From an uncultured Bacilli bacterium (GTDB taxonomy: Bacteria > Bacillota_I > Bacilli_A > RF39 > UBA660), in assembly GCA_947627915.1 (NCBI GenBank), contig CANQXT010000001.1, positions 2,231-66,230 of the forward strand: a stretch of 64,000 nucleotides of DNA, in the 5' to 3' direction. The translations under genes were made by a program, and so were the position numbers. Below, piece by piece: positions 1-64,000 of this stretch. Within the stretch, counting starts at the first letter, position 1, and each line of letters starts with the position of its first letter. Below the pieces are notes generated by a model, which did no database searches, was not told the origin of the DNA, and was given only the letters and a program-made list of their open reading frames with translations.

Positions 1-339
1 ATAAGCATCTTTACTTTCAATAACTACTTGTTGTAAAGCTTCCTTATTAGCACCTTTTATATCTCTTGCAAACAAAGTACACCATTTTGGATTTTTACTT
101 TCAATAACTATTTGCTCTAATGCTCCAATATTTGCTCCTTTAACACTTAATCCAAATTCATAACATAACTTTGGATTATTTGAATCTAATACTACTTGTT
201 CATAATCAGTAGCATCAATAATTGTTCCATCTCTTTTAGCTTCTTGTACAAACCAAACATATAAAAAAGCATTTTTGGTACTTAGTATTATTTTTCCTAT
301 TTCATTTATTTCTTCATCTGTTAAATCCATAAAATTCAT
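1..339 (-). CDS. Hypothetical repeat-containing protein, N-terminal 113 codons; C-terminus lies beyond the window start
   Basis: Minus-strand frame is open from a Met at 339 to position 1. A GGTGGTGG-like Shine-Dalgarno lies just upstream of the ATG. The translation MNFMDLTDEE...KGANIGALEQIVIESKNPKWC...KGANKEALQQVVIESKDAY shows an internal repeat of about 27 aa. Not in the ORF track because it is truncated. Confidence 0.4.
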   Translation of the reverse strand, partial: MNFMDLTDEEINEIGKIILSTKNAFLYVWFVQEAKRDGTIIDATDYEQVVLDSNNPKLCYEFGLSVKGANIGALEQIVIESKNPKWCTLFARDIKGANKEALQQVVIESKDAY

Positions 340-396
340 AAATCCACCACCTGTAATTTGTATTATAACATTAATAATTCTTAATGTAAATAAAAT

Positions 397-2583
397 TTAG
401 ATATGCAATGGTTCAATATCAATTTCTAAATTAACCTTATTATCATTTATATATATACTATCTAAATATTTTAAAGCAGGTATTAGCTTTTCATCAAAAC
501 GATATTTAACAACAATTTGAAAATGATAATTATTATTAATTCGAAAAATATTTGCTGTAGTTGGACCTAAAACGATTGTTGATTCATCTACTTCTTTTTT
601 TAAATAATTACCTATTTTTGTAGCGTTTTCTAAAGCTAGGTTATAATCACTTGATATTATTTTTAACCCAACTAAATAATAATATGGAGGATATTTAAGC
701 ATTCTTCTTATATCCATTTCATATTTATAAAAATTATTAAAATCATTATCTTTAACAAAATTTAAAACTTGATTATCAGGATTATAAGTTTGAATTAAGA
801 CATTACTTTTAAGTCCACTTCTTCCTGCTCTACCACTAGCTTGATATAAAAGAGCAAAAGCTCTTTCATTACCTCTAAAATCTGGTACATTTAATGATGT
901 ATCAGCATTAATAATACCTACTAAAGTAACATAGGGAAAATCAAGACCTTTACTTATCATTTGAGTACCAAGTAAGATATTGTATTCTTTATTTTTAAAT
1001 TTTTCAATTATTCTTTCATGTGCTCCTTTTTTAGAAGTAGTGTCTTGATCCATTCGTATTATTTTCGCATCCGGTAATATCTTTTGTAGTTCCATTTCTA
1101 CTTTTTCCGTTCCAAGTCCTAAATAAGTTAAAGCTTCTTCATGACAATTAGGACATGTTTTAGGTTTTATAATGGTATAACCACAATAATGACATCTTAA
1201 GTTATTTGTTGATTTATGATATGTAAGAGTTATATCACAATTAGGACATTTATAGGTATAACCACAATAAGAACAATTAACTGTTGTTGAATAACCCCGT
1301 CTATTTAAAAGTAAAATTACTTGTTCATCTTTTTCTATAACTTCTTTCATTTTATTTACTAACTCATCACTAAAAATAAAGTTACCTTTTTTTACTTCTT
1401 CCATCATATCAATAATTTTAACTGTCGGTAAACTAGAAGTACCAACTCTTTTCGTTAAAAATAGATGTTTATATACGCCCTTAATTGCTCTTGCTCTTGT
1501 TTCTAAAGTTGGTGTAGCACTTCCTAAAACTAACGGAATATTATAATATTTACATCTTTCTTTAGCTATATCAATCGCATTATATCTTGGCATATTATCT
1601 TGTTTAAAGGAATCACTATGTTCTTCATCAATAATAACTATTCCTAAATTATTAAAGGGAGCAAAAATAGCACTTCTTGTACCTACTACTACTGATACTT
1701 CACCTCTAATTATTTTTAAATATTCATCATATTTTTCACCATTTGATAAAGCACTATGTAAAATAGCTACTTTACTTCCAAACCAATCATAAAACCTGCT
1801 TACAATTTGGGCAGTTAAAGTAATTTCGGGTACTAACATAATGGCTTCTTTACCATTTTTTATTACTTCATTAATTAAGTTTAAATATACTTCTGTTTTA
1901 CCGGAACCAGTAATTCCTTCAAGTAAATAAACTTCAAATTGATTAGTATTTTTAATAATATTAAAAGCATTGTTTTGTTCTTCATTAAGTTCGTGTTTAA
2001 TTAAATTATTCTTATTTTCTTTATTAATTCTGTACTCTTGTTCTTTAATAACTTTAATTAAATCTTTTTTGACTAACGCATTAATAACGGCATCACTATA
2101 ATCTCTTTTAAGTAATTTATCTTTTTCTAATAAATCTTTTAATAATAATGTTTGTTTATTTTCTTTTTGATAATTCTTTAAATATTTCTTTATTTCTTCT
2201 TTACTTTTATTTAATATAAGATAACTTTTAAAATATTTATAATTAGTATCATTATCTTTTATTTTTAAAGAAGATGGTAACATTGTTTGATATGCTGAAA
2301 TTAAAGGACATAAAGTTTTTTCTTGTAAATACATTCCTAAATTCATTAGTTCTTCATTTAATAATAATTCTTCATCAACAATATCTATTATTTCTTTAAG
2401 TTCATATTCATTATTATAAGAATTTAAGACATTCATAACAAAACCATTAATTATTTTAGTTCCAAATGGTATTTTTACTTTCATTCCTTTTTTTACTTTA
2501 CCTTGTAAATTACGAGGAATTATATAAGTAAAGTATTTATCTATCTTTTTAGTTGGATATTCAATTAAGATTTCAGCGTACAT
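397..2583 (-). CDS. priA: Primosomal protein N' (replication restart helicase PriA)
   Basis: 728 aa. Walker A GITGSGKTEVY, DEEH box, Cys4 zinc-binding insert (CSYCGYTYKCPNCD...CHYCGY) and PriA C-terminal domain. Confidence 0.9.
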   Translation of the reverse strand: MYAEILIEYPTKKIDKYFTYIIPRNLQGKVKKGMKVKIPFGTKIINGFVMNVLNSYNNEYELKEIIDIVDEELLLNEELMNLGMYLQEKTLCPLISAYQTMLPSSLKIKDNDTNYKYFKSYLILNKSKEEIKKYLKNYQKENKQTLLLKDLLEKDKLLKRDYSDAVINALVKKDLIKVIKEQEYRINKENKNNLIKHELNEEQNNAFNIIKNTNQFEVYLLEGITGSGKTEVYLNLINEVIKNGKEAIMLVPEITLTAQIVSRFYDWFGSKVAILHSALSNGEKYDEYLKIIRGEVSVVVGTRSAIFAPFNNLGIVIIDEEHSDSFKQDNMPRYNAIDIAKERCKYYNIPLVLGSATPTLETRARAIKGVYKHLFLTKRVGTSSLPTVKIIDMMEEVKKGNFIFSDELVNKMKEVIEKDEQVILLLNRRGYSTTVNCSYCGYTYKCPNCDITLTYHKSTNNLRCHYCGYTIIKPKTCPNCHEEALTYLGLGTEKVEMELQKILPDAKIIRMDQDTTSKKGAHERIIEKFKNKEYNILLGTQMISKGLDFPYVTLVGIINADTSLNVPDFRGNERAFALLYQASGRAGRSGLKSNVLIQTYNPDNQVLNFVKDNDFNNFYKYEMDIRRMLKYPPYYYLVGLKIISSDYNLALENATKIGNYLKKEVDESTIVLGPTTANIFRINNNYHFQIVVKYRFDEKLIPALKYLDSIYINDNKVNLEIDIEPLHI

Positions 2584-2612
2584 AAATTCTCCTTGTAATA
2601 AAATTATAATTT

Positions 2613-2652
2613 ATTTTAAAATAAAAAGAAAGATTATTTTATTTCTTTCTTC
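2613..2652 (-). terminator. Putative rho-independent terminator for the 2659..3096 gene
   Basis: Stem aagaaag (2626-2632) pairs with ctttctt (2645-2651). An A-run precedes it on the plus strand, which is a U-run after the hairpin on the minus transcript. Confidence 0.4.
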
Positions 2653-2658
2653 CATATT

Positions 2659-3096
2659 TTATTTATTTAATTTTCTTTCATTTTGTAAATTATTATTTTT
2701 CTCTTTTTCCACACTCATTAATTCATTTAATTTATCAATTAATTCTTCAACTGTGATATCTTTATTTGTTTTTAATATTCCTAATGCTATTGTTTGAATT
2801 TGTTCAAATTTCATTTGACATTGTTCTGGGTCAGTAACATCATATTGGGGTAAAAATTCACTAGCATTAATTATATTTTCGGCATAATGAGTTCCACCAC
2901 AAAAAAGGCAACGACTTACACAATCATCTAAAGAATGACCTAAAGAGTGTCCTAAATATACATTAACATGGTTACATGTCTTTTCAATATTATTAATATC
3001 TTTTATTACTTTAAGTAATGTTTGTAATAAACTATGTTTTTTATTTTTTAATTCATTACTTTTGTTAATTATTTCTATATAATCCATTATATACAT
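2659..3096 (-). CDS. Hypothetical Cys-containing protein
   Basis: 145 aa with a CNH...C..RC..CGG cluster suggesting a small zinc-ribbon-like fold. No recognisable catalytic motifs; peptide deformylase motifs are absent. Confidence 0.4.
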   Translation of the reverse strand: MYIMDYIEIINKSNELKNKKHSLLQTLLKVIKDINNIEKTCNHVNVYLGHSLGHSLDDCVSRCLFCGGTHYAENIINASEFLPQYDVTDPEQCQMKFEQIQTIALGILKTNKDITVEELIDKLNELMSVEKEKNNNLQNERKLNK

Positions 3097-3140
3097 CTCC
3101 TTCTTTCATCCAAATATTATAATTTACTTTTTATAAATAA

Positions 3141-3176
3141 GCAAATCAAAATAAAAGGCAAGACTTAACTTACCTT
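3141..3176 (-). terminator. Putative rho-independent terminator for the 3175..4371 gene
   Basis: Imperfect inverted repeat aaggcaag (3155-3162) / cttacctt (3169-3176), with one G-U pair, followed on the minus strand by a U-rich run. Confidence 0.4.
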
Positions 3177-4371
3177 ATGCAGAACAACTTGGATCATCAT
3201 CTACAGGATGGCAACCATAACCAACCATACCTACTTGACCATCTGCAAAACCTTTTTGCCCATCCATTTCTAATATTACCCATTGATGAGTATAACCATT
3301 TTCATTAGTATGAGTCATATTTTTAAATCCCATATATTCAAGTACTAATAAAAGTGCTCTTGTACAGCCAGCACATGATGCTGAATGAGTAACAAAAACG
3401 CCATAAGCCGTACGATAATCAAAGCCACTTTCAACGTGTTTTGATGGATCATAGTTACTAGCAACTGCTTCGGCCGCAGCTTCTACTTTATCAATATCTT
3501 TTGTATAACCTTTAGCTAATATTTCGCTAGCAATTTGTTTAGCTATAGCACTAGCTTCAGCATCTTTTTGACAAGCATCGGGATCTTCTTTTTTATAGCC
3601 ACGTTTCTTTAAGGTATTTGTAAATGTACAACCAGTTTGAGTACTTGTACTTCCTGAATTACTTCCACTACTATTACCTGTACTAGGATTAGTTGTACTT
3701 TTAGCTTTGACGGTAACTTTATAAGTTGCTTCAGTTCTATTACCATTATGATCGGTAGCATAAACTAAAACTGTATAAGTACCAGCTTTACTAGTATTAA
3801 CGGTACTATCTGTTTTAACTTCAATATTACCTTCAAATTCATCAGTAGCACTAATACCACTAAGTAAATCTATTTTATCCCCAACTGTAATTGTTTTATT
3901 TTTAATTCCCGTTATAATAGGTTTAATGGTATCAACAATATTTAATGTAATTTCTTTTTGATCATTAATAGTTTTAATTATAACTTTTAAATTGCCAACT
4001 GTATCAAAAAGATATTCTTGATCACTTAATAATTCCTTATCATTAATTATAATTTTATATTCTAATTCGATATCTAAAGGTGTAATATTTACTAAATTAT
4101 CGATAAAATCTTTATAAGTCCATTTCGATAAATATTCAATATCACTATTAAATAATTTTAAAACAATTTCTTTTTTAGATATTTCTGGATTTTGAACTTC
4201 TACTTCATTATTTGCATCTTTAGTTACTTTATTATCTAAATTTTTATATTTGACAAATTTATAAGTAGTAAAAGAAATACACCCAATTAAAATAATAACA
4301 CTTATAATAACTATACTAAGATATTTTCCTTTTAATATAACATCTTTTTCTTTATTATTTATATTTTTCAA
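3175..4371 (-). CDS. Membrane-anchored surface protein with Ig-like (DUF5011-like) domain, Ser/Gly/Thr-rich linker and Cys-rich C-terminal domain
   Basis: 398 aa with an N-terminal TM anchor, a central beta-rich ATDxxGN...YKVTVKAK segment and a GNSSGSNSGSTST linker. The C-terminal domain has 7 Cys (CAGCTRALL...GCHPVDDDPSCSA). Confidence 0.5.
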   Translation of the reverse strand: MKNINNKEKDVILKGKYLSIVIISVIILIGCISFTTYKFVKYKNLDNKVTKDANNEVEVQNPEISKKEIVLKLFNSDIEYLSKWTYKDFIDNLVNITPLDIELEYKIIINDKELLSDQEYLFDTVGNLKVIIKTINDQKEITLNIVDTIKPIITGIKNKTITVGDKIDLLSGISATDEFEGNIEVKTDSTVNTSKAGTYTVLVYATDHNGNRTEATYKVTVKAKSTTNPSTGNSSGSNSGSTSTQTGCTFTNTLKKRGYKKEDPDACQKDAEASAIAKQIASEILAKGYTKDIDKVEAAAEAVASNYDPSKHVESGFDYRTAYGVFVTHSASCAGCTRALLLVLEYMGFKNMTHTNENGYTHQWVILEMDGQKGFADGQVGMVGYGCHPVDDDPSCSA

Positions 4372-4449
4372 TTTAACTCACCTTATATTTTTATTTTACC
4401 CTTATAAAATAAATAATACAATAAGTTATAATTAAAAAATTGACAATAT

Positions 4450-5115
4450 TTAACTTTCAAATATTTCTTTTAAAAATATTCTTTTTCTTATAATCCCTTT
4501 ATTTAATTCTTCAAGACGCATCTTAGATAATTCTTGTTGCATAAATAAAGGTAATATATTTATAGGTAGATATATATTTTTAAATATATTATCTAAATTA
4601 TCTCTTAATATCTTTACTTCTTTCTTATTCTTTTTATTATAAAAATGATAATTATCATATAAATAATTATATTCTATTTCATAATTCTTTGTTTTTATTT
4701 GCATATTATAGTAATTAATATAAATATTATAATTATTAATTGTTATATTTAATTCATATTTAGCAAAATCATCATATTTACTATATTCATCAATTATATT
4801 TAATAAGTATTCTTTTAAATATGCATAAACAAAACTTAAAAAAGTTCCATTAATACTTGGTTTATTTCGAAGTTCATTATTTTTATCTTTATAAAATAAA
4901 ATATTATCTCCCATAACAGTACCCATTGAATGGGGATCTATAACAGATAATTCTTTTTTATTATGATCAAAATCCATTATAACAATACTATCTTCATTAT
5001 ACATTTTTTCTAACTCATAATTAGCTTTATCACTAATAAGATAATAATTATAATAATATTCTCTAAATAATGTTGCTATATTATATAAAGATATTTCATT
5101 TACATTAGTATTCAT
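4450..5115 (-). CDS. Hypothetical cytoplasmic protein (Tyr/Asn-rich)
   Basis: 221-aa ORF. No TM segment and no recognised motifs. Confidence 0.4.
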   Translation of the reverse strand: MNTNVNEISLYNIATLFREYYYNYYLISDKANYELEKMYNEDSIVIMDFDHNKKELSVIDPHSMGTVMGDNILFYKDKNNELRNKPSINGTFLSFVYAYLKEYLLNIIDEYSKYDDFAKYELNITINNYNIYINYYNMQIKTKNYEIEYNYLYDNYHFYNKKNKKEVKILRDNLDNIFKNIYLPINILPLFMQQELSKMRLEELNKGIIRKRIFLKEIFES

Positions 5116-5178
5116 AATATCATCCCTTTTTTCTTGATATTATATATAAATACTTTTCAAAATGCAATAAAAAAGAAG

Positions 5179-5400
5179 TTAATCTTCTTTAACTTCAAAA
5201 TCTTTAAGTTCCCCATCACTAGATAAAATTTTATTTACTTTTTCAGTAGCGTTGTTTATTTTATCAGTACAATTTTTAGCAATTTCCATTGCTTCCGTAT
5301 ATTTTTTAATCGCGTCTTCTAAAGGAACATTACCACTTTCAAGTTCTTTGACTAATCCTTCTAAATCTTTTAAATTTTCTTCAAATGTTTTTTCTTCCAT
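5179..5400 (-). CDS. xseB: Exodeoxyribonuclease VII small subunit
   Basis: 73 aa: FEENLKDLEGLVKELESGNVPLEDAIKKYTEAMEIAKNC is the typical XseB helical hairpin. Confidence 0.85.
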   Translation of the reverse strand: MEEKTFEENLKDLEGLVKELESGNVPLEDAIKKYTEAMEIAKNCTDKINNATEKVNKILSSDGELKDFEVKED

Positions 5401-6055
5401 AATTTTTATCCTTTCTTCTTTCTAATTTTATACCCTTTGTATTATTTGTTTCATTTAAAATATTATTTATTTTTTCTTCTGCTTGCATTTCTTTAAAAAA
5501 TTTATTATTTGTTTTCAAAAATTCTTCATCGACACTAATTTGATCTTTAAGCATTTCAATTTCATTAGCTAAATCTTCAATTTGGGTAAAAATATCATTC
5601 TTTGTAATTTGTAATTTATGCAATTTAGATTCAGTTATATCTATAAGACTATCGACATCTTCTTCTTTCCAAGTTTTACTTATAGCAATATCTTTATATG
5701 GTAAATCGATTAAAGTTAAACCAAAAAGTAAAACAACATATATTAAGAGTATTAACCAGTCTATCACTACTGCAAAATCAAAGCCAAAAAGACATATATT
5801 TAATATTATTGTAAGTATAATATAAATCCAAGTCATTTTTTTATTAACGCCATCCATCAATGTTGGATAATTTTGTAAACTTTCTTTAATTTCATTTAAT
5901 TCTTGAATCTTATTTTGATAATTCATTTCTTCTTTATTTAAATTACTTTCTTGTTTTTCTAATTTTTCTAACTTTTTATTCATTTCAGTTAAAATTTTAT
6001 TATTCCCTATTAATCTTTCATATATTAATTTTAACTTTTCATAATCAATATTCAT
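5381..6055 (-). CDS. Hypothetical membrane protein with N-terminal coiled-coil, inserted between xseA and xseB
   Basis: 224 aa. Heptad-rich N-terminus, two hydrophobic TM helices (WIYIILTIILNICLFGF... and WLILLIYVVLLFGLTLI) and a coiled-coil C-terminus. Overlaps the xseB start by 20 nt. Confidence 0.5.
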   Translation of the reverse strand: MNIDYEKLKLIYERLIGNNKILTEMNKKLEKLEKQESNLNKEEMNYQNKIQELNEIKESLQNYPTLMDGVNKKMTWIYIILTIILNICLFGFDFAVVIDWLILLIYVVLLFGLTLIDLPYKDIAISKTWKEEDVDSLIDITESKLHKLQITKNDIFTQIEDLANEIEMLKDQISVDEEFLKTNNKFFKEMQAEEKINNILNETNNTKGIKLERRKDKNYGRKNI

Positions 6056-6087
6056 TATAAAACACCCTTTCTTTATAATTTAATATT

Positions 6088-7458
6088 TTAATTCTTTTTA
6101 TCTTTATCCTCATACAACTCTTTAACTTGAGCTTTGATATTTCCTTTCGAAAGTTTAATATCTATTATAGCATTTATTTTAACATCAGCAATACTTTTTA
6201 CTACTTTATCATTAACTCTAACCAAAGAATAACCATTACTTAAAATATTTAAAGGATTAACTAGTTTTAATGTATTAATTAAATAATCTAAATTATTTCT
6301 TTCTTTGTCTAATTTTTTTTCTATAATAACATTTAATTTTGTTTTTAATTCTTTTAAATTATTTAAATTATTTTGAATTAAATTATAAGGACTAACTATT
6401 TTTATTTTATTTAAATATAACTCTAATAAATGTTTTTTATTATCTAAATAAACATTCATATTCTTATTTAAATCATCTGTAAATTTATCTAATTTTTGCA
6501 TTTTTATTTCATATAAACTCATTGGATTTTTTAAAATATAAGCATTTTTCAAATTATATAAAGCAATGAATTTTGTATTAACTAAATTTTTAATACATTT
6601 ATTAAGCCTTATTTTATATTGATTTAACATATTATTAATATCTAAAATAGTTGGCACAGCCATTTCTGCAGCCCCAGTTGGTGTTGGAGCACGTAAATCC
6701 GCTACAAAGTCAGCAATCGTAAAATCAGGTTCATGTCCTACAGCACTTATAATTGGGGTTTTAGCATTATATATAGCTCTAGCAACTATTTCTTCATTAA
6801 AGGCCCATAAATCTTCAATAGATCCTCCACCACGGCCGACAATTAAAGTATCACAACCAAAATTATCAGCGACTTCTATTTGTTTAACAATATTGGGAGC
6901 AGCCTCTCCTCCTTGCACAAGAGTTGGAAATAAAATCGCTTCACATAAAGGATATCTTCTTTTGATAGTACTCATTATATCTCTTACAGCAGCCCCAGTT
7001 GAGGCAGTAATTATACCTATTCTATTAGGAAATTTAGGAATAGGTTTTTTATGTTCTTTATTAAATAAACCTTCTTTAAATAATTTTTCTTTTAATTTTT
7101 CATATTCGATATAGAGATTTCCTAAACCATCTAAGTCCATACTAGTGACATATATTTGATAACTACCACTTGCCGGATAAGCAGAAACTTTACCAGAAAC
7201 TAAAACATTCATCCCATCTTCAGGAATAAATTTAAGAGTACGGGCACTACTTTGAAACATAACAGCATTAAGTCTTGATTCTTCATCTTTTAAAGTAAAA
7301 TATAAATGACCACTGGTATGTTTTTTAAAATTAGATATTTCTCCTTTTATATATACTCTATTTAAAAAACTAGTATTATCTAAGATACTTTTTATATAAT
7401 TATTTAATTCACTTATTTTTAAATATTTCTTTTCATCCATCATAATATCCTCATACAA
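6088..7458 (-). CDS. xseA: Exodeoxyribonuclease VII large subunit
   Basis: 456 aa. N-terminal OB fold (LSELNNYIKSIL...VYIKGEISNFKKHTSGHLYFTLKDE), catalytic core (GRGGGSIEDLWAFNEE) and long coiled-coil C-terminus. Confidence 0.9.
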   Translation of the reverse strand: MYEDIMMDEKKYLKISELNNYIKSILDNTSFLNRVYIKGEISNFKKHTSGHLYFTLKDEESRLNAVMFQSSARTLKFIPEDGMNVLVSGKVSAYPASGSYQIYVTSMDLDGLGNLYIEYEKLKEKLFKEGLFNKEHKKPIPKFPNRIGIITASTGAAVRDIMSTIKRRYPLCEAILFPTLVQGGEAAPNIVKQIEVADNFGCDTLIVGRGGGSIEDLWAFNEEIVARAIYNAKTPIISAVGHEPDFTIADFVADLRAPTPTGAAEMAVPTILDINNMLNQYKIRLNKCIKNLVNTKFIALYNLKNAYILKNPMSLYEIKMQKLDKFTDDLNKNMNVYLDNKKHLLELYLNKIKIVSPYNLIQNNLNNLKELKTKLNVIIEKKLDKERNNLDYLINTLKLVNPLNILSNGYSLVRVNDKVVKSIADVKINAIIDIKLSKGNIKAQVKELYEDKDKKN

Positions 7459-7529
7459 CTATGTATAGTTATTATATCACGGATCATTTGTTTTTTTAAT
7501 CTATAAATTAAAAAAAATAGTATTATCTA

Positions 7530-7925
7530 CTATTCCTTTATAACTTTATCTAAAACAGCATTAATAATTTTTCTGACTTCATCATCACAATACTTTTTAG
7601 CAAGTTCTACTGCTTCATTAATAACGACAATTTCTGGTGTATCAGTATATTTTATTTCATATATTCCCATTCTTAGAAGTGAAGATCCTACTGCTTCTAA
7701 TCTATCAATTGTCCAATTAACCATATATTTATTTGCTATTTTATCTATATCTTCTTGATGAGTAATTACACCATATACAATATCTTTAACAAATTCATTA
7801 TCAATATCAATATTATCTTTAATTAATTCATCTATATTACTATTTTTTAATAAAAAATATTGATATAAAATAGTCATACATTTTTCTCTTAATTCACTTC
7901 TTGTTTTTGTCATCCTTTTCACCAC
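7530..7925 (-). CDS. nusB: Transcription antitermination factor NusB
   Basis: 131 aa: REKCMTILYQ...DRLEAVGSSLLRMGIYE is the NusB signature. Confidence 0.85.
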   Translation of the reverse strand: MVKRMTKTRSELREKCMTILYQYFLLKNSNIDELIKDNIDIDNEFVKDIVYGVITHQEDIDKIANKYMVNWTIDRLEAVGSSLLRMGIYEIKYTDTPEIVVINEAVELAKKYCDDEVRKIINAVLDKVIKE

Positions 7926-7986
7926 TCGTTTAATTATAACACTACTTATTTTAAAATACTAGCAAAAAATTAATTTTTAATATTTA

Positions 7987-10527
7987 TTATTTAGCATTCT
8001 TCTTTAATTCATATAAGAAATTTAAAGCTTCAATTGGAGTCATATTTAATGGATCAATATTTTCTAATTTTTTCTTTAAATCATCACTTTCTTTTTTGGG
8101 TTCAGAAAAATCAAAACTTAATTGAACTTTTTCTTCTTTAAAATTATTCTTTTTACTATTATTTTCATATTGAGCTAGTATTTCATCAGCTCTTTTTAAC
8201 AAATCTTCAGGCATTTGTGCAAGTCTTGCAACGTGAATACCATAACTCTTATCAATTGCGCCATTTTTAACTTTATGTAAAAAAGTAATTTTACCTTCAT
8301 TTTCAATTGCGGAAACATGGACATTTTTTATTGTCTTATATTTCTTATCTAAACTAGTAAGTTCATGATAATGGGTTGAAAATAAAGTTAATGCGTGAAT
8401 ATTATTACTTATATATTCAAGTATTGCTTGAGCTAAACTCATTCCATCATAGGTTGCTGTTCCTCTTCCAAGTTCATCAAAAATAATTAAACTATTTTCC
8501 GTCGCATTTACTAAAGCATTACGTGCTTCTTTCATTTCCACCATAAAAGTTGATTCACCAGAAACTAAATCATCACTAGCACCAATTCTTGTAAATATTT
8601 TATCTATAATTGGTAATTTAGCTTTTTTAGCTGGTACAAAAGAACCCATTTGAGCCATTAATATAATAATTGCTACTTCCCTCATATACGTTGATTTACC
8701 ACTCATGTTTGGTCCTGTTATTAAAAGAGTACTACTATCTTTATTCATTATACAATCATTAGGTACATAACTATCTTTGGATACTATTTCAACTACCGGA
8801 TGTCTTCCATCAATAATTTCTAATTCCTTATTATTATTTAAAATTGGTCTTACTAAATTTAATTCTTCACTACAAATGGAAAGGGATAAAATAGCATCAA
8901 CACTACTAATACTATCTGCTGTTTTCTTTATCTTTAAAACTTCTTTTTTAATGATATTCTTGATTTCAATAAATAAATTATATTCTAAATCAATTATTCT
9001 TTCTTCCGCATTAAGTATTAAATCTTCTTTTTCTTTCAATTCTGGAGAAATAAATCTTTCATAATTAGCTAAAGTTTGTCTTCTTTCCCAACCAAACTTT
9101 TCTGTTACTTCCTTGCTTTGACCTTTAGATACTTCAATATAATAACCAAAAACTTTATTATATCCTACTCTTAAATTTTTAATACCTGTTTCTTCTTTAA
9201 TTTTATTTTCAAAAGATACTAAATAATCTTTACCACCACTTCTAATACTTTTAAGTTCATCTAATTCTTTATTATATCCTTCTTTAATTAAATAACCTTC
9301 TTTAATACTAATTGGAGGATTTTCATATAAAGCACTCTCAAGTAACATATATATTTCTTTGTGTGTATCAATATTATCATCAAAATTTAATGTATTTAAT
9401 ATTTCTTTAATTCTTGGTAATACTTTTAAACTATTTTTAAGTTGTAATAAATCTCGGCCATTAACATTACCACAAGTAACTTTACCACATAATCTTTCTA
9501 AATCATATATTTCATATAATAATTCTTTTAATTCATCTTTTAAGATAAAATTATTATTTAATATTTCAATCTTATCATATCTTTTATTAAGTTCATTTAT
9601 ATCTTTTAATGGATGCATTAAATAACTTTTTAATTTACGACTACCCATCGCAGTTTTACATTTATCTAAAAGCCATATTAAACTATAAGTTCTTTCTTTT
9701 AATCTAATTGTTTCAAATAATTCTAAATTTCTTTCTGTATGAACATCCATCTCTAAATAATCTAATTTTTCAATTACTTTACATTCATTAAAATGACTAA
9801 TATCTTTTAATTCTTTAACTACTAAATAATAAAATAAATGATTTACTCCTGCTTTACTTCGAACATCTTTTAGATTATCTAAGAATTCTATTTCATCTTT
9901 ATAATATTCTTTAGAGAAAACTACATCAATACCATATTTATCTCTTAAAATATTAATTAAATTAAGATCACTATTATCAATTAATACTACTTCTTTAATT
10001 CCTAAACTTAATACTTCATTAATTAATTTATCAATATTTTTAGATATAGTTAAACTATTTAATTCCCCAGTAGAAATATCAGCATATGTAATTATATATA
10101 TATCACTAAAATCTAAGATACTTGCTATATAAGAATTATTTCTTTCATCAAGTAATTCAAAATCAGTAATAGTACCCTTACTAATAACATCAACTACTCC
10201 TCTTTTAACAGTATCTTTAGTAGTTTTAGGATCTTCTAATTGTTCACAAATAGCAACCCGATAACCTTTATTAACTATTTTTTCTAAATAAGTTTTAACA
10301 GCGTGATAAGGTACACCACACATAGGTACTTTTTCTTCTAAACCTGCAGCTTTACCGGTTAAAGTTAATTCAAGTTCTCTAGAAGCAATTAAAGCATCTT
10401 CAAAAAAAAGTTCATAAAAATCCCCTAAGCGAAAAAATAAAAGTTCTTCTTGATAATTATCTTTTATTTCCATATATTGTCGCATCATTGGACTTAATTT
10501 TGTTCTATCTACTTCATTTCTTTTCAT
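7987..10527 (-). CDS. mutS: DNA mismatch repair protein MutS
   Basis: 846 aa. Mismatch-recognition domain I with GDFYELF, ABC ATPase domain GPNMSGKSTYMRQ and DELGRGTATYDG. No mutL adjacent. Confidence 0.9.
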   Translation of the reverse strand: MKRNEVDRTKLSPMMRQYMEIKDNYQEELLFFRLGDFYELFFEDALIASRELELTLTGKAAGLEEKVPMCGVPYHAVKTYLEKIVNKGYRVAICEQLEDPKTTKDTVKRGVVDVISKGTITDFELLDERNNSYIASILDFSDIYIITYADISTGELNSLTISKNIDKLINEVLSLGIKEVVLIDNSDLNLINILRDKYGIDVVFSKEYYKDEIEFLDNLKDVRSKAGVNHLFYYLVVKELKDISHFNECKVIEKLDYLEMDVHTERNLELFETIRLKERTYSLIWLLDKCKTAMGSRKLKSYLMHPLKDINELNKRYDKIEILNNNFILKDELKELLYEIYDLERLCGKVTCGNVNGRDLLQLKNSLKVLPRIKEILNTLNFDDNIDTHKEIYMLLESALYENPPISIKEGYLIKEGYNKELDELKSIRSGGKDYLVSFENKIKEETGIKNLRVGYNKVFGYYIEVSKGQSKEVTEKFGWERRQTLANYERFISPELKEKEDLILNAEERIIDLEYNLFIEIKNIIKKEVLKIKKTADSISSVDAILSLSICSEELNLVRPILNNNKELEIIDGRHPVVEIVSKDSYVPNDCIMNKDSSTLLITGPNMSGKSTYMREVAIIILMAQMGSFVPAKKAKLPIIDKIFTRIGASDDLVSGESTFMVEMKEARNALVNATENSLIIFDELGRGTATYDGMSLAQAILEYISNNIHALTLFSTHYHELTSLDKKYKTIKNVHVSAIENEGKITFLHKVKNGAIDKSYGIHVARLAQMPEDLLKRADEILAQYENNSKKNNFKEEKVQLSFDFSEPKKESDDLKKKLENIDPLNMTPIEALNFLYELKKNAK

Positions 10528-10586
10528 AACTTTTATTATACTCTTATTATTTTTTATTTACAATTAAAAAGTAACAATTTTATTTG

Positions 10587-11762
10587 CTACTTCTTTCTTA
10601 CTAACTTACTTGGATTTATATCATCATTTTCCCATTTGTTACATAAATCCAAATAATTATCAATCACTGCCATTTTTTCTTTTTCAATATTATGTAGTTT
10701 CTTTTTTCTTTTTTCAGCATATTGTTCATAATTAAAATTTAAAACACTATTTAATTTATTTTTTAATTGTTCTATAAAATTATTATCTTCTGGTTTAGCA
10801 TATTTAATAATATTATAGAATTCAAAACAATAATAATTATATAATTTTTTATTATCATAAAGTTTATTTAATATTACATAATCTTTTCTATCATCTGAAA
10901 CATTATAAACAACATTTAAGAAAGAGATAATTTCATTGGAATAATTAAATCTTTTAGTAATATAAGTAATTAAATCAAAATCTTCCCGATTCACTTTTTT
11001 ATTAAGAAGCAATTTAACTAATTCATTTTTATTATGAATAGTTCCTTCATCATCAAATACTAAATTAAAATTATAAATACCATAGATAAAGAATTTAATA
11101 TCATCATCAATATCTTTGTTACTATTAATTAATATATTGAAAAACTGATTTAAATCATCTAAATCTTCTTTCGATTTAACTAGAGATTTTAAAAATTCGC
11201 CAATTAAATCTAAAATATTAGGATTACTTGTTAAATCAAGTTTCTTAACAAAGTTTTTAAAAGTCGCATATTCAATTTTAGAACTTAATTTTTCAAAATA
11301 TATTTGAAAAAATCCACCAATATAATCAGCACAAATATCACTTTTAGCATTATATATTTTCGAAATACATTCTTGGATTAAATCTAAAGATACATCTTTT
11401 TTAAAAGAAGTATTATTAATAAACATATATACATATTTACTAGGTTTATCAATATATTCTTGTGCTAAAATTATATTATAATCATTATTTCTTAATTCTT
11501 TTCTTATAAGTATATCCGCAACATTACTTTTTATTTCTTTATTAGAACACTTTATATATATATCCAAAGCTGTAAAAACATGTTCTTGCACTGGAATAGT
11601 TAAAATAATTCGAATTTTATTATCTAAATCTTCTTTATCTTTTGCTCCATTAATATAATTTAATAATATTTCATCTGATAATAATAGTTCATTAATAATA
11701 GATAAATCAATATTATTATCTTGTAATATTTTAATTGTTTCTTTTAAATATTTACCTAACAT
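10587..11762 (-). CDS. Hypothetical all-helical cytoplasmic protein, paralog A of a tandem pair
   Basis: 391 aa. N-terminus (KILQDNNIDLSIINELLLSDEILLNYINGAKDKEDL) and C-terminal tail (DINPSKLVRKK) match the downstream neighbour. Confidence 0.5.
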   Translation of the reverse strand: MLGKYLKETIKILQDNNIDLSIINELLLSDEILLNYINGAKDKEDLDNKIRIILTIPVQEHVFTALDIYIKCSNKEIKSNVADILIRKELRNNDYNIILAQEYIDKPSKYVYMFINNTSFKKDVSLDLIQECISKIYNAKSDICADYIGGFFQIYFEKLSSKIEYATFKNFVKKLDLTSNPNILDLIGEFLKSLVKSKEDLDDLNQFFNILINSNKDIDDDIKFFIYGIYNFNLVFDDEGTIHNKNELVKLLLNKKVNREDFDLITYITKRFNYSNEIISFLNVVYNVSDDRKDYVILNKLYDNKKLYNYYCFEFYNIIKYAKPEDNNFIEQLKNKLNSVLNFNYEQYAEKRKKKLHNIEKEKMAVIDNYLDLCNKWENDDINPSKLVRKK

Positions 11763-11770
11763 ATATTCTC

Positions 11771-12973
11771 CTACTTCTTTCTTACTAATTTACTTGGATT
11801 TATTTCATTATCAGCTTCTTTATCACATATATTTATATACTCATCTAATGTTTTATTTCTTTTTTTAGTTGCTTTATCTATTTTTTCATTTTTCTTTACT
11901 GACGTTTTATTGTTATATAAAGAACTTTTAAAATGGAAAAAATCATATAATTTAGCTACAATATGTTCGGGAATATTATCATTCGTGTCATTTAAATATT
12001 TACAATAATCATTAAAATAATAATTATATTTTTCATCTTTTAAAACTTTATTTAAGAATTCATAATCTTGTTCTGTACAATTAAAATGATAAAGAAGTTT
12101 TATTATTGATACTATTTCATCAGCAAAATTATAATATCTAGTAGAAGATAAAATTATATGAATATCTTCATCATTAACTTTTTCACTAGTAATTATTTTT
12201 AATATTTCATTTTTATTCTCTACATCAACTAAACTATTATCAAATACTAAATTAAGAACATAAATATTCTTAATCTTTGCCTTTAATTTATCATCTATTA
12301 CTTTTTGACTATTAAGTAATATATTATATATTTGTGATAAATTATCTAATGATTCTAAAGAATTAATTGCTGATTGTAAAAAATCATTTATAAGTTCTAA
12401 AATATTTTCGTTATTAGTTAATTCATAACTATTTATAAATTTTTTAAATACGGAATATTCAATTATATTAGCTAACTTATAAATATAAATAATTAAAGCT
12501 TGTTCTTTAGACTTAGCTAAAACATTATCTTTAGCATAATATATTTCATTAATACAATCCATTAATAAATTATAATCATCATTAAATTGGTTTAAATAAA
12601 TAGACTTATAAAAAGCATAATTTGTAATAAATTTATAAACATATTTAGATGATTTATTGATATATACTTTAGCTAAAGAAATATTATAACCAGCTTGAAT
12701 TAATTCTTTATTAGTTAATATTTCTGTTATATTATCTTTTATTTTTTTATTAGTACAATTTAAATAAACATTAAGAACATCGTTTGTATCATCTACATTT
12801 GGATAATTTGTTAATATAATTTTTATAATATTATTTAAATCTTGTTCATTTTTAGCAAGATTAATTTTATTTAATAATCTTTCATCTAATAATAATAAAT
12901 CATTAATCGTATCTAAATCAATATTATTATCTTGTAATTTTTTGATAATTATTTTTAAGTCACTACCTGTCAT
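11771..12973 (-). CDS. Hypothetical all-helical cytoplasmic protein, paralog B of a tandem pair
   Basis: 400 aa. IIKKLQDNNIDLDTINDLLLLDERLLNKINLAKNEQDL at the N-terminus and EINPSKLVRKK at the C-terminus. Clear paralogy to 10587..11762. Confidence 0.5.
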   Translation of the reverse strand: MTGSDLKIIIKKLQDNNIDLDTINDLLLLDERLLNKINLAKNEQDLNNIIKIILTNYPNVDDTNDVLNVYLNCTNKKIKDNITEILTNKELIQAGYNISLAKVYINKSSKYVYKFITNYAFYKSIYLNQFNDDYNLLMDCINEIYYAKDNVLAKSKEQALIIYIYKLANIIEYSVFKKFINSYELTNNENILELINDFLQSAINSLESLDNLSQIYNILLNSQKVIDDKLKAKIKNIYVLNLVFDNSLVDVENKNEILKIITSEKVNDEDIHIILSSTRYYNFADEIVSIIKLLYHFNCTEQDYEFLNKVLKDEKYNYYFNDYCKYLNDTNDNIPEHIVAKLYDFFHFKSSLYNNKTSVKKNEKIDKATKKRNKTLDEYINICDKEADNEINPSKLVRKK

Positions 12974-13045
12974 TTTACATTCCTTCCACGTTTATTTATT
13001 ATAGTATAAAAAATATATACATTCAACAAAAAATGATATTAATTT

Positions 13046-15469
13046 TTAATCAATATCATTTCTAGCTAAAATGGTTGCAGGAGTAAGTCTTACAATATTA
13101 TATACAGGTAATAAGCCCACTATTACATTAAAGATAAATATTAAAAGAATACTTAAAGAGATTGTCAAAATATTCACAATATAAAGACTGGAAAGTAAAG
13201 TTATTCCTTTTAAACAATATAATATATAACTCATAAATAATACACCAGGAATACTTGCTAAAGAAGTAATAGCAATTATTTCTCCCACAAACATTTTATA
13301 AATATCACTCTTTTTAAGACCAATTGCTCTATAAATACCAACTTCTTTTATTCTACTTAAGAAAGATGCTCTAATAATTAAGATAATTTCAATTAAAGAG
13401 ATAATTAAGATAACGAAAGATAAAGTTAAAGTATTTATTATAGAATCTTTTTTACTATTTAAATATTTTGTTTTATCATAATCGTATGCATCTTTAATAT
13501 TACGATTAATATTTTTAAAATAATTAATTGTTTTATCTTTATTTTGACTAGATATTGTTATTTCTTTACTGTCATTAATTAATTTATATTTAATAGTGTT
13601 ATTATTAACTAAATAATAATTAAAATCTGCTTCATAATAACCTTTTACTACTAAATTATGATTATTAATTTTTAAATCTAATTCTTTATCTAAAGGATAA
13701 ATATCTTTTAGAGATGAATTAATTATTACTTCATAATCATTAGTGGGATAATTTCCTTTAACTAATTTAATATCATCAAATAATTTATAATCTAAAATAC
13801 TTATATTATCATCAACTAATTCCCAATTACTTTTTGGATAACTATTACTAATTATATTTAGGAAATCTTTTTTAGGCATATATATATTTGGTTCATTTAA
13901 ATTAGTTATACCCACTATTAAATAAGAAAGATTATTTTTTAAAAATATTTTTTGATTTAAAAAATCATCTTCATTCATAAAACCAGACATTAATGAATTA
14001 TTATCTTTAATAAAACGATCTATAACTAATTTATCAACTACTACTTCGTTATTATTTATAGGCATTCTTCCTTTAAATAAATCATCTTCCTTTATAGTAG
14101 CAATATCGGATAAAGAAGAAGATAAAAGGCCTTCATAATTAGCTGTTTGTAAATATTTATCGTAGTGTAAAATAAAATTAATAATGGAATCACCTGGTAT
14201 TAAATAATTTATATTATCTAACTTTTCATAATTTAAATAATCATCGATAGTAATATTACTAGTTACATTTAAATAATCTTTATTAACAGTTATATATTCT
14301 TCTTCTTTAATATTAAGAGTAGCAAAAATACTAGAGATAGCATAGAAAATAAACATACCAGAAATAAAGAAACCTCCTAATAATAATTTCTTTAAAAAAG
14401 GATAACTAAATATTTTTTGAAAACCACTAGTAATATAAGAACCTAATTTAAAAATACTACTATATTTTAATTTTGTTTTATTACTAATTTCTTCGATATC
14501 AAAATCAATATCATTATCTATTTCTTCTATTTCTTGATAATGATCATTAATAAGTTCAATACTAGAGTTTTGATCAATAACTTCTATTTTATTTTGATTA
14601 TTATCTTCAATATAGATATTACCATTTTTGAAGACTAAATTAATATTAATATCATCATTATTATCTTTATAAATATTAATATGAAGATGATCTTTTTCGA
14701 TATTTAAAATATTAGGAAAATCTTTTAAATAAAATCTATTTTCTAATTTATAATTTAATTTTTTATTCTCTCTATTAGGATATGTTTTTTCAATTAGACC
14801 ATCTTTTAATTCAATGATATGTGTCGCATAAAATCTAGCTAATTCTTCTTCGTGAGTAACTAGAATAACTAAATAATTATTAGATAATTTTTTAATAATA
14901 TTCATTATTTCTAAACTATTTTTACTATCTAAGTTACCTGTAGGTTCATCAGCTAAAATAATAGATGGATTCTTAACGATTGCTCTGGCTATACCTACTC
15001 TTTGTTTTTCACCTCCAGAAAGCATACTTGCTGGTCTATTTTTATAACGGGCCATATTTACTTTTTCCAAAGTATACATAACTCTTTTTTTTATTTCTTC
15101 TTTATCTTTAATTCCAATTAATTTTAAGGAAATAGCAACATTATCAAAAACAGATAAGTTATCAATTAATTTATAATCTTGAAAAATATAACCAATCTTT
15201 AAATTTCTAATTTTATCTATTTGATTTACATTTCTTTTAGTAATTTTTTCTCCATCAATATAAATATTACCACTGGAAACTTTATCTAAACCACCAATTG
15301 TGTTTAAAAGAGTTGTTTTACCACATCCCGAAGGACCAAGGATAGCTACTAAACCAGTTTTATTAAAATCAATTGAGGTATTATTGATAACGTGAATTTG
15401 ATTCTTTTTATAACGATTAAAATATTTATTAACATTTTCTAACTTTATCATCTTATATCCTCTCTCCAT
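13046..15469 (-). CDS. Fused ABC transporter ATPase + FtsX/MacB-type permease
   Basis: 807 aa. N-terminal NBD (GPSGCGKTTLLN, LSGGEKQRVGIARA, ILADEPTGNLD), one TM helix, a large extracytoplasmic domain and a C-terminal FtsX-like 3-TM bundle. Overlaps the upstream partner by 17 nt. Confidence 0.8.
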   Translation of the reverse strand: MERGYKMIKLENVNKYFNRYKKNQIHVINNTSIDFNKTGLVAILGPSGCGKTTLLNTIGGLDKVSSGNIYIDGEKITKRNVNQIDKIRNLKIGYIFQDYKLIDNLSVFDNVAISLKLIGIKDKEEIKKRVMYTLEKVNMARYKNRPASMLSGGEKQRVGIARAIVKNPSIILADEPTGNLDSKNSLEIMNIIKKLSNNYLVILVTHEEELARFYATHIIELKDGLIEKTYPNRENKKLNYKLENRFYLKDFPNILNIEKDHLHINIYKDNNDDININLVFKNGNIYIEDNNQNKIEVIDQNSSIELINDHYQEIEEIDNDIDFDIEEISNKTKLKYSSIFKLGSYITSGFQKIFSYPFLKKLLLGGFFISGMFIFYAISSIFATLNIKEEEYITVNKDYLNVTSNITIDDYLNYEKLDNINYLIPGDSIINFILHYDKYLQTANYEGLLSSSLSDIATIKEDDLFKGRMPINNNEVVVDKLVIDRFIKDNNSLMSGFMNEDDFLNQKIFLKNNLSYLIVGITNLNEPNIYMPKKDFLNIISNSYPKSNWELVDDNISILDYKLFDDIKLVKGNYPTNDYEVIINSSLKDIYPLDKELDLKINNHNLVVKGYYEADFNYYLVNNNTIKYKLINDSKEITISSQNKDKTINYFKNINRNIKDAYDYDKTKYLNSKKDSIINTLTLSFVILIISLIEIILIIRASFLSRIKEVGIYRAIGLKKSDIYKMFVGEIIAITSLASIPGVLFMSYILYCLKGITLLSSLYIVNILTISLSILLIFIFNVIVGLLPVYNIVRLTPATILARNDID

Positions 15470-17630
15470 AATTTTTCATAATTGAATTTTTAAATACTTT
15501 TTTACCATATCTATTTGCTATTAAGATGGATAAAATAATTAAGATTAGATAAATAAGAAGATATTCTTTATACGTTAAATATTTTATCATCGTTTCTAAA
15601 TAAGTAAATTTAAGAAGATTATTATTAATTAAGATAACTAAAAAGATAAAAACTAAATAAGCAACATTAACAAAAGTTAATAATTCATTTCTTAATATTT
15701 TAATACAATCATTTTTATTACAACCTAAACTTCTTAAAGTTACATAATAATTATTTCTTGATTTATAAATTAATTTAATAACAAAATAACTAATAAAGAA
15801 AACAGTTATAAGTAAGATAATAGTAATAATTAATTTAAAAATTTTTAATATTTGCATTATTTGATTTAGATCATTTATTTTAGTATCTTTTAATTTTAAA
15901 GTATTATAACCCATATTATTTAATGTTTTAGCAACTTCATTAAGATCTTTATATTCTTTTATAAAAACAGATATTTGATAATTATCTTGATTACTATATA
16001 TTTTATTATAATCATTTTCATTTACAATAAAATAACTATTATTATCTTCATAATCACCATTTAGATAATTATTATAATTTTTCTTATTTAAAGTATTAAT
16101 ATTTGTAAAGATAACTTTATTTTGCTTATATATATTATGACTATTAATTTCTATTTCTTTATTATGACAATCATAATTAGAACAATATGCATTATAATTT
16201 TCACTTATATATATTTCACCATCTAATAACTTATTACTTACTAATATATCGGCATAATCAATTGGTTTATTATCAATCTTAATATCTAAATTAGTATATT
16301 CTCTATTAACATAAGGCATTATTTGGTTAATTAAATTATCATTAAAATAAAAGTTAGTTACATAAAAATCTAAATCATCTAAATAAAGAATACCAACAAT
16401 TTTAACATTTAAATCATAACTATCAAGACTAAATTCTTTATTTAATAATTCATCTTTTATATCATTTATATAATAATTATCTTTATTAGAAATTAAAACT
16501 ATCTCATTATTATTTTTAGGTAAATTACCAATATCTACTCGATCTATCTTTTTTAAATATAAAGTACCATCTAAATAAATATTTTTATTATTTAAATAGA
16601 AATATTGATCATTTAAAACATCATTTTGGACTATATAATCTATTAAAGAAATATTTTCTATTTTAGATATGTCTTCTTCATTAAAAGAACTATTATCTTT
16701 TTTCTTTAAAATAATTCTTTTATCAGTAGTATTATAAAAATATTGATTAATTCCATATAAAGATTCAGTATTTTCACTATCTTCTATTCCACCATAATTA
16801 CTAACCAAAGTTAAAATAATAAAACAAAAGATAAAAAACATTAACATAAATTTAACTGGTAAATTAAAAGTATTTCGAATACCTAATTTTAATTTAGCAA
16901 GCATACTAATTTTTTGGGCACTTTTTTCTTGTAATGAAGCATCTAAATTAATTTTTTGGATAACTCTATTTTCAAGTATTTTTCCATCATGCATCCGAAT
17001 TAATCTAGTCGCATATTCCATAATTTCATTTTGATTATGAGTTACCACAATTACTAATTTATCTTTGGAAATATTAGCTAAAAGTTCTAAGATACTTTTA
17101 GATGATTTACTATCTAAAGATCCAGTTGGTTCATCACATACAATAATTGGCGTATCATATGCTAAAGCTCTAGCAATAGCTACTCTTTGTTTTTGACCAC
17201 CTGATAATTTAGAAACTTTAGTCTTTTTATATTTTGTTAAATTGACTTTCTTTATTAAATCATTTACTTTATCTTTAATATCTTTTTTCTTACTACCATT
17301 CATAAGCATTGCAAGTTCAATATTTTGATAAACAGTATAACTATTAACTAAATTAAAATTTTGAAAAATATTACTAACATATTTTTGACGATATTCTAAA
17401 TACTCTTTTTCCGTATAATGGCTTGTTTCTTCTCCATTAATATACATTTCTCCTTCTTCATAAGTATCAAGACCAGATAAAACGTTTAAAAGAGTTGACT
17501 TACCACTTCCCGATTCTCCTGTAATAACCACAAATTCACCTAAAAATAATTCTAAATTAATTTTAGTTATACCGGCAGCAATAACACCATCTTGATAATA
17601 ATATTTAGAAACATTCTTTAATTTTAACAT
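15453..17630 (-). CDS. Fused ABC transporter ATPase + FtsX/MacB-type permease
   Basis: 725 aa. GESGSGKSTLLN, LSGGQKQRVAIARA, IVCDEPTGSLD and C-terminal TM helices. Tandem with 13046..15469. Confidence 0.8.
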   Translation of the reverse strand: MLKLKNVSKYYYQDGVIAAGITKINLELFLGEFVVITGESGSGKSTLLNVLSGLDTYEEGEMYINGEETSHYTEKEYLEYRQKYVSNIFQNFNLVNSYTVYQNIELAMLMNGSKKKDIKDKVNDLIKKVNLTKYKKTKVSKLSGGQKQRVAIARALAYDTPIIVCDEPTGSLDSKSSKSILELLANISKDKLVIVVTHNQNEIMEYATRLIRMHDGKILENRVIQKINLDASLQEKSAQKISMLAKLKLGIRNTFNLPVKFMLMFFIFCFIILTLVSNYGGIEDSENTESLYGINQYFYNTTDKRIILKKKDNSSFNEEDISKIENISLIDYIVQNDVLNDQYFYLNNKNIYLDGTLYLKKIDRVDIGNLPKNNNEIVLISNKDNYYINDIKDELLNKEFSLDSYDLNVKIVGILYLDDLDFYVTNFYFNDNLINQIMPYVNREYTNLDIKIDNKPIDYADILVSNKLLDGEIYISENYNAYCSNYDCHNKEIEINSHNIYKQNKVIFTNINTLNKKNYNNYLNGDYEDNNSYFIVNENDYNKIYSNQDNYQISVFIKEYKDLNEVAKTLNNMGYNTLKLKDTKINDLNQIMQILKIFKLIITIILLITVFFISYFVIKLIYKSRNNYYVTLRSLGCNKNDCIKILRNELLTFVNVAYLVFIFLVILINNNLLKFTYLETMIKYLTYKEYLLIYLILIILSILIANRYGKKVFKNSIMKNYGERI

Positions 17631-17704
17631 ATTTAGACCTCTTTCATTTCTTAAGTTTTTATTTAATAATATTTTTATTTAAATAGCAATAACTTCGACA
17701 AAAC

Positions 17705-17721
17705 TTGTCAACATTTGACAA
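17705..17721. promoter_or_regulatory. Perfect inverted repeat TTGTCAA-cat-TTGACAA flanked by GACAAA direct repeats in the promoter region of the ABC operon
   Basis: Seen directly: ttgtcaa (17705-17711), cat, ttgacaa (17715-17721). gacaaa also occurs at 17696 and 17728. Lies in the 116-bp smc/ABC intergenic region. Confidence 0.3.
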
Positions 17722-17746
17722 AAAAAGACAAAGAAAATTTTTGCCT

Positions 17747-20680
17747 TTATTTAATATTTTCTAACTCAACCCCAACTACTTTACTAATACCAGCATTTTG
17801 CATTGTAATACCATATAATACATCAGCATATTCCATCATTCTTTTCTTATGCGTAATTAAAATATATTGACTATCTAATTTCTTTTTATTTAAGTATTCT
17901 CCAAATAAATCCACATTAGCTTCATCTAAAGCAGCTTCCACTTCATCTAAAACGATAAATGGAACCGTTGAAACATTTAAGATTGCAAATAATAAACAAA
18001 TGGCTGTTAAAGATTTTTCGCCCCCAGATAAACTTTGCGTATTATGAATTTTCTTGCCTGGAGGTATAACAATCATATCAATACCTGTATTTAAATAATC
18101 ATTAGGATCAGTTAAAACTAATTTACCAGTACCACCTTGAAACATTATTTTAAATACTTTACTAAATTCATCACTAACTTTAGTAAAGGTATCTTTAAAT
18201 TTTTCAACCATAATATTATCCATATCATTGATAATATTATGTAAATTTTGCATTGATATTTCTAAATCATTTTTTTGATTAACTAAAAATTCATATCTCG
18301 TATTAATTCTTTCATATTCACTAATACTACCAGTATTAACTTCTCCTAAAGATTTAATATCATTTTTTAATTTATTAACCATTTTTCTAGTTATATCACT
18401 ATCTATATCTAGATCATAATTATCTTTAGCATATTCATAAGTCATACTATATTCTTCATTTAAAGTAAGTAATAAACTATCTAATTTAACATTTAATTTA
18501 CCTACTTCCACACTCGTACTATTTAAAGAATTAGATATAATTTTATATTCACTATTAACTTTACTATTTTCTTTTTCTAAATTATCTAGTTCATTATTAT
18601 AATCATTTTTCTTTTCTTTCAGTGATTCAATATCATCTTCCATTTTTTCTTTTTCAATAGTAAGCTTATTCAATCTTTCCATAATATTATTTAAAGCATC
18701 ATCGATAACATTTTCTTTTAAATTAGATAAACCCATAATATCATTTCTAATAACATTTAATTTATTATCTAAATCATTAACATTATTTAATTTACTTTCT
18801 TTAGCAGTATTTAATTGAACTAATTCTAAATTAATATTATTTAAATTATTATTAATAATATTATAATCATTATCAATATTATTTAATTCTTCTTTAAGAT
18901 TATTGATTCTTTTTCTAACGTTATCTAATTTAGATTGACATTCTTCTAAATCTTTCTTTAAATTTATATTTGTATTTTTCTTATTAACTCCCCCACTTAT
19001 AATACCACCAGAATAAATAATACTACCATCTAAAGATACTACCCGATATTTATAATCAATTATTTTAGCTATATTATTCATATCATCAATATTTCTAACT
19101 ACTATAACATTACCTAATTGATTTTCCATAATATTTTTATAAATAGGATCGTAATTAATTAAATCAGATAAAATACCAACAAAACCACTATTACTTTTAA
19201 TTTTATTAAGAGTAAATTCATCAATATAACGTGACTTAATAATATTAAGAGGTAAAAATGTAGCTCGACCTATGTTTTTATCTCTTAAATAATTAATAGC
19301 TTCTTTAGCACAATTTTCATTATCTACAATAATAAAATTAGCGGATGAACTTAAGATAACATCACTAGCAGTTAAATATTCATTACTAATATTTACTAAA
19401 TTACCTATTGTATTATGAATACCTTTTAAACGATCATTATTTAAAATATTTTTAACACTTAATGGTAATTTTTCATTATTTAAAATATTACTTTCTAATA
19501 TATCTATTTTATTTTCCAAAATTAATTGTTCTTTATTTAAATCTTCTAAATCTTTATTATAAGTATTCTTTTTTAATAAAATATTTTTATATTCATTATT
19601 AATATTTGTACAATTAGTATTTTTTTCTTTAATTGTATTATTTAAAATATCTATTTCATTATTAATTATTTCGATTTCTTTAATTAAATTTAATTCTTCT
19701 TCTTTTAAATTAATTAAATTATTTTTTATTTTATCTTCACTATATTCATATTTTGTTCTTTCAATAGTAATTCTTTTTTCACTATCAAGTTTACTTATTT
19801 CTTCAGTTAAAGTAAGGATTTGTTTATTTTTCATACTTAACTGATCATCTATTTTATATATTTCTAATTTTAATTTTTCAATTGCGTCATTATTAACATT
19901 ATTTTGAATCGTTTCCAATTTATTTTTAAGTTCATCTTCTTTTGCTTTTAAATTATTATACTCGGTATTTAAAACTTGAATATCTTTTGTAATAAGAGCA
20001 ATCTCTTTATTCTTAAGTTCATCTTTAAATTCTAAATATTTCTTAGCAACACTGGCTTGTTCTTTTAAAGGTTTTAAACTTATTTCTAATTCATTTATAA
20101 CTAAATTAACACTATTTAAATTATCTTCCGTTTTTTCTAATTTACGAAGGGATTCTTCTTTTCGCTTTTTATATTTTAAAACTCTAGCGGCACTTTCAAA
20201 AATCCATCTTCTTTCTTGGGGTTTATAATTAACTAAATCGGTAACCGTACCTTGGGAAATAATATTATATGATTCTAAACCACCACTATCAATAAATAAT
20301 TCAGTTATATCTTTAAGTCTAACTTTGGTATTATTTAAATAATATTCATTTTCACCCGTTTTATAGACACATCTTTTTACTTCAATTTCATTAAATTCAC
20401 TATTTAAATATTTATCACTATTATCAAATGTTAAAGTTACGGAAGCTTTATTTAATGCTTCTTTATATTCCGAACCACTAAAGATAACATCACTCATATT
20501 ATCGCCACCACGTAAAGATTTAACTGATTGTTCTCCTAAAACCCAACGAATAGCATCAACAATATTACTTTTACCACTACCATTTGGTCCGACAATGGCT
20601 GTAATTCCTTTATTAAGTTCAAAAATTGTTTTATTGGCAAAAGATTTAAATCCTTCTAATCTAATACTTTTTAAATACAT
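17747..20680 (-). CDS. smc: Chromosome segregation protein SMC
   Basis: 977 aa. N-terminal Walker A (GPNGSGKSNIVDAIRWVLGEQS), long coiled coils, a hinge, a C-terminal signature (LSGGEKSLTAICLLFAIL) and D-loop (FIVLDEVEAALD). Confidence 0.9.
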   Translation of the reverse strand: MYLKSIRLEGFKSFANKTIFELNKGITAIVGPNGSGKSNIVDAIRWVLGEQSVKSLRGGDNMSDVIFSGSEYKEALNKASVTLTFDNSDKYLNSEFNEIEVKRCVYKTGENEYYLNNTKVRLKDITELFIDSGGLESYNIISQGTVTDLVNYKPQERRWIFESAARVLKYKKRKEESLRKLEKTEDNLNSVNLVINELEISLKPLKEQASVAKKYLEFKDELKNKEIALITKDIQVLNTEYNNLKAKEDELKNKLETIQNNVNNDAIEKLKLEIYKIDDQLSMKNKQILTLTEEISKLDSEKRITIERTKYEYSEDKIKNNLINLKEEELNLIKEIEIINNEIDILNNTIKEKNTNCTNINNEYKNILLKKNTYNKDLEDLNKEQLILENKIDILESNILNNEKLPLSVKNILNNDRLKGIHNTIGNLVNISNEYLTASDVILSSSANFIIVDNENCAKEAINYLRDKNIGRATFLPLNIIKSRYIDEFTLNKIKSNSGFVGILSDLINYDPIYKNIMENQLGNVIVVRNIDDMNNIAKIIDYKYRVVSLDGSIIYSGGIISGGVNKKNTNINLKKDLEECQSKLDNVRKRINNLKEELNNIDNDYNIINNNLNNINLELVQLNTAKESKLNNVNDLDNKLNVIRNDIMGLSNLKENVIDDALNNIMERLNKLTIEKEKMEDDIESLKEKKNDYNNELDNLEKENSKVNSEYKIISNSLNSTSVEVGKLNVKLDSLLLTLNEEYSMTYEYAKDNYDLDIDSDITRKMVNKLKNDIKSLGEVNTGSISEYERINTRYEFLVNQKNDLEISMQNLHNIINDMDNIMVEKFKDTFTKVSDEFSKVFKIMFQGGTGKLVLTDPNDYLNTGIDMIVIPPGKKIHNTQSLSGGEKSLTAICLLFAILNVSTVPFIVLDEVEAALDEANVDLFGEYLNKKKLDSQYILITHKKRMMEYADVLYGITMQNAGISKVVGVELENIK

Positions 20681-20689
20681 ACTTCACCT

Positions 20690-21340
20690 TTATTTAACAG
20701 ATTTTTTATATGCATCATAAGCTGCATTTTGTTCTGCTTCTTTCTTACTTTTACCAATACCCCGTCCTAATATAACATCATTTACTTTAACAACCATTTC
20801 AAAAGTTTTTTCGTGGTCTTTTCCATATTCATTAACTAAAACATAATCAAGTGATTTCTTATCTGTTTGCACAAATTCTTGTAACATTGATTTATAATCA
20901 CCAAAAAAGACAAAGTTTTTTTCAATATAAGGAACAATTATTTTGTATATATATTCTCTCGCAAAGTTCATTCCAAATGATAAATATATAGCTCCTAAAA
21001 CACTTTCAAAAGTATCCGCAATGATTGTATCATTTATATTATCTATTTGACCATGTCCTACTTTAATATATTTATCAATACCTATATCTTTAGCATAATG
21101 GGCAAGAGCTTGTTCACAAACAAAACTAGCTCTTTTTTTAGTCATTTCGCCTTCTTTATAATTAGTATTATTATAAAAATATTCACTAATAATAAACTCT
21201 AAGATTGCATCACCTAAATATTCTAATCTTTCATAATTATTAGTATTCTTATGTTCATTAGAATAACTACTATGCGTTAAAGCTTCAGTAAGTAATTTTT
21301 TATCTATTTTTTCTAAATTATATTTTTTTAAAAATTCCAT
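20690..21340 (-). CDS. rnc: Ribonuclease III
   Basis: 216 aa. ERLEYLGDAILEFIISEY catalytic signature and a C-terminal dsRBD (GKSKKEAEQNAAYDAYKK). The rnc-smc order is conserved. Confidence 0.9.
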   Translation of the reverse strand: MEFLKKYNLEKIDKKLLTEALTHSSYSNEHKNTNNYERLEYLGDAILEFIISEYFYNNTNYKEGEMTKKRASFVCEQALAHYAKDIGIDKYIKVGHGQIDNINDTIIADTFESVLGAIYLSFGMNFAREYIYKIIVPYIEKNFVFFGDYKSMLQEFVQTDKKSLDYVLVNEYGKDHEKTFEMVVKVNDVILGRGIGKSKKEAEQNAAYDAYKKSVK

Positions 21341-21371
21341 ATAATCACCATATTAAAATTATAACAAATAT

Positions 21372-21409
21372 TTAAATAAAAAAGAAGTATTATTTATTTT
21401 TAATACTTC
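21372..21409 (-). terminator. Rho-independent terminator downstream of the ylbL-like gene
   Basis: 9-bp stem gaagtatta (21384-21392) / taatacttc (21401-21409). An A-run on the plus strand gives a U-run after the hairpin on the minus transcript. Confidence 0.5.
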
Positions 21410-21417
21410 CTCTACTA

Positions 21418-22428
21418 TTACAAATTATTTAAATATTTAATGGCATCTTCTAAAGTTTTAACTTTAACTATTTCAATATCTAAATCCCTTTTCTTTTTAA
21501 TATCCATGGCTTCTTTATAATTTTCTTTAGGACAAAAGAAGATATCAACCCCATTTTTACTAGCACCCAAAACTTTATATTTAACGCCTCCAATTTCTCC
21601 TACTATACCATCATTCGAAATTGTTCCTGTTCCTGCTATATTATAACCCTTTGTAATATCATTTTCTGTTAAAGCATTATATATGGCTAAACTCATCATT
21701 AAACCACCACTACTACCTGATTCACTATCTTTCATTTTTACTTTTACAGGTATCTCAGTTTTATATTCATAATCAGTTTTAAATGATATACCTATTTTTA
21801 AAGAATCATCCTCTTCTTCATAATAAAGATAAGCATATTTATCATAATATTCATTATCTTTCATAACTTTTATATTTACTTTATCATTAACTTTTAAAGT
21901 TTTTAAATATTCTTTTAAATCATCTAAAGAAGTTATTTGATAATCATTAACACTTATTATTTCATCACCAACTTCAATAGAAGTATTGGCTTTATCGCTA
22001 ATATATAATACTGTATTAGTAGTTTTCGTAATATCTATTTTAGCACCAGCTTCTTTATAGGCGGCCATAATGGCATTATCAATGCCTTCATTTAAATATA
22101 CTTTACCCTCTTCAATAACTTCATCATAACTTTTTTCATTGGTTATTTCTTTTAAAGGAACTAAATCCCAATCTGGTATAATATAAGATAATAAGATAAA
22201 AGGAACAATACCTTTCATCGCTGTAACATAACTCATTTGTAATTTTCCTTTTTCTTTATATTCCGTTTCTATTTCAAGACGATCCTTTAAATCAATTGTA
22301 CCCCCACTCCGATAAATAACAAAGGGTAATTCAATATTAAATAATAATAAAATAACTATTATACCTATTAAAAAAAGATAATTTTCTTTTATATACTTTT
22401 TTATTTTTTCATATAATTTAGTAAACAT
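21418..22428 (-). CDS. YlbL-like membrane-anchored PDZ + Lon-protease-domain protein
   Basis: 336 aa. N-terminal TM, a PDZ domain (VGDEIISVNDYQITSLDDLKEYL) and a Lon C-terminal proteolytic-domain-like region (SGSSGGLMMSLAIYNAL...GTGTISNDGIVGEIGGVKYKVLGA). Confidence 0.7.
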   Translation of the reverse strand: MFTKLYEKIKKYIKENYLFLIGIIVILLLFNIELPFVIYRSGGTIDLKDRLEIETEYKEKGKLQMSYVTAMKGIVPFILLSYIIPDWDLVPLKEITNEKSYDEVIEEGKVYLNEGIDNAIMAAYKEAGAKIDITKTTNTVLYISDKANTSIEVGDEIISVNDYQITSLDDLKEYLKTLKVNDKVNIKVMKDNEYYDKYAYLYYEEEDDSLKIGISFKTDYEYKTEIPVKVKMKDSESGSSGGLMMSLAIYNALTENDITKGYNIAGTGTISNDGIVGEIGGVKYKVLGASKNGVDIFFCPKENYKEAMDIKKKRDLDIEIVKVKTLEDAIKYLNNL

Positions 22429-22469
22429 GTTTAATCACCTAATACATTATAACACTTTGAGGGATACTT

Positions 22470-23393
22470 ATGAATAAAATTAGAAACATTTTCACAATTA
22501 TTTTATTTTTTAGTATGATTTTAATATTATTTAAAAGTAATTATATTTTAGAAGTAAGTGTTATTCAAGCTTTTAATATATGGTTACATAGAGTATTTCC
22601 TAGTCTATTTATCATGTTTATTTTAAGTGATATTATCATTAATTTAAATTTATTAGATAATATATGTCTGTTTTTTAATAAAATATTTAATAAATTATTT
22701 CATACCACAAATAAATCTGGAGAAGTATTTTTATTATCTTTAATAAGTGGAACTCCAACTAGTACTTATATTATTCTTAAAATGTATGAAAAAAATAATA
22801 TTACTTTAGAAGATGCTAATAAATTAATTAGTTATACTTATTTTTCTAATCCTTTATTCTTATATAATATATTATCTTTAACTTTTAATAAATATATTGT
22901 AATAAAAATTATTTTCTTTCATTATATTAGTAATCTTTTAGTTGCTTTTTTTAAAAGACAAAAGAAAACTATATCTAATAATATAACTACTAATAATAGT
23001 ACTAATAATAATTTACTTATTCTTTTACCTAAAAGTATTCAAAATAGTTTTAATACTTTACTACTTATTTTAGGAACAATAACTTTTTATATGATAATTA
23101 CGAATTTAATTACTTATTATATTCCTTTAAATAACTTATTTAATATCTTAATAAAAGGCTTCTTAGAAATAACCCAAAGTTTAAATGTTTTAAATAGTTT
23201 AAATTATACAAGTATTATAAAAGAGATAATAGCTCTTTCTATTATCTCTTTTGGAGGACTTTCAATTCATACCCAAGTATTAGCTATATTAAATGATAGT
23301 AAAATTAAATATAAATACTTTTTAAAGGGAAGAATTTGGCAAGTCTTATTAAGCACAATTACCTATTTGATATACACCATTCTCATAATTTAA
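22470..23393 (+). CDS. Polytopic membrane protein, possibly YlbJ-like (nucleoside-recognition/gate-domain family)
   Basis: 307 aa, multi-TM. Divergent from the ylbL-like gene, as ylbJ/ylbL are neighbours in Bacillus. Weak inference from topology and synteny only. Confidence 0.35.
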   Translation: MNKIRNIFTIILFFSMILILFKSNYILEVSVIQAFNIWLHRVFPSLFIMFILSDIIINLNLLDNICLFFNKIFNKLFHTTNKSGEVFLLSLISGTPTSTYIILKMYEKNNITLEDANKLISYTYFSNPLFLYNILSLTFNKYIVIKIIFFHYISNLLVAFFKRQKKTISNNITTNNSTNNNLLILLPKSIQNSFNTLLLILGTITFYMIITNLITYYIPLNNLFNILIKGFLEITQSLNVLNSLNYTSIIKEIIALSIISFGGLSIHTQVLAILNDSKIKYKYFLKGRIWQVLLSTITYLIYTILII

Positions 23394-23942
23394 CATATTA
23401 CCACTTATAGAACCATCTATATCAGGTAACTTACCTACTTTAGTTAATTCAATATCATCAATAACATTATTAAATTCTTTACTATTTCGTTTATGTTCTG
23501 GATTATTATAAACGTAAAACTTAATAATAAAATAATATTTATCAGCATTTTTCTTAACTGTAAAACTACCACAACCATCGATATTAGCATTTTTCATTTC
23601 CCATTTATTATCATTACCTTCAACATCTAAGTAATTTAAATAATATTTACCATCTTGTTTATCAATAGTCATTTTAGCTACACGATTAGGATAAATAAAA
23701 TCAATGTCAACTTTACTAGTAGAATTAGATCTTATGCCAACTAAATCAAACTTATTTATATCACTAGCAATCTTATATAAACCTTGCGTTCTATTTATTT
23801 GATTATTATAAACAAAATTATTACTTTCTGTTTCACCTTTTAAGTCAGTTAATAATTGGAATAAAAATAATAAAACTATACCAATTAAAACAATACTTAA
23901 TAATAATTCCATTAAACTTAATCCTTTGTTATTTAGTTTCAT
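23349..23942 (-). CDS. Prepilin-type N-terminal cleavage/methylation domain protein (competence pseudopilin-like)
   Basis: 197 aa. N-terminus KGLSLMELLLSIVLIGIVLL fits the type IV pilin class III leader (G|xxxxE, Glu at +5) followed by a hydrophobic helix. Confidence 0.6.
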   Translation of the reverse strand: MKLNNKGLSLMELLLSIVLIGIVLLFLFQLLTDLKGETESNNFVYNNQINRTQGLYKIASDINKFDLVGIRSNSTSKVDIDFIYPNRVAKMTIDKQDGKYYLNYLDVEGNDNKWEMKNANIDGCGSFTVKKNADKYYFIIKFYVYNNPEHKRNSKEFNNVIDDIELTKVGKLPDIDGSISGNMLNYENGVYQIGNCA

Positions 23943-24039
23943 AACTTCACCTCTATTATCAAAACTAATTGTCTATACTATTTAATTATATCTTAAAATT
24001 TGCTTATATTCAACTTAATCTTGAAAATTTTCAAATAAA

Positions 24040-24060
24040 AAGAAAGAATAATTCTTTCTT
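24040..24060 (-). terminator. Putative hairpin terminator overlapping the stop of the 24059..24991 gene
   Basis: aagaaagaa (24040-24048) / ttctttctt (24052-24060), preceded on the plus strand by an A-run. Confidence 0.35.
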
Positions 24061-24991
24061 AACTAACATTTAAACTATCTAATAAAAGATTACCAATACT
24101 AATATTTAATTTATTATCACTATAAGTAAAACTAATATCATTATTATCACCACTTAATTCATAAGTTTTTAATAATTCAATATTATTATAAACATATAAT
24201 GTTTGATCTTGGATTAAACCAATATATTTATCAGCATAGGTATAAGAATCAATATGATATTGTTCATATAATCTCTCACCATTATAATTAAAAATCATAT
24301 ATTCATCTCGATAACCAATTATATAATTTGGGGAATAATCTACTAAAGGCATATCAATTGCTTGACACATTGTTGTATTAGTTTGATTTATTAGATACCA
24401 CATACTATTCTTACTAACAATAAATGTTTCTGTATCAAGTTTACCATCTTCCGTTAATTTATTTTTTAAACCAATAAATTCATAATCTAGGGGAATAATA
24501 TTTTTAAAATCATTAGTTCCTGTATTATCTATTTTTATAACACCCCATAAATTATTAATCCCATTTTGAACAATATATAAATTATTATCTAGAGTAGTAT
24601 TATATGTTTTAATACTTTTTAAATTAATAAAACTTTTACCATTTCTAATATCATATAAACTTATTACATTATTATCATTTATAAAAGTATGTGATGAACC
24701 ATTATATTTAATAACATCATCTACGCCATCTTTATAATAGTTAATATGATAAGTATCATCATCAATAATTGGTTTAGCAAGTTCACAAATAGAAGATTTA
24801 CATTTATAAGTATTAATTAAATTATCTTTTGCATCATAGAACCATAAACTATTATCATAGAAGAAATCATGATTAGGATTTTCAATTACGGCACTATCTT
24901 GAATATGTTTAACTAAACCAATTATAGTAATGGGTAAAAAGATAACTAATAAAATAACAATATTTATAAGAGCAATCTTTTTATTCTTCAT
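24059..24991 (-). CDS. Hypothetical membrane-anchored extracellular protein
   Basis: 310 aa. N-terminal TM anchor (IALINIVILLVIFLPITIIGL), Asn/Tyr-rich extracellular region and a Y-x-C-x(5-6)-C motif shared with the downstream 693-aa protein. Confidence 0.45.
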   Translation of the reverse strand: MKNKKIALINIVILLVIFLPITIIGLVKHIQDSAVIENPNHDFFYDNSLWFYDAKDNLINTYKCKSSICELAKPIIDDDTYHINYYKDGVDDVIKYNGSSHTFINDNNVISLYDIRNGKSFINLKSIKTYNTTLDNNLYIVQNGINNLWGVIKIDNTGTNDFKNIIPLDYEFIGLKNKLTEDGKLDTETFIVSKNSMWYLINQTNTTMCQAIDMPLVDYSPNYIIGYRDEYMIFNYNGERLYEQYHIDSYTYADKYIGLIQDQTLYVYNNIELLKTYELSGDNNDISFTYSDNKLNISIGNLLLDSLNVS

Positions 24992-27062
24992 TATTATCAG
25001 TTCCTTCGTTATTATCTACATTATTATCTTGATTATTTTCTGTACTTGGAGTATTCTCTTCCTTATCTTGATCTTCTTTTTCTTCTTCTATACTAGTTGT
25101 TGGTATTACTTTACCATCTTTAGTATACTTATATTCTTTTCCACTTGCTTTAATAACAAAACCACTATCAGATGATTCAACTGTATAATCATCCCCAGTA
25201 ACTATAACAGGTTCTTCTAAAATACCTATTATATTATTATAACGATATATATTTAATTTACCTGCTTGAATACCAACATAATAATTATCATACATAGTTA
25301 ACATATCAAATGTAGTACTTAGTTTTTCAAAATTACTTGTATAAATAGTATAAGTATTATCTATACCTGTTAAAAGATAATAATCATTTTCTTTTCTAAT
25401 TTCTTTATATTTATAATCTATTTTACCTTTTACTGTACTACCATTTATTTCTAAAACACCATAATTACCAGCATTATTACCAGTGGCTGATTTACTTATA
25501 ATATAAGATGTTGAAGTATAGATTGGTTTTATTTCTTCATTTAATTCATTACCATTTATAATTATTTCACTATAAGTACTACGAACACGATTTGTTTTTA
25601 AATCATATAAATAGATATTTGTTAAATCACTAGCTATATTATCATAAATAAAGACATATTCATTATTATAAATACCACTATAAAGGTCATTTACTTTATA
25701 AACAGTACATTTACTTAAAGTATCACTTGTACTATTTAAAGTATTTTTATTCTCACAAGTATATGTACCAATAACATCATCTTTATCTTTATCACTATAG
25801 AAATATAATTTACCATCAAAATAACTAATTAAATCATAATTACTACTAATAATACCATCTAACATATTAATTTCTTTAGTATTATTATTTACTGTAACAT
25901 AGGCAATATTTCCTTTAACTTCAATAGAGTAAGCACTTTTAACTTCTTTTAAACGATTATTTTCATAAACGTTAACAGTAGTTAAATTATCTAATGATTC
26001 TAAACGTACACCATCTTCATTTAATTTATTTAGATGATTATCTAATAAATATAAACGATTACTTTTTACTAAACTAATAATATCATCATTTAAACTAATA
26101 TAATCATAATCACTAACTAATTCATTATAATCATAATCATATAAACTATATGTTCTATTAGTTTTAGCAACTATAAAATCACTATTTAAACTTGTTATAG
26201 AAGCTTTAAAATTACTACTTAATTTTTTACCTTCACTATCAATAACATAATAATTATCACCATCTTTAGCTAAGATATATTTTAAGGTAGGATTGATAAT
26301 TCCTAGGTAATCATAAGATGGTCTAATTAAATAATTATATTCATCTTGATTAAATTCTATTAAACCAAATTTATTAGCAGTATCTTCAATAACAACAATA
26401 TTATCTAATGCAGAATCAGCTTTTAAACTACTAATTGGTAATTTTTCACTATTACTTATATTATATAAGAATTTATCTTCACCATCTTGAACAAATACAA
26501 ATTTCTTAAAATATATTTTTGAATTAGATATTATTTCTTCTCCAGTAACATTAACATTTTTAACTCGATCAAAAATATCATTTTTATTATCTAATTTAGC
26601 TATCATACAATCAGTATCACTTTTATTAGTACATTCATATTTGCCAATTTCATTATCATTATCATCTAAGAAAATTAAATTACCATCACTATATTTATAG
26701 TTATCTTTTTCGACTATTACTGGGGTATCATCATTTGGCGTTGTTGGTTCTTTTTTATTAAATATCATAAATAAGACAATAGCAATAATAATACATAATA
26801 TTATTCCTAAGACAACAAAGAAAATTATTTTTTGCTTTTTACTTAAATCTTCCCATTTTTCTTTTAAGGTTTTTTTATGGTACTTATCTTCTCTTTTAAC
26901 TAATACTTCATTTTCTTCTTTTACTACTTCTTCTTCCTTAGTATTTTCTTTTTCTAAACTTTCTTTAGATTCACTATTATCTTGTTCTTCAGACCCTCCA
27001 AAAAAATCTTGTTCTTCATCGCTGCTATCTAATTCAATTATTTCATCGTCAAACTCTTTCAT
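24981..27062 (-). CDS. Hypothetical membrane-anchored protein with acidic cytoplasmic N-terminus and large repeat-rich extracellular domain
   Basis: 693 aa. Acidic N-terminus (EEQDFFGGSEEQDNSESKE), a TM helix (IIFFVVLGIILCIIIAIVLFMIF), repeated segments (GKYECTNKSDTDC and GTYTCENKNTLNSTSDTLSKC) and an acidic low-complexity C-terminus. Confidence 0.5.
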   Translation of the reverse strand: MKEFDDEIIELDSSDEEQDFFGGSEEQDNSESKESLEKENTKEEEVVKEENEVLVKREDKYHKKTLKEKWEDLSKKQKIIFFVVLGIILCIIIAIVLFMIFNKKEPTTPNDDTPVIVEKDNYKYSDGNLIFLDDNDNEIGKYECTNKSDTDCMIAKLDNKNDIFDRVKNVNVTGEEIISNSKIYFKKFVFVQDGEDKFLYNISNSEKLPISSLKADSALDNIVVIEDTANKFGLIEFNQDEYNYLIRPSYDYLGIINPTLKYILAKDGDNYYVIDSEGKKLSSNFKASITSLNSDFIVAKTNRTYSLYDYDYNELVSDYDYISLNDDIISLVKSNRLYLLDNHLNKLNEDGVRLESLDNLTTVNVYENNRLKEVKSAYSIEVKGNIAYVTVNNNTKEINMLDGIISSNYDLISYFDGKLYFYSDKDKDDVIGTYTCENKNTLNSTSDTLSKCTVYKVNDLYSGIYNNEYVFIYDNIASDLTNIYLYDLKTNRVRSTYSEIIINGNELNEEIKPIYTSTSYIISKSATGNNAGNYGVLEINGSTVKGKIDYKYKEIRKENDYYLLTGIDNTYTIYTSNFEKLSTTFDMLTMYDNYYVGIQAGKLNIYRYNNIIGILEEPVIVTGDDYTVESSDSGFVIKASGKEYKYTKDGKVIPTTSIEEEKEDQDKEENTPSTENNQDNNVDNNEGTDNNEE

Positions 27063-27139
27063 CTTATCACCCTATACTATATTTAAAATTATAACATACT
27101 TTTTTCTATAATAAAAGATATTAATTTCTATTTAAAATA

Positions 27140-27166
27140 TGCAGAAAAAAAGAACCCAGGTTCTTT
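27140..27166 (-). terminator. Rho-independent terminator downstream of comEC
   Basis: aaagaac (27149-27155) / gttcttt (27160-27166) hairpin, preceded on the plus strand by gcagaaaaaaa (a U-run on the minus transcript). Confidence 0.5.
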
Positions 27167-27241
27167 AATCTATAATAAACATTATATAATGTATTTTATT
27201 TTATGATATTCTTTTTATTTTGTGTAGTTTGCTTGTTTAAA

Positions 27242-29302
27242 CTATGGTTCAAATGTTTTAACACTAAGTTTTTTATTCGTTATTTTAAAAGCAATACTGC
27301 CATCTATATCAGTACGATATATTTTAGAATCTTTAATATTTTCTAATGTCTCTTTATTGGGATGACCATAACGATTATTTTTACCGACAGAAATTATCGT
27401 ATAAAGTGGTTTTATAGTATCTATAAATTCTTTACTACTACTTGTTTTACTACCGTGATGTCCTACTTTTAAAACATCTATGTTAAAAATATTATATTTG
27501 TTTAAAATTTCCTTCTCCACTTTAACGGATGCATCTCCCATAAAAAGAAATTGATAATTTTTAATTTTCATATATAAAATATTCGAATTATCATTTTCAT
27601 TATCATATTTTTGTGTATTTAAAAAATATAATTTATTATTTTTAATATCTAATTCTTTTACACAACTATTATAAGTTATATGTTTTTCTTTTAATTCTTC
27701 TTGTAAATTTTTTTCTAAACTATTAAATTCGCCACAATTAAAAATTACTTTTTGAACTGAAAAATTATTAACTATAAAAGTACTCTCTCCCATATGATCA
27801 TAATCACCATGCGTAGTTATTAATAAATCAATTTTTTTTATGCCTAAACTTTTTAAAAATAAAATAATATTTTTATAAAATTTAGTATCACTATTAATTA
27901 AACCTCCTGTATCCATCATTATTACACTTTTCTTATTTTCACTTATAATAATCTCACTATCACCCTGTGAAACATCTAAATAATAGATATAAGCATTTTT
28001 ATCTAATTTAGGAATTAATATATGGATATAAATTAATATAATAGTTAAAAGAAATATTCTTTTCTTTTTTATTTTTAAATATATAAGTAATATTACATAA
28101 TAAATAATAATGACTATAAAGGACATCTTAGGAATAATAAGCGAAAAAGAAAAAGAATGAAAAAATTTATTTGTAACTTCTAAAATAGTTATAGTTATTT
28201 TAAAAATAATAGCTAATGGTTTAATAAAAAAAGTAAGTAACGCTAAAGGAAAAACAATTAAAGATACAAAAGGAACATAAATAAGATTTAAAAGAAGACT
28301 TAAGAAATTAATTTCATAATTAATATTAACTGTAATAGGTAAACTCACAATAAAAGATAGTAAACTAATTTTTAATATTTTTTGGAAATAATGGCCATTA
28401 ATATTTTTACTACATAAAAGAATAGCTAAAGTAATAAGAAATGAATAAAGAAATCCTGTATCATAAATGCTAAAGGGATTAACCAAAAGAATAAGAAAAG
28501 CAGTTAAAAAAAGAATCTTTAAATTAGTTAAATTAAAATTTTTATAATTATTTAAACATTTCAAGATATAAAAGATAACTGCTCTTAATACTGATGAAGT
28601 ATAATTAGTTAAAAAAATAAAATATAATAAAATTAAACTTATAATTAAATTTTTAAATTTAAACTTTTTTAATAATTTATTTAAAACTAATACAATAAAA
28701 CCAATATGCATTCCCGAAATAGCAAATAAATGCCATATACCATTACTACGATAAATATCTATTACATCTTCATCTATATTATTTTTATCACCTAAAATAA
28801 ATAAACTTAAATAAGAACTTGTTAAAGAATCATATTTTCTAATTCTCTTATATATTTTATTTTTGATAGTATAAAAAATATTTTCATCATCAATTATTTC
28901 TAAATCTTTTACTATATAATTAACATAGATATGATTATGATATAAATAATTTTTATAATTAAAAGTATTAGGAATAGTATTATTATATAAATTACCTATA
29001 TTTCCTTTAAGATGTACCTTTTTACCTAATAAATCTTCTATATTATATTTTTGTTTCGGAGAATAATACAAACAATTTACATTTTCTTTCGTTTTAAGTA
29101 CAAAAGAAATTTTATCTTCTGTAACATTTCCTTTAATTATAATACCTTCTAATTCATTAAAATTAGTAATACTTGTTTTATATTTAATCACTACTGTCAA
29201 TGTTAAAACATAAATTAAGCAAAGAATAATTAGAATACAATAAGTTAAATTAGATTGTAATATCGTCTTTAATTTTAGCATATATACTATCTCCGATACC
29301 AC
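27242..29302 (-). CDS. comEC: DNA internalization competence protein ComEC/Rec2 (competence domain + metallo-beta-lactamase domain)
   Basis: 686 aa. Competence TM domain (IWHLFAISGMHIGFIV) and a C-terminal MBL fold (LLITTHGDYDHMGE, VGHHGSKTSSS, NRYGHP). The annotated start overlaps comEA by 53 nt; the real start is probably Met8 (about 29281). Confidence 0.85.
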   Translation of the reverse strand: MVSEIVYMLKLKTILQSNLTYCILIILCLIYVLTLTVVIKYKTSITNFNELEGIIIKGNVTEDKISFVLKTKENVNCLYYSPKQKYNIEDLLGKKVHLKGNIGNLYNNTIPNTFNYKNYLYHNHIYVNYIVKDLEIIDDENIFYTIKNKIYKRIRKYDSLTSSYLSLFILGDKNNIDEDVIDIYRSNGIWHLFAISGMHIGFIVLVLNKLLKKFKFKNLIISLILLYFIFLTNYTSSVLRAVIFYILKCLNNYKNFNLTNLKILFLTAFLILLVNPFSIYDTGFLYSFLITLAILLCSKNINGHYFQKILKISLLSFIVSLPITVNINYEINFLSLLLNLIYVPFVSLIVFPLALLTFFIKPLAIIFKITITILEVTNKFFHSFSFSLIIPKMSFIVIIIYYVILLIYLKIKKKRIFLLTIILIYIHILIPKLDKNAYIYYLDVSQGDSEIIISENKKSVIMMDTGGLINSDTKFYKNIILFLKSLGIKKIDLLITTHGDYDHMGESTFIVNNFSVQKVIFNCGEFNSLEKNLQEELKEKHITYNSCVKELDIKNNKLYFLNTQKYDNENDNSNILYMKIKNYQFLFMGDASVKVEKEILNKYNIFNIDVLKVGHHGSKTSSSKEFIDTIKPLYTIISVGKNNRYGHPNKETLENIKDSKIYRTDIDGSIAFKITNKKLSVKTFEP

Positions 29303-30020
29303 TTACATTTTTAATTTCTTCAATACTTTTAAAACCATTATTAAGTTGACGATATTCTATAATCTTTTGTGCTTTAGCATCCCCAATACCGGTTAAAGTT
29401 TTTAAATCATCAATTGTTGCTAAATTAATATTAATCTTTTTCTTTAATGAATTATCAACATAGGTATTTGTATCATTACTACTTATATTATCTTGAATAT
29501 TATTTTTTTCTTCTGTATCACTTGGGATAATTTCACTTTGATTATCTTTAGTACATATAGTTATATCATAATCAGGACATACACATACATTATCTACTTT
29601 TTCTTTAGAAGATTCTTTATTAAAATCTTTCTTTTGATAAATATAAATAACCATTTCATCAACTAATTTTTTACTTAAATTAATATTATCTGTATAAGCA
29701 TCTTTAGTAAGTCCCCCGGCCATTGTAATAACATCATTAATTATATTATTATTAGTCACTTCATAAACATTAGGATTTTGCACTGCACCCTTTATTTCTA
29801 CAAAAAAACTTTTTTCTGGTATCTCTTCTTGAACATTTTCTACTTCTAAATTTTCTTTTTCTAATTCTAAATCACTACAAGTACAATTACAATCATAATT
29901 AAAATATAAGTATATAAAAACAATTAATCCTCCAAGTAAAACAACATTACCAATAAGACTTAGTAATAACATCCATCTTTCTTTGATAAAAGTTAAAAAA
30001 TCCATAAAACCTCCTTTCAA
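29250..30020 (-). CDS. comEA: Competence protein ComEA (DNA receptor; SLBB + tandem helix-hairpin-helix)
   Basis: 256 aa. N-terminal TM, SLBB domain (VEIKGAVQNPNVYEV...MAGGLTKDA) and a C-terminal HhH pair (ININLATIDDLKTLTGIGDAKAQKIIEYRQ...SGIGDSIYAKIKD). Confidence 0.85.
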   Translation of the reverse strand: MKGGFMDFLTFIKERWMLLLSLIGNVVLLGGLIVFIYLYFNYDCNCTCSDLELEKENLEVENVQEEIPEKSFFVEIKGAVQNPNVYEVTNNNIINDVITMAGGLTKDAYTDNINLSKKLVDEMVIYIYQKKDFNKESSKEKVDNVCVCPDYDITICTKDNQSEIIPSDTEEKNNIQDNISSNDTNTYVDNSLKKKININLATIDDLKTLTGIGDAKAQKIIEYRQLNNGFKSIEEIKNVSGIGDSIYAKIKDDITI

Positions 30021-30053
30021 TTTATATATACGGGATTTTTTATGGATTTCCTT

Positions 30054-31199
30054 TTAATTTTTTTCTTGTGCTAAATTATTTTCAATAGCAACTCTTTCAG
30101 TTATAAAAATCATAATTACAAAGTTTAAAGTTGATGATCCGCCATAACTCATTAACGGAAGAGGAACACCAGTTAAAGGTAATAATGCTAAAACACCAGA
30201 TAAATTAATAATTATATGGAACGCAATTAACCAAAATGTGCCATAAGCTAAAATAGAATTTCGTAAATTAGTTGCTGACTTAGCTATTTTTAAAATTCGA
30301 TAAAGCATAATAAAGTATAAAACAATAACTAACACACCAGTTAAAAGTCCTAATTCTTCAATAAGAATTGGAAAAATAAAATCGGTATGACTCTCAGGTA
30401 AATACAAGAATTTTTGCGTACTATTACCAATACCCACTCCAAATAAACGACCATTATTAATAGCAATAAAACCATTACAAACTTGATATCCGGTTTCTTC
30501 GGTATATCTTTGGCAAGGATTAGTAAACTTAAAACGACTCATTTGATCACTATTTAAAATACTAGCCCCACTTGAAAGTAAAGTTATTGCCACCGCTATT
30601 AAACCACAACCTAAAATTAGCATTATTTTGGGTAAATTACTTTTAATCATTGGCACTGAAATAAAAATACAAAAAGCGATAGCTACTAAAATTGCTGCAC
30701 TTCCAAAATCTGGTTGTAATAAAACTAAAACTCCAATAACAGCGCATATAATAAGTGGTAATAAATAAAGATAAATATTCTTTTTATTTTTCCTAACTAA
30801 AGAATTGTAAAAGACGGCCATAAAAATAATAATTGCTGACTTGGCAAATTCACTAGGTTGAAGTCCTAAACCAATGCCCGGAATATAAAACCAACTTTTA
30901 GTATGATTAGTAATACTACCATAAATAAATAATAATATTAAAGAAGTAATAATGCCAATAATATAAATCCAAGAGAAACTTTTATACCACTTAGTAGGAA
31001 TTCGCAAAATAATAAAACCAATCGTAAATGCCACAATATAAAAAATTAATTGGCGAACAAAAAAATATGTAGTACTTTTATTATAACGAAGTATGGCCGC
31101 AACTGATGATGAAGAAAAAACCATTAAAAGACCAATACAACTTAAGAGTATTACAATAAAAAATAAAGGTTTATCAATTTTGGCAAATATTTTTTTCAT
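30054..31199 (-). CDS. SEDS-family peptidoglycan glycosyltransferase (RodA/FtsW/SpoVE family)
   Basis: 381 aa with about 10 TM segments. Conserved LYLPESHTDFIF and PLPLMSYGGSS motifs. This is a second SEDS gene outside the dcw cluster and is likely rodA-like. Confidence 0.85.
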   Translation of the reverse strand: MKKIFAKIDKPLFFIVILLSCIGLLMVFSSSSVAAILRYNKSTTYFFVRQLIFYIVAFTIGFIILRIPTKWYKSFSWIYIIGIITSLILLFIYGSITNHTKSWFYIPGIGLGLQPSEFAKSAIIIFMAVFYNSLVRKNKKNIYLYLLPLIICAVIGVLVLLQPDFGSAAILVAIAFCIFISVPMIKSNLPKIMLILGCGLIAVAITLLSSGASILNSDQMSRFKFTNPCQRYTEETGYQVCNGFIAINNGRLFGVGIGNSTQKFLYLPESHTDFIFPILIEELGLLTGVLVIVLYFIMLYRILKIAKSATNLRNSILAYGTFWLIAFHIIINLSGVLALLPLTGVPLPLMSYGGSSTLNFVIMIFITERVAIENNLAQEKN

Positions 31200-31321
31200 A
31201 CACTCATTCCTATAATTAGGATATCATAAAAAAGCAAAGATAAAAATAAATTCTGCAGTTTTTAATGTCAAAATGTGACTAATATTAATAAAATATAATA
31301 GATACATAAAGGAGGTATAAT

Positions 31322-31516
31322 ATGTATTATTATGGAAATAATGGTTACTATGGTGGTAACTATGCTAGTACTCCTTGTGGTGGTAGTGGCTATGCTGGAT
31401 ACACAAGTGGTTATGGTATAGGAGCAGCAATATGGATTGTTTTATTTATCCTATTAGTCATAATAATCGGTGCTGGTTGGTTTAACGGTAATAATAACAA
31501 CAATTTTAATAATTAA
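31322..31516 (+). CDS. YjcZ-like Gly/Tyr-rich small membrane protein
   Basis: 64 aa: GY-rich N-terminus (MYYYGNNGYYGGNYASTPCGGSGYAGYTSGYG) then a hydrophobic helix (AAIWIVLFILLVIIIGAGWF), as in the sporulation protein YjcZ family. Strong SD AAGGAGGT 7 nt before the ATG and a terminator immediately after. Confidence 0.6.
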   Translation: MYYYGNNGYYGGNYASTPCGGSGYAGYTSGYGIGAAIWIVLFILLVIIIGAGWFNGNNNNNFNN

Positions 31517-31539
31517 GGAGTTTTTTACTCCTTTTTTTG
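31515..31539 (+). terminator. Rho-independent terminator of the small GY-rich gene
   Basis: aaggagt (31515-31521), loop ttttt, actcctt (31527-31533), then T7. Confidence 0.6.
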
Positions 31540-31549
31540 TGCTATAAAT

Positions 31550-31578
31550 TAAAAAAAGTAAAGATTTTCCTCTTTACT
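31550..31578 (-). terminator. Putative terminator for the NlpC/P60 hydrolase gene (bidirectional arrangement with the previous one)
   Basis: agtaaaga (31557-31564) / tctttact (31571-31578), preceded on the plus strand by A7. Confidence 0.45.
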
Positions 31579-31579
31579 T

Positions 31580-32386
31580 TTAACTTACTAATTTTTTATG
31601 GGTATCTTTACCAACATATCCGTCAACTTTTAAATTATTATCTTTTTGATATTTTTTGACTGCCTTTAAAGTATCTGGTCCAAAATTACCATCTACCCCA
31701 TTTTTACCACAACTATAACCTAATGCAATTAACCTTTCTTGTAACCACTTTATGTGGATGCTTGCTTTCTTACCTTTATATAATTGATTTTTAGAACAAG
31801 CTTCACTAGTTTTAGGTCCAAATTTACCATCTACTTCTAATTGTAAATTATATTCTTTGTTTAATACTTCTTGTAATTTTTGACAAGCATTATTAATTAT
31901 TTGCTCATTTACTGAATTATTTTTATTTTCATAATTAACATAAGGAAGATAACCATGTTTTAACCATTTATATACTTTTTTACCATTCTTACTTCTTGTT
32001 CCATCTTGAGCTATTTGGGATTTCAAAACATTATCGGTCCACGCTTTAGTTGCTTCAATAACTTCCCCATTACCTACATATATACCTACGTGTCCTTTTA
32101 ACCAAACTAATTCTCCGACATCTATTTTAGTAAAGTCACTAGAAATATTTGTACATTTATTAATTATAGTATCTGCTCCAATATCGGGAACATTATTGGA
32201 TTTATATACAGCTCCCCCTCTTTTTTTAGAAAAATCACCATTCCATCCCCAAAGGATTCCTTTTATTAAACAAACACAATCAAAATACCAAGTATCTTCA
32301 TTATGATTGCCCCAACCACTTTTTTTATATTTTGTTTTACTATTTAAAGCTAAATTTAATTTAGTAATAAATTCGTTTAAATCCAT
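31580..32386 (-). CDS. Cell-wall hydrolase: NlpC/P60-like cysteine peptidase domain + two PG_binding_1 repeats
   Basis: 268 aa. Cys/His catalytic context (DCVCLIKG...GHVGIYVGNGEVIEA) and C-terminal repeats (DGKFGPKTSEACSKNQ and DGNFGPDTLKAVKKYQKDNNLKVDGYVG). Confidence 0.7.
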   Translation of the reverse strand: MDLNEFITKLNLALNSKTKYKKSGWGNHNEDTWYFDCVCLIKGILWGWNGDFSKKRGGAVYKSNNVPDIGADTIINKCTNISSDFTKIDVGELVWLKGHVGIYVGNGEVIEATKAWTDNVLKSQIAQDGTRSKNGKKVYKWLKHGYLPYVNYENKNNSVNEQIINNACQKLQEVLNKEYNLQLEVDGKFGPKTSEACSKNQLYKGKKASIHIKWLQERLIALGYSCGKNGVDGNFGPDTLKAVKKYQKDNNLKVDGYVGKDTHKKLVS

Positions 32387-32447
32387 AAAATCTCCTTCTA
32401 TTTATTATATGAAAAAAAGTAATTTAAATATTTACATATAACTATTG

Positions 32448-32477
32448 GAGAATTAAAAAAAGCTCATATTTGAGCTT
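32448..32477 (-). terminator. Terminator hairpin just downstream of tRNA-Ser
   Basis: aagctca (32460-32466) / tgagctt (32471-32477), flanked by A-runs on the plus strand (a U-run after the hairpin on the minus transcript). Confidence 0.45.
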
Positions 32478-32488
32478 AAAAATCTAAG

Positions 32489-32579
32489 TGGCGGAGCAGG
32501 AGAGATTTGAACTCTCGCGCCAGTTACCCGACCTACACCCTTAGCAGGGGCGCCTCTTCAGCCTCTTGAGTACTACTCC
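32489..32579 (-). tRNA. tRNA-Ser (anticodon GCU)
   Basis: The reverse complement folds as a class II tRNA. Acceptor stem GGAGTAG/CTGCTCC with one G-U pair and 3' GCCA, T-arm GAGAGTTCAAATCTCTC, anticodon stem CGCCC/GGGTG with loop CTGCTAA (anticodon GCT), and a long variable arm. 91 nt. Confidence 0.85.
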
Positions 32580-32598
32580 ATACCAAGAATACTTTTAT

Positions 32599-32627
32599 AG
32601 TTTAACACAAGTATTCCTGTAAGTCAA
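32599..32627 (-). promoter_or_regulatory. Candidate sigma-A-type promoter for tRNA-Ser
   Basis: On the minus strand: TTGACT (rc of 32622-32627), 17-nt spacer, TAAACT (rc of 32599-32604), about 19 nt upstream of the tRNA 5' end. Confidence 0.3.
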
Positions 32628-32668
32628 TTAACTTCTTTTTTATTTTATACTTTTTTCTTATTTTTATG

Positions 32669-33529
32669 CTAATCTAATAAGATATTTCGAATAGCGGTAA
32701 CATTTTCATATTGAATAGTTACATAATCACGTGATAAATCATTATTAGTAACTATATCATCTATTTCTACTATTTTTGCTTTATAATTATTTACTAATTC
32801 ATCAATTAATTCTGAGTTCTCTTCACTTTTTAATTTTATAATAGTTGTATATTTGGAACTTTTAAATTTATTTTTTAAATCTGCTAAAGCACTTTCACTA
32901 CCACTTGATACAATATCTTCTAATGATAAAACATTAAAACCATAATTTTCTAAATATTTAAAAATATTATTCGAAACAACTAATATAGTATCTTCACTAT
33001 CTTTAGCTATATTCCGTAATTCAGCATCAATCCAAGATACTTCTTCATATAATTTTTCATATTTTTCTGTTATAATATCTTCTTTAATTTTATTATCAAT
33101 ATAATCAATTAAAGTTTCTTTTATATTCTTAACAAGCATTAAAAAGTTATTTGGAGCAAGCCATAATTCTCGAATATCTTCTTTATAACTTAATCCATAT
33201 GTAGCATCAATAATTTGTAATTTATTATTTTTATTAATTAATGATTTGGCTATTTCTTTTTCGTGACCTATTCCCATATAAACAAATAAGTCTCCTTTAG
33301 CATAATCATTTACTTGCTTAGTTGTTAAATTATAATTATTAATATCTGCTCCATTTGGATAGATACTAGTAACTACACTATTATCATCATATAAATATTC
33401 CATTATATAACTAACTGGATAAACAGTTGTATAAACAACGGCATTATCTAAATTACTTTGTTTTAAATCGCATCCCGTTAAAATTAATGGTATACACATT
33501 AAAATTATTAAAATAATTGTTTTTTTCAT
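32669..33529 (-). CDS. Lipoprotein, ZnuA/TroA-like (cluster-9) solute-binding fold with degenerate metal ligands
   Basis: 286 aa. Lipobox LILTGC. The region TSIYPNGADINNYNLTTKQVNDYAKGDLFVYMGIGHEKE resembles the LxPxGxDPHxY...ADLxVxNGxxLE core of metal-binding SBPs but with His replaced. Confidence 0.5.
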   Translation of the reverse strand: MKKTIILIILMCIPLILTGCDLKQSNLDNAVVYTTVYPVSYIMEYLYDDNSVVTSIYPNGADINNYNLTTKQVNDYAKGDLFVYMGIGHEKEIAKSLINKNNKLQIIDATYGLSYKEDIRELWLAPNNFLMLVKNIKETLIDYIDNKIKEDIITEKYEKLYEEVSWIDAELRNIAKDSEDTILVVSNNIFKYLENYGFNVLSLEDIVSSGSESALADLKNKFKSSKYTTIIKLKSEENSELIDELVNNYKAKIVEIDDIVTNNDLSRDYVTIQYENVTAIRNILLD

Positions 33530-33564
33530 TATATCACCTATTATCTAATTTTACTATAAACTAT

Positions 33565-33614
33565 CATTTTTCGCAACACATTCAACTAACATTTTTCGCA
33601 ACACATTCAACTAA
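33565..33614. repeat. Perfect 25-bp tandem direct duplication (catttttcgcaacacattcaactaa x2) spanning the stop codon of the PAP2 gene
   Basis: Seen directly: 33565-33589 equals 33590-33614. The duplication shifts the frame so the PAP2 C-terminus ends ...VECVAKNVS* rather than ...VECVAKNDSL*. Confidence 0.8.
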
Positions 33615-34211
33615 TATTAAAATAATTATCCCAGATAAAATAATACCTCCTAAGATATCACTAGCAAAGTGAACTCCTAAATAAATACGACTAATACCAA
33701 CTAAGATTGGTAATATTATTAAAAAAATTCCTAACATTATTTTATATTGCTTTTTTAAATTACTTTGCAAAGTAAAATATAATAAAATACCACATAAAGT
33801 AAATGCTGCCATAGTATGACCACTTGGATAACTAAAAGATTTTTCTGTAACTAATGCTAATACATTAGGTCTTTCTCTTCGAATAATTAATTTAACTATA
33901 TTATTTATAAGTGCTTCTATAATAATAGCTATACTTAAGATAGTAGATTCTTTTTTCTTTTTATGATATAGAAAATACATAACTAATAAAATAGTTCCTA
34001 TTATTATAAAGATTGTACTTCCTAAAAAAGTTATTATATAAAATATTCTATCCCAACTTTTATTACTAAATATAGTAACTAAATTATATATATAATTATC
34101 TATCTTAACCAACATATTTAATTTAACTAAAATAGTTAATATTATAAATAATATACTAAACGTAATAATTTCTATTCTTCTTTTATTCATCTTTTTTTCC
34201 TTTAAAAACAA
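33582..34211 (-). CDS. PAP2-family membrane phosphatase (undecaprenyl-diphosphatase / phosphatidylglycerophosphatase B-like)
   Basis: 209 aa, 5-6 TM. Acid phosphatase motifs KxxxxxxRP (KLIIRRERP), PSGH (SYPSGHTMAAF) and SRxxxxxHxxxD (SRIYLGVHFASD). Confidence 0.75.
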   Translation of the reverse strand: MFLKEKKMNKRRIEIITFSILFIILTILVKLNMLVKIDNYIYNLVTIFSNKSWDRIFYIITFLGSTIFIIIGTILLVMYFLYHKKKKESTILSIAIIIEALINNIVKLIIRRERPNVLALVTEKSFSYPSGHTMAAFTLCGILLYFTLQSNLKKQYKIMLGIFLIILPILVGISRIYLGVHFASDILGGIILSGIIILILVECVAKNVS

Positions 34212-35223
34212 ACTCTCTTAATACCATTATATTTATAATCCATAAGAAAGAATCAACAATTATTTTAATTACTATAATTGGTAATTTTATTAAACTACTT
34301 AAATAAGTTACAAAACAACCAGATGTAAGCATTATAATTATAACAAATACATAATATCTAGTCCAAGCATTTAAACTTTGATTTTTAAATACTAACCGAG
34401 AATTTATAATATAGTTATAAATTGATGATAATATTCTTGCTAAAATAGTCGCAGCTAAAATCTTCGAATTTATATCTAGTAAATTTAAAAAGAAAGAGAA
34501 AAAGATAATATCTAAAAGAAAAGAACTAAAAGAACATAAGAAATATTTTATAAAAGAACGATATATTAATAAACTATCTTTTAAAGAACGGAAATGATAA
34601 CCCGAATGATTATTTATATATACAGTTGAAACAGGTACTTCTTCTATATCTATATCACTTTGTTTACATAAAATAAGCATATTAGTTTCATAATCAAATC
34701 TCTCTCCTACTGTATCCATAAATTGATACATTATATACTTACTAAAACCTCTTAATCCTGTTTGAGTATCACTAATGTCTAAACCTATAAAGATCTTTAA
34801 TATTTGTTTCATAATGATATTACTATAACGTCTTTTTATAGGTATTTTTTCATCTTCAAAATCTCTGACTCCTAAAATTAATTTATCTTTATTTTCTAAA
34901 ATTTCGTGTGCTACTTTTATGATATCATTAACTAAATATTGTCCGTCACAATCACAAACAACCGCCCCTAAAACATTAGGATAATTATTTAAAATATAAT
35001 TAAAAGCATTTTTTATTGCTCGACCTTTACCTAAATTTTTATAATGCTTTAATACTATAATCTTTTTTTTAGTTAATTTACTAAAAAAAGCATTAAATTC
35101 TATATTACTACCATCATCAATTACTATTATGTTAGAAAATTCTTTATGTAACTCTTTAAGAAATTTTAACATTAATTGTTCATCCGGATTTAATGTTGGT
35201 ATAATTACAAATATATCTTTCAT
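34183..35223 (-). CDS. Family 2 glycosyltransferase (polyprenyl-phosphate sugar transferase-like) fused to a C-terminal GtrA-like 4-TM domain
   Basis: 346 aa. N-terminal GT-A fold (IVIIPTLNPDE...VIDDGS...DCDGQY) and a C-terminal hydrophobic GtrA-like bundle. Confidence 0.7.
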   Translation of the reverse strand: MKDIFVIIPTLNPDEQLMLKFLKELHKEFSNIIVIDDGSNIEFNAFFSKLTKKKIIVLKHYKNLGKGRAIKNAFNYILNNYPNVLGAVVCDCDGQYLVNDIIKVAHEILENKDKLILGVRDFEDEKIPIKRRYSNIIMKQILKIFIGLDISDTQTGLRGFSKYIMYQFMDTVGERFDYETNMLILCKQSDIDIEEVPVSTVYINNHSGYHFRSLKDSLLIYRSFIKYFLCSFSSFLLDIIFFSFFLNLLDINSKILAATILARILSSIYNYIINSRLVFKNQSLNAWTRYYVFVIIIMLTSGCFVTYLSSLIKLPIIVIKIIVDSFLWIINIMVLREFVFKGKKDE

Positions 35224-35278
35224 AACATTGTCCTTCTTAATTATTTAGAATATTTAAAATAAAGAAGATAACTCTTCT

Positions 35279-35656
35279 TTAATTTTTACTCATATATACT
35301 GTACAGGTTGTTCTTCCCCCACTATTAATTACAAGTTGTCCATTTTCATAAGATACATATGCTTTATCATAATCACAACTTTGACTATCTAAATTATAAT
35401 TACCACCTGGCAATACATCAACTGGTTCATAATTTGATGAACCACTATTTTTTATATAAATGTATAAATTAACATCACGTAAATCATCTTCAACAAAGTC
35501 TTCTTTAATATCATTTTTTACTTCATCTAACAAGAAATGAACTCTCGAATAATTATTTAATAAGAAGATCATTAATAGTAAAAATGTTGTAAAAAAAGTA
35601 TAAATTATTGCTGTTGAAATAAAACCATTCTTTTTCATATATTCACACTTACCCAA
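35279..35656 (-). CDS. Small pilin-like/pseudopilin-like membrane protein
   Basis: 125 aa. N-terminus KKNGFISTAIIYTFFTTFLLLMIFLL resembles a degenerate prepilin leader plus hydrophobic helix (no Glu at +5), then a small beta-rich domain. Overlaps the next gene by 22 nt. Confidence 0.4.
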   Translation of the reverse strand: MGKCEYMKKNGFISTAIIYTFFTTFLLLMIFLLNNYSRVHFLLDEVKNDIKEDFVEDDLRDVNLYIYIKNSGSSNYEPVDVLPGGNYNLDSQSCDYDKAYVSYENGQLVINSGGRTTCTVYMSKN

Positions 35657-36246
35657 CTATAAAAACTACGACAATTGTTATTACTATCACAAGATTCATA
35701 TTCAGCTACTAAGATATAATCTGTAACAACATAAACAAATAAATCTTTCAAGTATCTAACTGTATCATTATTAAAATTTAAATATAATTTATTACAATTA
35801 TTGTGATCTGTGGTTCTTGTACTACTACTATACATACCACAACTATTATTATAAGCACAAGCTTCGGTACATTTCTTTAACGTACTAAGTTTATTAGCTT
35901 TAACAATAAATAATTGTTTAATTTCATAATCATCTAATAAAGATTGAAAAAATGCTTTATCACTATCGTTAGGAAATAAACCTGGTGTATCAATACCAAT
36001 TACTTCTAAATAATTTGCATTATCATTAACAAAACTTGCTAATGCTGAATTAAGTGTATCTAAATCGTATAATTCTTTTTTTATATAATTAGTTCTATAT
36101 ATATAATTTATATCATCAAAATATATTCTTGTTTTTTGGGTTTGTAATATATTATGAAAAGATGAATATAAAAGTAAAAGTGAACTAGTAAGAATTATTA
36201 TTGCTATAATTGTTTCAACAAAAACAAAGCCATTTTTCTTCATCAT
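35635..36246 (-). CDS. Prepilin-type N-terminal domain protein (minor pseudopilin-like)
   Basis: 203 aa. N-terminus KKNGFVFVETIIAIIILTSSLLLLY matches the G|FxxxE class III signal-peptide motif plus hydrophobic helix. Cys-rich C-terminal region. Confidence 0.55.
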   Translation of the reverse strand: MMKKNGFVFVETIIAIIILTSSLLLLYSSFHNILQTQKTRIYFDDINYIYRTNYIKKELYDLDTLNSALASFVNDNANYLEVIGIDTPGLFPNDSDKAFFQSLLDDYEIKQLFIVKANKLSTLKKCTEACAYNNSCGMYSSSTRTTDHNNCNKLYLNFNNDTVRYLKDLFVYVVTDYILVAEYESCDSNNNCRSFYSWVSVNI

Positions 36247-36322
36247 TTTTCACTTCCATATCTTAAATTAATTATAACTTAAATTTTTTATATTTTCAAT
36301 AAATTTTAGTATAATTTACTTA

Positions 36323-36754
36323 TTATCTACTTTTAGTATGTTCAATATTAATTTGGGACTCTAACATTAAGAGCATATTTATATATTGATTTAACTTATG
36401 TCCCCCTAAAATATAATAATATTTATTAATTAAATATTTACGAAAATTATCTATTTCTAAAACAATTGCTTCGGCATCATCACTTGAATTATTTTCTTGT
36501 TCATTAAAAAGCATTATCTTATATAATATTTTTTTATACTTTTTTTCAAAATTTTTATCAATTATTTCTTGTATTAATATAGGATCATATATTTCTACTT
36601 TTTCATTTTGATCTTTCTTTGTAATTGTTAATCCTTCTTTAGTATCTAATTCTAATATTTCAAAATCACTTTTTACTTTTGTTATCTTATTCATTTTTTC
36701 CCCCAAAAAGATCTGGTCTTCTTTCTTCCGTTCTTTTAATTTGTTCTTTTTCAC
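36323..36754 (-). CDS. Hypothetical protein
   Basis: 143-aa ORF. The annotated start overlaps the trmD 3' end by 68 nt; the real start is probably an internal Met (MNKITKV...). Confidence 0.35.
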   Translation of the reverse strand: MKKNKLKERKKEDQIFLGEKMNKITKVKSDFEILELDTKEGLTITKKDQNEKVEIYDPILIQEIIDKNFEKKYKKILYKIMLFNEQENNSSDDAEAIVLEIDNFRKYLINKYYYILGGHKLNQYINMLLMLESQINIEHTKSR

Positions 36755-37361
36755 GGTATTCTTTAATTAATTGATGATTACCATTAAGGAGTACATCTGG
36801 CACTTTATAACCGCGAAAATCAGTTGGTTTAGTATAAGTTGGATAATCTAATAAATGATTATTAAAAGATTCTTGTTCACTAGATTCGTGATTGATTACG
36901 CCTTCAAGTAAACGGACAACAGAATCAGTAATAACCATTGCTGGTAATTCTCCCCCAGTTAAAACATAATCCCCAATACTTATTTCTAAGTCTACAAAGT
37001 TACGAATTCGCTCATCATATCCTTCATAATGGCCACAAACAATAATTAAATGCTTATACTCTTTTAATTTTTGACAATCACTTTGTTTATAGTTATGTCC
37101 TTGAGGTGTTGTTAAAATTACTATGGCATCATCATCTTTAACACTTTCAATTGCTTTGACAATTGGTTCACACATAAGAACCATTCCAGCTCCTCCACCA
37201 TAAGGAGTATCATCAACTTGTTTATGTTTTAAAGTTGAAAAATCACGAAAATTAATAATATTAATTTGGACTTTTTTATTATCAATTGCTCTTTTAATAA
37301 TTGATTCATTTAAAAAACCATCAAACATATTTGGAAAAAGAGTTAAAATATCTATTCTCAT
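36687..37361 (-). CDS. trmD: tRNA (guanine37-N1)-methyltransferase
   Basis: 224 aa. MRIDILTLFPNMFDGFLNESIIKRA, DDTPYGGGAGMVL and SPOUT knot motifs. No rplS downstream. Confidence 0.9.
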   Translation of the reverse strand: MRIDILTLFPNMFDGFLNESIIKRAIDNKKVQINIINFRDFSTLKHKQVDDTPYGGGAGMVLMCEPIVKAIESVKDDDAIVILTTPQGHNYKQSDCQKLKEYKHLIIVCGHYEGYDERIRNFVDLEISIGDYVLTGGELPAMVITDSVVRLLEGVINHESSEQESFNNHLLDYPTYTKPTDFRGYKVPDVLLNGNHQLIKEYREKEQIKRTEERRPDLFGGKNE

Positions 37362-37864
37362 ACTATTAAATCCTTTCCATTATTGGTATCTATTTTCTTA
37401 TTTTTAAGATCTACCTTTATAATATAATTATCTATTAAAGGTATATAAAAAGTTTTATCTCCTTTAATTTTTAATAAAACATTATTAATTGTTTTTTCAT
37501 AGTCAAGTACAGTTCCTAATAATAATTCTTTATCATAAACATTTAAACCAATTAAATCATTTAAAAGATACTCGCCATCTTCTAAAGATAAATCACTTCT
37601 TAAAATATATATATTACTACCTTTATATTTTAAAACTTCATTTATATTTGTATATCCTTTAAATAATATTAAATCATTATTTTTATGAACTCTTCTACTT
37701 TGAATTATTTCTTTATCTTTATTTATACCAATATATATAGGAGTTCCTTCTTTAAAAATTCTCTCTTTATATTCAAAATCACTAATAACTTTTAATTCTC
37801 CTTTAATACCAAAAGTATTAATTATTTTACCAACAATAATATAATTATTCATTATATACCTCAT
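37358..37864 (-). CDS. rimM: 16S rRNA processing protein RimM
   Basis: 168 aa. IIVGKIINTFGIKGELKV N-terminal beta-barrel signature plus PRC barrel. rimM-trmD order is conserved. Confidence 0.85.
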   Translation of the reverse strand: MRYIMNNYIIVGKIINTFGIKGELKVISDFEYKERIFKEGTPIYIGINKDKEIIQSRRVHKNNDLILFKGYTNINEVLKYKGSNIYILRSDLSLEDGEYLLNDLIGLNVYDKELLLGTVLDYEKTINNVLLKIKGDKTFYIPLIDNYIIKVDLKNKKIDTNNGKDLIV

Positions 37865-38561
37865 ACATTAAAATACTTCCTGCAACTCCAACATTTAAAC
37901 TTTCACAATTATTTTGCATATTTATATATACTTTTTTAGGACATAAAGCACTTATTTCATCTTTTACTCCTGCCCCTTCATTTCCTAAAACAATGGCATA
38001 TTTTTTAGCTTTTATATCTTTAATATTTGTACCATTCTTTACTGATGTTGTTACTTTAACATAATCCTCATTAAGATTATTTAAGAATTCTTTAATATCA
38101 CATCTTAAAATATTTAAATGAAAAATCATTCCTTCACTAGCTCTTATTACTTTAGGATTATATATATCTACACTATTATTACTTAAAATAATATTAGGAA
38201 AATTAAAGGCCACAGCGCTTCTTAAGATAGTTCCTAAATTACCTGGATCTTGAATGTCATCTAAAATAATTATATTACCCTCAAGATTATGAAATTCTTT
38301 TTTATAACAAATAGCTATTATATTAGGTATTGTTACTTGACTTGATATTTTACGCATTATTTCTTTTGTAACTATATAAGTTGGAACATCATATTCTTGA
38401 TCAATAATTGTAATTATTTCTTTAACACAATTGGTTTTTAAAGCTTCATTTACTAAATGATCATCTTCGACAATAAATAAATTTTCTTTATCCCGATATT
38501 TCTTTTGTAATAATTTTTCCCAAGCTTTAACTTTTTCATTATTTAAACTAGAAAGGTACAT
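37845..38561 (-). CDS. TrmH/SpoU-family RNA 2'-O-methyltransferase
   Basis: 238 aa SPOUT fold: NIIILDDIQDPGNLGTILRSAVAFNF, AIVLGNEGAGV, LNVGVAGSILMYE. Confidence 0.8.
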   Translation of the reverse strand: MYLSSLNNEKVKAWEKLLQKKYRDKENLFIVEDDHLVNEALKTNCVKEIITIIDQEYDVPTYIVTKEIMRKISSQVTIPNIIAICYKKEFHNLEGNIIILDDIQDPGNLGTILRSAVAFNFPNIILSNNSVDIYNPKVIRASEGMIFHLNILRCDIKEFLNNLNEDYVKVTTSVKNGTNIKDIKAKKYAIVLGNEGAGVKDEISALCPKKVYINMQNNCESLNVGVAGSILMYEVYNE

Positions 38562-38612
38562 AAAACCACCAACATTAGTATACTAAATAACTTCTTTTTT
38601 GACAATAAAACT

Positions 38613-39254
38613 TCAATATTTTAATTTTTTTCTTTTTTCTTTATAATCAGGTATAACCATTTCTACTATTGCCCAAAACTTTTTACTGTGATTACCTTCA
38701 TAAAAATGAGCCATTTCATGCACAATAACATAATCAATTAAAGGAATATCTTTCTTTAATAATTCACTATTTAAAGTTATAATTTTATCTTTGGTATTAC
38801 ATACTCCCCATCTAGTACGCATTTTTCTTATTCTAAGTCTAAATTCTGGTAAATTATTGAAACATTTCTTACATACTTCTATTTCTTCATTAAAGACTCT
38901 TACACATTCTTTTTGATAAAATTTTTCTAACTCTTCTTCATCATGACAAATTATATTATTATCTTCAAATTTAAGTTCAGTAACCCGATTATCGAAAGTA
39001 ACTTCATAACTTTTACCTAAATACCAAAATAATTTATCTCGAATACTCTTTTCTAAAGAATCTTCATACATTTTTAATATAGCACTTGAATTTTTAGTAA
39101 TTAAATTTTTTACTTCTTGATCACTTATAAAACGAGGGGCCGTAACAACTAATTTACAATTTTCATCAAAACGAAAATAAAGATTTTTATTATCTTTTCG
39201 AATTATTTCATATTCTATAATATAATCATTTAATTTAAATTTCATACTAATCAC
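38613..39254 (-). CDS. YgjP/DUF45-family predicted zinc metallo-hydrolase (HExxH)
   Basis: 213 aa. WGVCNTKDKIITLNSELLK...IDYVIVHEMAHFYEGNHSKKFW is typical of the DUF45/M48-like family. Confidence 0.7.
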   Translation of the reverse strand: MISMKFKLNDYIIEYEIIRKDNKNLYFRFDENCKLVVTAPRFISDQEVKNLITKNSSAILKMYEDSLEKSIRDKLFWYLGKSYEVTFDNRVTELKFEDNNIICHDEEELEKFYQKECVRVFNEEIEVCKKCFNNLPEFRLRIRKMRTRWGVCNTKDKIITLNSELLKKDIPLIDYVIVHEMAHFYEGNHSKKFWAIVEMVIPDYKEKRKKLKY

Positions 39255-39278
39255 TATTTAATTTTACCACAAAACTTA

Positions 39279-39704
39279 TTATCTAACAAACTCATTTAAC
39301 CAAAAATAATCTTTATTTTGAAAATCACAAACAAATAAATTATCGGTCATTAAATAATTTTTTAAAAACAAAGAATTGACAACATCCGTTTTTAATAAGA
39401 TATGACTTTTATATACTTTTAATTTACTATGTTCTGGACGATATTTATTATCTATTTTATGTATATCTTCATTCCAAGTATAATAACGATTATTTTTAAA
39501 TAAATTATTAATTCTTTTATCAATATATTCTTTATCAAAACTATTAAATATATCATTATATATTTTAAAAGATATTGTAGAATTTAAATTATCAAAATAA
39601 TAAAAGCTTTCAATCGTTCGATAAAGATTATAAGGATTATCTTTTGTTAATATACTAATCTCTCTTTTTATGTTAAAAATATAAAAAGTACGCATAAATA
39701 TCAC
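39279..39704 (-). CDS. Hypothetical protein
   Basis: 141-aa ORF. No recognisable motifs. Confidence 0.35.
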   Translation of the reverse strand: MIFMRTFYIFNIKREISILTKDNPYNLYRTIESFYYFDNLNSTISFKIYNDIFNSFDKEYIDKRINNLFKNNRYYTWNEDIHKIDNKYRPEHSKLKVYKSHILLKTDVVNSLFLKNYLMTDNLFVCDFQNKDYFWLNEFVR

Positions 39705-39761
39705 CTAATGATAATTATACATACTTTAAATTAATTATTTTGTCGAATTGTGTCTTATATA

Positions 39762-41420
39762 CTATTTTTTCATTAATTCAATTATTTTTGCTTTATCTAT
39801 TTCAATATTACCACTATTTAAAATAAATTCATTATTTTTAACAAATCTTTTATAATTATTTTGATTATGAGCATCTAAAATAAAAGTTTTAATACTAGGA
39901 ATTAATAATTTTTCTTGATAAGTTTTATTTTGCATATCAAATACTTTTAAAGATGGCATTGATACTACCCTTAAAACAATTCCTAAAGAAATTAAACTTT
40001 TAGCAATTGTTATTGCATCATTAACATTATAACCAGAAGCAATTAGAATACCATTAACCGTATCACTTTCCTTTTTTACTGGATAACTTCCAGCTTGAAC
40101 ATATTTATAATTTGTCTCTTTAAGAGCTTTTACTTTCTTATTGGAAATAATATTAACGGTTGTTTTAGAATAACTATTCAATATTTCATATACCCCAATT
40201 ACTTCATTAATATCTCCTGGACGAAAACAAATTAAATTATCTAAACAATTTAAAAGATCGATATAATTAATTACATTGTCATCTTCTAAGAAAGTATAAT
40301 GAATATCTAAATTATTATTAGCACTTTCAATAATACTATCTAATATATGAGGCATATTATTTAATTTAGAACTTATAAATACTTTAAAATTAAGAATAGC
40401 TAAACCAATTGCAATATCATTTAACAAGTTAATTTGATTAGGTAAAATAATATTACGATGCGTTACATTAGTATTATCCATAATTAAAGATTTAGACAAA
40501 GTTTGAATATCTTCTCTATCAGATAAATTTAGAATAAAAGCATTTTTATTACTAAATATATTAAATATCTTTTGATTACTTTGAATTATTTTTTCTTCAT
40601 AATCATCATTTAATTTAATATTAGAAGCTTTAAAATTATTAATAACTTTTTTATTTTCTAAGAAATTAATAATTTCTTGTAATTTTAAATCTTTCATTGC
40701 TTTTTGTTTAACAAGATTACTCTTTTCTAAATCTTTATTTAATCTTTTTAAAAGACTATCAAACATATCATTAACATTAACATTCTCTTTAATTTTAGGA
40801 ACATTTTTAGTTCTAATATTTACAAAGATAATTGTTGGTATCTTACTAGTTTTGGTATCATCTAAAATATTTTCTAATTTAGATAAGCCATTAACTTCTT
40901 CAATATGAAATTTAAGATATGCCAAACGATCTGTTAAATTTTCTACACATTTATCATAGTTATCTTTAACAACTATATATACCATTTTATTTAATTTAAA
41001 ATTATTACAACAAAAAATATTATTAAAGACATTATTATTTAATAATTCATCATATTTACAAATACAAAAAGTTCTACTCGTAATTAAATTAGTTTTATTA
41101 TCTTCAATTTTAGCTAAACCATTTAAATATCTATTTCCAAGAGCTACTCCTAAAGAAATACCAAAAGCATTATCTATTTTATAATTAGTAATATTTTCAG
41201 TATCTTTATAAAATAACTTTAAGATACTTTGATGTATATTAGCTAATTTAGGACTAACAAATACTCTATCTTTATTGAAATAATTATAATTATTAGGATC
41301 AAATATTAAATTATTTCTATATAAGCGATATAATAAATCAATTATATCTAAATTAATATCTTTTTCGTCAATATATTCTAATTTTAAATTATTTACTATA
41401 CTTAAATCTATTTTGTTCAT
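39762..41420 (-). CDS. Degenerate transketolase-like protein (probable pseudo-enzyme)
   Basis: 552 aa. FNKDRVFVSPKLANIHQSILKLFYKD aligns to the transketolase [26 protein letters not shown] region but with the GHGS His motif replaced. GISLGVALGNRYLNG aligns to GQGIAMAVGMAIAER. The C-terminus resembles the TK C-terminal domain. Shorter than a real Tkt (about 660 aa), and TPP-binding and catalytic residues are not recognisable. Confidence 0.45.
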   Translation of the reverse strand: MNKIDLSIVNNLKLEYIDEKDINLDIIDLLYRLYRNNLIFDPNNYNYFNKDRVFVSPKLANIHQSILKLFYKDTENITNYKIDNAFGISLGVALGNRYLNGLAKIEDNKTNLITSRTFCICKYDELLNNNVFNNIFCCNNFKLNKMVYIVVKDNYDKCVENLTDRLAYLKFHIEEVNGLSKLENILDDTKTSKIPTIIFVNIRTKNVPKIKENVNVNDMFDSLLKRLNKDLEKSNLVKQKAMKDLKLQEIINFLENKKVINNFKASNIKLNDDYEEKIIQSNQKIFNIFSNKNAFILNLSDREDIQTLSKSLIMDNTNVTHRNIILPNQINLLNDIAIGLAILNFKVFISSKLNNMPHILDSIIESANNNLDIHYTFLEDDNVINYIDLLNCLDNLICFRPGDINEVIGVYEILNSYSKTTVNIISNKKVKALKETNYKYVQAGSYPVKKESDTVNGILIASGYNVNDAITIAKSLISLGIVLRVVSMPSLKVFDMQNKTYQEKLLIPSIKTFILDAHNQNNYKRFVKNNEFILNSGNIEIDKAKIIELMKK

Positions 41421-41477
41421 AAATTTGCCTACCTTATTTTAACATTATACCTTACTTTAAAATATTTTAATAGTCTT

Positions 41478-42608
41478 TTAAACTAATTTATTAATTAAAT
41501 TATTAATTTTAACTATTGCATCATTATTATCTAATTTTTCTAAATTTTTATTCATTTTTAATAAAATACTTGGATTATTTAATATTTTAGTAACCATTCT
41601 TTTAAATCTTCTAACACCTCGTAGAGAAACACCATATTTTTTGCGACTCATAAACTTAGCATTGTAACGTTCTTGACCACCTAAACCTGGTAATAAAATC
41701 ATTGGTACTTTCATTTCTAAACATTCTGTTACGGTTGCTCCCCCTGGTTTACTAATAACGACATCACTAATTTTCATAATATTTAAAACATCATTTGAAT
41801 AACCTAAAACACGAATATTTTTAGCATTATATTTTTTTACTAATCTATCACATTTATCTTTTAGTTTGGTATTCTTTCCACAAATGAAGATAACATCAAC
41901 ATCTAAATCCATTTTAACTAATGCTTTAAAATAATCATAATAATATAAACTACCTACAGAAGATCCCCCAAAGAATAAGAATACTTTTCTATTTCCTTTA
42001 ATATTATATCTTTTATAGATATCTTTTTTACTATCTAAATTATTAATAACTTTTATATTAAGAGGCAAACCATAAGCATAAATTTTTTTAGCATCAACAC
42101 CTCTTTCAATTAGTTCTTTTTTAACTAAATCATTACCAACAATATAACCATCTTCTAAAGATCTATTCTTCGTCCAACATTCGTGGGTACGATAATCCGT
42201 AATAATCGTTAATAATTTACTATTTATAAGTCCTAATTTATTATATAAAGTAATTATATTACTAGCATAAAAATGACTAGATATAACTATTTGAGGGTTA
42301 TAATCAATAATTACTTCCCTTAATCTTTTATTATCATAACTTTTTTTAGCAAAGTAATTATGACCTAATGTAGATATTTTATGATCCATTAATTCATAAC
42401 CGATATTAAATAAGAATTCTGAACGATGTTTACCAACAAAATCAAATACTTTGATGCCACATCTTCCTAAAAAATTACCATAATCAGTTATATCTAGTAA
42501 TTTAACTTCAAATTTATCATTATTTTCCTTTATATAATTAGCTACATACTCCGCGATTGACTTATGACCTGAGCCATATCTTGCATACAATACTAATAAT
42601 CTTTTCAT
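41478..42608 (-). CDS. GT28-family diacylglycerol glycosyltransferase (UgtP/MGDG synthase-like)
   Basis: 376 aa. N-terminus LVLYARYGSGHKSIAEYVANYI matches the UgtP/MGDG-synthase N-terminal motif, with a C-terminal GT-B domain. Confidence 0.7.
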   Translation of the reverse strand: MKRLLVLYARYGSGHKSIAEYVANYIKENNDKFEVKLLDITDYGNFLGRCGIKVFDFVGKHRSEFLFNIGYELMDHKISTLGHNYFAKKSYDNKRLREVIIDYNPQIVISSHFYASNIITLYNKLGLINSKLLTIITDYRTHECWTKNRSLEDGYIVGNDLVKKELIERGVDAKKIYAYGLPLNIKVINNLDSKKDIYKRYNIKGNRKVFLFFGGSSVGSLYYYDYFKALVKMDLDVDVIFICGKNTKLKDKCDRLVKKYNAKNIRVLGYSNDVLNIMKISDVVISKPGGATVTECLEMKVPMILLPGLGGQERYNAKFMSRKKYGVSLRGVRRFKRMVTKILNNPSILLKMNKNLEKLDNNDAIVKINNLINKLV

Positions 42609-42665
42609 AACTACTCTCCATATTTATTATACCCTTTTTTATTAAATATGACAATTACCCAAAAA

Positions 42666-42830
42666 TTATTTATTAACAACATAATTATCGACAGTATTTT
42701 TATTTAAATTAGCAAACCGCATATTAAGGAGCAATACTCCTCCAACTAAAACTGCATAAAATAAAACTAAAATTCCTAAATTAAAAATTTTCTTTTTCAT
42801 TATATATCACTCCTTCTTTCACATCTATCA
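42666..42830 (-). CDS. Candidate small single-TM protein divergent from lexA (possible SOS-induced division inhibitor); frame disrupted relative to a strong upstream SD-ATG
   Basis: Minus-strand frame open from ATG 42830 to TAA 42666, 54 aa: MIDVKEGVIYNEKENFYLGILVLFYAVLVGGVLLLNMRFANLNKNTVDNYVVNK. A perfect SD (GAAGGAGTG) and an ATG at 42799 sit in a different frame that stops after 7 codons. A +1 change in the T5 tract (plus-strand A5, 42782-42786) would give MKKKIFYLGILVLF... (44 aa). Not in the ORF track. Confidence 0.35.
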
Positions 42831-42835
42831 TAGCA

Positions 42836-42847
42836 TAAACGTTTGTT
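42836..42847. promoter_or_regulatory. Putative LexA box 1 (AAACGTTTGTTT; AAAC-N4-GTTT, a variant of the Gram-positive Cheo box)
   Basis: Dyad AAAC-N4-GTTT seen directly, 6 bp from the 42830 ATG of the divergent small ORF. Confidence 0.4.
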
Positions 42848-42871
42848 TGCATCAACAGAAAAAATATATTG

Positions 42872-42883
42872 TAAACATTTGTT
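42872..42883. promoter_or_regulatory. Putative LexA box 2 (AAACATTTGTTT) overlapping the lexA -35
   Basis: Second AAAC-N4-GTTT dyad, 36 bp from box 1, overlapping TTGACA (42882-42887). Confidence 0.45.
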
Positions 42884-42910
42884 TGACATTTTTTAGATGA
42901 TGATGTATTA
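42882..42910 (+). promoter_or_regulatory. lexA sigma-A promoter
   Basis: TTGACA (42882-42887), 17-nt spacer, TATTAT (42905-42910). RBS AGGAGG 7 nt before the lexA ATG at 42929. Confidence 0.45.
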
Positions 42911-42928
42911 TTGTTATAGGAGGTCTTT

Positions 42929-43552
42929 ATGAAAAAAAGTGAATTAACTAAACGTCAAAGTGAAATTTTAGATTTTATTAAAAAGTTTATTGCGGAACAT
43001 GGTTTTCCCCCATCAGTAAGAGAAATATGTGCTGGAGTTGGATTAAATAGTCCCGCTACTGTATTTGTCCATTTAAAAAATATTGAGAATTTAGGATATA
43101 TCAAAACAACTAGCAATAAATTTAGAACTATTGAAATTTTATGTGAAAATGAATATTTACCTACTAATGAGAATGTTGTCAAAGTTCCTCTATTAGGAAA
43201 AATTACGGCAGGTAATCCTATTACAGCAATTGAACAACCAAATGAATTTTTTGATATTCCAGCATCTCTAATTCCTGCTAAAGAAGAAGTATTTACTCTT
43301 CACGTCTCTGGTGAAAGTATGATTAATGCGGGAATTTATGATGGTGATTATGTTATTGTTAAAAAACAAAGTAATGCTAAAAATGGTGACATTGTTGTAG
43401 CAATGACTATGGAAAATGAAGCCACTATTAAAACATTTTATAAAGAACATGGACACATTCGTTTACAACCGGAAAATGATACAATGGATCCAATTATTTT
43501 AGATAATTGTGTTATTCTCGGTATAGCAATTGGCCTTTATCGAAAGTTATAA
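42929..43552 (+). CDS. lexA: LexA repressor (SOS regulator, S24 peptidase)
   Basis: 207 aa. N-terminal winged HTH (LTKRQSEILDFIKKFIAEHGFPPSVREICAGVGLNSPATVFVHLKNIENLGYI), a cleavage-site region and an S24 domain with Ser (VSGESMINAGI) and Lys (IVVAMTMENEATIK). Confidence 0.9.
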   Translation: MKKSELTKRQSEILDFIKKFIAEHGFPPSVREICAGVGLNSPATVFVHLKNIENLGYIKTTSNKFRTIEILCENEYLPTNENVVKVPLLGKITAGNPITAIEQPNEFFDIPASLIPAKEEVFTLHVSGESMINAGIYDGDYVIVKKQSNAKNGDIVVAMTMENEATIKTFYKEHGHIRLQPENDTMDPIILDNCVILGIAIGLYRKL

Positions 43553-43587
43553 AAAAGAACCCACATATTTGTGAGTTCTTTTATTTT
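43553..43587. terminator. Bidirectional rho-independent terminator between lexA and the DUF2207 gene
   Basis: aagaacccac (43555-43564) / gtgagttctt (43571-43580) with T-runs on both sides. Confidence 0.55.
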
Positions 43588-45277
43588 AACGAAAACCGCC
43601 TCCGCCGCCTCCGCCACCGAAGGAGCCACCGCCTCCACCACTAGATGAGAATCCCCCACCACCTGATGAATAACTTTCAGCTCTACTTCTGGCCGCAGAT
43701 GCAGCATTAACACCATTATAAGAAATTGTATGTAAGAATATAATATCACTATAATATTCATCACTTATAATATCAGGATACATTTCTTTAAACTCTTTAG
43801 CAACTTTTTTCGCTATACCAAATATTTGTGCATATATTAAATAATATTCCCATAGTTTAACTTCAATTGCTTCTCTATCTTTAATATTAGAAAAATCTTT
43901 TAAGAATTTTTTTAATCCTGCCATTTCATAAGCATATTCTTGAATTTTATCTTTAACAAAATATTCTTTTTTTACTTTATCAATTAATCCTTCTTCAACA
44001 AATTTATTTGTTTCATCATCAACAACTCTATCAAACCATCTAAGTATCTTTCCATAATGATCACCACACCATTTTTCAAATTCGTGTTTTTCTAAGATAC
44101 CATCTTTACTTGCTTCATACATCATTTGATAAATTTCTTGTTCCATAGGATTTAATTTAGTTGCACTTTTCAATTTCAAAGCTTTTTCTTCTTTATTTTT
44201 CTTTGTTACCATTGTATTTTCGATAACATCTTCTTTTAACCATTTAAGAAGAAGAGCTCCTAAAAAGTCATTTTTATTTTTAATTAATTCATATTGACCT
44301 GCAACCCAATAAGCTTTAAAGACATCTTTTTCACAAGGAATATCTCTAAAATATGGAACATCTTTTAATTTTTTACCATTTTTAGGAAATTTAATTCTTT
44401 TTGTACCAAATGTAATTATCATCTTTGATATACCAAAAATACTTGCTCCTATAACACTAAAAGTAAAAATAATATTACCAATAATTAATGCTATAGTATT
44501 AAATGAAGGTTCATATTCATCATAGTCGTAATATGAATCATAGTTATTTTCTATAGATCCTTCATTAGCCATATCTAAATAATAAGAAAAATCCTCATTA
44601 ATAAAAGTACTGGTTTTAAATGTTTCTTTAGGAAACTTAGCTAAAAGAACCATATATTCATTACTATTTAACGCTCCATCTTTACTCATTTCAATATAGC
44701 CATCATAAACATAAGCATAACCATTTTGATTACCACCATAACCATATCCCCATACATCATAGTCATCTTCGTATGCAAAATCACTATAAACTTTTATATA
44801 GACATTTTCTGGTTTATCAGATAAATCATAAGGAATTAGTTGCCAATATATCATTTGGGCATCATTTAATTCTACCACAAAATTAGTGATATCATATTCC
44901 ATTATATAAGTATTTTTTCCATAATTACTTATTCCGAAACATAACTCTACTTTATCACTGCCATAGTTTAAACCAGCTTTATAACTTTTATTAGCAAATG
45001 ATGCATCTATATCCCAATTACTTAAAGTAGTGAATTCTTTACCATTCATTGAAACTTTATAATTTTCTATTCTACTGCTTCCTAAATTATAATATGGTTT
45101 ATATCCTTCTGTTCCTTTATCTAGTTTTGCTACCCACTCTTCTTTTATATGTGCAGTACCCATATTATCTACATAAATATCCATTCTTATACTTTTAATA
45201 TCATTATAAGCAAACACTATTTTATTAAAAGATAAAAATAATATTATTACAAATAATAATTTATATATTCTTTTCAT
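43586..45277 (-). CDS. DUF2207-family membrane protein (extracellular N-domain, TM, cytoplasmic domain, Gly-rich C-terminal tail)
   Basis: 563 aa. Signal peptide MKRIYKLLFVIILFLSFNKIVFA, TM helix IALIIGNIIFTFSVIGASIFGI and a terminal SSGGGGFSSSGGGGGSFGGGGGGGGFR tail. Sits directly downstream of lemA, as is usual. Confidence 0.75.
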   Translation of the reverse strand: MKRIYKLLFVIILFLSFNKIVFAYNDIKSIRMDIYVDNMGTAHIKEEWVAKLDKGTEGYKPYYNLGSSRIENYKVSMNGKEFTTLSNWDIDASFANKSYKAGLNYGSDKVELCFGISNYGKNTYIMEYDITNFVVELNDAQMIYWQLIPYDLSDKPENVYIKVYSDFAYEDDYDVWGYGYGGNQNGYAYVYDGYIEMSKDGALNSNEYMVLLAKFPKETFKTSTFINEDFSYYLDMANEGSIENNYDSYYDYDEYEPSFNTIALIIGNIIFTFSVIGASIFGISKMIITFGTKRIKFPKNGKKLKDVPYFRDIPCEKDVFKAYWVAGQYELIKNKNDFLGALLLKWLKEDVIENTMVTKKNKEEKALKLKSATKLNPMEQEIYQMMYEASKDGILEKHEFEKWCGDHYGKILRWFDRVVDDETNKFVEEGLIDKVKKEYFVKDKIQEYAYEMAGLKKFLKDFSNIKDREAIEVKLWEYYLIYAQIFGIAKKVAKEFKEMYPDIISDEYYSDIIFLHTISYNGVNAASAARSRAESYSSGGGGFSSSGGGGGSFGGGGGGGGFR

Positions 45278-45311
45278 AATTAACCTCTTAAAAAAGGCAT
45301 TTTATAATGCC

Positions 45312-45860
45312 TTAAAATTTAACTTTAACATTTTGTCTTTCTTCATTACTTGCCTCAAAGAAAGTTTCTTTTTTAAATCCGAATATTCCTGCTACAATAT
45401 TTGATGGGAACATTTCTATCTTATTATTAAGTTTTAATACGGAATCGTTATAAAAACTTCTTGCATAACTAATTTGTTCTTCTGTTTCTCTTAATTCACC
45501 TTGAAGTTGTAAAAAATTTTCGTTAGCTTTTAAATCTGGATAACTTTCAGATAAAGCAAATAATCTACTCATTGCTTTACTTAATTCTCCATCAGCTTCA
45601 AGTTGTCCTTCTAAGTTATTAGCATTTACATAATTATTACGAGCTTTAATTACATTTTCTAAAGTTTCACTTTCATGTTTCATATAACCTTTAACTGTTT
45701 CAATTAAATTAGGTATTAAATCAAATCTTCTTTTTAATTGAACATCAATTTGACTATATTGATCTCTAACCTTATTTCTTAATGAAACTAAACTATTATA
45801 AACTGAACCAATAAAGATTCCTAAAACTAATAAAACCACTATTAAAATAATCCACGGCAT
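45312..45860 (-). CDS. lemA: LemA-family protein
   Basis: 182 aa. N-terminal TM, then VSLRNKVRDQYSQIDVQLKRRFDLIPNLIETVKGY, typical of LemA. Confidence 0.85.
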   Translation of the reverse strand: MPWIILIVVLLVLGIFIGSVYNSLVSLRNKVRDQYSQIDVQLKRRFDLIPNLIETVKGYMKHESETLENVIKARNNYVNANNLEGQLEADGELSKAMSRLFALSESYPDLKANENFLQLQGELRETEEQISYARSFYNDSVLKLNNKIEMFPSNIVAGIFGFKKETFFEASNEERQNVKVKF

Positions 45861-45976
45861 ACTTCATTCCTCCTATAAATTAATCTTAACATAAATAAAT
45901 GTTATTAGCAATTAATAATATGCTTAATTACTATTTTGTTGACAGATTTAATATTTAAATGTTTTTATAAATAAAA

Positions 45977-45994
45977 CTAGAGTGTGCTCTCTAG
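45977..45994. terminator. Palindromic hairpin CTAGAG-tgtgct-CTCTAG followed by a T-run (bidirectional terminator-like)
   Basis: Seen directly: 6-bp arms (45977-45982 and 45989-45994), A-rich before and tttctttttttaa after. Confidence 0.4.
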
Positions 45995-46002
45995 TTTCTT
46001 TT

Positions 46003-46110
46003 TTTAAGTTCCTCTTATGGTGGGAATCACCGCTTTTTTAAGTTCCTCTTATTGGTTGGAATCACCACTTTTTTAAGTTCCTCTCAACAGTGGGAATCAC
46101 TAGCTTTTTT
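46003..46110. repeat. Three tandem direct repeats of 34-35 bp (TTTTTTAAGTTCCTCT-N9-10-GGAATCAC-N3-4)
   Basis: AAGTTCCTCT at 46006, 46040 and 46075. GGGAATCAC/TGGAATCAC at 46022, 46057 and 46092. Units are separated by T6. Units 1 and 3 contain a short GGTG...CACC/CACT dyad; the centres vary. Confidence 0.7.
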
Positions 46111-46114
46111 ATAT

Positions 46115-46175
46115 GCTATTAAATTTAATAGCAATATTATTATATGCAAATTTGCATAGCTTAATTAACTTAAGC
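46115..46175. promoter_or_regulatory. Cluster of three distinct palindromes in the region upstream of lemA
   Basis: Seen directly: GCTATTAAATTTAATAGC (46115-46132, perfect 18 bp), TATGCAAATTTGCATA (46143-46158, perfect 16 bp) and GCTTAA-ttaac-TTAAGC (46159-46175). Confidence 0.4.
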
Positions 46176-46227
46176 CACTTTAAATATATATTTTTTCTTA
46201 TACCATTGTCAAGACCTATTATTTATA

Positions 46228-46577
46228 TTATTCTATTTCATATTCATAGATATTTGCATTTTGAGGATTAAATGTTAGAAAATTTGTATTCTCATCATAC
46301 CCTATTAAATTAAAATGTAAAGCTTTCATAAAACTCCCGTGAAAAATTATTAAAATATTTTTATTAGGATATTCTCTTTTTATGTTATCTAAAATGTTTT
46401 TGCTCTTTTTAAAGGAGAACAAATACATATATCTATTTTACTTAAATCTATCTTTTTTCTCAATTCTTTAGTTTGTTTTATTCCTTCTTCATTTAAAGCA
46501 ATATCAGTCAATCCCTGTAATAATCTTTGGTCATTCCAATCAGTTTTTCCGTGTCTAACAATATATAGTTTATGCAT
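46228..46577 (-). pseudogene. Histidine phosphatase (phosphoglycerate-mutase family) pseudogene, frameshifted and internally truncated
   Basis: ORF 46389..46577 encodes the N-terminus with the RHG catalytic motif (YIVRHGKTDWNDQRLLQG...CSPLKRAKTF). ORF 46228..46428 in another frame encodes a C-terminal piece (IIFHGSFMKALHF). The combined span of about 116 codons is roughly half a normal ~200-aa enzyme. Confidence 0.55.
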
Positions 46578-46600
46578 TTTTACCTCCTAGTTTTTATAAA

Positions 46601-48844
46601 TTAAGTACGCTTTTTAAATAATCCTTTAATCATTAACATTTGATAAATAATTGCCAATAATATAATTACACTAATTAATAAGAATGGATATAAATAAATG
46701 CTATAATTAAATCGAATAATATTTATTGTATAACCTAAGTTATAAGATATTATTAAATTACCTAATATAATAGATATAGTAATTAAAAGATAAGTCATTA
46801 AAAGAGCGATTAATCCTAACATTAAAGATTTAAAAATAAATATTTTTTTTATAATTAAATCTTTTATACCTAAAGAATACAATGTCAATATTTTATCTTT
46901 ATTACTCTTAAATACAAAATGGATATAAACAATAATTATTAATATGTTTACCAAAGCGAATATACAACCTAAAAAAGTAAAAATTGTTTTCACTTGACTA
47001 ACTAGTAGATTAATATTAGCCATATCATCACTATATAATGTTTTAAATTCAATATGTTCTTTATCAATGGAAAATAAATTTTTTAATTGTATTTTACTAG
47101 CATTATTAACATATATCTCTTTAACTAGTTGATGATTTAAATAAACATTATTTAATAAATTTTTATTAATAATTGTTAAATTGCCAATATCAATTACCTC
47201 TAATTCATAACTTAAATCATTCATATTATATAAATCATATAAATCCCATAGTTGCAGTTTTATTTTATCACTTTTTATAATAGATTGTTCTTTTGCTAAA
47301 TCTTTACCAATAATTATTTGCTTTAAATTTATATTTTCATCACTAATATAATTAATAGTCATATTATCGTTGTACTTTAACCCTAAAGTCATATTGGTAT
47401 AACTATTGGAATTAAAATTAGATATTTCAAAAAAATTTGAATTAATATAATATCTATATAAATATTGCATTATAATATTTTCATCATCATTATTAAGCGT
47501 ATCTTTATTTTTTATATCTTCATCTACTAAATAAATACCTACTATCTTTAATCTTACATCATTAACTAAAATTTCTTGGTTTAATAAATCAGTATAATTA
47601 TTTATTTCTATAATTTGATTATCTACATTACTTACGCCTAGACGAATAATATAATCGGCAAGAAAGTTAGAAATCATTAACTCATTTGCCCCTTTGGGAA
47701 GATTACCTATATAATTAAATTTATTTTCTTTAAGATCAACAAATATATTGTTATCTTCCGAACTATTATTATAAAATTTATAGTATTCCGTTATATTATC
47801 CGTATTCTTAAAAGTAAAAGTAAATACTTCGTTATTAACTATTAAATTACTACCATAAGAATAATTATAATTTTGTAAAAAAGATTCTAAATAATTTCTT
47901 TCAGAAACATTAAAACCCATTGTATAACTGTTTCTATCATCATTTTTTACAATTGTAATATTATTTTGATGATTATTAACAAGTGCTTCAGCATATGATT
48001 CATTTAGATCAAATTGAGTAAACATTATAGAAAAACCAAAGAAAAACATAGCCATAGTCATTGTTATAACAGCTAGTAAATATAAATTATTTTTCGTTTT
48101 AAATACTTTTTTAGATAAAAATTTTATTAGATTATTACTATATTCATAATCCTTTAAATAATAGTTAGATTGTTCATTTACATTAGAATGATTAACTTCA
48201 ATTAAACCATCAACTATATTCAAAATAGAATCTGCATAAATAGTAGCTCTATTTTTATCGTGACTCGCAACAAGAACTAGCCTTTTTTTACTTATCTCTT
48301 TTAATAATTTCCAAACTTCGTCAGAATTCTTTTGATCTAAATTACCTGTTGGTTCATCTGCAAGTATTATTTGGGGATTTTTAACAATAGCTCTAGCAAT
48401 TGCCACTCTTGCTTTTTGGCCACCTGATAATTCAACTACTTGACGATTTTTTAAATTTTCAATATCTAAATCTTTTAAAACAACATCTATTTTTTCTTCA
48501 TCATCTTGATTTTGTAAATCTAATGCTATTTTAATATTTTCATAAACAGTTAAATTATCTAATAAGTTAAATTCTTGAAAAACAAAGCCTATAACTTCGT
48601 TACGATAATTTGCTATTTCTTCCCTATTTAAGTCATTCAAACAAATATTATTAAAGAAAATATCACCTGAATTAGGGTAGTCTAGACCTCCAACAAGATT
48701 TAGTAATGTTGATTTACCACTTCCACTTTTACCAATTAAACAGAATAAACCATTATCTGGTAATGTAACATTAACATTATCTAAAGCTTTAACTGATTCA
48801 TATCTAGTTTTATATATTTTACTAATATTCTTTAATTTTATCAT
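46601..48844 (-). CDS. Fused ABC transporter ATPase + FtsX/MacB-type permease
   Basis: 747 aa. GKSGSGKSTLLN, LSGGQKARVAIARA, ILADEPTGNLD, a large extracytoplasmic domain and a C-terminal TM bundle. Close paralog of its neighbour. Confidence 0.8.
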   Translation of the reverse strand: MIKLKNISKIYKTRYESVKALDNVNVTLPDNGLFCLIGKSGSGKSTLLNLVGGLDYPNSGDIFFNNICLNDLNREEIANYRNEVIGFVFQEFNLLDNLTVYENIKIALDLQNQDDEEKIDVVLKDLDIENLKNRQVVELSGGQKARVAIARAIVKNPQIILADEPTGNLDQKNSDEVWKLLKEISKKRLVLVASHDKNRATIYADSILNIVDGLIEVNHSNVNEQSNYYLKDYEYSNNLIKFLSKKVFKTKNNLYLLAVITMTMAMFFFGFSIMFTQFDLNESYAEALVNNHQNNITIVKNDDRNSYTMGFNVSERNYLESFLQNYNYSYGSNLIVNNEVFTFTFKNTDNITEYYKFYNNSSEDNNIFVDLKENKFNYIGNLPKGANELMISNFLADYIIRLGVSNVDNQIIEINNYTDLLNQEILVNDVRLKIVGIYLVDEDIKNKDTLNNDDENIIMQYLYRYYINSNFFEISNFNSNSYTNMTLGLKYNDNMTINYISDENINLKQIIIGKDLAKEQSIIKSDKIKLQLWDLYDLYNMNDLSYELEVIDIGNLTIINKNLLNNVYLNHQLVKEIYVNNASKIQLKNLFSIDKEHIEFKTLYSDDMANINLLVSQVKTIFTFLGCIFALVNILIIIVYIHFVFKSNKDKILTLYSLGIKDLIIKKIFIFKSLMLGLIALLMTYLLITISIILGNLIISYNLGYTINIIRFNYSIYLYPFLLISVIILLAIIYQMLMIKGLFKKRT

Positions 48845-48845
48845 T

Positions 48846-51359
48846 TTAATCTTTTTCCTTTTTTATTATTTCTATTGGATTTAATTTTAATAGTTTTTTT
48901 ATTGTTGCTGTTATAGAAATATACAGAATTATAACATAAGATAATATTGTAAGAGGATAAAGATACCAATTTTGATAAATCAAATTAATTTTAAAACCTA
49001 CTTTGTTAGATATATAGTGATTAATTAAATTAGAACTTGGCATTAAACAAATTATAACTATTAAGAAAGGAATTATTGTTAACATGCATATTAATAAACT
49101 ATATATTTTTATAATATCTTTATCTTTAAATCCTAAAGATTTCATAATTCCAAAATCTTTTTTATTAGCAAATAATATAAGTAAATTAATTAATACCATT
49201 AAAACTATTAAGAATCCAAATAAAATTATCGAACTATATTTAGCAAATATTGAAGTTTTATTAATCATATTAATCATTGAACTTATTTTATTAGATAATG
49301 CTGTAGATATAATATATTTATCATTATCTATATGATTATTTAATAGGTCAATTAATTTATCTTCATTTTTTTCAGTTATGGTAATCGTATTAACATTATT
49401 TATACCAATAAAGTAATTTTCTAAAACATTATCCGATACTAAAAAAGGATTAGAATGAAATTGGCCATTATCTATTGAAGAAACATAATTAACTACTTTT
49501 AAACTATATTTTTCCATTTCTTTAGCTTTTGAATAATCATAAGGATCAGCAATAAATAAATCAATATTATTACCTAAAATATTATTTTGTTCCATATACA
49601 ATAAAGCAAAATCCCTTTCTGATAATTCTTTTTGACTTTCTAACTTATTTTCAAAATCGTTATTAGATAATAGATTTAATAAATACTTATTAAGAACAAT
49701 TTCATTATCATTTAAAAGATATGAATTATTTAAATAATAAGGTACTGTCCAAGCACTACTATTATAATCAATAAACTTATATTCATTATCTATAAAAAGG
49801 TAACTTTTAAATAATTCCGTATTTAATGAATTGTTTTGTAGGATATCTAAAGTAGTAAAGAAATTTTCATTACAATAAATAACAAAAGTTTTATTATAAA
49901 AATATCTTAATTCTTCATCAAATACAACTGCATTATTACCAAATTCATCAAGTTCATAACTAATAGTTTTGTTTTTAAAAGCATCAATGTCATAATCTAA
50001 ATCATATATACCAGTTATTTTAAAAGCTGTATTAATTGATGGATCAAATTGAAGAAAAACATCATCATTAATAATCTCATCATAACTCTTAGGATAATAT
50101 TCATTTCCTTCTTTATCTATTAAACCATAATTTATTATAAATCTAGCAAATAAATTAGAGATTAATATTTCATTATTATTTTTAGGAAAACTACCTATGT
50201 ATTTTTTAGAAAAATTCTCTTCTTTAACTTCTATAAATGATTTAATAGGAGTCATTAATTTATTGCATATTATGTTATAGCTTTCTGATGGTTCTTTTAT
50301 AATTTTATTAGCAAATTGAATTACCATATTTTGATAATTGCCAGCAATAGTATTTTCAATTTCATACTTTATATCTTTTGTATCTAAATAATTCGTTATA
50401 TCATCTATTTCAGTTTGTTTAAATTGCCAACTATGATAATCACCTACTGAATTTCTAACTAAACTAATATCATAATCATTTTTAAAATTAAGTTTTAATG
50501 CTTCAATATGTGAATTATTAATATCAAACCTAGTTAAATTAATCACAAAAGCATATAAAAAGAAGAAGATTAAAAAAATTAGACTAATTAATGAATTACG
50601 AATAATATTAGATTTAAAAATATATTTACTTACTTTAAATAAATTATTAAATTTTATTTTGGTTTGTTTTACCGGGTATTTCACTATTTCTTTAGTATCT
50701 ATTATATCTTTACTAATTTGACCATTCTCAATAAAAATAATATCATCGGCATATTTTTTAGCATTATCTTCATCGTGGGTAACAACTATTATTAAATAAT
50801 CTTTACTTAATGTTTTAAAAATATTCCAAATTATTTCCGAATTAGTACTATCAAGATTACCTGTTGGTTCATCTGCTAAAATTATTCGAGGATTTTTGAC
50901 AATAGCTCTGGCAATTGCTACTCTTGCTTTTTGGCCACCAGATAATTCTTTAATTTTTCTAAATTTTAGTGTATCTATATCTAATTGTTTCATTAAAATA
51001 TCAATTTTAGTTGTATCTTTTTTATTTTGTAATTCTAATGCTAATTTTATATTATCATAAACAGTTAATTTTTCTAACAAATAATATTCTTGAAATATAA
51101 ATCCTACTACATTGTTACGATAATCAGCTAGTTCATTGGAACTCATTATGCTTAAATCTTTATTATTAAAAATTATTTTCCCTTTAGTAGGATAGTCTAA
51201 TCCTCCAATAAGATTAAGTAGTGTTGATTTACCACTTCCACTTTTACCTAATAAAACATATAGACCAGTCTTGGGAAATGACAAATTTATATTATCAGCT
51301 GCAGTAATATTTTCTGATTTATTAGTATATATTTTACTTACATTTTTTAGTCTAATCAT
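48846..51359 (-). CDS. Fused ABC transporter ATPase + FtsX/MacB-type permease
   Basis: 837 aa. The NBD is highly similar to 46601..48844, a tandem duplicate. C-terminal FtsX-like helices (GIMKSLGFKDKDIIKIY). Confidence 0.8.
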   Translation of the reverse strand: MIRLKNVSKIYTNKSENITAADNINLSFPKTGLYVLLGKSGSGKSTLLNLIGGLDYPTKGKIIFNNKDLSIMSSNELADYRNNVVGFIFQEYYLLEKLTVYDNIKLALELQNKKDTTKIDILMKQLDIDTLKFRKIKELSGGQKARVAIARAIVKNPRIILADEPTGNLDSTNSEIIWNIFKTLSKDYLIIVVTHDEDNAKKYADDIIFIENGQISKDIIDTKEIVKYPVKQTKIKFNNLFKVSKYIFKSNIIRNSLISLIFLIFFFLYAFVINLTRFDINNSHIEALKLNFKNDYDISLVRNSVGDYHSWQFKQTEIDDITNYLDTKDIKYEIENTIAGNYQNMVIQFANKIIKEPSESYNIICNKLMTPIKSFIEVKEENFSKKYIGSFPKNNNEILISNLFARFIINYGLIDKEGNEYYPKSYDEIINDDVFLQFDPSINTAFKITGIYDLDYDIDAFKNKTISYELDEFGNNAVVFDEELRYFYNKTFVIYCNENFFTTLDILQNNSLNTELFKSYLFIDNEYKFIDYNSSAWTVPYYLNNSYLLNDNEIVLNKYLLNLLSNNDFENKLESQKELSERDFALLYMEQNNILGNNIDLFIADPYDYSKAKEMEKYSLKVVNYVSSIDNGQFHSNPFLVSDNVLENYFIGINNVNTITITEKNEDKLIDLLNNHIDNDKYIISTALSNKISSMINMINKTSIFAKYSSIILFGFLIVLMVLINLLILFANKKDFGIMKSLGFKDKDIIKIYSLLICMLTIIPFLIVIICLMPSSNLINHYISNKVGFKINLIYQNWYLYPLTILSYVIILYISITATIKKLLKLNPIEIIKKEKD

Positions 51360-51424
51360 TTACGGCGCCTCCAATACTTTAACTCTTATTGTTAATATTA
51401 TACCATATGTTCATTTCTTATTGA

Positions 51425-51631
51425 TTATTTTTTTATAGAGATAATCATCGCTACACCTTGTTCTGTAAACACACGAGGATTTTTATATTTACCTCCACGA
51501 GTTTCAATATATTTTTTGTCCGTTAATTTAAAACTAAATCTTTCTGGAAATTTTTGAGGATTATTTCTAACCGCTTCATTTACTCTCTTAATATATACTC
51601 CATAATGTTTTGCTAAACCAAAGTTTAACAT
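51425..51631 (-). pseudogene. Truncated ORF6N/KilA-N-like domain gene remnant (N-terminal 68 codons only)
   Basis: MLNFGLAKHYGVYIKRVNEAVRNNPQKFPERFSFKLTDKK...NPRVFTEQGVAMI matches the ORF6N-domain consensus ([32 protein letters not shown]...FTEQGVAML) but stops right after it. Confidence 0.45.
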
Positions 51632-51664
51632 AACTTACTTTTCTCTTGCCATACTTTTATCAAA

Positions 51665-52870
51665 TTATTTTTCTAATAACCAATCTATAATATTTTTATG
51701 AATTATACCATTTTGAGAATAGTCTAATTTATCTGTTGATATAACATATTTAGGATAGTTATCTTGAATATTATCATAAGCACCAAATTCTCTTTCTTCT
51801 GTTTCTTTATTAGAAAGTTCAAATGTAACTTGATAATACTCTTTTTGATTATGCTTTGTAGCAATAAAGTCTATTTCTTTGCCATTATTATTTCCAACAC
51901 TTACACTATAACCTCTAAAAATAAGTTCATTAAAGACAATATTTTCTAAATAGGCACCATATTGAGTTTTTTTATTTATATTTAGAATTTGTCCTAATCC
52001 TAAATCAGTTAGATAATATTTATCTTTTCTTGACAATATCCTTTTGCCTCTTATATCATAAGTAGAAATTTTAGACATTAATAGAGCTTCTTCAGCATAG
52101 TCCAAATACTCATAGATTGTTTTCGAAGAAACAGGAATCTTTTCTGTTTCAAAAACACTCATCATATTAGTTGGTGAAAATGTTTGACTTGGGTTTGTTA
52201 CTAAATACTCCATAACTCTTTCAAATATTGCTACGTTTTTTATAGAGTTTCTTTTTACGATGTCTTTTAATACTATTGAATCAAAGAGATCTTTTAAATA
52301 TGTTTGTATACCTTCTATAGATGTAAAGGAAAACCTTTGAGGCATGCCTCCCCATAACAAATAATCATTAAATGCTTCTTCTATATCACTTTTTTCTTTT
52401 ATATTTTTATACTCTACAACTTCTTTAAAATTAAATGGTGCAATTTTAAAAGTCACATATCTTCCTGATAAAAGTGTAGCTAACTCAGAAGATAAGAGTT
52501 TTGAATTAGAACCAGTTACAAATATTGAAACATTTAAAGTTGATTTAAAAGAATTAATTGCTTTTTCCCATTCATCAACCATTTGAACTTCATCAAATAG
52601 TAGAAAATATTTTTCTTTATCTTTAATTTTTTCTTTAATGTACTTATTTAAATCTAAATAATTTTTTATAAAAGAAAATTCTACATTTTCAAAATTAATA
52701 TAAATAATATGATCTCTATCATTATTATTTTCTTTTAATTCTTCAATTATTTGCAACAACAATATAGATTTACCACATCTTCTAATTCCCGTGATAACTT
52801 TTATTATGTCCATATCATAAAATTCGCGTATTTTAGATAAATATGCTTCTCTTTTTATCATTTTTATCAC
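51665..52870 (-). CDS. AAA+ ATPase of the COG1373/DUF4143 family
   Basis: 401 aa. Walker A GIRRCGKS, Walker B LLFDEVQ and the C-terminal DUF4143-like region typical of this widespread uncharacterised ATPase family. Confidence 0.75.
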   Translation of the reverse strand: MIKMIKREAYLSKIREFYDMDIIKVITGIRRCGKSILLLQIIEELKENNNDRDHIIYINFENVEFSFIKNYLDLNKYIKEKIKDKEKYFLLFDEVQMVDEWEKAINSFKSTLNVSIFVTGSNSKLLSSELATLLSGRYVTFKIAPFNFKEVVEYKNIKEKSDIEEAFNDYLLWGGMPQRFSFTSIEGIQTYLKDLFDSIVLKDIVKRNSIKNVAIFERVMEYLVTNPSQTFSPTNMMSVFETEKIPVSSKTIYEYLDYAEEALLMSKISTYDIRGKRILSRKDKYYLTDLGLGQILNINKKTQYGAYLENIVFNELIFRGYSVSVGNNNGKEIDFIATKHNQKEYYQVTFELSNKETEEREFGAYDNIQDNYPKYVISTDKLDYSQNGIIHKNIIDWLLEK

Positions 52871-52980
52871 CTAAATTAATTATACAGTTAAAGTCCAAAA
52901 AAGTCAATATATTTTCTTATAGGAAAATATAATTAAAAATATTGCTTTATGTTTTCCTATTACTTATTATTTGCCATTCC

Positions 52981-53067
52981 TAGAAATATTCAAAATAATA
53001 CCGATACTAAGCATACTCACAAGTAACGAAAAGCTACTATAACTAAGAAAAGATAAAATAACTTTCT
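52981..53067. repeat. Degenerate duplicate of the ftsW 3' end (direct repeat with 54094..54180); att-like scar
   Basis: An 87-bp direct-repeat pair with about 85% identity by eye: tagaaatattcaaaataatacc... occurs at both 52981 and 54094. Copy B encodes the true FtsW C-terminus (...LSYGGSSLLVSMLSIGIILNISKNN*). Copy A would encode ...LSYSSFSLLVSMLSIGIILNISRNGK*. Confidence 0.6.
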
Positions 53068-53124
53068 AAACATTACCAATATAGTTGATTTTTAATATGT
53101 TGCACTTTCACAATAACTAAATAA

Positions 53125-53943
53125 TTATTTTATAATTGTAAGTACATATTTTATTAAACTGCCTTTTACGATTTTATCTTCTAGTTTATTAATAGAAAAA
53201 GTTTTATTACCTGCATAATTTAGAGATGCTCCACAATGATAAATTTCTTTTTGGTCTAATATAATGTATCTATCATGAAAATCATTACTATAAAATACCT
53301 TTAAATTATTATATTGTTTTTGATATTTATTTATATCTATTTCTTTTAATAAACTATTAGTTTTACATATTATAATTACATCAATTTTTATATTTCTTAT
53401 CATATCTAAAACAGTTTTATCTGCATAATTATCAATAATAATTATATTGTTATGTGCATCATTTAAAATATCAACTATTTTAGAATAAGCATCATATATT
53501 TGTCCATTAAAATAAATTTCATTTTCTTTTTTCTTTTCTTCAAATCTATTAAAAGAATCTTGCAACAATTTTATATCTTCATCATGCTTTATTACTAAAT
53601 TATTAATATATTTTTGCTCAATCAATTCATTAGAAATATACTTGCGCATTATTACAAAAGCACGCATAATGCTAACACTTACTTTTGTGGCAATCGGAGT
53701 TCTTAAAACACTTGCAAGCATCGCAACTCCTTGCTCGGTAAAAACATATGGATTTTTTCGAACTCCACCATATCCATTCAAACTTGAAGTCCCAATTTGA
53801 AACTTCAAGTTTGAAAATTCTTCGTTGGTTAATTGAAAATAAAAATCTTCAGGAAATCTATCAATATTTCTTTTTACTGACTGATTAATTCTCTTAGTGC
53901 CATTTACTCATCCATAAAGTTTTGCTAAATCAGAGTCTAGCAT
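53125..53943 (-). pseudogene. ORF6N-domain protein gene disrupted by an in-frame TGA near the N-terminus
   Basis: From ATG 53943 the frame reads [53 protein letters not shown]...NPYVFTEQGVAMLASVLRTPIATKVSVSIMRAF, a full ORF6N domain with a TGA stop (53908-53910) after 11 codons. The ORF track starts it at a TTG at 53808, inside the domain. Confidence 0.5.
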
Positions 53944-54082
53944 AACTTGCTTTCCTCTTATTTCATAAATCATATTCTTAATTTTTTCTTCTTTAATTAA
54001 TGTAATTGTGTCCATATAAATTCCCCCTTACTGTGACCATAAGCAAACTATAGCAAATATATGTTTGTATGTCAATATTATT

Positions 54083-55168
54083 TTAATTATTTTTAGAAAT
54101 ATTCAAAATAATACCAATGCTAAGCATACTTACAAGTAAAGAAGAGCCGCCATAACTAAGGAAAGGTAAAGTAACTCCAGTCACAGGCACGAGACCAACA
54201 ACCACCGCTAGATTTAAAACCGCTTGAATAATTATTCCAAAAATTAATCCAAAACATAAATATTTTCCAAATAAATCATTTGTTTTTAAGGTAATTCTAA
54301 TACCTCTATAAAATAAGAAAAAGAAAGCACTTGTTACAATTAAAACTCCTAAAAAGCCTAATTCTTCACTAATAATTGAAAAGATAAAATCAGTTTGGGG
54401 TTCTGGTAAATAAAAATATTTTTGTCTGGATTTAAAAAAACCTTGACCAAGTATTCCGCCCGGTCCAATTGCATACAAGCTTTGAAGAATTTGGTAACCA
54501 CTTCCAAGGGGATCGCTCCAAGGATTTAAAAAACTAATTATACGCATCATTCGATAAGGTGCTGCAATAACAATCCCAATAATACCTACTAGACCAAGAA
54601 GACCTATTTTAACAAAGAAAGATACTTTTACTCCACTTATAAAAATCATTGCAATAAGAGTACAAACGATAACCATAGAGGTACCAAAATCAGGTTCTAA
54701 CATAATGATAAAAAAGAAAAAACCGATAACAAGTAAAATAGGTAAAACACCTTTAACAATACTTTTCATCTTTTTCTTATTATTTGTTAAATATTTAGCT
54801 ACAAAGATAATTAAACCAATTTTAGCAAGTTCACTAGGTTGAATTCCTAAAGAACCTATTCCAAACCAACTACGACTACCATTTCTAACACTACCTATAC
54901 CAGGTATTAAAACTAATACTAATAATATTGCACATATAAATAAAATAATATTAGCATATTTATAATATAAATGATAATCTATTTTTGAGGTAAAATAAAT
55001 GACGAATAATCCCATAAGAAAAAATATACTTTGCATTTTAACAAAATGAAAAGCATCATTAAATTTATATACTGCCCAAACATAACTAGCTGAGTATATC
55101 ATTATCAAACCAAAAACAATTAGAATGATAGTCATTATTAAAAAAGATCCATCAATTCTTTTTTTCAT
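54083..55168 (-). CDS. ftsW: SEDS-family cell-division protein FtsW/SpoVE (dcw cluster)
   Basis: 361 aa, 10 TM. FYLPEPQTDFIF and PFLSYGGSSLL motifs. Immediately downstream of mraY. Confidence 0.85.
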   Translation of the reverse strand: MKKRIDGSFLIMTIILIVFGLIMIYSASYVWAVYKFNDAFHFVKMQSIFFLMGLFVIYFTSKIDYHLYYKYANIILFICAILLVLVLIPGIGSVRNGSRSWFGIGSLGIQPSELAKIGLIIFVAKYLTNNKKKMKSIVKGVLPILLVIGFFFFIIMLEPDFGTSMVIVCTLIAMIFISGVKVSFFVKIGLLGLVGIIGIVIAAPYRMMRIISFLNPWSDPLGSGYQILQSLYAIGPGGILGQGFFKSRQKYFYLPEPQTDFIFSIISEELGFLGVLIVTSAFFFLFYRGIRITLKTNDLFGKYLCFGLIFGIIIQAVLNLAVVVGLVPVTGVTLPFLSYGGSSLLVSMLSIGIILNISKNN

Positions 55169-55195
55169 AAAACCCCCTATTTATTATTTAATTAA

Positions 55196-56188
55196 TTAAA
55201 TCCAAACACCATATGTTATAGCAACCATTGCTAAAAGTAATCCAACTACATAAAACAATTTAACAATATCACTTTCACACCAATGCAACTCTTCAAAATG
55301 ATGATGAAGAGGAGCTTTTAAAAATAATCTTTTATTAAAATTACGAATTAAAAACATTTGAATTAAACTACTTAATGTTTCAATTACAAAGACACCGCCA
55401 ATAATTGCTAAAGATAATTCGTGTCTTGTTAATATAGCAATAGTTGCTAAAGCACCTCCTAATGCTAAAGAACCAAAATCACCCATAAATACTTTAGCAG
55501 GATGACTATTATAAACTAAGAAACCAAGTAATGATCCAACTATTAAGAAACAAAAAATAGCAATTTCTTGATAACCTTCTAACCAACCACAATTCCACGA
55601 AATAATACCATAAGCTACAAAAGCAATCGCTGAAAGACCAGCACATAAACCATCTAACCCATCAGTTATATTAACTGCATTCGAAGTACCTACTAATAAA
55701 AATAAGATAAAGATACCAAATGTCCATCCTAAAGGTATTATAATATTTAATGCTGTAAATTCAAGAGTTGATTTACCTCCACTCTTCATAAAGAAATAAA
55801 AGAATACTAAAGCAATAATCATTTGAATTAAGAATTTAGTAACAATACTTAAACCTTTATTATTATTTAATTTAACCTTTAATAAATCATCTATTCCTCC
55901 TAAAAGAGCATATGCTAAAAAGACAAATATCAGAATAAATAAATTATAACTAAAATTAATACTTTTATTAATATATAACAAAATTAAAGAAAAAATGGTT
56001 GGAAAAATAAATATTATCCCTCCCATTGTTGGAGTTCCTTCTTTTTCTAAATGACGTTCATTAATTGTTCTACTAACTTTTTGACCTATATTAAACTTTT
56101 TTAATAATGGTATAAAAATAAGACCACTGGCAATTGCCAAAACAAAGCCTAACATCATAGCCATAGCAGCTTTTGCTAAAATTAACAT
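55196..56188 (-). CDS. mraY: Phospho-N-acetylmuramoyl-pentapeptide transferase
   Basis: 330 aa, 10 TM. NAVNITDGLDGLCAGLS motif and DxxD. Confidence 0.85.
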   Translation of the reverse strand: MLILAKAAMAMMLGFVLAIASGLIFIPLLKKFNIGQKVSRTINERHLEKEGTPTMGGIIFIFPTIFSLILLYINKSINFSYNLFILIFVFLAYALLGGIDDLLKVKLNNNKGLSIVTKFLIQMIIALVFFYFFMKSGGKSTLEFTALNIIIPLGWTFGIFILFLLVGTSNAVNITDGLDGLCAGLSAIAFVAYGIISWNCGWLEGYQEIAIFCFLIVGSLLGFLVYNSHPAKVFMGDFGSLALGGALATIAILTRHELSLAIIGGVFVIETLSSLIQMFLIRNFNKRLFLKAPLHHHFEELHWCESDIVKLFYVVGLLLAMVAITYGVWI

Positions 56189-56268
56189 ACTATCACCCTC
56201 TTATTTAATTATACAATACTAAATATATATTCTTGAGTTTCATTTTATTAAATTGACAAAAATTGACA

Positions 56269-58188
56269 TTAGTTTAACAACAAAGTAATCGTTGTATCAG
56301 CACTTTGAAAAGTATTAGGACTAGGAGACATATAAATAACTTTATCTCCACTACCGGTATATTTAATTTTAAATTCTTTTAATTTTTTAGTAGCTTCTTC
56401 TTTAGTCATTCCCACAACATCTGGTAAAACATAATAATGAACATCTAAATATTGATATTCTTTTAACATACCACCACTTTGTTCTTTTATTTTTAACGTT
56501 TCAATAGTAGATAACATAATATTTCTTGCAATAGGAGCAGATACTGTTCCTCCATATTGGGTTACCCCTTTAGGATTATCCACAGCCACATAGATAACTG
56601 CTTCAGGATCATTAGCAGGTAAAAAGCCAATAAATGAAAGAATATAATTACCAACCATATATTTACCATTACTTACTTTTTGAGCCGTTCCGGTTTTTCC
56701 ACCAACGCGATAATTCTCAATATAAGCATTTCTACCCGTCCCATTAGCCACGACACTCTCTAAAGCAAAACGAACCATTTGGGAAGTTTCTTTACTTATT
56801 ACTTCTCTTTTTACACGAGGTTTATTTTCATAAATAATTGCGGAACTACTTTCATCTATAATTGCATCAACTACATAAGGAGTATTTAAAAGTCCACCAT
56901 TAATCGCGGCAGAGACTGCTGTTACTTGTTGAATAGGAGTAACACTTATACCTTGACCAAAGGCAGTTGTTGCTAACTCTACAGGTCCCATTTTATCTAA
57001 CGAAAACAATATTCCATTACCTTCACCATTTAAATCAATACCTGTTTTAGAACCAAAGCCAAATTTTTTTATGTAATTCATTAATGTTTCTTTACCTAAC
57101 TTTTCGCCTAAAGTAACAAAACCGGGGTTACAAGAATTTTCTACTACTTCTAAATATGTTTGAGCTCCGTGACCACCATGTTTCCAACAATGAAGAGTTG
57201 AACCTTCTACTGTTATTGCTCCAGAATCATAATATGTATCCTTAAATAAATCAACTACCCCTTCTTCCAAACTACTTGCTAATGTAATTATTTTGAAAGT
57301 TGAACCTGGTTCATAAGTTTTCCATATTGGTAAATTACGATTTATAACTTCTTCACTATAACTTTGATAATCATTTGGATCAAATGATGGTAAACTACCC
57401 ATTGCAAGTACTTTCCCTGTTTTAGGATCCATAACAATACTTAAAGCATTATCTGCGTTATATTTATCCATTGCATTATTAAGTTCATTATAGATTGCTT
57501 CCATTAATTCTAAATCTAATGTTAGTTTCAAAGTCATTCCTTTAGATGGGGCAATATAACTATCAGGTACCTCTAATTTATTACCTTTACCATCACTATA
57601 ATATTTTAAAGAACCATTAACACCCGTCAAATATTTATCATAAGTAAGTTCTAACCCCGAAAGACCTTGATTATCACTACCAACAAAGCCAATAATATGA
57701 GCAAGCATTTCCCCATATGGGTAATATCTTTTGGAATCAACAATTAAATAAACACCATCATAACCTAATTTTTCAATTTTTTCAGCTGTTTTGCTATCTA
57801 AGTCCATTCCTTTTCGAATTATTTCCATACTACTATTTTTTGCCACATATTTATAAACATCATCAAAATCACAATTTAATATTTCTGCTATATCTTTCGA
57901 TACCTTTTCCTTGTTTTCAGCTTTTATCTGTCCAGGTACCACATATATTGTAGTTGTAACAATACTAGTAGCTAATACTTTACCATTTCGATCAACTATA
58001 TCTCCTCTTGGAGCATTAATAGTCATTCTTCTACTCCATAAATCTTCAGTTATTTTAGATAATTTATTATAAGAAAATACTTGAATATAAAACACTTTTC
58101 CTATTATTAATAAAAGTATAATTATAATAATTAATAATATAAATCTAATTCTTGTATGTATATCATTAAAAAACATATTATCCCTCAT
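56269..58188 (-). CDS. Class B penicillin-binding protein (SpoVD/PBP2x-like transpeptidase with C-terminal PASTA)
   Basis: 639 aa. N-terminal TM, dimerisation domain and transpeptidase motifs STFK (EPGSTFKI), SCN (ENSCNPGF) and KTGT (GGKTGTAQ). PASTA domain at the C-terminus. Confidence 0.85.
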   Translation of the reverse strand: MRDNMFFNDIHTRIRFILLIIIIILLLIIGKVFYIQVFSYNKLSKITEDLWSRRMTINAPRGDIVDRNGKVLATSIVTTTIYVVPGQIKAENKEKVSKDIAEILNCDFDDVYKYVAKNSSMEIIRKGMDLDSKTAEKIEKLGYDGVYLIVDSKRYYPYGEMLAHIIGFVGSDNQGLSGLELTYDKYLTGVNGSLKYYSDGKGNKLEVPDSYIAPSKGMTLKLTLDLELMEAIYNELNNAMDKYNADNALSIVMDPKTGKVLAMGSLPSFDPNDYQSYSEEVINRNLPIWKTYEPGSTFKIITLASSLEEGVVDLFKDTYYDSGAITVEGSTLHCWKHGGHGAQTYLEVVENSCNPGFVTLGEKLGKETLMNYIKKFGFGSKTGIDLNGEGNGILFSLDKMGPVELATTAFGQGISVTPIQQVTAVSAAINGGLLNTPYVVDAIIDESSSAIIYENKPRVKREVISKETSQMVRFALESVVANGTGRNAYIENYRVGGKTGTAQKVSNGKYMVGNYILSFIGFLPANDPEAVIYVAVDNPKGVTQYGGTVSAPIARNIMLSTIETLKIKEQSGGMLKEYQYLDVHYYVLPDVVGMTKEEATKKLKEFKIKYTGSGDKVIYMSPSPNTFQSADTTITLLLN

Positions 58189-58212
58189 AAAATAATATGT
58201 TTTATTTAGTTA

Positions 58213-58848
58213 TTATTGAATTAATTTTTTTAAATTAATTATTTTAAAATTAACTATTACTAATAATAAATTTAAAATAATATTTAAAATTAAGTTTAAT
58301 TTTAATAATGCTATAACTATCAAACTAGATACAATTAATAATAATATTATAATAATCTTTTTAGTAAATAAATTAGTAAAAGTAACTAACATTATATATA
58401 TAGTTATAAAATATAAAATACTTATAATTATATCTCTAATATTTATCCTTATAAAATAGCTTAAAAATTTTGCTATTATTAAACTAGTACATAATTTAAA
58501 TATAATCAAAAAAAGAATAAAAACAATTAATTTACTAGAAAGCCATTTATATTTATTTATTCTTATAGCTATATTATTAAAACCATTCTCTAAATCATAA
58601 AAATAAAATTTATAACCTAAATATAAAAAGAATAAATAATTATAAATATAATATAAATTATAAGTACCATTTAATAATTTAAAATTTGGATAATTAATTA
58701 ATCCCAAAAAATTATCATAAGTTATTGGTATATAATCTAATTTTAAAAAAAGAATAATAAGATAAATAATAAGTATTAAAAAATAAAAAAGTATCCAATA
58801 TTTATTTTTTTTAATGACTTCATTAAGTATTAATAAATTTAATTTCAT
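58213..58848 (-). CDS. Polytopic membrane protein (likely permease partner of the adjacent ABC ATPase)
   Basis: 211 aa, about 6 hydrophobic helices. Adjacent to the ATPase gene and embedded in the dcw cluster. Confidence 0.4.
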   Translation of the reverse strand: MKLNLLILNEVIKKNKYWILFYFLILIIYLIILFLKLDYIPITYDNFLGLINYPNFKLLNGTYNLYYIYNYLFFLYLGYKFYFYDLENGFNNIAIRINKYKWLSSKLIVFILFLIIFKLCTSLIIAKFLSYFIRINIRDIIISILYFITIYIMLVTFTNLFTKKIIIILLLIVSSLIVIALLKLNLILNIILNLLLVIVNFKIINLKKLIQ

Positions 58849-58866
58849 ATCTTTACTCCATTTATG

Positions 58867-59499
58867 TTATTCAGAAATAATTTGGCCATTATCAAAGTAA
58901 AATATTTGATCACAAAGTTTATTTAAATCTTCTTTAATATGACTACTAATAATAATTATTTTATCTTTATTTTTTTCTTTTAATAAATAATTAATTATCT
59001 TATTTACTGATTCATTATCAATACCATTAAATATTTCATCTAATAAAATAATATTTTGATCTTCCATTATAGCTTGAGCAAGTCCTAATTTTTGCTTCAT
59101 TCCTAAAGAATACTTACTATATTTTTTATCTTTAAATTCTATTAAATTAACTAAATCTAAAGTTTCTAATATTTCTTTATCTCCAATCTTATTATTAATT
59201 TTAGCAAGTAATTTTAAATTTTCATAACCAGTTAAATCAGGAAAAAATGATGGTTTTTCAATCATAACTCCTAAAGATTTTGGGAATTCTTTTAAATTAT
59301 TAAAATTAACTCCATCATATAATACTTCACCTTTAGTAGGATTATATAACCCACTTAAAATTTTTAAAAAGACTGATTTACCAGAACCATTTCGGCCATA
59401 TAAACCATATATATTACCACTTTTAAAATGTAAATTAATATTATTAAGAACTGGAATACCATTAAATTCTTTGCTTAAATTATTTACTACTATTTCCAT
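58867..59499 (-). CDS. ABC transporter ATP-binding protein (short, ABC-2 type)
   Basis: 210 aa. Walker A GRNGSGKSVFLKILSGL, signature-like YSLGMKQKLGLAQA and Walker B IILLDEIFNGID. Confidence 0.8.
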   Translation of the reverse strand: MEIVVNNLSKEFNGIPVLNNINLHFKSGNIYGLYGRNGSGKSVFLKILSGLYNPTKGEVLYDGVNFNNLKEFPKSLGVMIEKPSFFPDLTGYENLKLLAKINNKIGDKEILETLDLVNLIEFKDKKYSKYSLGMKQKLGLAQAIMEDQNIILLDEIFNGIDNESVNKIINYLLKEKNKDKIIIISSHIKEDLNKLCDQIFYFDNGQIISE

Positions 59500-60405
59500 T
59501 TATTCATTCTCCTCTATATCCATAATTAGTTTTTCTTTATCTTTATAAGCTAAATAAACCATCATAAACGTTATAATCATTATTGTAAATGGAACTATCA
59601 TCATTGATAAAATACCATAACTATCATTGCAGAACAAAAATTCATTAATAATATTAAATAATATACTAATATCAGTTTTTAATAAGTAAGTACAAATAAT
59701 TCCTCCAAAAAATACTTCTAATACTATCTCAAGACCAATAATACTTAAAAATGATAAAATTATTGTAATAAAAAGATTATGATGATATCTACATACTAAA
59801 AGTGTAATATTAATATAGATTAAAGAACAAAAGAAGATATTTAAAACATATAAAATTAAAAATAAATAAGGATTTTTTAATGTTTCAAAAGACCAAACAC
59901 TAGCATTAGAAGTAATTAAATTAACTGAACTTAAATTTTTAGTATAAATTAAAGGTATAATAATTAAACTTAAAGCAATAAATAATAATATTAAAGACGA
60001 TATATAAGAATTAAGAAACATTTTCTTTTTTATCTTTTTAAAATTACTTCGAGGTAATTCAGTTATTAGTATTCTATTTTTTAAATAACTACAATTAAAA
60101 ACAGATGCTGTAATAATTGTCAAAATTATAAAGATAAACATATATTTTGTATTACTAATATTTATAATATTTTCCTGAAATAATTCAAAAAATTCTATTT
60201 TATTATCTTTATTTAAGATTGATATACAAAACTCTTCTTTTTCTGTACCTATATAATTTGTACTTAAACATTCATTTTGAAGATTAGTTATAGCCTCATT
60301 ATTATTCTTTTTTATTTGAATTTCTTTTACACTTATAAATATTACTAAAAGTAAAGATATAATAAGACTAATTATTAAAAATATTTTTGTTTTTTTATTA
60401 ATCAT
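59500..60405 (-). CDS. Polytopic membrane protein (ABC-2-type permease-like)
   Basis: 301 aa, 6 TM. Directly abuts the ATPase gene. Confidence 0.45.
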   Translation of the reverse strand: MINKKTKIFLIISLIISLLLVIFISVKEIQIKKNNNEAITNLQNECLSTNYIGTEKEEFCISILNKDNKIEFFELFQENIINISNTKYMFIFIILTIITASVFNCSYLKNRILITELPRSNFKKIKKKMFLNSYISSLILLFIALSLIIIPLIYTKNLSSVNLITSNASVWSFETLKNPYLFLILYVLNIFFCSLIYINITLLVCRYHHNLFITIILSFLSIIGLEIVLEVFFGGIICTYLLKTDISILFNIINEFLFCNDSYGILSMMIVPFTIMIITFMMVYLAYKDKEKLIMDIEENE

Positions 60406-60407
60406 AT

Positions 60408-62513
60408 TTATTTTCCCTTATCTAAAGTAACCGTTATATCCATATCACTATTAATACTAGTTCCTGGAGGTATACTTTGTTCTTTAACATAACCATAACC
60501 ATTTATATTAAAGTTTATACCTAATAAACTAGCATAAGTTTTCACTTCGTTTAAACTCCATCCAGTCATATCTTCTAAAATATAATCTTTATTATTACTA
60601 ACTAAGAAAACTTTATTATTTTCAAATACTTCCGTATTCTTTAGAGGATATTGATTAATTACATACTTACCTTGACCTAAAGTAATTACATTTAATTTTT
60701 GATTAGTAAGTAAATCTTTAGTAGTTTGAACTTCGCTACTAATATAATTATCTAAAGTAACTATTTTCTTTTCTAAATTATCTAAAGTATTTTCTATTCC
60801 TAAATAAGATACAATATCATCAACTGCTTTTGTAAGTTCTTTAGCAATAGGAGTTGCTGATGTGGCACTTAAACTTTTTGTAGCAACATATACAATATAT
60901 TTAGGATCCTCTTCAGGAAAGATACCAGCAAAACTACGAATATAATCGTAATCACCATATAAGTATCCTCCTCCATTAGGATTAGCAATTTGTGCAGTTC
61001 CTGTTTTACCTATCATATTGGTTTTTGTAGGTTGCCAATAAGTAGATAAACCTTCATAGACAACATTATGCATTAAATGACGCATATAATCCATTGTTTC
61101 TTTAGAATATACTTTTTCTACTTCTGTTCTTTTGCCTTCATAAATAACTTCATCTTGCGAATTAACTATTTTAGAAACGATATATGGTTTAATTGTCGTA
61201 CCATCATTAGTAAGAGTTGATAGAGCTTGTAACATTTGAATAGGGGTAACAGTTATACCTTGGCCAAAGGAAGCATTAGCTATTTCCGTTAAATATTGTA
61301 TCTTTACTTTACCAGAAACTTCATTAGCAAGTTCAATACCAGTCTTTTTACTAAAACCTAATTTTTTATAATAATCGGTTAATTTTTCTGCTTTTAACTC
61401 TAAACCTAGAATTGTGGCAGCGACATTGGAAGAATAAGCAAAACCAGTATCAAAAGTTATTTCTCCCCAACCTTTTCGATTAAAATCTCTAATAGTAGCA
61501 TTAGCTACTGGAATACTACCAGATAAATAAGTTTTATTACCATCATATAAACCTTCTTCAATACTTGACGCAAATGAGAATGTTTTCATAACACTTCCTG
61601 GTTCATATTCATAACTAACTAAAGGATTCATATAATTTTTTAACGAACTTAAATTATTAGGATCAAAATTAGGATATGTCGATGATGCTACTATAGCCCC
61701 TGTTTTTGCATCCATTACAGTAAATATCATCCAATCCATATTATAATTTTTAGATAAATTATGAGTTAAGGTTTCTGCAAATAATTGAATATTACTATCG
61801 ATTGTTAAATAAATATTATTACCATCAGTCGAAGATTCTTCAATTATTTCTGCTCCCGGTAAAGTATAACCATAAGCATCCGTTTGATATGTTATTTTAC
61901 CATCAATACCAGATAATTCATCATCATAATATGATTCTAATCCTAATTCACCTACTATATCACCATCTTCATTTTTTCTAGCATAACCTACTATATATGA
62001 AGCAAAGGAACCCATATTATATGTTCTTTTTTGACTTTTAATAAAATCTATACCTGGCATTTCTAAAGCCTCAATTTTATTTTTAAGAGATTCTGAAATA
62101 TCTTTACCTCCAACAAATTCAACTTGATAAACATTTTTTTTACTTAATTGTTCAATAGCATGATCATAATCAATACCAATCATTTCATTTAACATTTTAG
62201 CAGTTTTATTAATATCAACAACATGTTCTGGATGTCTTGGATCTGTTGTTCTTCTTGAATCTAGATACGCTATAATTGTATAGGAATTAACTGTAGTAGC
62301 TAAAGTATTACCATCTTTATCGTAAATATTACCTCTTTTAGCATAAATAATATCTTCTTTAGTATTACGATTTTCAGCAAATTCATGTAAATCTATATCA
62401 TCTACTTTTCTACTCAATGATACATAACTTAATTTAATAATTATGGCAACAAAAAAGAAGCAGACAATAAAAATTAAAATTGGTGGTATTTTTACAGTAA
62501 CTCCCTTTTTCAT
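60408..62513 (-). CDS. Class B penicillin-binding protein PBP2B/FtsI (two C-terminal PASTA domains)
   Basis: 701 aa. SxxK (EPGSVMKT), SSN (AYSSNVAA), KTGT (GKTGTAQI), then two PASTA repeats. Follows ftsL. Confidence 0.85.
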   Translation of the reverse strand: MKKGVTVKIPPILIFIVCFFFVAIIIKLSYVSLSRKVDDIDLHEFAENRNTKEDIIYAKRGNIYDKDGNTLATTVNSYTIIAYLDSRRTTDPRHPEHVVDINKTAKMLNEMIGIDYDHAIEQLSKKNVYQVEFVGGKDISESLKNKIEALEMPGIDFIKSQKRTYNMGSFASYIVGYARKNEDGDIVGELGLESYYDDELSGIDGKITYQTDAYGYTLPGAEIIEESSTDGNNIYLTIDSNIQLFAETLTHNLSKNYNMDWMIFTVMDAKTGAIVASSTYPNFDPNNLSSLKNYMNPLVSYEYEPGSVMKTFSFASSIEEGLYDGNKTYLSGSIPVANATIRDFNRKGWGEITFDTGFAYSSNVAATILGLELKAEKLTDYYKKLGFSKKTGIELANEVSGKVKIQYLTEIANASFGQGITVTPIQMLQALSTLTNDGTTIKPYIVSKIVNSQDEVIYEGKRTEVEKVYSKETMDYMRHLMHNVVYEGLSTYWQPTKTNMIGKTGTAQIANPNGGGYLYGDYDYIRSFAGIFPEEDPKYIVYVATKSLSATSATPIAKELTKAVDDIVSYLGIENTLDNLEKKIVTLDNYISSEVQTTKDLLTNQKLNVITLGQGKYVINQYPLKNTEVFENNKVFLVSNNKDYILEDMTGWSLNEVKTYASLLGINFNINGYGYVKEQSIPPGTSINSDMDITVTLDKGK

Positions 62514-62524
62514 ATGTACTCCTT

Positions 62525-62818
62525 CTATTTTGTTACATTAACTATATTGTCACTATTATATGAAAGACCATAACGCTCAGCTATTTTTTGAATATTTTCC
62601 ATACTTACAAGTTCATCAATTTGCATTTCTAAACTAGCATTATTATCTTCTTTCTTTTCTATTTTACTTTTTAATTTTTCATTTTTAATATTAGTTTCAC
62701 TTAATAAAGATTTAGAAAAAATATTAATAGTTGGAATAGCTAGTAATAATAATAACAACACAACATACATCATTTTTTCTCCTTTTAGAAATCTTACTTT
62801 ATATTTTTTCATAATCAT
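62525..62818 (-). CDS. ftsL: Cell-division protein FtsL-like (single TM + coiled coil)
   Basis: 97 aa. TM helix VVLLLLLAIPTINIF followed by a coiled coil. Lies between rsmH and the PBP. Confidence 0.55.
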   Translation of the reverse strand: MIMKKYKVRFLKGEKMMYVVLLLLLLAIPTINIFSKSLLSETNIKNEKLKSKIEKKEDNNASLEMQIDELVSMENIQKIAERYGLSYNSDNIVNVTK

Positions 62819-63768
62819 TATATCCTTTCCACTACTCTTAATTTAGCACTATGACTACGAGTATTTTCTTCTAATTCTTTATTACTAGGTGTAAGAGGTT
62901 TTTTATTTATTATTTTTATTATTGGTTCATATTCTTTAGGAATATTTGGTAAACCTTTAACTAATTCATTAACCTCTGATTTTTCTTTAAATATCTTTTT
63001 AACAATTTTATCTTCTAAAGAATGAAAAGTAATAACTGCTATTCTTCCTTTACTATTTAATAATTCAATCGCATCAGGTAAAACTTTTTCTAATACTTCT
63101 AATTCTTTATTTACTTCTATTCTTAAAGCTTGGAATATTTTTCTTTCAGGATGATTTTTATAAAAGTAATTAGCTCCAACAGATGTTTTAATTACTTCAA
63201 CTAATTCCATTGTAGTATTAATTTCTTTTTGTAATCTTTTCTTCCCAATTTCTTTACTAATATTCTTGGATAATTTCTCTTCCCCATATCTAAAGAATAT
63301 ATCTGTTAATTTTTCTTCACTATACTTATTAATAATTTCTTTAGCAGTTAATTTATTATCTAAATTCATTCGCATATCTAATGGAGCATCTTTCATAAAA
63401 GAAAAACCTCTTTTTTCATCATCTATTTGTGGTGAAGAAAAACCTAAATCAAAAATTATTCCATCAACTTTAAATATATTTAAATCATTTAATATTTTGT
63501 TTAGATTAACAAAATTATCTTGGATTATAGTGAAATTATTGCTTATTTTTTCTAATTCTTTTTGAGAATATTCAATTGCTTCTTTATCTTGATCGATAGC
63601 TATGAGTTGACCTCTTTTTAATCTTTTTAAAATTTCTCTACTCATTCCCCCATAACCTAAAGTTGCATCAACATAAATACCATCTTCTTTTATGTTAAGG
63701 GAAGCAATTATTTCATTAAGCATAACACTATAATGTTTCATAATTACCCTCAAATAAATTTTCAGCAA
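62818..63768 (-). CDS. rsmH: 16S rRNA (cytosine1402-N4)-methyltransferase RsmH (MraW)
   Basis: 316 aa. GIYVDATLGYGGMS SAM-binding motif and DLGFSSPQID. Conserved position after mraZ. Confidence 0.9.
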   Translation of the reverse strand: MLKIYLRVIMKHYSVMLNEIIASLNIKEDGIYVDATLGYGGMSREILKRLKRGQLIAIDQDKEAIEYSQKELEKISNNFTIIQDNFVNLNKILNDLNIFKVDGIIFDLGFSSPQIDDEKRGFSFMKDAPLDMRMNLDNKLTAKEIINKYSEEKLTDIFFRYGEEKLSKNISKEIGKKRLQKEINTTMELVEVIKTSVGANYFYKNHPERKIFQALRIEVNKELEVLEKVLPDAIELLNSKGRIAVITFHSLEDKIVKKIFKEKSEVNELVKGLPNIPKEYEPIIKIINKKPLTPSNKELEENTRSHSAKLRVVERI

Positions 63769-64000
63769 TGCTTTCTAATTTATCACTATTTTCAGTCATA
63801 AAGTTTTCATAAGCATCTTTATCCCATATTTCAATACGGTCATTTACGCCGATTATAACGCATTCCTTTGTTAAACCGGCGTAGCTAACCAATGGGGAGG
63901 TAATATTGATTCGACCCATTTTGTCGAATTCACATACAGAGGCACCAGCAAAAAATGATCTTATAAATGTTCGGGCATCTTTTTTAGTAAAAGGAAGAGT
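63728..64000 (-). CDS. mraZ: Transcriptional regulator MraZ (C-terminal part; N-terminus beyond the window end)
   Basis: The frame stays open upstream of the annotated Met to position 64000 (...TLPFTKKDARTFIRSFFAGASVCEFDKMGRINI...). The second DxxGR motif is present. Confidence 0.8.
   Translation of the reverse strand, partial: TLPFTKKDARTFIRSFFAGASVCEFDKMGRINITSPLVSYAGLTKECVIIGVNDRIEIWDKDAYENFMTENSDKLESIAENLFEGNYETL

Follow-up and report, generated by a model that had tools for sequence, protein, structure and literature searches.

A tandem pair of diverged orphan genes upstream of mutS in an uncultured Bacilli bacterium

Two adjacent genes in the window, the whole 64-kb stretch of DNA analysed here from an uncultured Bacilli bacterium, are true tandem paralogues that have much diverged from each other. 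Judged by sequence searches, their products represent a new protein family with no detectable relative in curated libraries, solved structures or representative proteins. The genes, hereafter named XB and XA (X for the family), lie directly upstream of mutS. In the reading that we tentatively favour, and to which we give somewhat less than an even chance, X would be a clade-restricted, dispensable, soluble and all-helical binding protein whose conserved ends dock to partners and whose body diverges.

The gene pair and its transcription signals

XB, the first of the pair, occupies positions 11771 to 12973 of the minus strand and encodes 400 amino acids of a predicted soluble, all-helical protein of an orphan family; its paralogue XA follows on the same strand at 10587 to 11762 with 391 amino acids, and 8 nt separate the two. 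The preliminary description had given these lengths and positions exactly, and the paralogy and strong divergence that it proposed were borne out by BLASTP, in which XA and XB share 43% identity across their whole length (E 7e-84), far above chance. All genes of the locus lie on the minus strand, in the transcription order ABC, ABC, XB, XA, mutS, nusB, xseA. Upstream of the pair are two genes encoding fused ABC ATPase and FtsX-permease proteins (13046 to 17630, recognised by Pfam), and downstream is a complete mutS (7987 to 10527; Pfam MutS_I, III, IV and V).

The pair had been placed immediately downstream of mutS, where mutL would be expected. This was a misreading of the strand: the pair stands upstream of mutS, so the argument from a missing mutL fails, and nusB-xseA-xseB fills the slot of a linked mutL, as in the related genome L012. 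No mutL was found among the window's ORFs of at least 500 aa, and since the window covers only 64 kb of the genome, nothing follows for its absence from the organism. The XB-XA tandem was present in all ten fetched contigs of the window's species. A protein identical to XB (P0004) occurs in independent assemblies, and a 98% identical variant of XA (P0001) in other samples. Recent gene conversion between XA and XB was rejected, because the ends of the two genes are only 77–78% identical and their longest exact common stretch is 20 nt. An Rfam scan of the window from 7 to 18 kb gave no match.

Both frames are very probably real, translated genes. The view that they are decaying pseudogenes or chance frames can point to low GC at codon positions 1 and 2, to proteins rich in Asn, Lys and Ile, and to the lack of homologues outside the clade. 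Nevertheless, it is extremely improbable and effectively refuted already: a frame of 391 codons would stay open at this base composition with a chance of 5e-21, ribosome-binding sites are present, synonymous changes are in excess in X (P = 0.007), and five X types at 33–67% identity all keep 391–400 codons, the same ends and a hydrophobic core. The base composition of X is native to the genome, with a GC3 of 7–9% against a window mean of 10.6%. Within the species, pN/pS is 0.34 for XB and 0.38 for XA, compared with 0.06–0.07 for the ABC genes and mutS; the frame of X is kept open, and selection on it is purifying, though relaxed. A 35-bp deletion that shifts the frame of X occurs in one assembly (L102), on a contig of 4.5x coverage, and could be an assembly error; by this single case, X is probably dispensable.

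The signals around the pair, all on the minus strand, point to a transcription unit of its own. A promoter-like site ahead of XB (TTGAAT, 17 nt, TATAAT; 12998 to 13026) matches 10 of 12 consensus positions and is only suggestive, the scan overall showing no enrichment over shuffles in this AT-rich DNA; at the equivalent position, L001 and L012 have the terminator of the upstream gene and a promoter-like site. Putative ribosome-binding sites were read from the sequence for XB (GGAAGGA, 12981 to 12987, 7 nt ahead of its ATG) and for XA (AGGAG, 11768 to 11772, overlapping the XB stop codon), and a spacing of 8 nt implies that the two genes are co-transcribed and coupled in translation. XA ends in an intrinsic-terminator-like hairpin (10566 to 10595) with a 12-bp stem that includes the stop codon and is followed by a U-tract. 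This hairpin has a dG of -10.8 kcal/mol and a z of -4.15, with none of 200 shuffles folding equally well; its G-C pairs were too few for a simple terminator scan to pick it up. L001 and L012 both keep it, and the two positions at which the stem of L012 differs still pair via wobble (G-U becomes A-U; U-A becomes U-G).

The analysis also turned up a probable leaderless promoter of mutS that is conserved across the lineage. The site (TTGTAA, 17 nt, TATAAT; 10535 to 10563) stops 7 nt short of the mutS ATG, the gap contains no ribosome-binding site, and the mutS mRNA is therefore probably leaderless. It is nearly invariant across the four X-bearing genomes, and its TGTATAAT-7nt-ATG geometry recurs in relatives without X (L022 and L023). 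The terminator and this promoter make up a 59-nt spacer, found after XA and likewise after the single X copies of relatives; the spacers upstream of X, in the window and in relatives, contain only terminator, promoter and ribosome-binding site. The conserved hairpin and the promoter proper to mutS, both situated between X and mutS, argue for independent transcription units, and X is therefore predicted to form its own unit outside any mutS operon; on the predicted signals, an uninterrupted, co-transcribed X-mutS operon was not found. Control of X by the SOS response was considered and rejected, as no LexA (Cheo) box lies nearby and the window's seven matches are as many as chance predicts.

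Distribution and divergence of the family

No search of a curated library placed the two proteins in a family. Pfam and NCBIfam gave no match for XA or XB at E up to 10; PADLOC-DB 2.0 gave none for XA, XB and P0002 and only chance-level matches for P0005 (E 0.008–0.012); a PHROGs scan of both proteins and their relatives gave nothing above chance. Sequence-profile searches of the PDB likewise reached only chance level, with a mitoribosomal S4 protein for the full length (E 1.4) and the EDD1 UBA domain for the N-terminal module (E 0.25). The earlier impression that the proteins contain no known domain thus holds for all these collections. When 1.84 billion representative proteins were searched exhaustively with an HMM, only three clusters came up, and word-index searches returned five X clusters. 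The known members all come from gut metagenomes, mostly of rabbit. No X relatives were detected by tblastn against 50,697 phage records and 72,556 plasmid records or by scanning JGI metagenome contigs and IMG/VR contigs with family patterns.

The family is confined to a few congeneric Bacilli of the gut; the other carriers have a single X copy, and the tandem duplicate was found in the window's species. In all four carrier genomes X stands just upstream of mutS despite differing flanks: the genes beyond X, away from mutS, differ among carriers, and in L001 those beyond mutS differ as well. The ABC ATPase and FtsX-permease genes are unlinked to X in relatives, L001 and L012 carrying other upstream neighbours, and the neighbours found in relatives are an AMP-binding enzyme or secreted proteins. 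Beyond the carriers, no X relative was encoded at any of 80 loci with a related mutS (MutS identity 39–81%); those with 79–81% MutS identity lack X but have the same mutS promoter. Genes at the corresponding position upstream of mutS in distant relatives were checked as positional homologues and proved unrelated (GDPD, DUF5698/DUF2179, Lon_C-PDZ, sigma-70 and proteins without a family match).

Assignment to a housekeeping family, or conservation as single-copy core genes in relatives, had been named in the preliminary description as what would refute its reading of the pair. No housekeeping family was assigned. X is indeed single-copy in the other carriers, yet it is not a conserved core gene, since it is missing from the next-closest relatives and is far more diverged than its neighbours.

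The divergence of X exceeds that of the genomes that carry it. X proteins are 33–52% identical between congeneric genomes whose MutS proteins are 95–98% identical, and other shared neighbour genes are 62–99% identical between carriers. For L001 and L012, MutS is 98.5% identical and the AMP-binding protein 91.5%, as opposed to only about 34–36% for X. The dN of X reaches 0.60 against a mutS dS of 0.19. Furthermore, the X tree disagrees with the MutS tree: the L001 copy is nearer to XB of the window (50%) than to the L012 copy (36%), whereas MutS groups L001 with L012. Divergence beyond that of the genomes, together with this conflict, indicates that the X types are old paralogous or allelic lineages rather than fast, clock-like orthologues. 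The types are older than the species carrying them, with lineages sorted or exchanged among species, and their ages are qualitative only, dS being near saturation at a GC3 of about 10%. Every X sequence comes from a metagenome assembly, in which chimeric contigs are possible. A possible imported tract of 820 bp was also noticed inside mutS of L017 and may be an assembly artefact.

Conserved ends, predicted structure and candidate roles

Conservation in the family is concentrated at the ends of the proteins. The best-conserved module comprises codons 1–55 (12809 to 12973 in XB, 11598 to 11762 in XA, both on the minus strand), with four short helices predicted in XB at residues 3–15, 20–29, 31–38 and 43–55; the same conserved module is present in XA. 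Amino-acid identity in sliding windows is 65–85% here versus 20–50% elsewhere, and 16 residues of the module are invariant among the five X types. The N-terminal motif (LQDNNIDL..IN.LLL.DE.LLN.IN.AK) and the identical C-terminal tail INPSKLVRKK, both pointed out in the preliminary description, are present as given. The tail lies at 11774 to 11803 in XB and 10590 to 10619 in XA, again on the minus strand, and follows the family motif I-x-P-S-x-L-[VI]-R-x-K, in which I, P, S, L, R and K are invariant across the five types. In XA the 5' arm of the terminator stem is made up of the closing codons (AAG AAG) together with the stop; no terminator follows the tail of XB, so its conservation acts at the protein level. 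The C-terminal peptide of FtsZ is D-I-P-x-F-L-R; a likeness of the X tail to it was dropped, the spacing being off by one residue and the window containing no ftsZ to compare it with.

Neither protein is predicted to contain a membrane helix (maximum Kyte-Doolittle 19-residue mean 1.1–1.3), as had been proposed, and Gly plus Pro make up at most 3% of the residues. X has an acidic core and, over its last 50 residues, a basic C-terminus; three of the five types also have an acidic N-terminal module. Across the family 55 residues are invariant, 35 of them hydrophobic or aromatic (Cys counted), with no His and one Cys among them and no conserved catalytic or metal-binding motif. The all-helical character noted earlier agrees with two AlphaFold models, which consist only of helices (about 22–23) and were built from five-sequence alignments; with pLDDT values of 52 and 49 it stands as a prediction. 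These low-confidence models begin with four to five short N-terminal helices and continue in helix pairs at intervals of about 34–39 residues. With the better model (pLDDT 52) as query, Foldseek gave no match with E below 0.16 in the PDB or BFVD, and TM was at most 0.37 among the top matches. The best matches include the helical-repeat proteins AlkD (E 0.2, TM 0.22/0.33 for this pLDDT-52 model), karyopherins, beta-catenin, AP adaptors and CLASP TOG domains, none of them significant. Alignment of the family against itself with hhalign detected no internal repeats (best off-diagonal E 0.32). The models and fold matches were left out of the family assignment; a helical-repeat (solenoid) fold would be the probable one for X.

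Under the preferred reading of X as a binding protein, the family would consist of soluble, non-enzymatic, all-helical binders. Conserved partners would be bound through the 55-residue N-terminal module and through the C-terminal peptide, which closes the basic region; the helical body would hold its hydrophobic core, alter its surface and so set specificity; and duplication would have given the window's species two specificities. This adaptor role is inferred purely from the conservation pattern.

Three other roles were weighed against it. X resembles cytoplasmic signal receptors or regulators of the RRNPP kind (Rap, NprR, PlcR, PrgX, AimR) in its size of about 390–400 aa and predicted soluble, all-helical build, in the helix pairs that follow the short N-terminal helices, in its conserved N-terminus and variable body, and in the existence of paralogues and diverged types. 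The predicted helices 3–15, 20–27, 30–38, 43–54 and 59–70 of a low-confidence model fit the pattern of an HTH or three-helix bundle, but the module has no HTH match, an hhalign probability of 0.1% and, as its best PDB sequence match, the UBA domain at E 0.25. Such a receptor is nonetheless improbable, given that searches of Pfam and NCBIfam relaxed to E up to 10 found no HTH, TPR, Rap or AimR match, and that hhalign against XRE-type HTH domains and a consensus TPR, with approximate reference sequences, gave probabilities of at most 0.2% (0.1% for the TPR). The module is acidic in three of the five types, and neither the 8 nt after XB nor the terminator-plus-promoter spacer after XA has space for a propeptide gene. 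A mismatch-repair accessory factor, either a partner of MutS or a substitute for MutL, would account for the position directly upstream of mutS in every carrier, and this constant adjacency could reflect a functional link invisible to sequence analysis. Against it stand the separate transcription units, the close relatives that keep mutS and its promoter without X, a divergence of X beside near-identical MutS that is hard to square with a specific interface, and the natural null allele, if it is no assembly error; we consider this role very improbable. As MutL itself X was rejected, and a false lead was thereby removed: MutL has about 600–700 aa with a GHKL ATPase (HATPase_c_3, DNA_mis_repair) and a C-terminal dimerisation/endonuclease domain, whereas X, of about 395 aa and predicted all-helical, has no Pfam or NCBIfam match, no GHKL ATPase or endonuclease features and no conserved His or metal-binding motif.

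A conflict gene, either an anti-phage sensor or effector acting as a single gene or an immunity/antitoxin-like protein, with a surface diversified by an arms race, is unlikely, with a small but appreciable chance. Extreme divergence between close genomes with old types retained, tandem duplication, variable gene content upstream of mutS among congeners and the possible null allele all fit it; yet PADLOC and PHROGs gave no match, phage and plasmid records no relatives, and the proteins have no conserved catalytic motif. Nor is X patchy, occupying one fixed site in all carriers, and its within-species pN/pS of 0.35 indicates relaxed rather than positive selection overall. The idea of an immunity-protein array or phage-defence accessory, raised in the preliminary description, lost ground in the same way: no toxin, nuclease, ATPase, defence or mobile gene of such a system adjoins the pair, whose neighbours here are the ABC transporter and mutS, X matches no Pfam immunity family, and one or two copies sit at a fixed chromosomal site. 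A related possibility, unlikely and with only a small chance, is a hitherto undescribed conflict or recognition system consisting of a single gene, in which X would provide the specificity (as a phage-protein sensor or self/non-self marker, for example). Balancing selection would maintain ancient allelic types at the fixed site beside mutS, and species living together would trade them by recombination through conserved ends, with the 165 nt that encode the N-terminus at one end and the terminator and mutS promoter at the other.

Orphan families under selection are common in uncultured AT-rich gut bacteria, and the importance of X is to that extent modest. Less ordinary is an intracellular protein that is one-third identical where its neighbours are 91–98% identical and that keeps conserved ends and a fixed site. 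Should balancing or diversifying selection lie behind this pattern, X would open the way to a so far undescribed recognition system in a little-known lineage of gut bacteria.

Comparison with known systems

Among known proteins, X resembles alpha-solenoids (HEAT, ARM or TPR-like, e.g., the HEAT-like DNA glycosylase AlkD) in its short paired helices predicted throughout, its lack of catalytic residues and its very low Gly and Pro content. It differs from them in that none of the structural matches of its low-confidence model reaches significance (E at least 0.16, TM at most 0.37) and that it has no Pfam repeat or DNA_alkylation match and no internal sequence repeat. In addition, the DNA-binding surface of AlkD is basic, unlike the acidic core of X. 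With the RRNPP receptors X shares length, solubility, all-helical build, a small N-terminal module before a long helical body, and paralogues diverged into types, but neither sequence or profile similarity, nor an adjoining peptide gene, nor a basic N-terminal module.

In its restriction to one narrow clade, AT-rich native composition, relaxed selection and apparent dispensability, X is like other bacterial orphan genes. However, its length of about 400 aa, conserved end modules, several deep types and constant site make it atypical of short, young proto-genes. As a locus rather than as proteins, the region recalls the mosaic mutS-rpoS region of Escherichia coli and Salmonella (PMC4209514), both in the variable, mosaic gene content beside mutS among close relatives and in the possible imported tract within mutS, perhaps an assembly artefact here. 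The two loci differ in phylum, in their genes and in the side of mutS concerned, and in the present lineage one family stays constant at the site and its sequence varies.

The XB-XA pair upstream of mutS

The window is strongly AT-rich (~23% GC), and all of its ORFs of at least 100 aa except two lie on the minus strand. XA (10587-11762, minus strand; 391 aa) and XB (11771-12973, minus strand; 400 aa) are separated by 8 nt and align over their full length with 43% identity (E 7e-84), confirming the paralogous pair of the preliminary description; both proteins carry the INPSKLVRKK tail and the N-terminal motif quoted there. In the direction of transcription, SMC and RNase III lie further upstream, followed by two ABC ATPase-FtsX permease genes, XB, XA, mutS, nusB, xseA, xseB and, further on, priA. 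The pair is therefore located upstream of mutS, and its earlier placement downstream resulted from a misread strand. The suggestion of a missing mutL is unsupported. None was found among the large ORFs of the 64-kb window, a stretch too short to be informative on this point. Apart from the strand error, the original observation is sound. Long ABC ATPase genes that resemble one another in domain content form two pairs in the window (13046-17630 and 46601-51359, minus strand), and one gene of each pair also contains an FtsX-type permease domain (13046-15469 and 48846-51359).

XB is preceded by the ribosome-binding site GGAAGGA, 3' of a promoter-like site (TTGAAT-17-TATAAT), and the AGGAG ribosome-binding site of XA overlaps the XB stop codon. 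The chance of a 391-codon frame staying open at this base composition is 5e-21, and a codon number of 391-400 is kept in all five X types, which have diverged to 33-67% identity. A comparison of two strains of the window's species gave a pN/pS of 0.34 for XB and 0.38 for XA versus 0.06-0.07 for the flanking ABC genes and mutS, with synonymous changes in X in excess (P = 0.007). At 7-9%, the GC3 of X resembles that of the window as a whole (mean 10.6%), and few window genes have a lower GC content at the first two codon positions. Together, the evidence points to native genes under relaxed constraint, the selection on X being purifying but relaxed. In one assembly (contig L102, ~1168, corresponding to 10701-10735 of the X-bearing genome L012; coverage 4.5x), a 35-bp deletion splits an L012-type X into ORFs of 235 and 134 aa, which may be a naturally occurring null allele or an artefact of assembly; because of this frameshifting deletion, X is probably dispensable.

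X and mutS are separated by a 59-nt spacer that is near-invariant across four genomes. A 12-bp hairpin takes in the final Lys codons and stop of X and is followed by a U-tract (dG -10.8 kcal/mol, z -4.15); both stem differences in L012 retain pairing via wobble. Next, within 10528-10563 (minus strand), comes a TTGTAA-17-TATAAT site whose end is exactly 7 nt from the mutS ATG; mutS has no ribosome-binding site. This TGTATAAT-7nt-ATG arrangement recurs in X-less relatives whose MutS is 79-81% identical (L022 3460-3490; L023 5845-5872), which suggests that mutS has its own promoter and that its mRNA is probably leaderless in the window's lineage. In L012 and L001, another X-bearing genome, the gene upstream of X ends in a terminator of its own, after which come a promoter-like site and the X ribosome-binding site. 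Judged by these signals, X lies outside the mutS operon and would form an independently transcribed unit beside mutS.

Distribution and divergence of the X family

A single X copy was found in each of three other genomes, always directly upstream of mutS. The order in L001 (GCA_947632715.1) is AMP-binding enzyme, X, mutS and then genes unrelated to the window's, while L012 (GCA_947632205.1) encodes the AMP-binding enzyme, a 670-aa secreted Cys-rich protein, a 123-aa membrane protein, X, mutS, nusB, xseA ... priA, arranged from mutS on as in the window; L015 contains X and then the start of mutS. The XB-XA tandem was present in all 10 contigs fetched from the window's species, in which X is duplicated. 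A scan with MutS revealed an X relative at none of 80 loci with MutS 39-81% identical, and the genes upstream of mutS in X-less relatives (GDPD, DUF5698/DUF2179, Lon_C-PDZ, sigma-70 and others) are unrelated to X.

No match for X was obtained in Pfam, NCBIfam, PADLOC, PHROGs or PDB sequence profiles, and no relative in IMG/VR contigs, JGI metagenome contigs, phage records or plasmid records. When 1.84 billion representative proteins were searched exhaustively with a HMMER profile, three X clusters were returned, and word-index searches returned five at 90% identity. Every known member originates from a gut metagenome assembly; one relative is the MAG 'uncultured Bacilli bacterium isolate Lapin-017__bin12', and the separate read set SRR11585417 yields one member. 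X is a genuine orphan family, confined to a single narrow clade. Further window ORFs without a Pfam match encode 693, 310, 211 (only 11.5% GC), 301, 221 and 224 aa (24059-27062, 58213-58848, 59500-60405 and 4450-6055, minus strand); with orphan or highly diverged proteins frequent in this genome, XA and XB are less remarkable.

Between the window and L012, protein identity is 95% for MutS, 94% for NusB, 92% for XseA, 99% for XseB, 93% for PriA and 62-74% for four less conserved neighbours, against 31-33% for X; between L001 and L012, it is 98.5% for MutS, 91.5% for the AMP-binding enzyme and 82% for GtrA, against 34% for X. Rates between L001 and the L012 lineage, for which L011 (a partial contig from L012's species) was used, gave a dN of 0.60 for X and a dS of 0.19 and dN of 0.009 for mutS, so that the X dN is three times the neutral expectation were the copies orthologues split with the species. 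The X tree, (L012 type, (XA, (XB, (L001, L015)))), also differs from the MutS grouping of L001 with L012. X is hypervariable, with deep types. The pattern is most simply explained by the sorting or exchange, among species, of several old types, paralogous or allelic in nature, their ages being only qualitative because dS saturates at ~0.45-0.5 at a GC3 near 10%. Strain differences in XB are clustered, 14 of 21 falling within codons 33-87; some of them agree with the L015 type, which hints at exchange between types. XA and XB have no long identical tract in common, indicating that their duplication is old.

Other variable sites occur in and around this locus. The content just upstream of X varies among congeners (L012 7520-9915; L001 4629-6437; window 13046-17630), with two ABC-FtsX genes directly upstream in the window and the AMP-binding enzyme only in L001; the 670-aa and 123-aa proteins of L012 have no family matches on record. 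Rearrangement or insertion seems to take place in the mutS-proximal region. L017, a contig from another strain of the window's species, differs from the window by ~0.5-1% outside a ~820-bp tract in the 5' part of mutS (L017 3594-4412; window 9629-10447), where 69 sites differ; this tract is 100% identical to mutS of the L001 species, found in the same rabbit-gut sample set, and reflects either recombination between species within mutS or a chimeric metagenome assembly. Another highly variable slot follows the MGDG-synthase gene, where the window encodes a 552-aa protein (39762-41420, minus strand) and L001 (2362-4164) and L012 a 600-aa protein without detectable similarity to anything in the window, although the adjacent LexA (88%) and MGDG synthase (75%) are conserved. 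Directly after ftsW-mraY, an AAA_14/DUF4143 ATPase and an ORF6N-domain fragment (51665-53808, minus strand) occupy the spot where further division genes of the cell-wall/division cluster are expected, possibly a mobile or defence-type insertion.

Protein features and possible roles

Several features indicate that XA and XB are soluble and helical: none of their segments reaches the hydrophobicity of a membrane helix, Gly and Pro together account for at most 3%, the core is acidic and the C-terminal 50-residue stretch basic, and two low-confidence AlphaFold models (pLDDT 52 and 49) predict helices only, ~22-23 in number. Conservation is highest in the N-terminal 55 residues (65-85% identity) and lowest at residues ~320-375, and the C-terminal peptide I-x-P-S-x-L-[VI]-R-x-K has six invariant positions. 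Hydrophobic or aromatic residues make up 35 of the 55 invariant positions (our own tally, Cys counted); His is absent from these positions, and Cys occurs just once. Conservation of the final Lys-Lys-stop in mutS-adjacent copies is partly at the RNA level, because these bases build part of the terminator stem. The peptide itself is also constrained, since XB retains the whole tail without a hairpin after it; the L012 type has a longer tail, again ending in IRKK.

The immunity or phage-defence role initially proposed, with X as a conflict or defence gene, is unsupported; this reading fails at least one defining test. So do the other main rivals, namely that X is an RRNPP-like receptor, XRE-type HTH and TPR repeats having been tested against X with negative results, or a repair accessory. 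X would instead be a non-enzymatic helical binding protein, whose conserved ends may dock to conserved partners while a variable surface sets specificity. No internal repeat was found in X, and Foldseek with the better of the two models gave non-significant matches only, helical-repeat proteins among them. The importance of X is modest and would be greater if its deep types were kept by balancing selection or a partner were found. The X family is new at the sequence level, and nothing so far points to a new mechanism.

Follow-up and report, generated by a model that had tools for sequence, protein, structure and literature searches.

In the 64-kb stretch of DNA analyzed here (the window), the small open reading frame (ORF) divergent from lexA is a real, intact gene for a single-pass (bitopic) membrane protein. 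On the basis of its position, regulation, and architecture, we proposed that its product is an SOS-induced division inhibitor with the N-terminus inside and the C-terminus outside, a reading to which we assign a probability of roughly 0.6. As the initial annotation had recognized, the ORF encodes one transmembrane (TM) helix (approximately residues 5–25), which follows a basic N-terminus (residues 1–4) and precedes a polar C-terminal tail of ~19 aa that is predicted to lie outside. It was the sole ORF in the window that combined an ATG start, a Shine–Dalgarno (SD) sequence, and an N-terminal TM helix. AlphaFold2 modeled the protein as one helix, with a mean pLDDT of 93 for residues 11–20 and 83 for residues 21–30; the model is confident only for residues 1–30 and says nothing on function. 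The divergent neighbor passed the NCBIfam LexA equivalog TIGR00498 (228 bits against a cut-off of 111), and its translation includes ITAGNP with the Ala-Gly cleavage site as well as both catalytic residues, Ser in SGESM and Lys in ATIKTF.

Table 1.— Features of the lexA/small-gene region and a candidate protease gene (positions in the window)
Feature	Position	Strand	Sequence or product	Remarks
Small membrane-protein gene	42666–42800 (stop codon included)	minus	44 codons, 44 aa; MKKKIFNLGILVLFYAVLVGGVLLLNMRFANLNKNTVDNYVVNK	From the ORF list and its translation
SD of small gene	42810–42815	minus	AAGGAG	9 nt upstream of the ATG
−10 of small-gene promoter	42827–42832	minus	TATGAT, with TG extension	Promoter scan; relatives also have a −10-like element here
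LexA box 1	42837–42848		AAACGTTTGTTT	Exact AAAC-N4-GTTT dyad, inside the 17-nt −35/−10 spacer of the small-gene promoter
−35 of small-gene promoter	42850–42855	minus	TTGATG	TTGATA in strain variants, TTGACA in most relatives
LexA box 2	42873–42884		AAACATTTGTTT	Exact AAAC-N4-GTTT dyad, 2-nt overlap with the lexA −35
lexA promoter	42883–42911	plus	TTGACA (42883–42888), 17 nt, TATTAT (42906–42911)	Promoter scan; 11/12 consensus match
lexA	42929–43552	plus	207 aa	LexA_DNA_bind and Peptidase_S24 domains (Pfam)
YlbL/DdcP-type PDZ-Lon protease gene	21418–22428			In the window

LexA Boxes in the Two Divergent Promoters

Each of the two back-to-back promoters contains a LexA-type dyad, box 1 in that of the small gene and box 2 in that of lexA, as first annotated. 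Both the existence of the two AAAC-N4-GTTT dyads and the overlap of box 2 with the lexA −35 held on reexamination, but the dyads lie one base to the right of the positions originally given (42836–42847 and 42872–42883). Judged by its letters, the dyad of the window is an A/T-drifted form of the Gram-positive LexA (SOS/Cheo) box GAAC-N4-GTTC, and box 2 is a putative autoregulatory operator of lexA. At the corresponding positions in relatives, GAAC or AAAC half-sites were paired with GTTC or GTTT. The box 1 site of 71 relatives carried a CGAAC-N4-GTTCG-like dyad, the AAC-N4-GTT core of which had no mismatch in 34, one in 35, and two in 2 of them, and the same core was without mismatch at box 2 in 66 of the 71; the consensus across relatives was ACGAACATTTGTTCGT for box 1 and TCAAACATTTGTTTGA for box 2. 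This arrangement, with box 1 inside the spacer of its promoter and box 2 at the −35 of lexA, was seen throughout the clade, and the lexA promoter was conserved as ...GTTTGACA...17 nt...tgttaaaat. In some relatives, CGAACAAATGTTTG and CGAACAAATATTCG showed the same letters as the lexA and recA SOS boxes of Staphylococcus aureus (quoted in PMC11442139), and the former, which is the S. aureus lexA operator, was found identically as the lexA operator.

The dyad AAAC-N4-GTTT was matched three times in the window, compared with 2.6 matches expected from composition; because this count is no more than expected by chance, the significance of the boxes rests on their promoter position and on their conservation in relatives. 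A scan of the window with a LexA position weight matrix gave the two boxes 15.0 and 12.2 bits compared with 13–18 bits in shuffled sequences, that is, the matrix is nondiscriminating in DNA of 22% GC, and the real boxes scored no higher than the best shuffled sites. The third-best matrix match in the window was at 54053–54068, downstream of ftsW. Outside the analyzed lexA/small-gene intergenic regions of the loci, the strict dyad occurred only 14 times; 11 of these occurrences fell within long ORFs, and of the remaining three, two were the lexA operators in L026 and L048. The window contained no recA, uvr, or dinB gene, and the 3-kb flanks of the 80 loci contained no recA or uvrA gene except for one uvrA (L054), whose promoter, the only one of a uvrA gene observed among the relatives, had no recognizable LexA box. 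A 29-aa ORF at 42800–42889 (MSNKC...) was rejected as an artefact, which recurs in relatives only by reading across the conserved operator and −35.

A Conserved Family at the Position of yneA and sosA

The initial annotation had named the lack of a conserved small lexA-divergent TM ORF in relatives as one result that would refute it, but the ORF proved to be conserved. Under relaxed criteria, an ORF of 42–57 aa was observed at the same lexA-divergent position in 73 of the 79 usable loci of related uncultured gut Bacilli. These positional orthologues lie ~130 bp from lexA and have an ATG start, a strong ribosome-binding site, a basic N-terminus, one TM helix, and a polar tail; a GGAG-type SD at the same spacing was present in nearly all of them. 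Across the family, the N side carries a net charge of +1.9 and the C side one of −1.1 (a positive-inside bias), and the polar outside tail, 18–22 aa long, has two conserved motifs, R-[FVI]-x-x-L-[NDE] following the helix and a C-terminal [IV]-x-hydrophobic-N. The gene is dispensable, because the six relatives that lack it have lost it.

When searched as a single sequence against 5.8 billion proteins, the small protein matched only itself, and the family was recovered only with a profile built from the positional orthologues. This profile retrieved at least 185 clusters at 50% identity from 1.84 billion proteins; among the best 150 of the 185 matches, the proteins were ~39–57 aa long or artefactually extended. 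Two members found by sequence alone (P0006 and P0043) likewise lay 130 bp from lexA and were followed by unrelated genes. The carriers were uncultured, very AT-rich gut Bacilli from human, rabbit, goat, and chicken metagenomes, and the members are hypothetical in every source that names them. A Pfam scan of the window protein and 62 family members revealed no domain and no LysM, and an NCBIfam scan of the 62 members revealed no family match; both gave only scattered chance matches to TM segments. The SurA_N motif, attributed to SosA by a review, was matched by 1 of the 62 members at chance level (E = 0.17). A literature search found no prior description of the family in RF39-type Bacilli.

Directly downstream of the small gene, a transketolase gene was observed in 19 loci and a gene for a YneF-family protein in 7 loci. 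The downstream gene varied by subclade (glycosyltransferase, tkt, 5′–3′ exonuclease, yneF, pilin-like, and others) around a constant lexA/small-gene pair. In Bacillus subtilis, the order is lexA<>yneA-yneB-ynzC-tkt-sirA-yneF; yneA thus has the neighborhood, with tkt and yneF nearby, of many relatives of the window. This common neighborhood strengthened the analogy with YneA and SosA that had been drawn at the outset. Like the small gene, yneA of B. subtilis, B. megaterium, and Listeria is the first gene divergent from lexA; it is LexA-repressed, as the small gene is predicted to be, and its product has an N-terminal TM helix and a C-terminus outside. The proteases that clear YneA both have PDZ domains, and the window encodes a YlbL-type PDZ-Lon protease. 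However, YneA is ~105 aa long and cannot inhibit without its LysM peptidoglycan-binding domain (PMC13396833), whereas neither LysM nor any other domain was found in the small protein.

SosA of S. aureus, an SOS-induced division inhibitor of 77 aa with its TM helix at residues 10–30, evolves fast even within the genus (PMC6851548). The small gene resembles it in being lexA-divergent under predicted LexA control and in encoding a small bitopic protein without LysM, the features that characterize the SosA family; SosA likewise has a GAAC-N4-GTT-type box, an N-terminal TM helix, and a C-terminus outside, and, as in our family, it is conserved just after the TM helix and more weakly at the extreme C-terminus (PMC6851548). 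The two proteins differ in length (44 vs. 77 aa) and in the outside tail (~19 vs. ~47 aa), and comparison through family libraries (Pfam and NCBIfam) detected no similarity between them. SidA of Caulobacter crescentus (29 aa, LexA-regulated) is likewise tiny, nearly TM-only, and SOS-induced, but its host is a Gram-negative alphaproteobacterium whose LexA box is different, and it shows no sequence relationship to the small protein. The sidA gene is not known to be divergent from lexA. We concluded that the small genes most likely constitute a new family at the yneA/sosA position, of the same kind of lexA-divergent gene.

Proposed Function of the Small Protein

Division inhibitors encoded divergently from lexA have been described in B. 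subtilis, B. megaterium, Listeria, Mycobacterium tuberculosis, Corynebacterium glutamicum, and S. aureus (PMC6851548). The TM helix of YneA binds TM7 of FtsW, where AlphaFold 3 also places SosA, ChiZ, and SidA, and SidA acts late on the divisome, at FtsW (PMC13396833). In the mechanism that we propose for the small gene, LexA on box 1 in the promoter spacer would block RNA polymerase, and LexA on box 2 beside the lexA −35 would provide autoregulation. Upon DNA damage, RecA-stimulated self-cleavage of LexA would release the small-gene promoter. The protein would then insert so that the basic N-terminus stays in the cytoplasm and the polar tail lies outside, and its TM helix may dock on the septal peptidoglycan synthase (FtsW plus a class B PBP), which would delay septation as a transient SOS checkpoint. 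The window encodes FtsW (54083–55168), MraY, and two class B PBPs, one of them at 56269–58188. The protein would later be cleared by membrane proteases, for which the PDZ-Lon protease listed in table 1 is a candidate. Division arrest and turnover by CtpA have been demonstrated for SosA, whereas for the small protein they are proposals by analogy. With its short ~19-aa tail and without LysM, the small protein may not inhibit division in the way that YneA and SosA do.

The same short tail, so unlike those of YneA and SosA, would also fit a LexA-regulated membrane protein with some other role and no direct effect on division, such as a protease modulator or substrate-adaptor, or a regulator of downstream envelope genes (for example, the glycolipid glycosyltransferase gene). 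Because neither the window nor most relatives have a terminator after the small ORF, transcription during the SOS response may extend into the gene for the UgtP-like glycosyltransferase, tkt, or the 5′–3′ exonuclease gene, and the division-inhibitor function is itself an inference. However, the glycosyltransferase gene of the window has its own near-consensus promoter (TTGTCA-17-TATAAT, 42654–42626), and the downstream gene changes between subclades while the lexA/small-gene pair is fixed. We therefore regard such another role as unlikely, although it is the strongest competitor of the division-inhibitor reading.

TisB and DinQ of Escherichia coli are small hydrophobic peptides under LexA control. 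A type I toxin of this kind, which would be induced by the SOS response to damage the membrane and cause depolarization and dormancy or persistence rather than to act on the divisome, is suggested by the single hydrophobic helix of the small protein and by weak NCBIfam matches to TisB (E = 0.059) and YonT (E = 0.1); however, each was matched by only 1 of the 62 members, which is chance level. TisB and DinQ are accompanied by an antisense RNA antitoxin and have a structured, translationally inactive primary mRNA, neither of which was seen at the small gene: an Rfam search of the region for an antitoxin or riboregulator gave no match at E ≤ 1, and the mRNA folded no better than shuffled sequences (z = 0.01), with no structured 5′ untranslated region hiding the SD. 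The small-gene mRNA also departs from translationally locked type I toxin mRNAs in its leader of only ~20 nt, in which a strong, conserved AAGGAG is exposed. TisB and DinQ also differ from the small protein in having no outside tail and in not being adjacent to lexA; a polar outside tail with conserved motifs is needless for a pore-former, and the characterized Gram-positive lexA-divergent genes are all division inhibitors. We consequently consider a toxin improbable.

Integrity and Selection of the Small Gene

Short hydrophobic ORFs arise readily in AT-rich genomes, and the dyad count in the window is at chance level, as would be expected if the small ORF had arisen by chance in AT-rich DNA between genes or encoded a leader peptide of the downstream gene. 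Against this, strict criteria yielded 64 ORFs at the lexA-divergent site in 80 relatives compared with 5 elsewhere in 480 kb, and the profile built on the conserved motifs retrieved clusters of the same size class from the protein database. The variable downstream genes argue against a leader peptide as well. In comparison with 10 close relatives, the gene showed a dN/dS of ~0.29 (pN 0.245 vs. pS 0.571) and 0.33, 0.16, and 0.45 differences at the first, second, and third codon positions, and it is under purifying selection. In five strain variants of the same species, 8–12 substitutions were counted across the 128 bp between the two genes (7 in L006, without its last 19 nt) compared with at most one change, synonymous, in the small ORF; the half-sites of the boxes were untouched, and the sole in-box change was in the N4 spacer of box 1. 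A chance ORF or leader peptide is therefore very improbable.

The initial annotation had also described the gene as frameshifted in a T5/A5 tract, with an ATG at 42799 that opened only MKKKIFI*, and as either phase-variable or damaged by a homopolymer sequencing error. The start had been miscounted by one base: the ATG is at 42800–42798 on the minus strand, in frame with the TM ORF, and the gene strand reads ATG AAA AAG AAA ATT TTT AAT TTA GGA from the start and is free of stops for 44 codons. The identical 44-aa protein was called on 16 contigs from independent samples, assemblies, and assemblers, and the tract was unchanged in all 10 of the contigs inspected, a biased sample in that the contigs were fetched by the identical protein; every assembly examined had, like the window, an unbroken ORF. 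A frameshift has nothing in its favor beyond a 5-nt A/T run (42783–42787 on the plus strand), shorter than the tracts known to slip, and with the frame unbroken from the ATG to the stop codon, this explanation can be set aside with near certainty. Without the frameshift and phase variation, the most unusual part of the original finding is gone.

Implications for a Possible SOS Checkpoint in Gut Bacilli

Small membrane proteins that pause division while DNA is repaired are known from few cultured Gram-positives, and they go unannotated because they have almost no sequence in common. For this lexA-adjacent family of at least 185 unnamed or hypothetical clusters, a likely role can be assigned from position, regulation, and architecture. 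We tentatively suggest, as a possibility that we consider on the doubtful side, that the ~45-aa family represents a minimal SOS checkpoint effector, in which the TM helix together with R-[FVI]-x-x-L-[NDE] and [IV]-x-hydrophobic-N would be enough to dock on FtsW and the class B PBP and to stop septal wall synthesis, without LysM or a long outside domain. In the same reading, the C-terminal motif might act as a degron recognized by a protease of the YlbL or CtpA type. If this were true, the family would define the least that is required to inhibit a SEDS-bPBP synthase in Gram-positives, and genome-reduced uncultured gut Bacilli would have kept a complete SOS checkpoint. Such a short family could help to define which part of the inhibitor contacts FtsW, a question opened by the recent work on YneA.

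Reading frame and regulatory elements of the small gene

The small gene divergent from lexA had been described in the initial annotation as frameshifted, its start codon leading into MKKKIFI and a stop, with a +1 change needed to restore the frame. Direct translation gave an uninterrupted ORF of 44 codons on the minus strand (42800 to 42666), which opens ATG AAA AAG AAA ATT TTT AAT TTA GGA on the gene strand, ends in TAA and encodes MKKKIFNLGILVLFYAVLVGGVLLLNMRFANLNKNTVDNYVVNK; the truncated peptide and its correction came from a one-base miscount of the A5 run (42783-42787). Phase variation had also been suggested, wrongly: the A5 tract and the entire ORF were constant in 10 fetched contigs, bar one synonymous substitution, and in the database the identical 44-aa sequence occurs on 16 contigs, which come from various samples and were built with various assemblers.

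The lexA product is a bona fide LexA, scoring 228 bits against the TIGR00498 cut-off of 111; an Ala-Gly cleavage site and a Ser/Lys dyad can be recognized in its translation. The two LexA-type dyads reported between the genes exist, each one base to the right of where it had been placed, and a consensus promoter scan bore out the overlap of box 2 with the lexA -35. Repressor bound to box 1 would occlude the small-gene promoter, and repressor bound to box 2 that of lexA. Within the window, strict dyads occur at chance level (3 found vs. 2.6 expected), and with a weight matrix built from relatives the two boxes scored 15.0 and 12.2 bits, where shuffled sequence attains 13-18 bits; therefore, the case rests on comparative evidence. 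The second-best matrix match in the window (54053-54068, GCAAATATATGTTTGT, 14.1 bits, with similar scores in shuffles) lies just 3' of ftsW and approximately 245 bp 5' of an ORF (227 aa) for which Pfam gave no significant match. A 29-aa ORF, MSNKC... (42800-42889, minus strand), recurs in several relatives only because its frame runs through the conserved operator and -35 (TGTCAAACAAATGTTT), and was rejected as an artefact of operator conservation.

Features of the lexA/small-gene region and of division-related genes in the window
Feature	Position	Strand	Details
TM-PDZ-Lon protease, YlbL/DdcP/SepM type	21418-22428	-	336 aa; PDZ_2 and Lon_C, without ATPase domain
Second SEDS protein gene	30054-31199		
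UgtP-like diglucosyl-diacylglycerol synthase gene	41478-42608	-	own near-consensus promoter TTGTCA-17-TATAAT, 42626-42654
Small-gene start codon	42800-42798	-	ATG
Small-gene Shine-Dalgarno	42815-42810	-	AAGGAG, 9 nt 5' of ATG
Small-gene promoter		-	TTGATG 42855-42850, 17 nt with TG extension, TATGAT 42832-42827; consensus scan
Box 1	42837-42848		AAACGTTTGTTT; within 17-nt spacer of small-gene promoter
Box 2	42873-42884		AAACATTTGTTT; overlaps lexA -35 by two bases
lexA promoter		+	TTGACA 42883-42888, 17 nt, TATTAT 42906-42911; consensus scan
lexA	42929-43552	+	LexA_DNA_bind and Peptidase_S24 domains
Division/cell-wall cluster	54083-63768	-	mraW, two class B PBPs, mraY, ftsW
FtsW/SpoVE	54083-55168		passes NCBIfam SpoVE cut-off
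Class B PBPs with PASTA domains	56269-58188 and 60408-62513		one passes NCBIfam SpoVD cut-off

Conservation of the small gene and its operators

We compared 80 lexA loci from other species (LexA 61-86% identical), all from uncultured, very AT-rich gut Bacilli labeled in the databases as Bacilli, Tenericutes, Mollicutes, Erysipelotrichaceae or Candidatus Onthousia. The window has a GC content of 22%, which, taken with these labels, suggests the RF39, ML615J-28 or RFN20 group. One locus was cut by a contig end and was not usable. A conserved small TM ORF divergent from lexA was found at 73 of the 79 usable loci (72, plus L048 by inspection), with a length of 42-57 aa and its ATG 115-165 bp from that of lexA (230 bp at locus L052). 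Each of these ORFs has a GGAG-type Shine-Dalgarno sequence, a Lys-rich N-terminus, one hydrophobic helix from about residue 8 and a polar tail. The gene was absent from six loci (L032, L037, L038, L075, L082, and L090), and locus L045 offered only a dubious candidate. Under fixed criteria (ATG, Shine-Dalgarno sequence, length of 40-60 aa, and hydropathy of 2.0 or more over 17 residues from a start no later than residue 15), 64 ORFs were recovered at the lexA-divergent position; the other 480 kb, read on both strands, gave 5, and the small ORF was the sole match in the 64-kb window.

When the first 33 codons, which align without gaps, were compared among the window gene and its 10 closest relatives, pN was 0.245 and pS 0.571, the median dN/dS was 0.29, and differences per codon position were 0.33/0.16/0.45. 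In same-species strains the 128-bp intergenic region differed by 8-12 substitutions (7 in contig L006, without its last 19 nt), all outside the half-sites of the boxes, and the 135-bp ORF by no more than one, which was synonymous. By these comparative measures, the small ORF codes for protein, evolves under purifying selection and is tied to lexA.

Alignment of the intergenic regions revealed one clade-wide order: Shine-Dalgarno sequence, -10, box 1, -35 (TTGACA in most relatives), 15-25 variable nt, box 2 fused with the lexA -35 (AAACATTTGTTTGACA), 17 nt, and -10. At 71 loci, box 2 matched the AAC-N4-GTT core perfectly in 66; box 1 did so in 34, with one mismatch in 35 and two in 2. The clade consensus CGAACATTTGTTCG is the Gram-positive SOS box, and in several relatives the lexA box is CGAACAAATGTTTG and the small-gene box CGAACAAATATTCG, sequences identical to the lexA and recA SOS boxes of S. 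aureus (PMC11442139). The AAAC/GTTT half-sites of the window are an A/T-drifted form of the clade operator. Beyond the lexA/small-gene intergenic regions, strict dyads numbered 14 in 480 kb; 11 lay within long ORFs, and two of the other three were lexA operators of loci outside the main set. Loci without the small gene generally retained the lexA operator alone. The window contains no recA or uvr genes, and the one uvrA promoter seen in relatives (locus L054, 2000-2160) had no recognizable LexA box, a hint that these reduced genomes may have a very small LexA regulon. At L054, uvrA lies two genes 3' of the small gene, and its promoter has an extended -10 (TGGTATAAT).

A family of small membrane proteins

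A single-sequence search retrieved nothing beyond the protein itself; a profile of positional orthologues matched 56 proteins in 5.8 billion, and HMMER, run exhaustively over 1.84 billion cluster representatives, yielded 185 at E <= 0.001. Nearly all are 39-57 aa long, the few longer ones resembling mis-called starts or chimeras. The profile-retrieved members have no Pfam domain, 62 members scanned against Pfam and NCBIfam produced nothing beyond scattered TM matches at chance level, and the sole name supplied by the sources is "hypothetical protein". Two members outside the positional set, P0006 and P0043, each present on hundreds of contigs, lie 130 bp from a divergent lexA and have entirely different downstream genes. 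The family shares an N-terminal M-K-[KE]-x-L-K motif, an aromatic residue and a glycine in the helix (with an A16-x3-G20 small-x3-small packing motif in the window protein), an R-[FVI]-x-x-L-[NDE] segment right after the helix in several subfamilies, and a C-terminal [IV]-x-hydrophobic-N. The net charge, +1.9 before the helix and -1.1 after it, predicts an N-in/C-out topology. AlphaFold2 gave one continuous helix, with block-mean pLDDT values of 77, 93, and 83 over residues 1-30 and a tail below 60.

Genomic neighborhood

The gene directly 3' of the small gene shares its strand and is usually separated from it by 40-90 nt, in most cases with no convincing terminator between them. It encodes a UgtP-like synthase in the window and 11 relatives, a transketolase at 19 loci, a 5'-3' exonuclease or PolA-like protein at 12, a YneF-family protein at 7, and other products elsewhere. 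Since the downstream genes vary by subclade, the conserved unit is the lexA/small-gene pair, which argues against a leader-peptide role. The tkt/yneF pairing reproduces the order in B. subtilis, lexA divergent from yneA-yneB-ynzC-tkt-sirA-yneF, and thus sets the small gene at the yneA/sosA position. No terminator was found between the small gene and the UgtP-like gene in the window, and SOS read-through into the glycolipid synthase gene is possible; UgtP also modulates FtsZ in B. subtilis.

Several other features were observed. Two genes 3' of the small gene, a 552-aa transketolase-like ORF (39762-41420, minus strand) has only a recognizable C-terminal domain (78 bits vs. an NCBIfam transketolase cut-off of 682); Transketolase_N, canonical there in relatives, and the pyrimidine-binding domain were undetected, and it may be a degenerate or pseudo-enzyme copy. 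In L003, a same-species contig from another sample, an insertion (750-2325) separates the small gene from the glycosyltransferase gene; it resembles an IS element and carries a 437-aa ORF (weak HTH_38 match, transposase-like) and, on the other strand, one of 89 aa. Convergent with lexA are a LemA gene and a DUF2207 membrane-protein gene (43586-45860, minus strand), the latter product ending in a long Gly/Ser-rich tail (SSGGGGFSSSGGGGGSFGGGGGGGGFR); same-species contigs also have this pair beside lexA. Two tandem pairs (13046-17630 and 46601-51359, minus strand) encode very large proteins (725-837 aa), each of which has an ABC ATPase domain at its N-terminus; in three of the four, an FtsX-type permease domain is also present at the C-terminus (MacB-like fused transporters).

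The window likely encodes both the target and the clearance machinery of YneA/SosA-type inhibitors. Its division and cell-wall genes, in which an ABC ATPase gene and unannotated ORFs separate the two PBP genes, indicate that the organism is walled, and it is possibly able to sporulate; peptidoglycan was predicted for most RF39 genomes in a published survey (PMC10868615). YneA is cleared in B. subtilis by a membrane protease of the YlbL (DdcP) kind (PMC6051672), and the TM-PDZ-Lon protease is a candidate for removing the small protein during recovery.

Proposed function

We are all but certain that this is a real gene under LexA-type operator control, and we assign a probability of about 0.6 to a division-inhibitor function, by analogy with YneA and SosA. 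In the proposed mechanism, LexA dimers would occupy both dyads in the absence of damage; on DNA damage, activated RecA would promote LexA self-cleavage and the strong small-gene promoter would fire. The peptide would insert N-in/C-out and its helix dock on the septal synthase, delaying septation until LexA was restored and membrane proteases removed the peptide. We draw this analogy because the YneA helix binds FtsW TM7, where AlphaFold 3 also places SosA, ChiZ, and SidA (PMC13396833), and because SosA, which CtpA clears, stops division at a stage when FtsZ and EzrA have already reached midcell (PMC6851548). The regulatory architecture, coding status, and predicted topology are supported; we infer the remaining steps.

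A TisB-like SOS toxin is possible but improbable, as its hallmarks are missing: no antisense or structured RNA was found, the leader is open and short, and family members keep the outside tail. Some other SOS-linked membrane role is a less likely alternative to division inhibition. A chance ORF, leader peptide or frameshifted gene is effectively excluded by the open frame, the positional control, the selection, and the occurrence of P0006 and P0043 beside lexA with other downstream genes.

The small protein differs from YneA in lacking the LysM domain that defines it, for which we tested here, and from SosA in being about half its size with no detectable similarity; SosA itself has no homology to other inhibitors (PMC6851548). 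It probably works like YneA or SosA, yet belongs to neither family as defined. A literature search found no paper describing the family, which is best filed as a new, unannotated one in a known class, the lexA-divergent, SOS-controlled small membrane proteins of Gram-positives. A gene of this kind at the lexA-divergent position is what a specialist would expect; worth recording are the compactness of the family and its breadth in uncultured gut Bacilli.

Follow-up and report, generated by a model that had tools for sequence, protein, structure and literature searches.

The locus upstream of lemA raises a simple question: do its repeats and palindromes control lemA, or do they belong to something else? 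Within the window (the whole 64-kb stretch of DNA analysed), they are flanked as the initial annotation described, with a broken phosphatase gene on one side and the lemA/DUF2207 pair on the other. The phosphatase gene survives as two His_Phos_1 pieces: 46577-46389 covers the N-terminal part (profile positions 1-57) and 46428-46228 the C-terminal part (profile positions 125-181). The lemA gene (45860-45312) and the DUF2207 gene (45277-43586) are both encoded on the minus strand.

Repeats, palindromes and the lemA promoter

All elements previously listed for the region were located, namely a CTAGAG-tgtgct-CTCTAG hairpin (45977-45994), extendable to a 9-10-bp stem (45974-45997), three tandem units (46000-46111; TRF period 35, 3.2 copies, score 155) at spacings of 34-35, a perfect 18-bp palindrome (46115-46132), a perfect 16-bp palindrome (46143-46158) and GCTTAA-N5-TTAAGC (46159-46175). 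The unit composition, AAGTTCCTCT ... GGAATCAC, was also found, except that its variable segment measures 7-8 nt and not 9-10 nt by the boundaries originally drawn. The 16-mer TTTTTTAAGTTCCTCT occurred in three exact copies, against 0.37 matches expected when up to two mismatches are allowed. The palindromes alone are not rare in a window of 23% G+C (expected near-matches of 0.45 and 2.0), and what makes them significant is that about 50 other genomes conserve them with compensatory changes.

The lemA gene has a promoter of its own outside these elements (45883-45911, minus strand), composed of a -35 box TTGCTA (45911-45906), a 17-nt spacer and a TGn-extended -10 box TAAGAT (45888-45883). This TTGCTA-N17-TGnTAAGAT arrangement was kept in register in L005, L006, L009 and L010. 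In the four relatives whose LemA is 80-87% identical, other genes lie upstream, and in three of them (L006, L009 and L010) the repeats and palindromes were absent, though lemA and its promoter were kept. The elements thus lack the conservation with lemA, at its promoter, that would be expected of cis-regulatory sites; elsewhere they precede toxN.

These observations bear on the proposal that the direct repeats and dyads form an operator array through which several regulators bind upstream of the lemA/DUF2207 operon. The region does lie upstream of lemA on the same strand, and the 16-bp palindrome (TATGCA-N4-TGCATA) has kept its sequence along with its pairing, which would suit a protein-binding site. 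Such an array is nevertheless very improbable, since the proximal lemA promoter persists in relatives lacking the repeats and palindromes, the repeats have their own promoter and a predicted terminator that stands between the region and lemA, and about 36 other genomes have these elements in front of toxN instead of lemA. Moreover, several of the stems described below (leader stems 1 and 3 and the unit stems) change in sequence yet still pair, which indicates RNA structure and not DNA recognition. Instead of controlling lemA, the repeats and palindromes very probably make up a minus-strand gene for the RNA antidote of a known phage-defence toxin-antitoxin system, ToxIN/AbiQ.

Anatomy of the minus-strand cassette

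With a probability of roughly 0.88, the minus-strand segment 46212-45967 is what deletion of the toxin gene has left of a type III locus of the ToxIN/AbiQ family, namely its antitoxin half. Its anatomy, conservation and covariation, the linkage to toxN in relatives and the absence of toxN from the window were all observed. Type III loci are laid out as a promoter, tandem repeats, a terminator and a toxin gene (PMC3401426; PMC5086642), and for the toxIN family Blower et al. (2012, PMC3401426) give repeats of 31-62 nt and copy numbers of 1.9-5.6. The cassette has the first three components in a single predicted transcription unit made up of a promoter, a leader, three repeats and a terminator.

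Upstream of the array, the promoter (46183-46212) combines a -35 box TTGACA (46212-46207), an 18-nt spacer and a -10 box TATATT (46188-46183), agreeing with the consensus at 11 of 12 positions; from its position, transcription is predicted to start near 46176. A T[TA]GAC[AT]-N17-TATATT promoter was found at an equal distance from the array in about 30 related loci. This strong sigma-70-type promoter would drive a transcript of about 210 nt, which would begin with the 5' leader and its three hairpins, run through the three tandem units of 34-36 nt and end at an intrinsic terminator that is leaky.

The 65-nt leader between the promoter and the repeats contains three hairpins that correspond to the palindromes. 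Hairpin 1 (46158-46176), a predicted 5'-terminal stem-loop GGCUUAA-GUUAA-UUAAGCU, is the GCTTAA-N5-TTAAGC element and was found in nearly all related loci. It showed compensatory changes in relatives (ACUUAA/UUAAGU, ACAUAA/UUAUGU and GCAUAA/UUAUGC), with pair 3-20 being AU in 16 and GC in 5 sequences and pair 7-18 AU in 13 and UA in 6 (alignment A3). Hairpin 2 (46143-46158), UAUGCA-AAUU-UGCAUA, is the 16-bp palindrome and was 98% paired in 23 loci. Its compensatory variants were few (UGUCA/GACA, UGCC/GGCA); its sequence is conserved too, and it may have a second role, since GCATATAAT is similar to the -10 box in the toxI promoter of Bacillus mycoides. It is followed by a conserved single-stranded motif, UAAUAAUAU, at about 46134-46142. 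Hairpin 3 (46115-46132), GCUAUUAA-AUUU-UUAAUAGC, is the 18-bp palindrome, and its stem varied from locus to locus (GCUAC/GUAGC, GCC/GGC, ACCAUUA/UAAUGGU, GCAAC/GUUGC) with pairing constant. No description of such a conserved three-hairpin leader was found in the type III literature searched. The leader sequence GCATATAATAAT is conserved.

The repeat array (46104-46000) is preceded by an A6 tract (46105-46110) and comprises units of 36, 35 and 34 nt. Unit 1 (GCUAGUGAUUCCCACUGUUGAGAGGAACUUAAAAAA; 46069-46104) forms all four variable pseudoknot pairs, and its GCUAGUG...CACU variant is also the first unit of most related arrays. Unit 2 (GUGGUGAUUCCAACCAAUAAGAGGAACUUAAAAAA; 46034-46068) forms three of the four, with an A·G mismatch at pair 18-31 that also occurs in arrays with an intact toxin (e.g. 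L035). Unit 3 (GCGGUGAUUCCCACCAUAAGAGGAACUUAAAAAA; 46000-46033) is the family consensus, identical to the commonest unit, which has 18 occurrences in other loci.

After the array lies a predicted intrinsic terminator (45967-45997), in which a 10-bp stem, AAACUAGAG-AGCACA-CUCUAGUUU, is followed by the U-rich tail UAUUUAU (minus-strand free energy of -11.5 kcal/mol, z-score -5.2). The ACTAGAGAGCnnACTCTAGTTTT terminator hairpin was kept between the array and toxN in about 40 loci. A simple terminator scan lists the CTAGAG hairpin on the plus strand only, and the minus-strand call follows from CTCTAG being succeeded by TTTTATTTAT, from the fold and from the conserved position before toxN.

Each unit would fold as an H-type pseudoknot with single-stranded, A-rich tails, in which stem 1 is GGUG/CACC and stem 2 is UUCC(C)/(G)aGGAA. 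Across 72 distinct units, 93.4% of cells were paired, compared to 19-55% with slid partners, and five of the nine pseudoknot pairs showed changes on both sides, including pairs 9-21 (GC 46, AU 23), 11-19 (UA 53, CG 16) and 18-31 (CG 50, GC 17, UA 1). None of 500 shuffles reached the observed covariation score. The H-type pseudoknot with single-stranded tails that characterizes ToxI and antiQ (PMC5086642), in whose crystal structures a triplex core is also seen, is thus indicated here by covariation. On inspection, an A-tract-GGUG-...-ACC-...-AAG design appeared to be common to arrays before annotated ToxN/AbiQ genes in Lactococcus (AAAAGCGGTGAATCTCCACCATCAAGTGAGAATCAA), Fusobacterium and B. 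mycoides, as well as to ToxI of pECA1039. As AbiQ cleaves at A^AAA and ToxN of B. thuringiensis at A^AAAA (PMC7781912), the A6 tracts between units fit the A-rich cleavage sites of ToxN-type enzymes.

The suggestion of a small structured RNA with repeated modules was thus essentially right, except that the strand is minus and the modules are pseudoknots split by A6 rather than hairpin-Un elements. Likewise, the T6 runs are present, but on the transcribed strand they are A6 tracts, where ToxN-type enzymes would cut. On the plus strand, the same DNA could in principle encode a hairpin-U6 small RNA, or four terminators that keep antisense transcription out of the genes upstream. In that direction, the CTAGAG hairpin and unit 1 do look terminator-like (three sites compared to 0.1 expected), and the plus-strand fold of the region has a z-score of -3.3. 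A functional plus strand is still highly improbable. It offers no consensus promoter, and the minus strand is indicated by the conserved promoter, by the way toxN is oriented in 36 loci and by the conserved T-tail that follows the hairpin. The T-runs are accounted for by the A-tracts on the other strand.

Translation of the units is more improbable again, to the point of being negligible. Three overlapping minus-strand mini-ORFs (GTG ATT CC...) could be read as leader peptides, MIPTVERNLKKW, MIPTNKRNLKKR and MIPTIRGT, each ending in a stop, with GTGA start/stop overlaps and AGAGGA Shine-Dalgarno-like motifs in the sequence. However, the linker differs by 1-5 nt between units of the family (34-39 nt long), in steps that are not multiples of three, which leaves no conserved reading frame; variation tracks base-pairing and not codon position; and the invariant AGGAA belongs to pseudoknot stem 2 as its 3' arm. 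Given this last assignment, a Shine-Dalgarno-like or CsrA-type GGA sponge and a likeness to the anti-16S 3' tail, which the sequence had suggested, were dropped from consideration. FRT-like, iteron and CRISPR-like readings were dropped after the linkage to toxN had been found.

The toxN gene in relatives and its absence from the window

Genomes were scanned for the unit motif, and the same array and terminator were recovered at 52 loci, counting the window. The hosts, about 50 in number, were mostly gut genomes labelled "uncultured Bacilli/Tenericutes/Mycoplasma sp. CAG". The contigs L001, L002 and L004 belong to the same species as the window, differ from it by one SNP and are uninformative on conservation. 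Conservation with covariation in many genomes runs counter to the possibility that the repeats are unique, non-conserved junk.

Enough downstream sequence for judgement was available at 46 loci. An intact ORF of about 170 aa followed on the same strand, 60-150 nt downstream, in 32 of these, while four, the syntenic relative L005 among them, had a frameshifted toxN and ten had none. The ORF was identified as ToxN/AbiQ by Pfam (PF13958, E 1e-47 to 1e-48), by PADLOC (AbiQ, E 7e-40) and by matches to the solved structures of ToxN of B. thuringiensis (4ATO, E 3e-27), of ToxN 2XD0 (E 8e-20) and of AbiQ (4GLK, E 2e-13). The succession of array, terminator and same-strand toxN, seen in 32 of 46 loci, is what defines a type III toxin-antitoxin locus. 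No Rfam family matched anywhere in the window at gathering thresholds, and the E-value scan of 45850-46300 returned only noise (HPnc0260, E 0.73; sR24, E 2.5). With no matching family in Rfam, the assignment to an RNA family rests on the comparisons made here.

In the window itself, neither toxN nor a remnant of it was found (tblastn with 20 toxins, nothing below E 0.1), and lemA comes about 105 nt after the terminator. The window consequently holds the antitoxin part and not a complete type III locus. Comparison with L005 by blastn and alignment located the deletion junction at 45933-45962 (minus strand), where 30 nt stand in place of about 1.27 kb: positions 1658-2927 of L005, carrying a frameshifted toxN and a Peptidase_S51 gene, are absent from the window. 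Homology to L005 starts at the -35 box of the cassette and stops just past its terminator. Identity was 82-95% over the cassette and 85% over lemA-DUF2207. No toxN was found in the nine other orphan loci either. The term orphan describes the locus within the visible 64 kb, and a toxN may be carried elsewhere in the genome, on the chromosome or a plasmid. No description of orphan or solitary type III antitoxins was found in the literature searched.

That the RNA is transcribed, processed and active as an antitoxin, and what function it has today, if any, we infer from the sequence and its homologues. In complete loci, the downstream ToxN endoribonuclease would cut the precursor within the A6 tracts, the freed pseudoknots would each bind and block ToxN, and phage infection would disturb this balance and release the toxin (abortive infection). 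In the window, the RNA is probably still made with no partner encoded nearby, and terminator read-through into lemA would be its sole likely local effect. The cassette is most likely a recently orphaned remnant. It is fully intact, with 11 of 12 promoter positions and three well-formed units, which is compatible with recent loss of the toxin or with selective retention, so that the cassette may still have a function.

Selective retention would be expected if the cassette were an antidote-only module, supplying extra ToxI-like RNA in trans for a ToxN encoded elsewhere in the genome, or against plasmid- or phage-borne ToxN (anti-addiction or immunity). This is possible, though unlikely. It would account for the intact promoter, leader, three units and terminator, and the ten orphan arrays among the judged loci stand in unrelated contexts, most with a promoter. 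Pseudoknot pairs were kept equally in orphan (98.1% paired) and toxin-linked units (98.7%), and in one bin, Lapin-033__bin60, a complete toxIN (L048) coexists with an orphan array (L098) of near-identical units. Neutralisation of ToxN by ToxI precursors is known, and ToxI-like repeats can allow phages to escape ToxIN (PMC5086642). The cassette's identity to L005 also matches that of the neighbouring coding sequence, but this conservation argument lacks a neutral baseline since both flanks are rearranged. Furthermore, any decaying toxin-antitoxin pair is expected to lose its toxin first, so orphans would arise even without selection, and damaged ones do exist (L038 has no promoter, and the terminators of L038 and L087 are truncated). 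No toxN is visible in the window, and no copy of the cassette was found in the phage, plasmid and IMG/VR collections, so there is no sign of the cassette being phage-borne. A broader proposal, that toxin-less toxI cassettes are recurrent, selectively kept antidote-only genes in gut Bacilli, directed against paralogous or incoming ToxN, with the three-hairpin leader stabilising or regulating the RNA, is tentative and distinctly doubtful.

Relation to known type III systems

With the cassette read as the antitoxin of a locus that lost its toxin, what had looked like a dense control region can be annotated as a single gene, for the RNA antitoxin of an abortive-infection system of the ToxIN/AbiQ type, and a false lead on the regulation of lemA is removed. 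Surveys of type III systems (PMC3401426, PMC5086642) start from the toxin protein and therefore cannot see toxin-less arrays, a blind spot that covers about one fifth of the arrays of this family (10/46), with another four of 46 having a broken toxin. Any orphans that prove functional would be a chromosomal equivalent of phage "pseudo-ToxI" and relevant to predicting the phage sensitivity of uncultured gut Bacilli. The combination of promoter, structured leader, pseudoknot units and terminator offers a search handle for this subfamily, which lies outside Rfam.

Among known systems, ToxIN of B. thuringiensis pAW63 (ToxI_Bt, 34 nt x 2.9; PDB 4ATO) and its plasmid relatives in B. mycoides and B. 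cytotoxicus share the succession of promoter, three 34-nt repeats, terminator and toxN, and 4ATO is the best match of the toxins linked to the cassette in relatives (E 3e-27). The B. mycoides unit AAAATTGGTGTAGCCTTACCGTAGTAGGCACAAA shares the A-tract, GGUG, the 5' arm of stem 2, (U/C)ACC, the linker and the 3' arm of stem 2, and the A6 tracts here would suit the A-rich cleavage motif A^AAAA of B. thuringiensis ToxN (PMC7781912). In contrast to the Bacillus systems, toxin identity is about 37%, stem 2 is UUCC/GGAA instead of GCC/GGC, the family has a 45-75-nt leader with one to three hairpins where the Bacillus promoter abuts the first repeat, and the loci are chromosomal in uncultured gut Bacilli rather than plasmid-borne, with the toxin gene absent in the window.

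AbiQ/antiQ of Lactococcus lactis (35 nt x 2.8; PDB 4GLK) is represented by the closest known unit by sequence, the repeat of a lactococcal ToxN/AbiQ plasmid locus, with AAAAGCGGTGAATCTCCACCATCAAGTGAGAATCAA compared to AAAAAAGCGGTGATTCCCACCATAAGAGGAACTT here. That system, too, has about three repeats; it is cleaved in the A-tract (A^AAA; PMC7781912), and PADLOC labels the related toxins AbiQ. It differs in a weaker toxin match (4GLK, E 2e-13, about 40% identity), in its stem 2 (UCUC/GAGA) and in its host group, as well as in having a toxin.

ToxIN of Pectobacterium atrosepticum pECA1039 (ToxI_Pa, 36 nt x 5.5; PDB 2XDB/2XDD), the class prototype, shares the operon logic, the H-type pseudoknots and the GGUGAUU start, its own unit being AGGTGATTTGCTACCTTTAAGTGCAGCTAGAAATTC, as confirmed in NC_011767, and its toxin is homologous (2XD0, E 8e-20). 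It has more repeats, AA^AU cleavage in place of an A-run and a Gram-negative plasmid host. As the Pectobacterium and Bacillus systems show no cross-talk (PMC5086642), cross-neutralisation with the present family is unlikely.

Finally, the "pseudo-ToxI" of phage TE escape mutants consists of ToxI-like repeat arrays that have no toxin gene beside them and neutralise ToxN acting in trans (PMC5086642). They set a precedent for an array that works without its own toxin. They are carried by the phage and arose under selection for escape from ToxIN, whereas the array of the window is chromosomal and would have arisen by deletion from a complete locus. The cassette would be a further member of the known ToxIN/AbiQ type III kind, with an orphan twist.

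Cassette architecture and position relative to lemA

All the elements described in the initial annotation were present within 45977-46175: the hairpin CTAGAG-N6-CTCTAG (45977-45994), three tandem units (46000-46111; TRF period 35, 3.2 copies, score 155) spaced by 34-35 nt, perfect palindromes of 18 bp (46115-46132) and 16 bp (46143-46158), and GCTTAA-N5-TTAAGC (46159-46175). Only the variable segment between AAGTTCCTCT and GGAATCAC had to be corrected, from 9-10 nt to 7-8 nt. The conserved 16-mer of the unit had three exact matches in the window (G+C = 23%), where 0.37 occurrences are expected with up to two mismatches, and no further units were found elsewhere in the 64 kb searched. The flanking genes had also been correctly identified, with lemA and a DUF2207 gene on the minus strand and a broken His_Phos_1 gene (46228-46577, minus strand) reduced to N-terminal (profile positions 1-57) and C-terminal (positions 125-181, other frame) fragments, the ~67 positions of the middle being gone. 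This gene was in an identical state in two contigs of the same species (L001, L002). Of the 51 ORFs in the window (1-64000) that are 120 aa or longer, 49 lay on the minus strand, and lexA (42929-43552) was one of the other two. The source organism is represented by metagenome assemblies only (ENA ERZ272490xx-ERZ272496xx).

The genes neighbouring the cassette were all on the minus strand, and a minus-strand promoter (TTGACA-N18-TATATT, 46212-46183; 11 of 12 consensus positions), lying just outside the annotated region, was directed into the palindromes and repeats. On this strand, the CTAGAG hairpin was followed by UUUUAUUUAU and had a predicted fold with a 10-bp stem (-11.5 kcal/mol), and the unit read G(C/U)(G/U/A)GUGAUUCC(C/A)AC(C/U)...(A/G)AGAGGAACUU-AAAAAA, so that the T6 runs initially reported are A6 tracts.

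An operator array controlling lemA, as first proposed, is not supported. Among the loci fetched from relatives (LemA 80-87% identical), the proximal lemA promoter was kept in register in all cases (TTGCTA-N17-TGnTA(A/T)(G/T)AT), including three loci where the repeats were absent and PBP1 or Peptidase_S51 genes lay upstream of lemA (L006, L009, L010); the repeats therefore fall outside the conserved lemA control region. In the window, this promoter (TTGCTA-N17-TGnTAAGAT, extended -10) was located at 45911-45883 on the minus strand, ~20 nt ahead of the ribosome-binding site of lemA. A conserved GCATATTATTAAT element just upstream of it, common to relatives, could serve lemA as an operator or a UP element (promoter and element together: window 45883-45931, minus strand; L005 2928-3000; L006 2930-3000; L010 2935-3000). 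Read-through of a leaky cassette terminator would presumably add to lemA transcription, whether or not the cassette is a relic.

Related arrays, adjacent toxin genes and RNA structure

A scan for AAGTTCCTCT-N6-10-GGAATCAC in one genome per species (596 Gb) returned at least 120 loci. The refuting condition set initially, repeats that are unique and not conserved in relatives, did not hold, as tandem arrays occurred in many other genomes among the matches listed. Lone matches in unrelated phyla are, by rough estimate, near chance level for 18 specified bases in 596 Gb. Among the matches listed, tandem arrays of 2-4 units were found in MAGs labelled uncultured Bacilli, Tenericutes, Mycoplasma sp. 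CAG, Erysipelotrichaceae and Candidatus Ventrenecus, and the same hairpin, ACTAGAGAGCnnACTCTAG-TTTT, came after them. These matches comprised 52 array loci, window included, of which the 46 with at least ~900 nt downstream were judged for a toxin gene. An intact ~170-aa ORF on the same strand, 60-150 nt downstream, was present in 32 of the 46, and a frameshifted copy in four (L005, L065, L096, L131); it was absent within the locus in ten (window, L016, L038, L046, L079, L087, L098, L114, L125, L130). The ORF is a ToxN/AbiQ toxin: it matched Pfam PF13958 (E 1e-47 to 1e-48), PADLOC AbiQ (E 7e-40) and, among solved structures, 4ATO (B. thuringiensis ToxN; E 3e-27), 2XD0 (Pectobacterium ToxN), 7D8O and 4GLK (AbiQ). 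Published type III toxin-antitoxin loci are defined by a promoter, tandem repeats, a terminator and toxN, in that order, with repeats of 31-62 nt in 1.9-5.6 copies and a toxin of ~168 aa in the toxIN family (PMC3401426, PMC5086642).

TATAAT-type -10 boxes lay past the terminator and ahead of the toxN ribosome-binding site in many toxin-linked loci (L013, L028, L033, L051, L055, L061, L064, L077, L093, L101, L104 and others), with a full promoter, TTGACG-N17-TGTTATAAT, in L077; toxN in this clade may have its own promoter, beyond terminator read-through alone. Five loci (L014, L026, L078, L080, L083) had no space for one. L127 carried a second promoter and leader (TTGACT..., GCATAAGTGATTATG, GCAAATTGTTGCATA) ~60-370 nt past the terminator of its first array and before toxN, and may consist of two cassettes in tandem. 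The Bacilli-type AT-rich cassette and toxin also occurred in MAGs labelled Muribaculaceae/Bacteroidaceae (L013, L073, L080, L129), Ruminococcus (L056, L102) and Clostridia (L125), which points to mis-binning or to loose taxonomic labelling of these contigs and not to wide transfer.

An H-type pseudoknot, the fold of known ToxI RNAs, which also have single-stranded tails (PMC5086642), was tested on an alignment of 72 distinct units (A2). Stem 1 joined columns 8-11 with 19-22 (GGUG/CACC) and stem 2 columns 14-18 with 31-36 (UUCC-C/G-a-GGAA), corresponding to the GGTG...CACC dyad and the "AAGTTCC...GGAAT" segments of the initial annotation, respectively. Across the 72 units, 93.4% of cells were paired, vs 19-55% with slid partners. 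Both-sided changes affected five of the nine pairs (9-21: GC 46, AU 23; 11-19: UA 53, CG 16; 18-31: CG 50, GC 17, UA 1), and the observed covariation score was reached by none of 500 shuffles. The four UUCC:GGAA pairs are invariant within the cassette family and thus uninformative there; between families, stem 2 covaries (UCUC/GAGA in Lactococcus, GCC/GGC in Bacillus, CUC/GAG in Fusobacterium). Unit 3 of the window was the family consensus, and the A·G mismatch of its unit 2 at pair 18-31 was shared with L035, whose toxin is intact. Published cleavage sites (PMC7781912) are A^AAA in antiQ, cut by AbiQ, and A^AAAA for the B. thuringiensis ToxN; the inter-unit A6 tracts fit these. A structured RNA with repeated modules, one of the alternatives initially offered, is broadly right, but for the opposite strand and with a mechanism already known.

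Downstream of the promoter T[TA]GAC[AT]-N17-TATATT, related loci had 1-3 leader hairpins and then the first unit; in the window, the leader hairpins are the palindromes of the initial annotation. Hairpin 1, at the 5' end of the predicted transcript, was nearly universal and showed compensatory changes (ACUUAA/UUAAGU, ACAUAA/UUAUGU; pair 3-20, AU 16 and GC 5; pair 7-18, AU 13 and UA 6); in this terminal position it could guard the RNA against decay from the 5' end. Pairing in hairpin 3 was kept despite quite different stem sequences, and hairpin 2 (UAUGCA...UGCAUA) with the adjoining UAAUAAUAU was conserved in both sequence and pairing. Since GCATATAAT resembles the B. mycoides -10 box directly before the first repeat, the motif may have a further sequence-specific role, such as a second promoter. 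The leader motif GCATATAATAAT (window 46134-46147; same position in ~20 related leaders; L134 ~258-272) was conserved in sequence and matched the B. mycoides toxI promoter at its -10 region, there directly before the first repeat; the leader may thus contain an ancestral or second promoter.

Toxin loss and the status of orphan arrays

No toxN was detected in the 64-kb window below E 0.1 (tblastn, 20 family toxins). The closest lemA relative, L005, was syntenic with the window, with 82-95% identity between window 46255-45963 and L005 1404-1657, and 85% between window 45932-43585 and L005 2928-5267. The intervening L005 1658-2927, containing toxN in two frames (frameshift) and a Peptidase_S51 gene, was replaced by 30 nt in the window. 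The S51 gene adjoined lemA in other relatives too, and the window-L005 homology started at the -35 box and ended just past the terminator tail. In the simplest history, toxIN would have been inserted, the toxin then inactivated, as in L005, and ~1.27 kb finally deleted in the window's lineage.

The promoter, leader, units and terminator of the window cassette were all intact, and it is best read as a recently orphaned relic, probably still transcribed. Its retention as a selected antidote-only module appears less likely: most orphan arrays (those without an adjacent toxN) keep promoters and their variable pseudoknot pairs were 98.1% paired, vs 98.7% in toxin-linked arrays, but toxin-first decay is expected of any toxin-antitoxin pair, so orphans arise without selection. 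Supply in trans is conceivable because one bin (Lapin-033__bin60) held a complete locus (L048) and an orphan (L098), together with another array, L029, cut off by the end of its contig. The units of these three loci were near-identical.

Two orphan cassettes were truncated (L038, L087). Their terminators ended mid-stem, and the DNA downstream of L087 (array ~200-300, reverse strand) carried ORFs on the reverse strand, one of which has an HNH nuclease-like CxxC...CHRR motif, which suggests an insertion or recombination breakpoint within the cassette. The cassettes of L125 and L055 and the first ~25 nt past the terminator were nearly identical, after which L055 continued into toxN and L125 into unrelated small ORFs and a membrane protein, as if the toxin gene had been cleanly replaced.

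Comparison with known type III systems

By analogy, the cassette would work like ToxI and antiQ. Of the testable features of toxIN-family antitoxin arrays, the promoter, tandem repeats, terminator and pseudoknot units were all found, and the adjacent toxin gene was searched for and absent; the cassette is therefore filed as the antitoxin part of a toxIN locus and not as a complete toxin-antitoxin system. No Rfam family covered its RNA, and it was not found in searches of phages, plasmids and viral contigs. The toxins linked to related arrays were 37-46% identical to plasmid ToxN/AbiQ proteins. In the literature searched, orphan type III arrays were not found described; the surveys read (PMC3401426, PMC5086642) are anchored on the toxin and would miss such arrays. 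The recurrence of toxin-less cassettes and the conserved structured leader are modestly new, the mechanism itself being already known.
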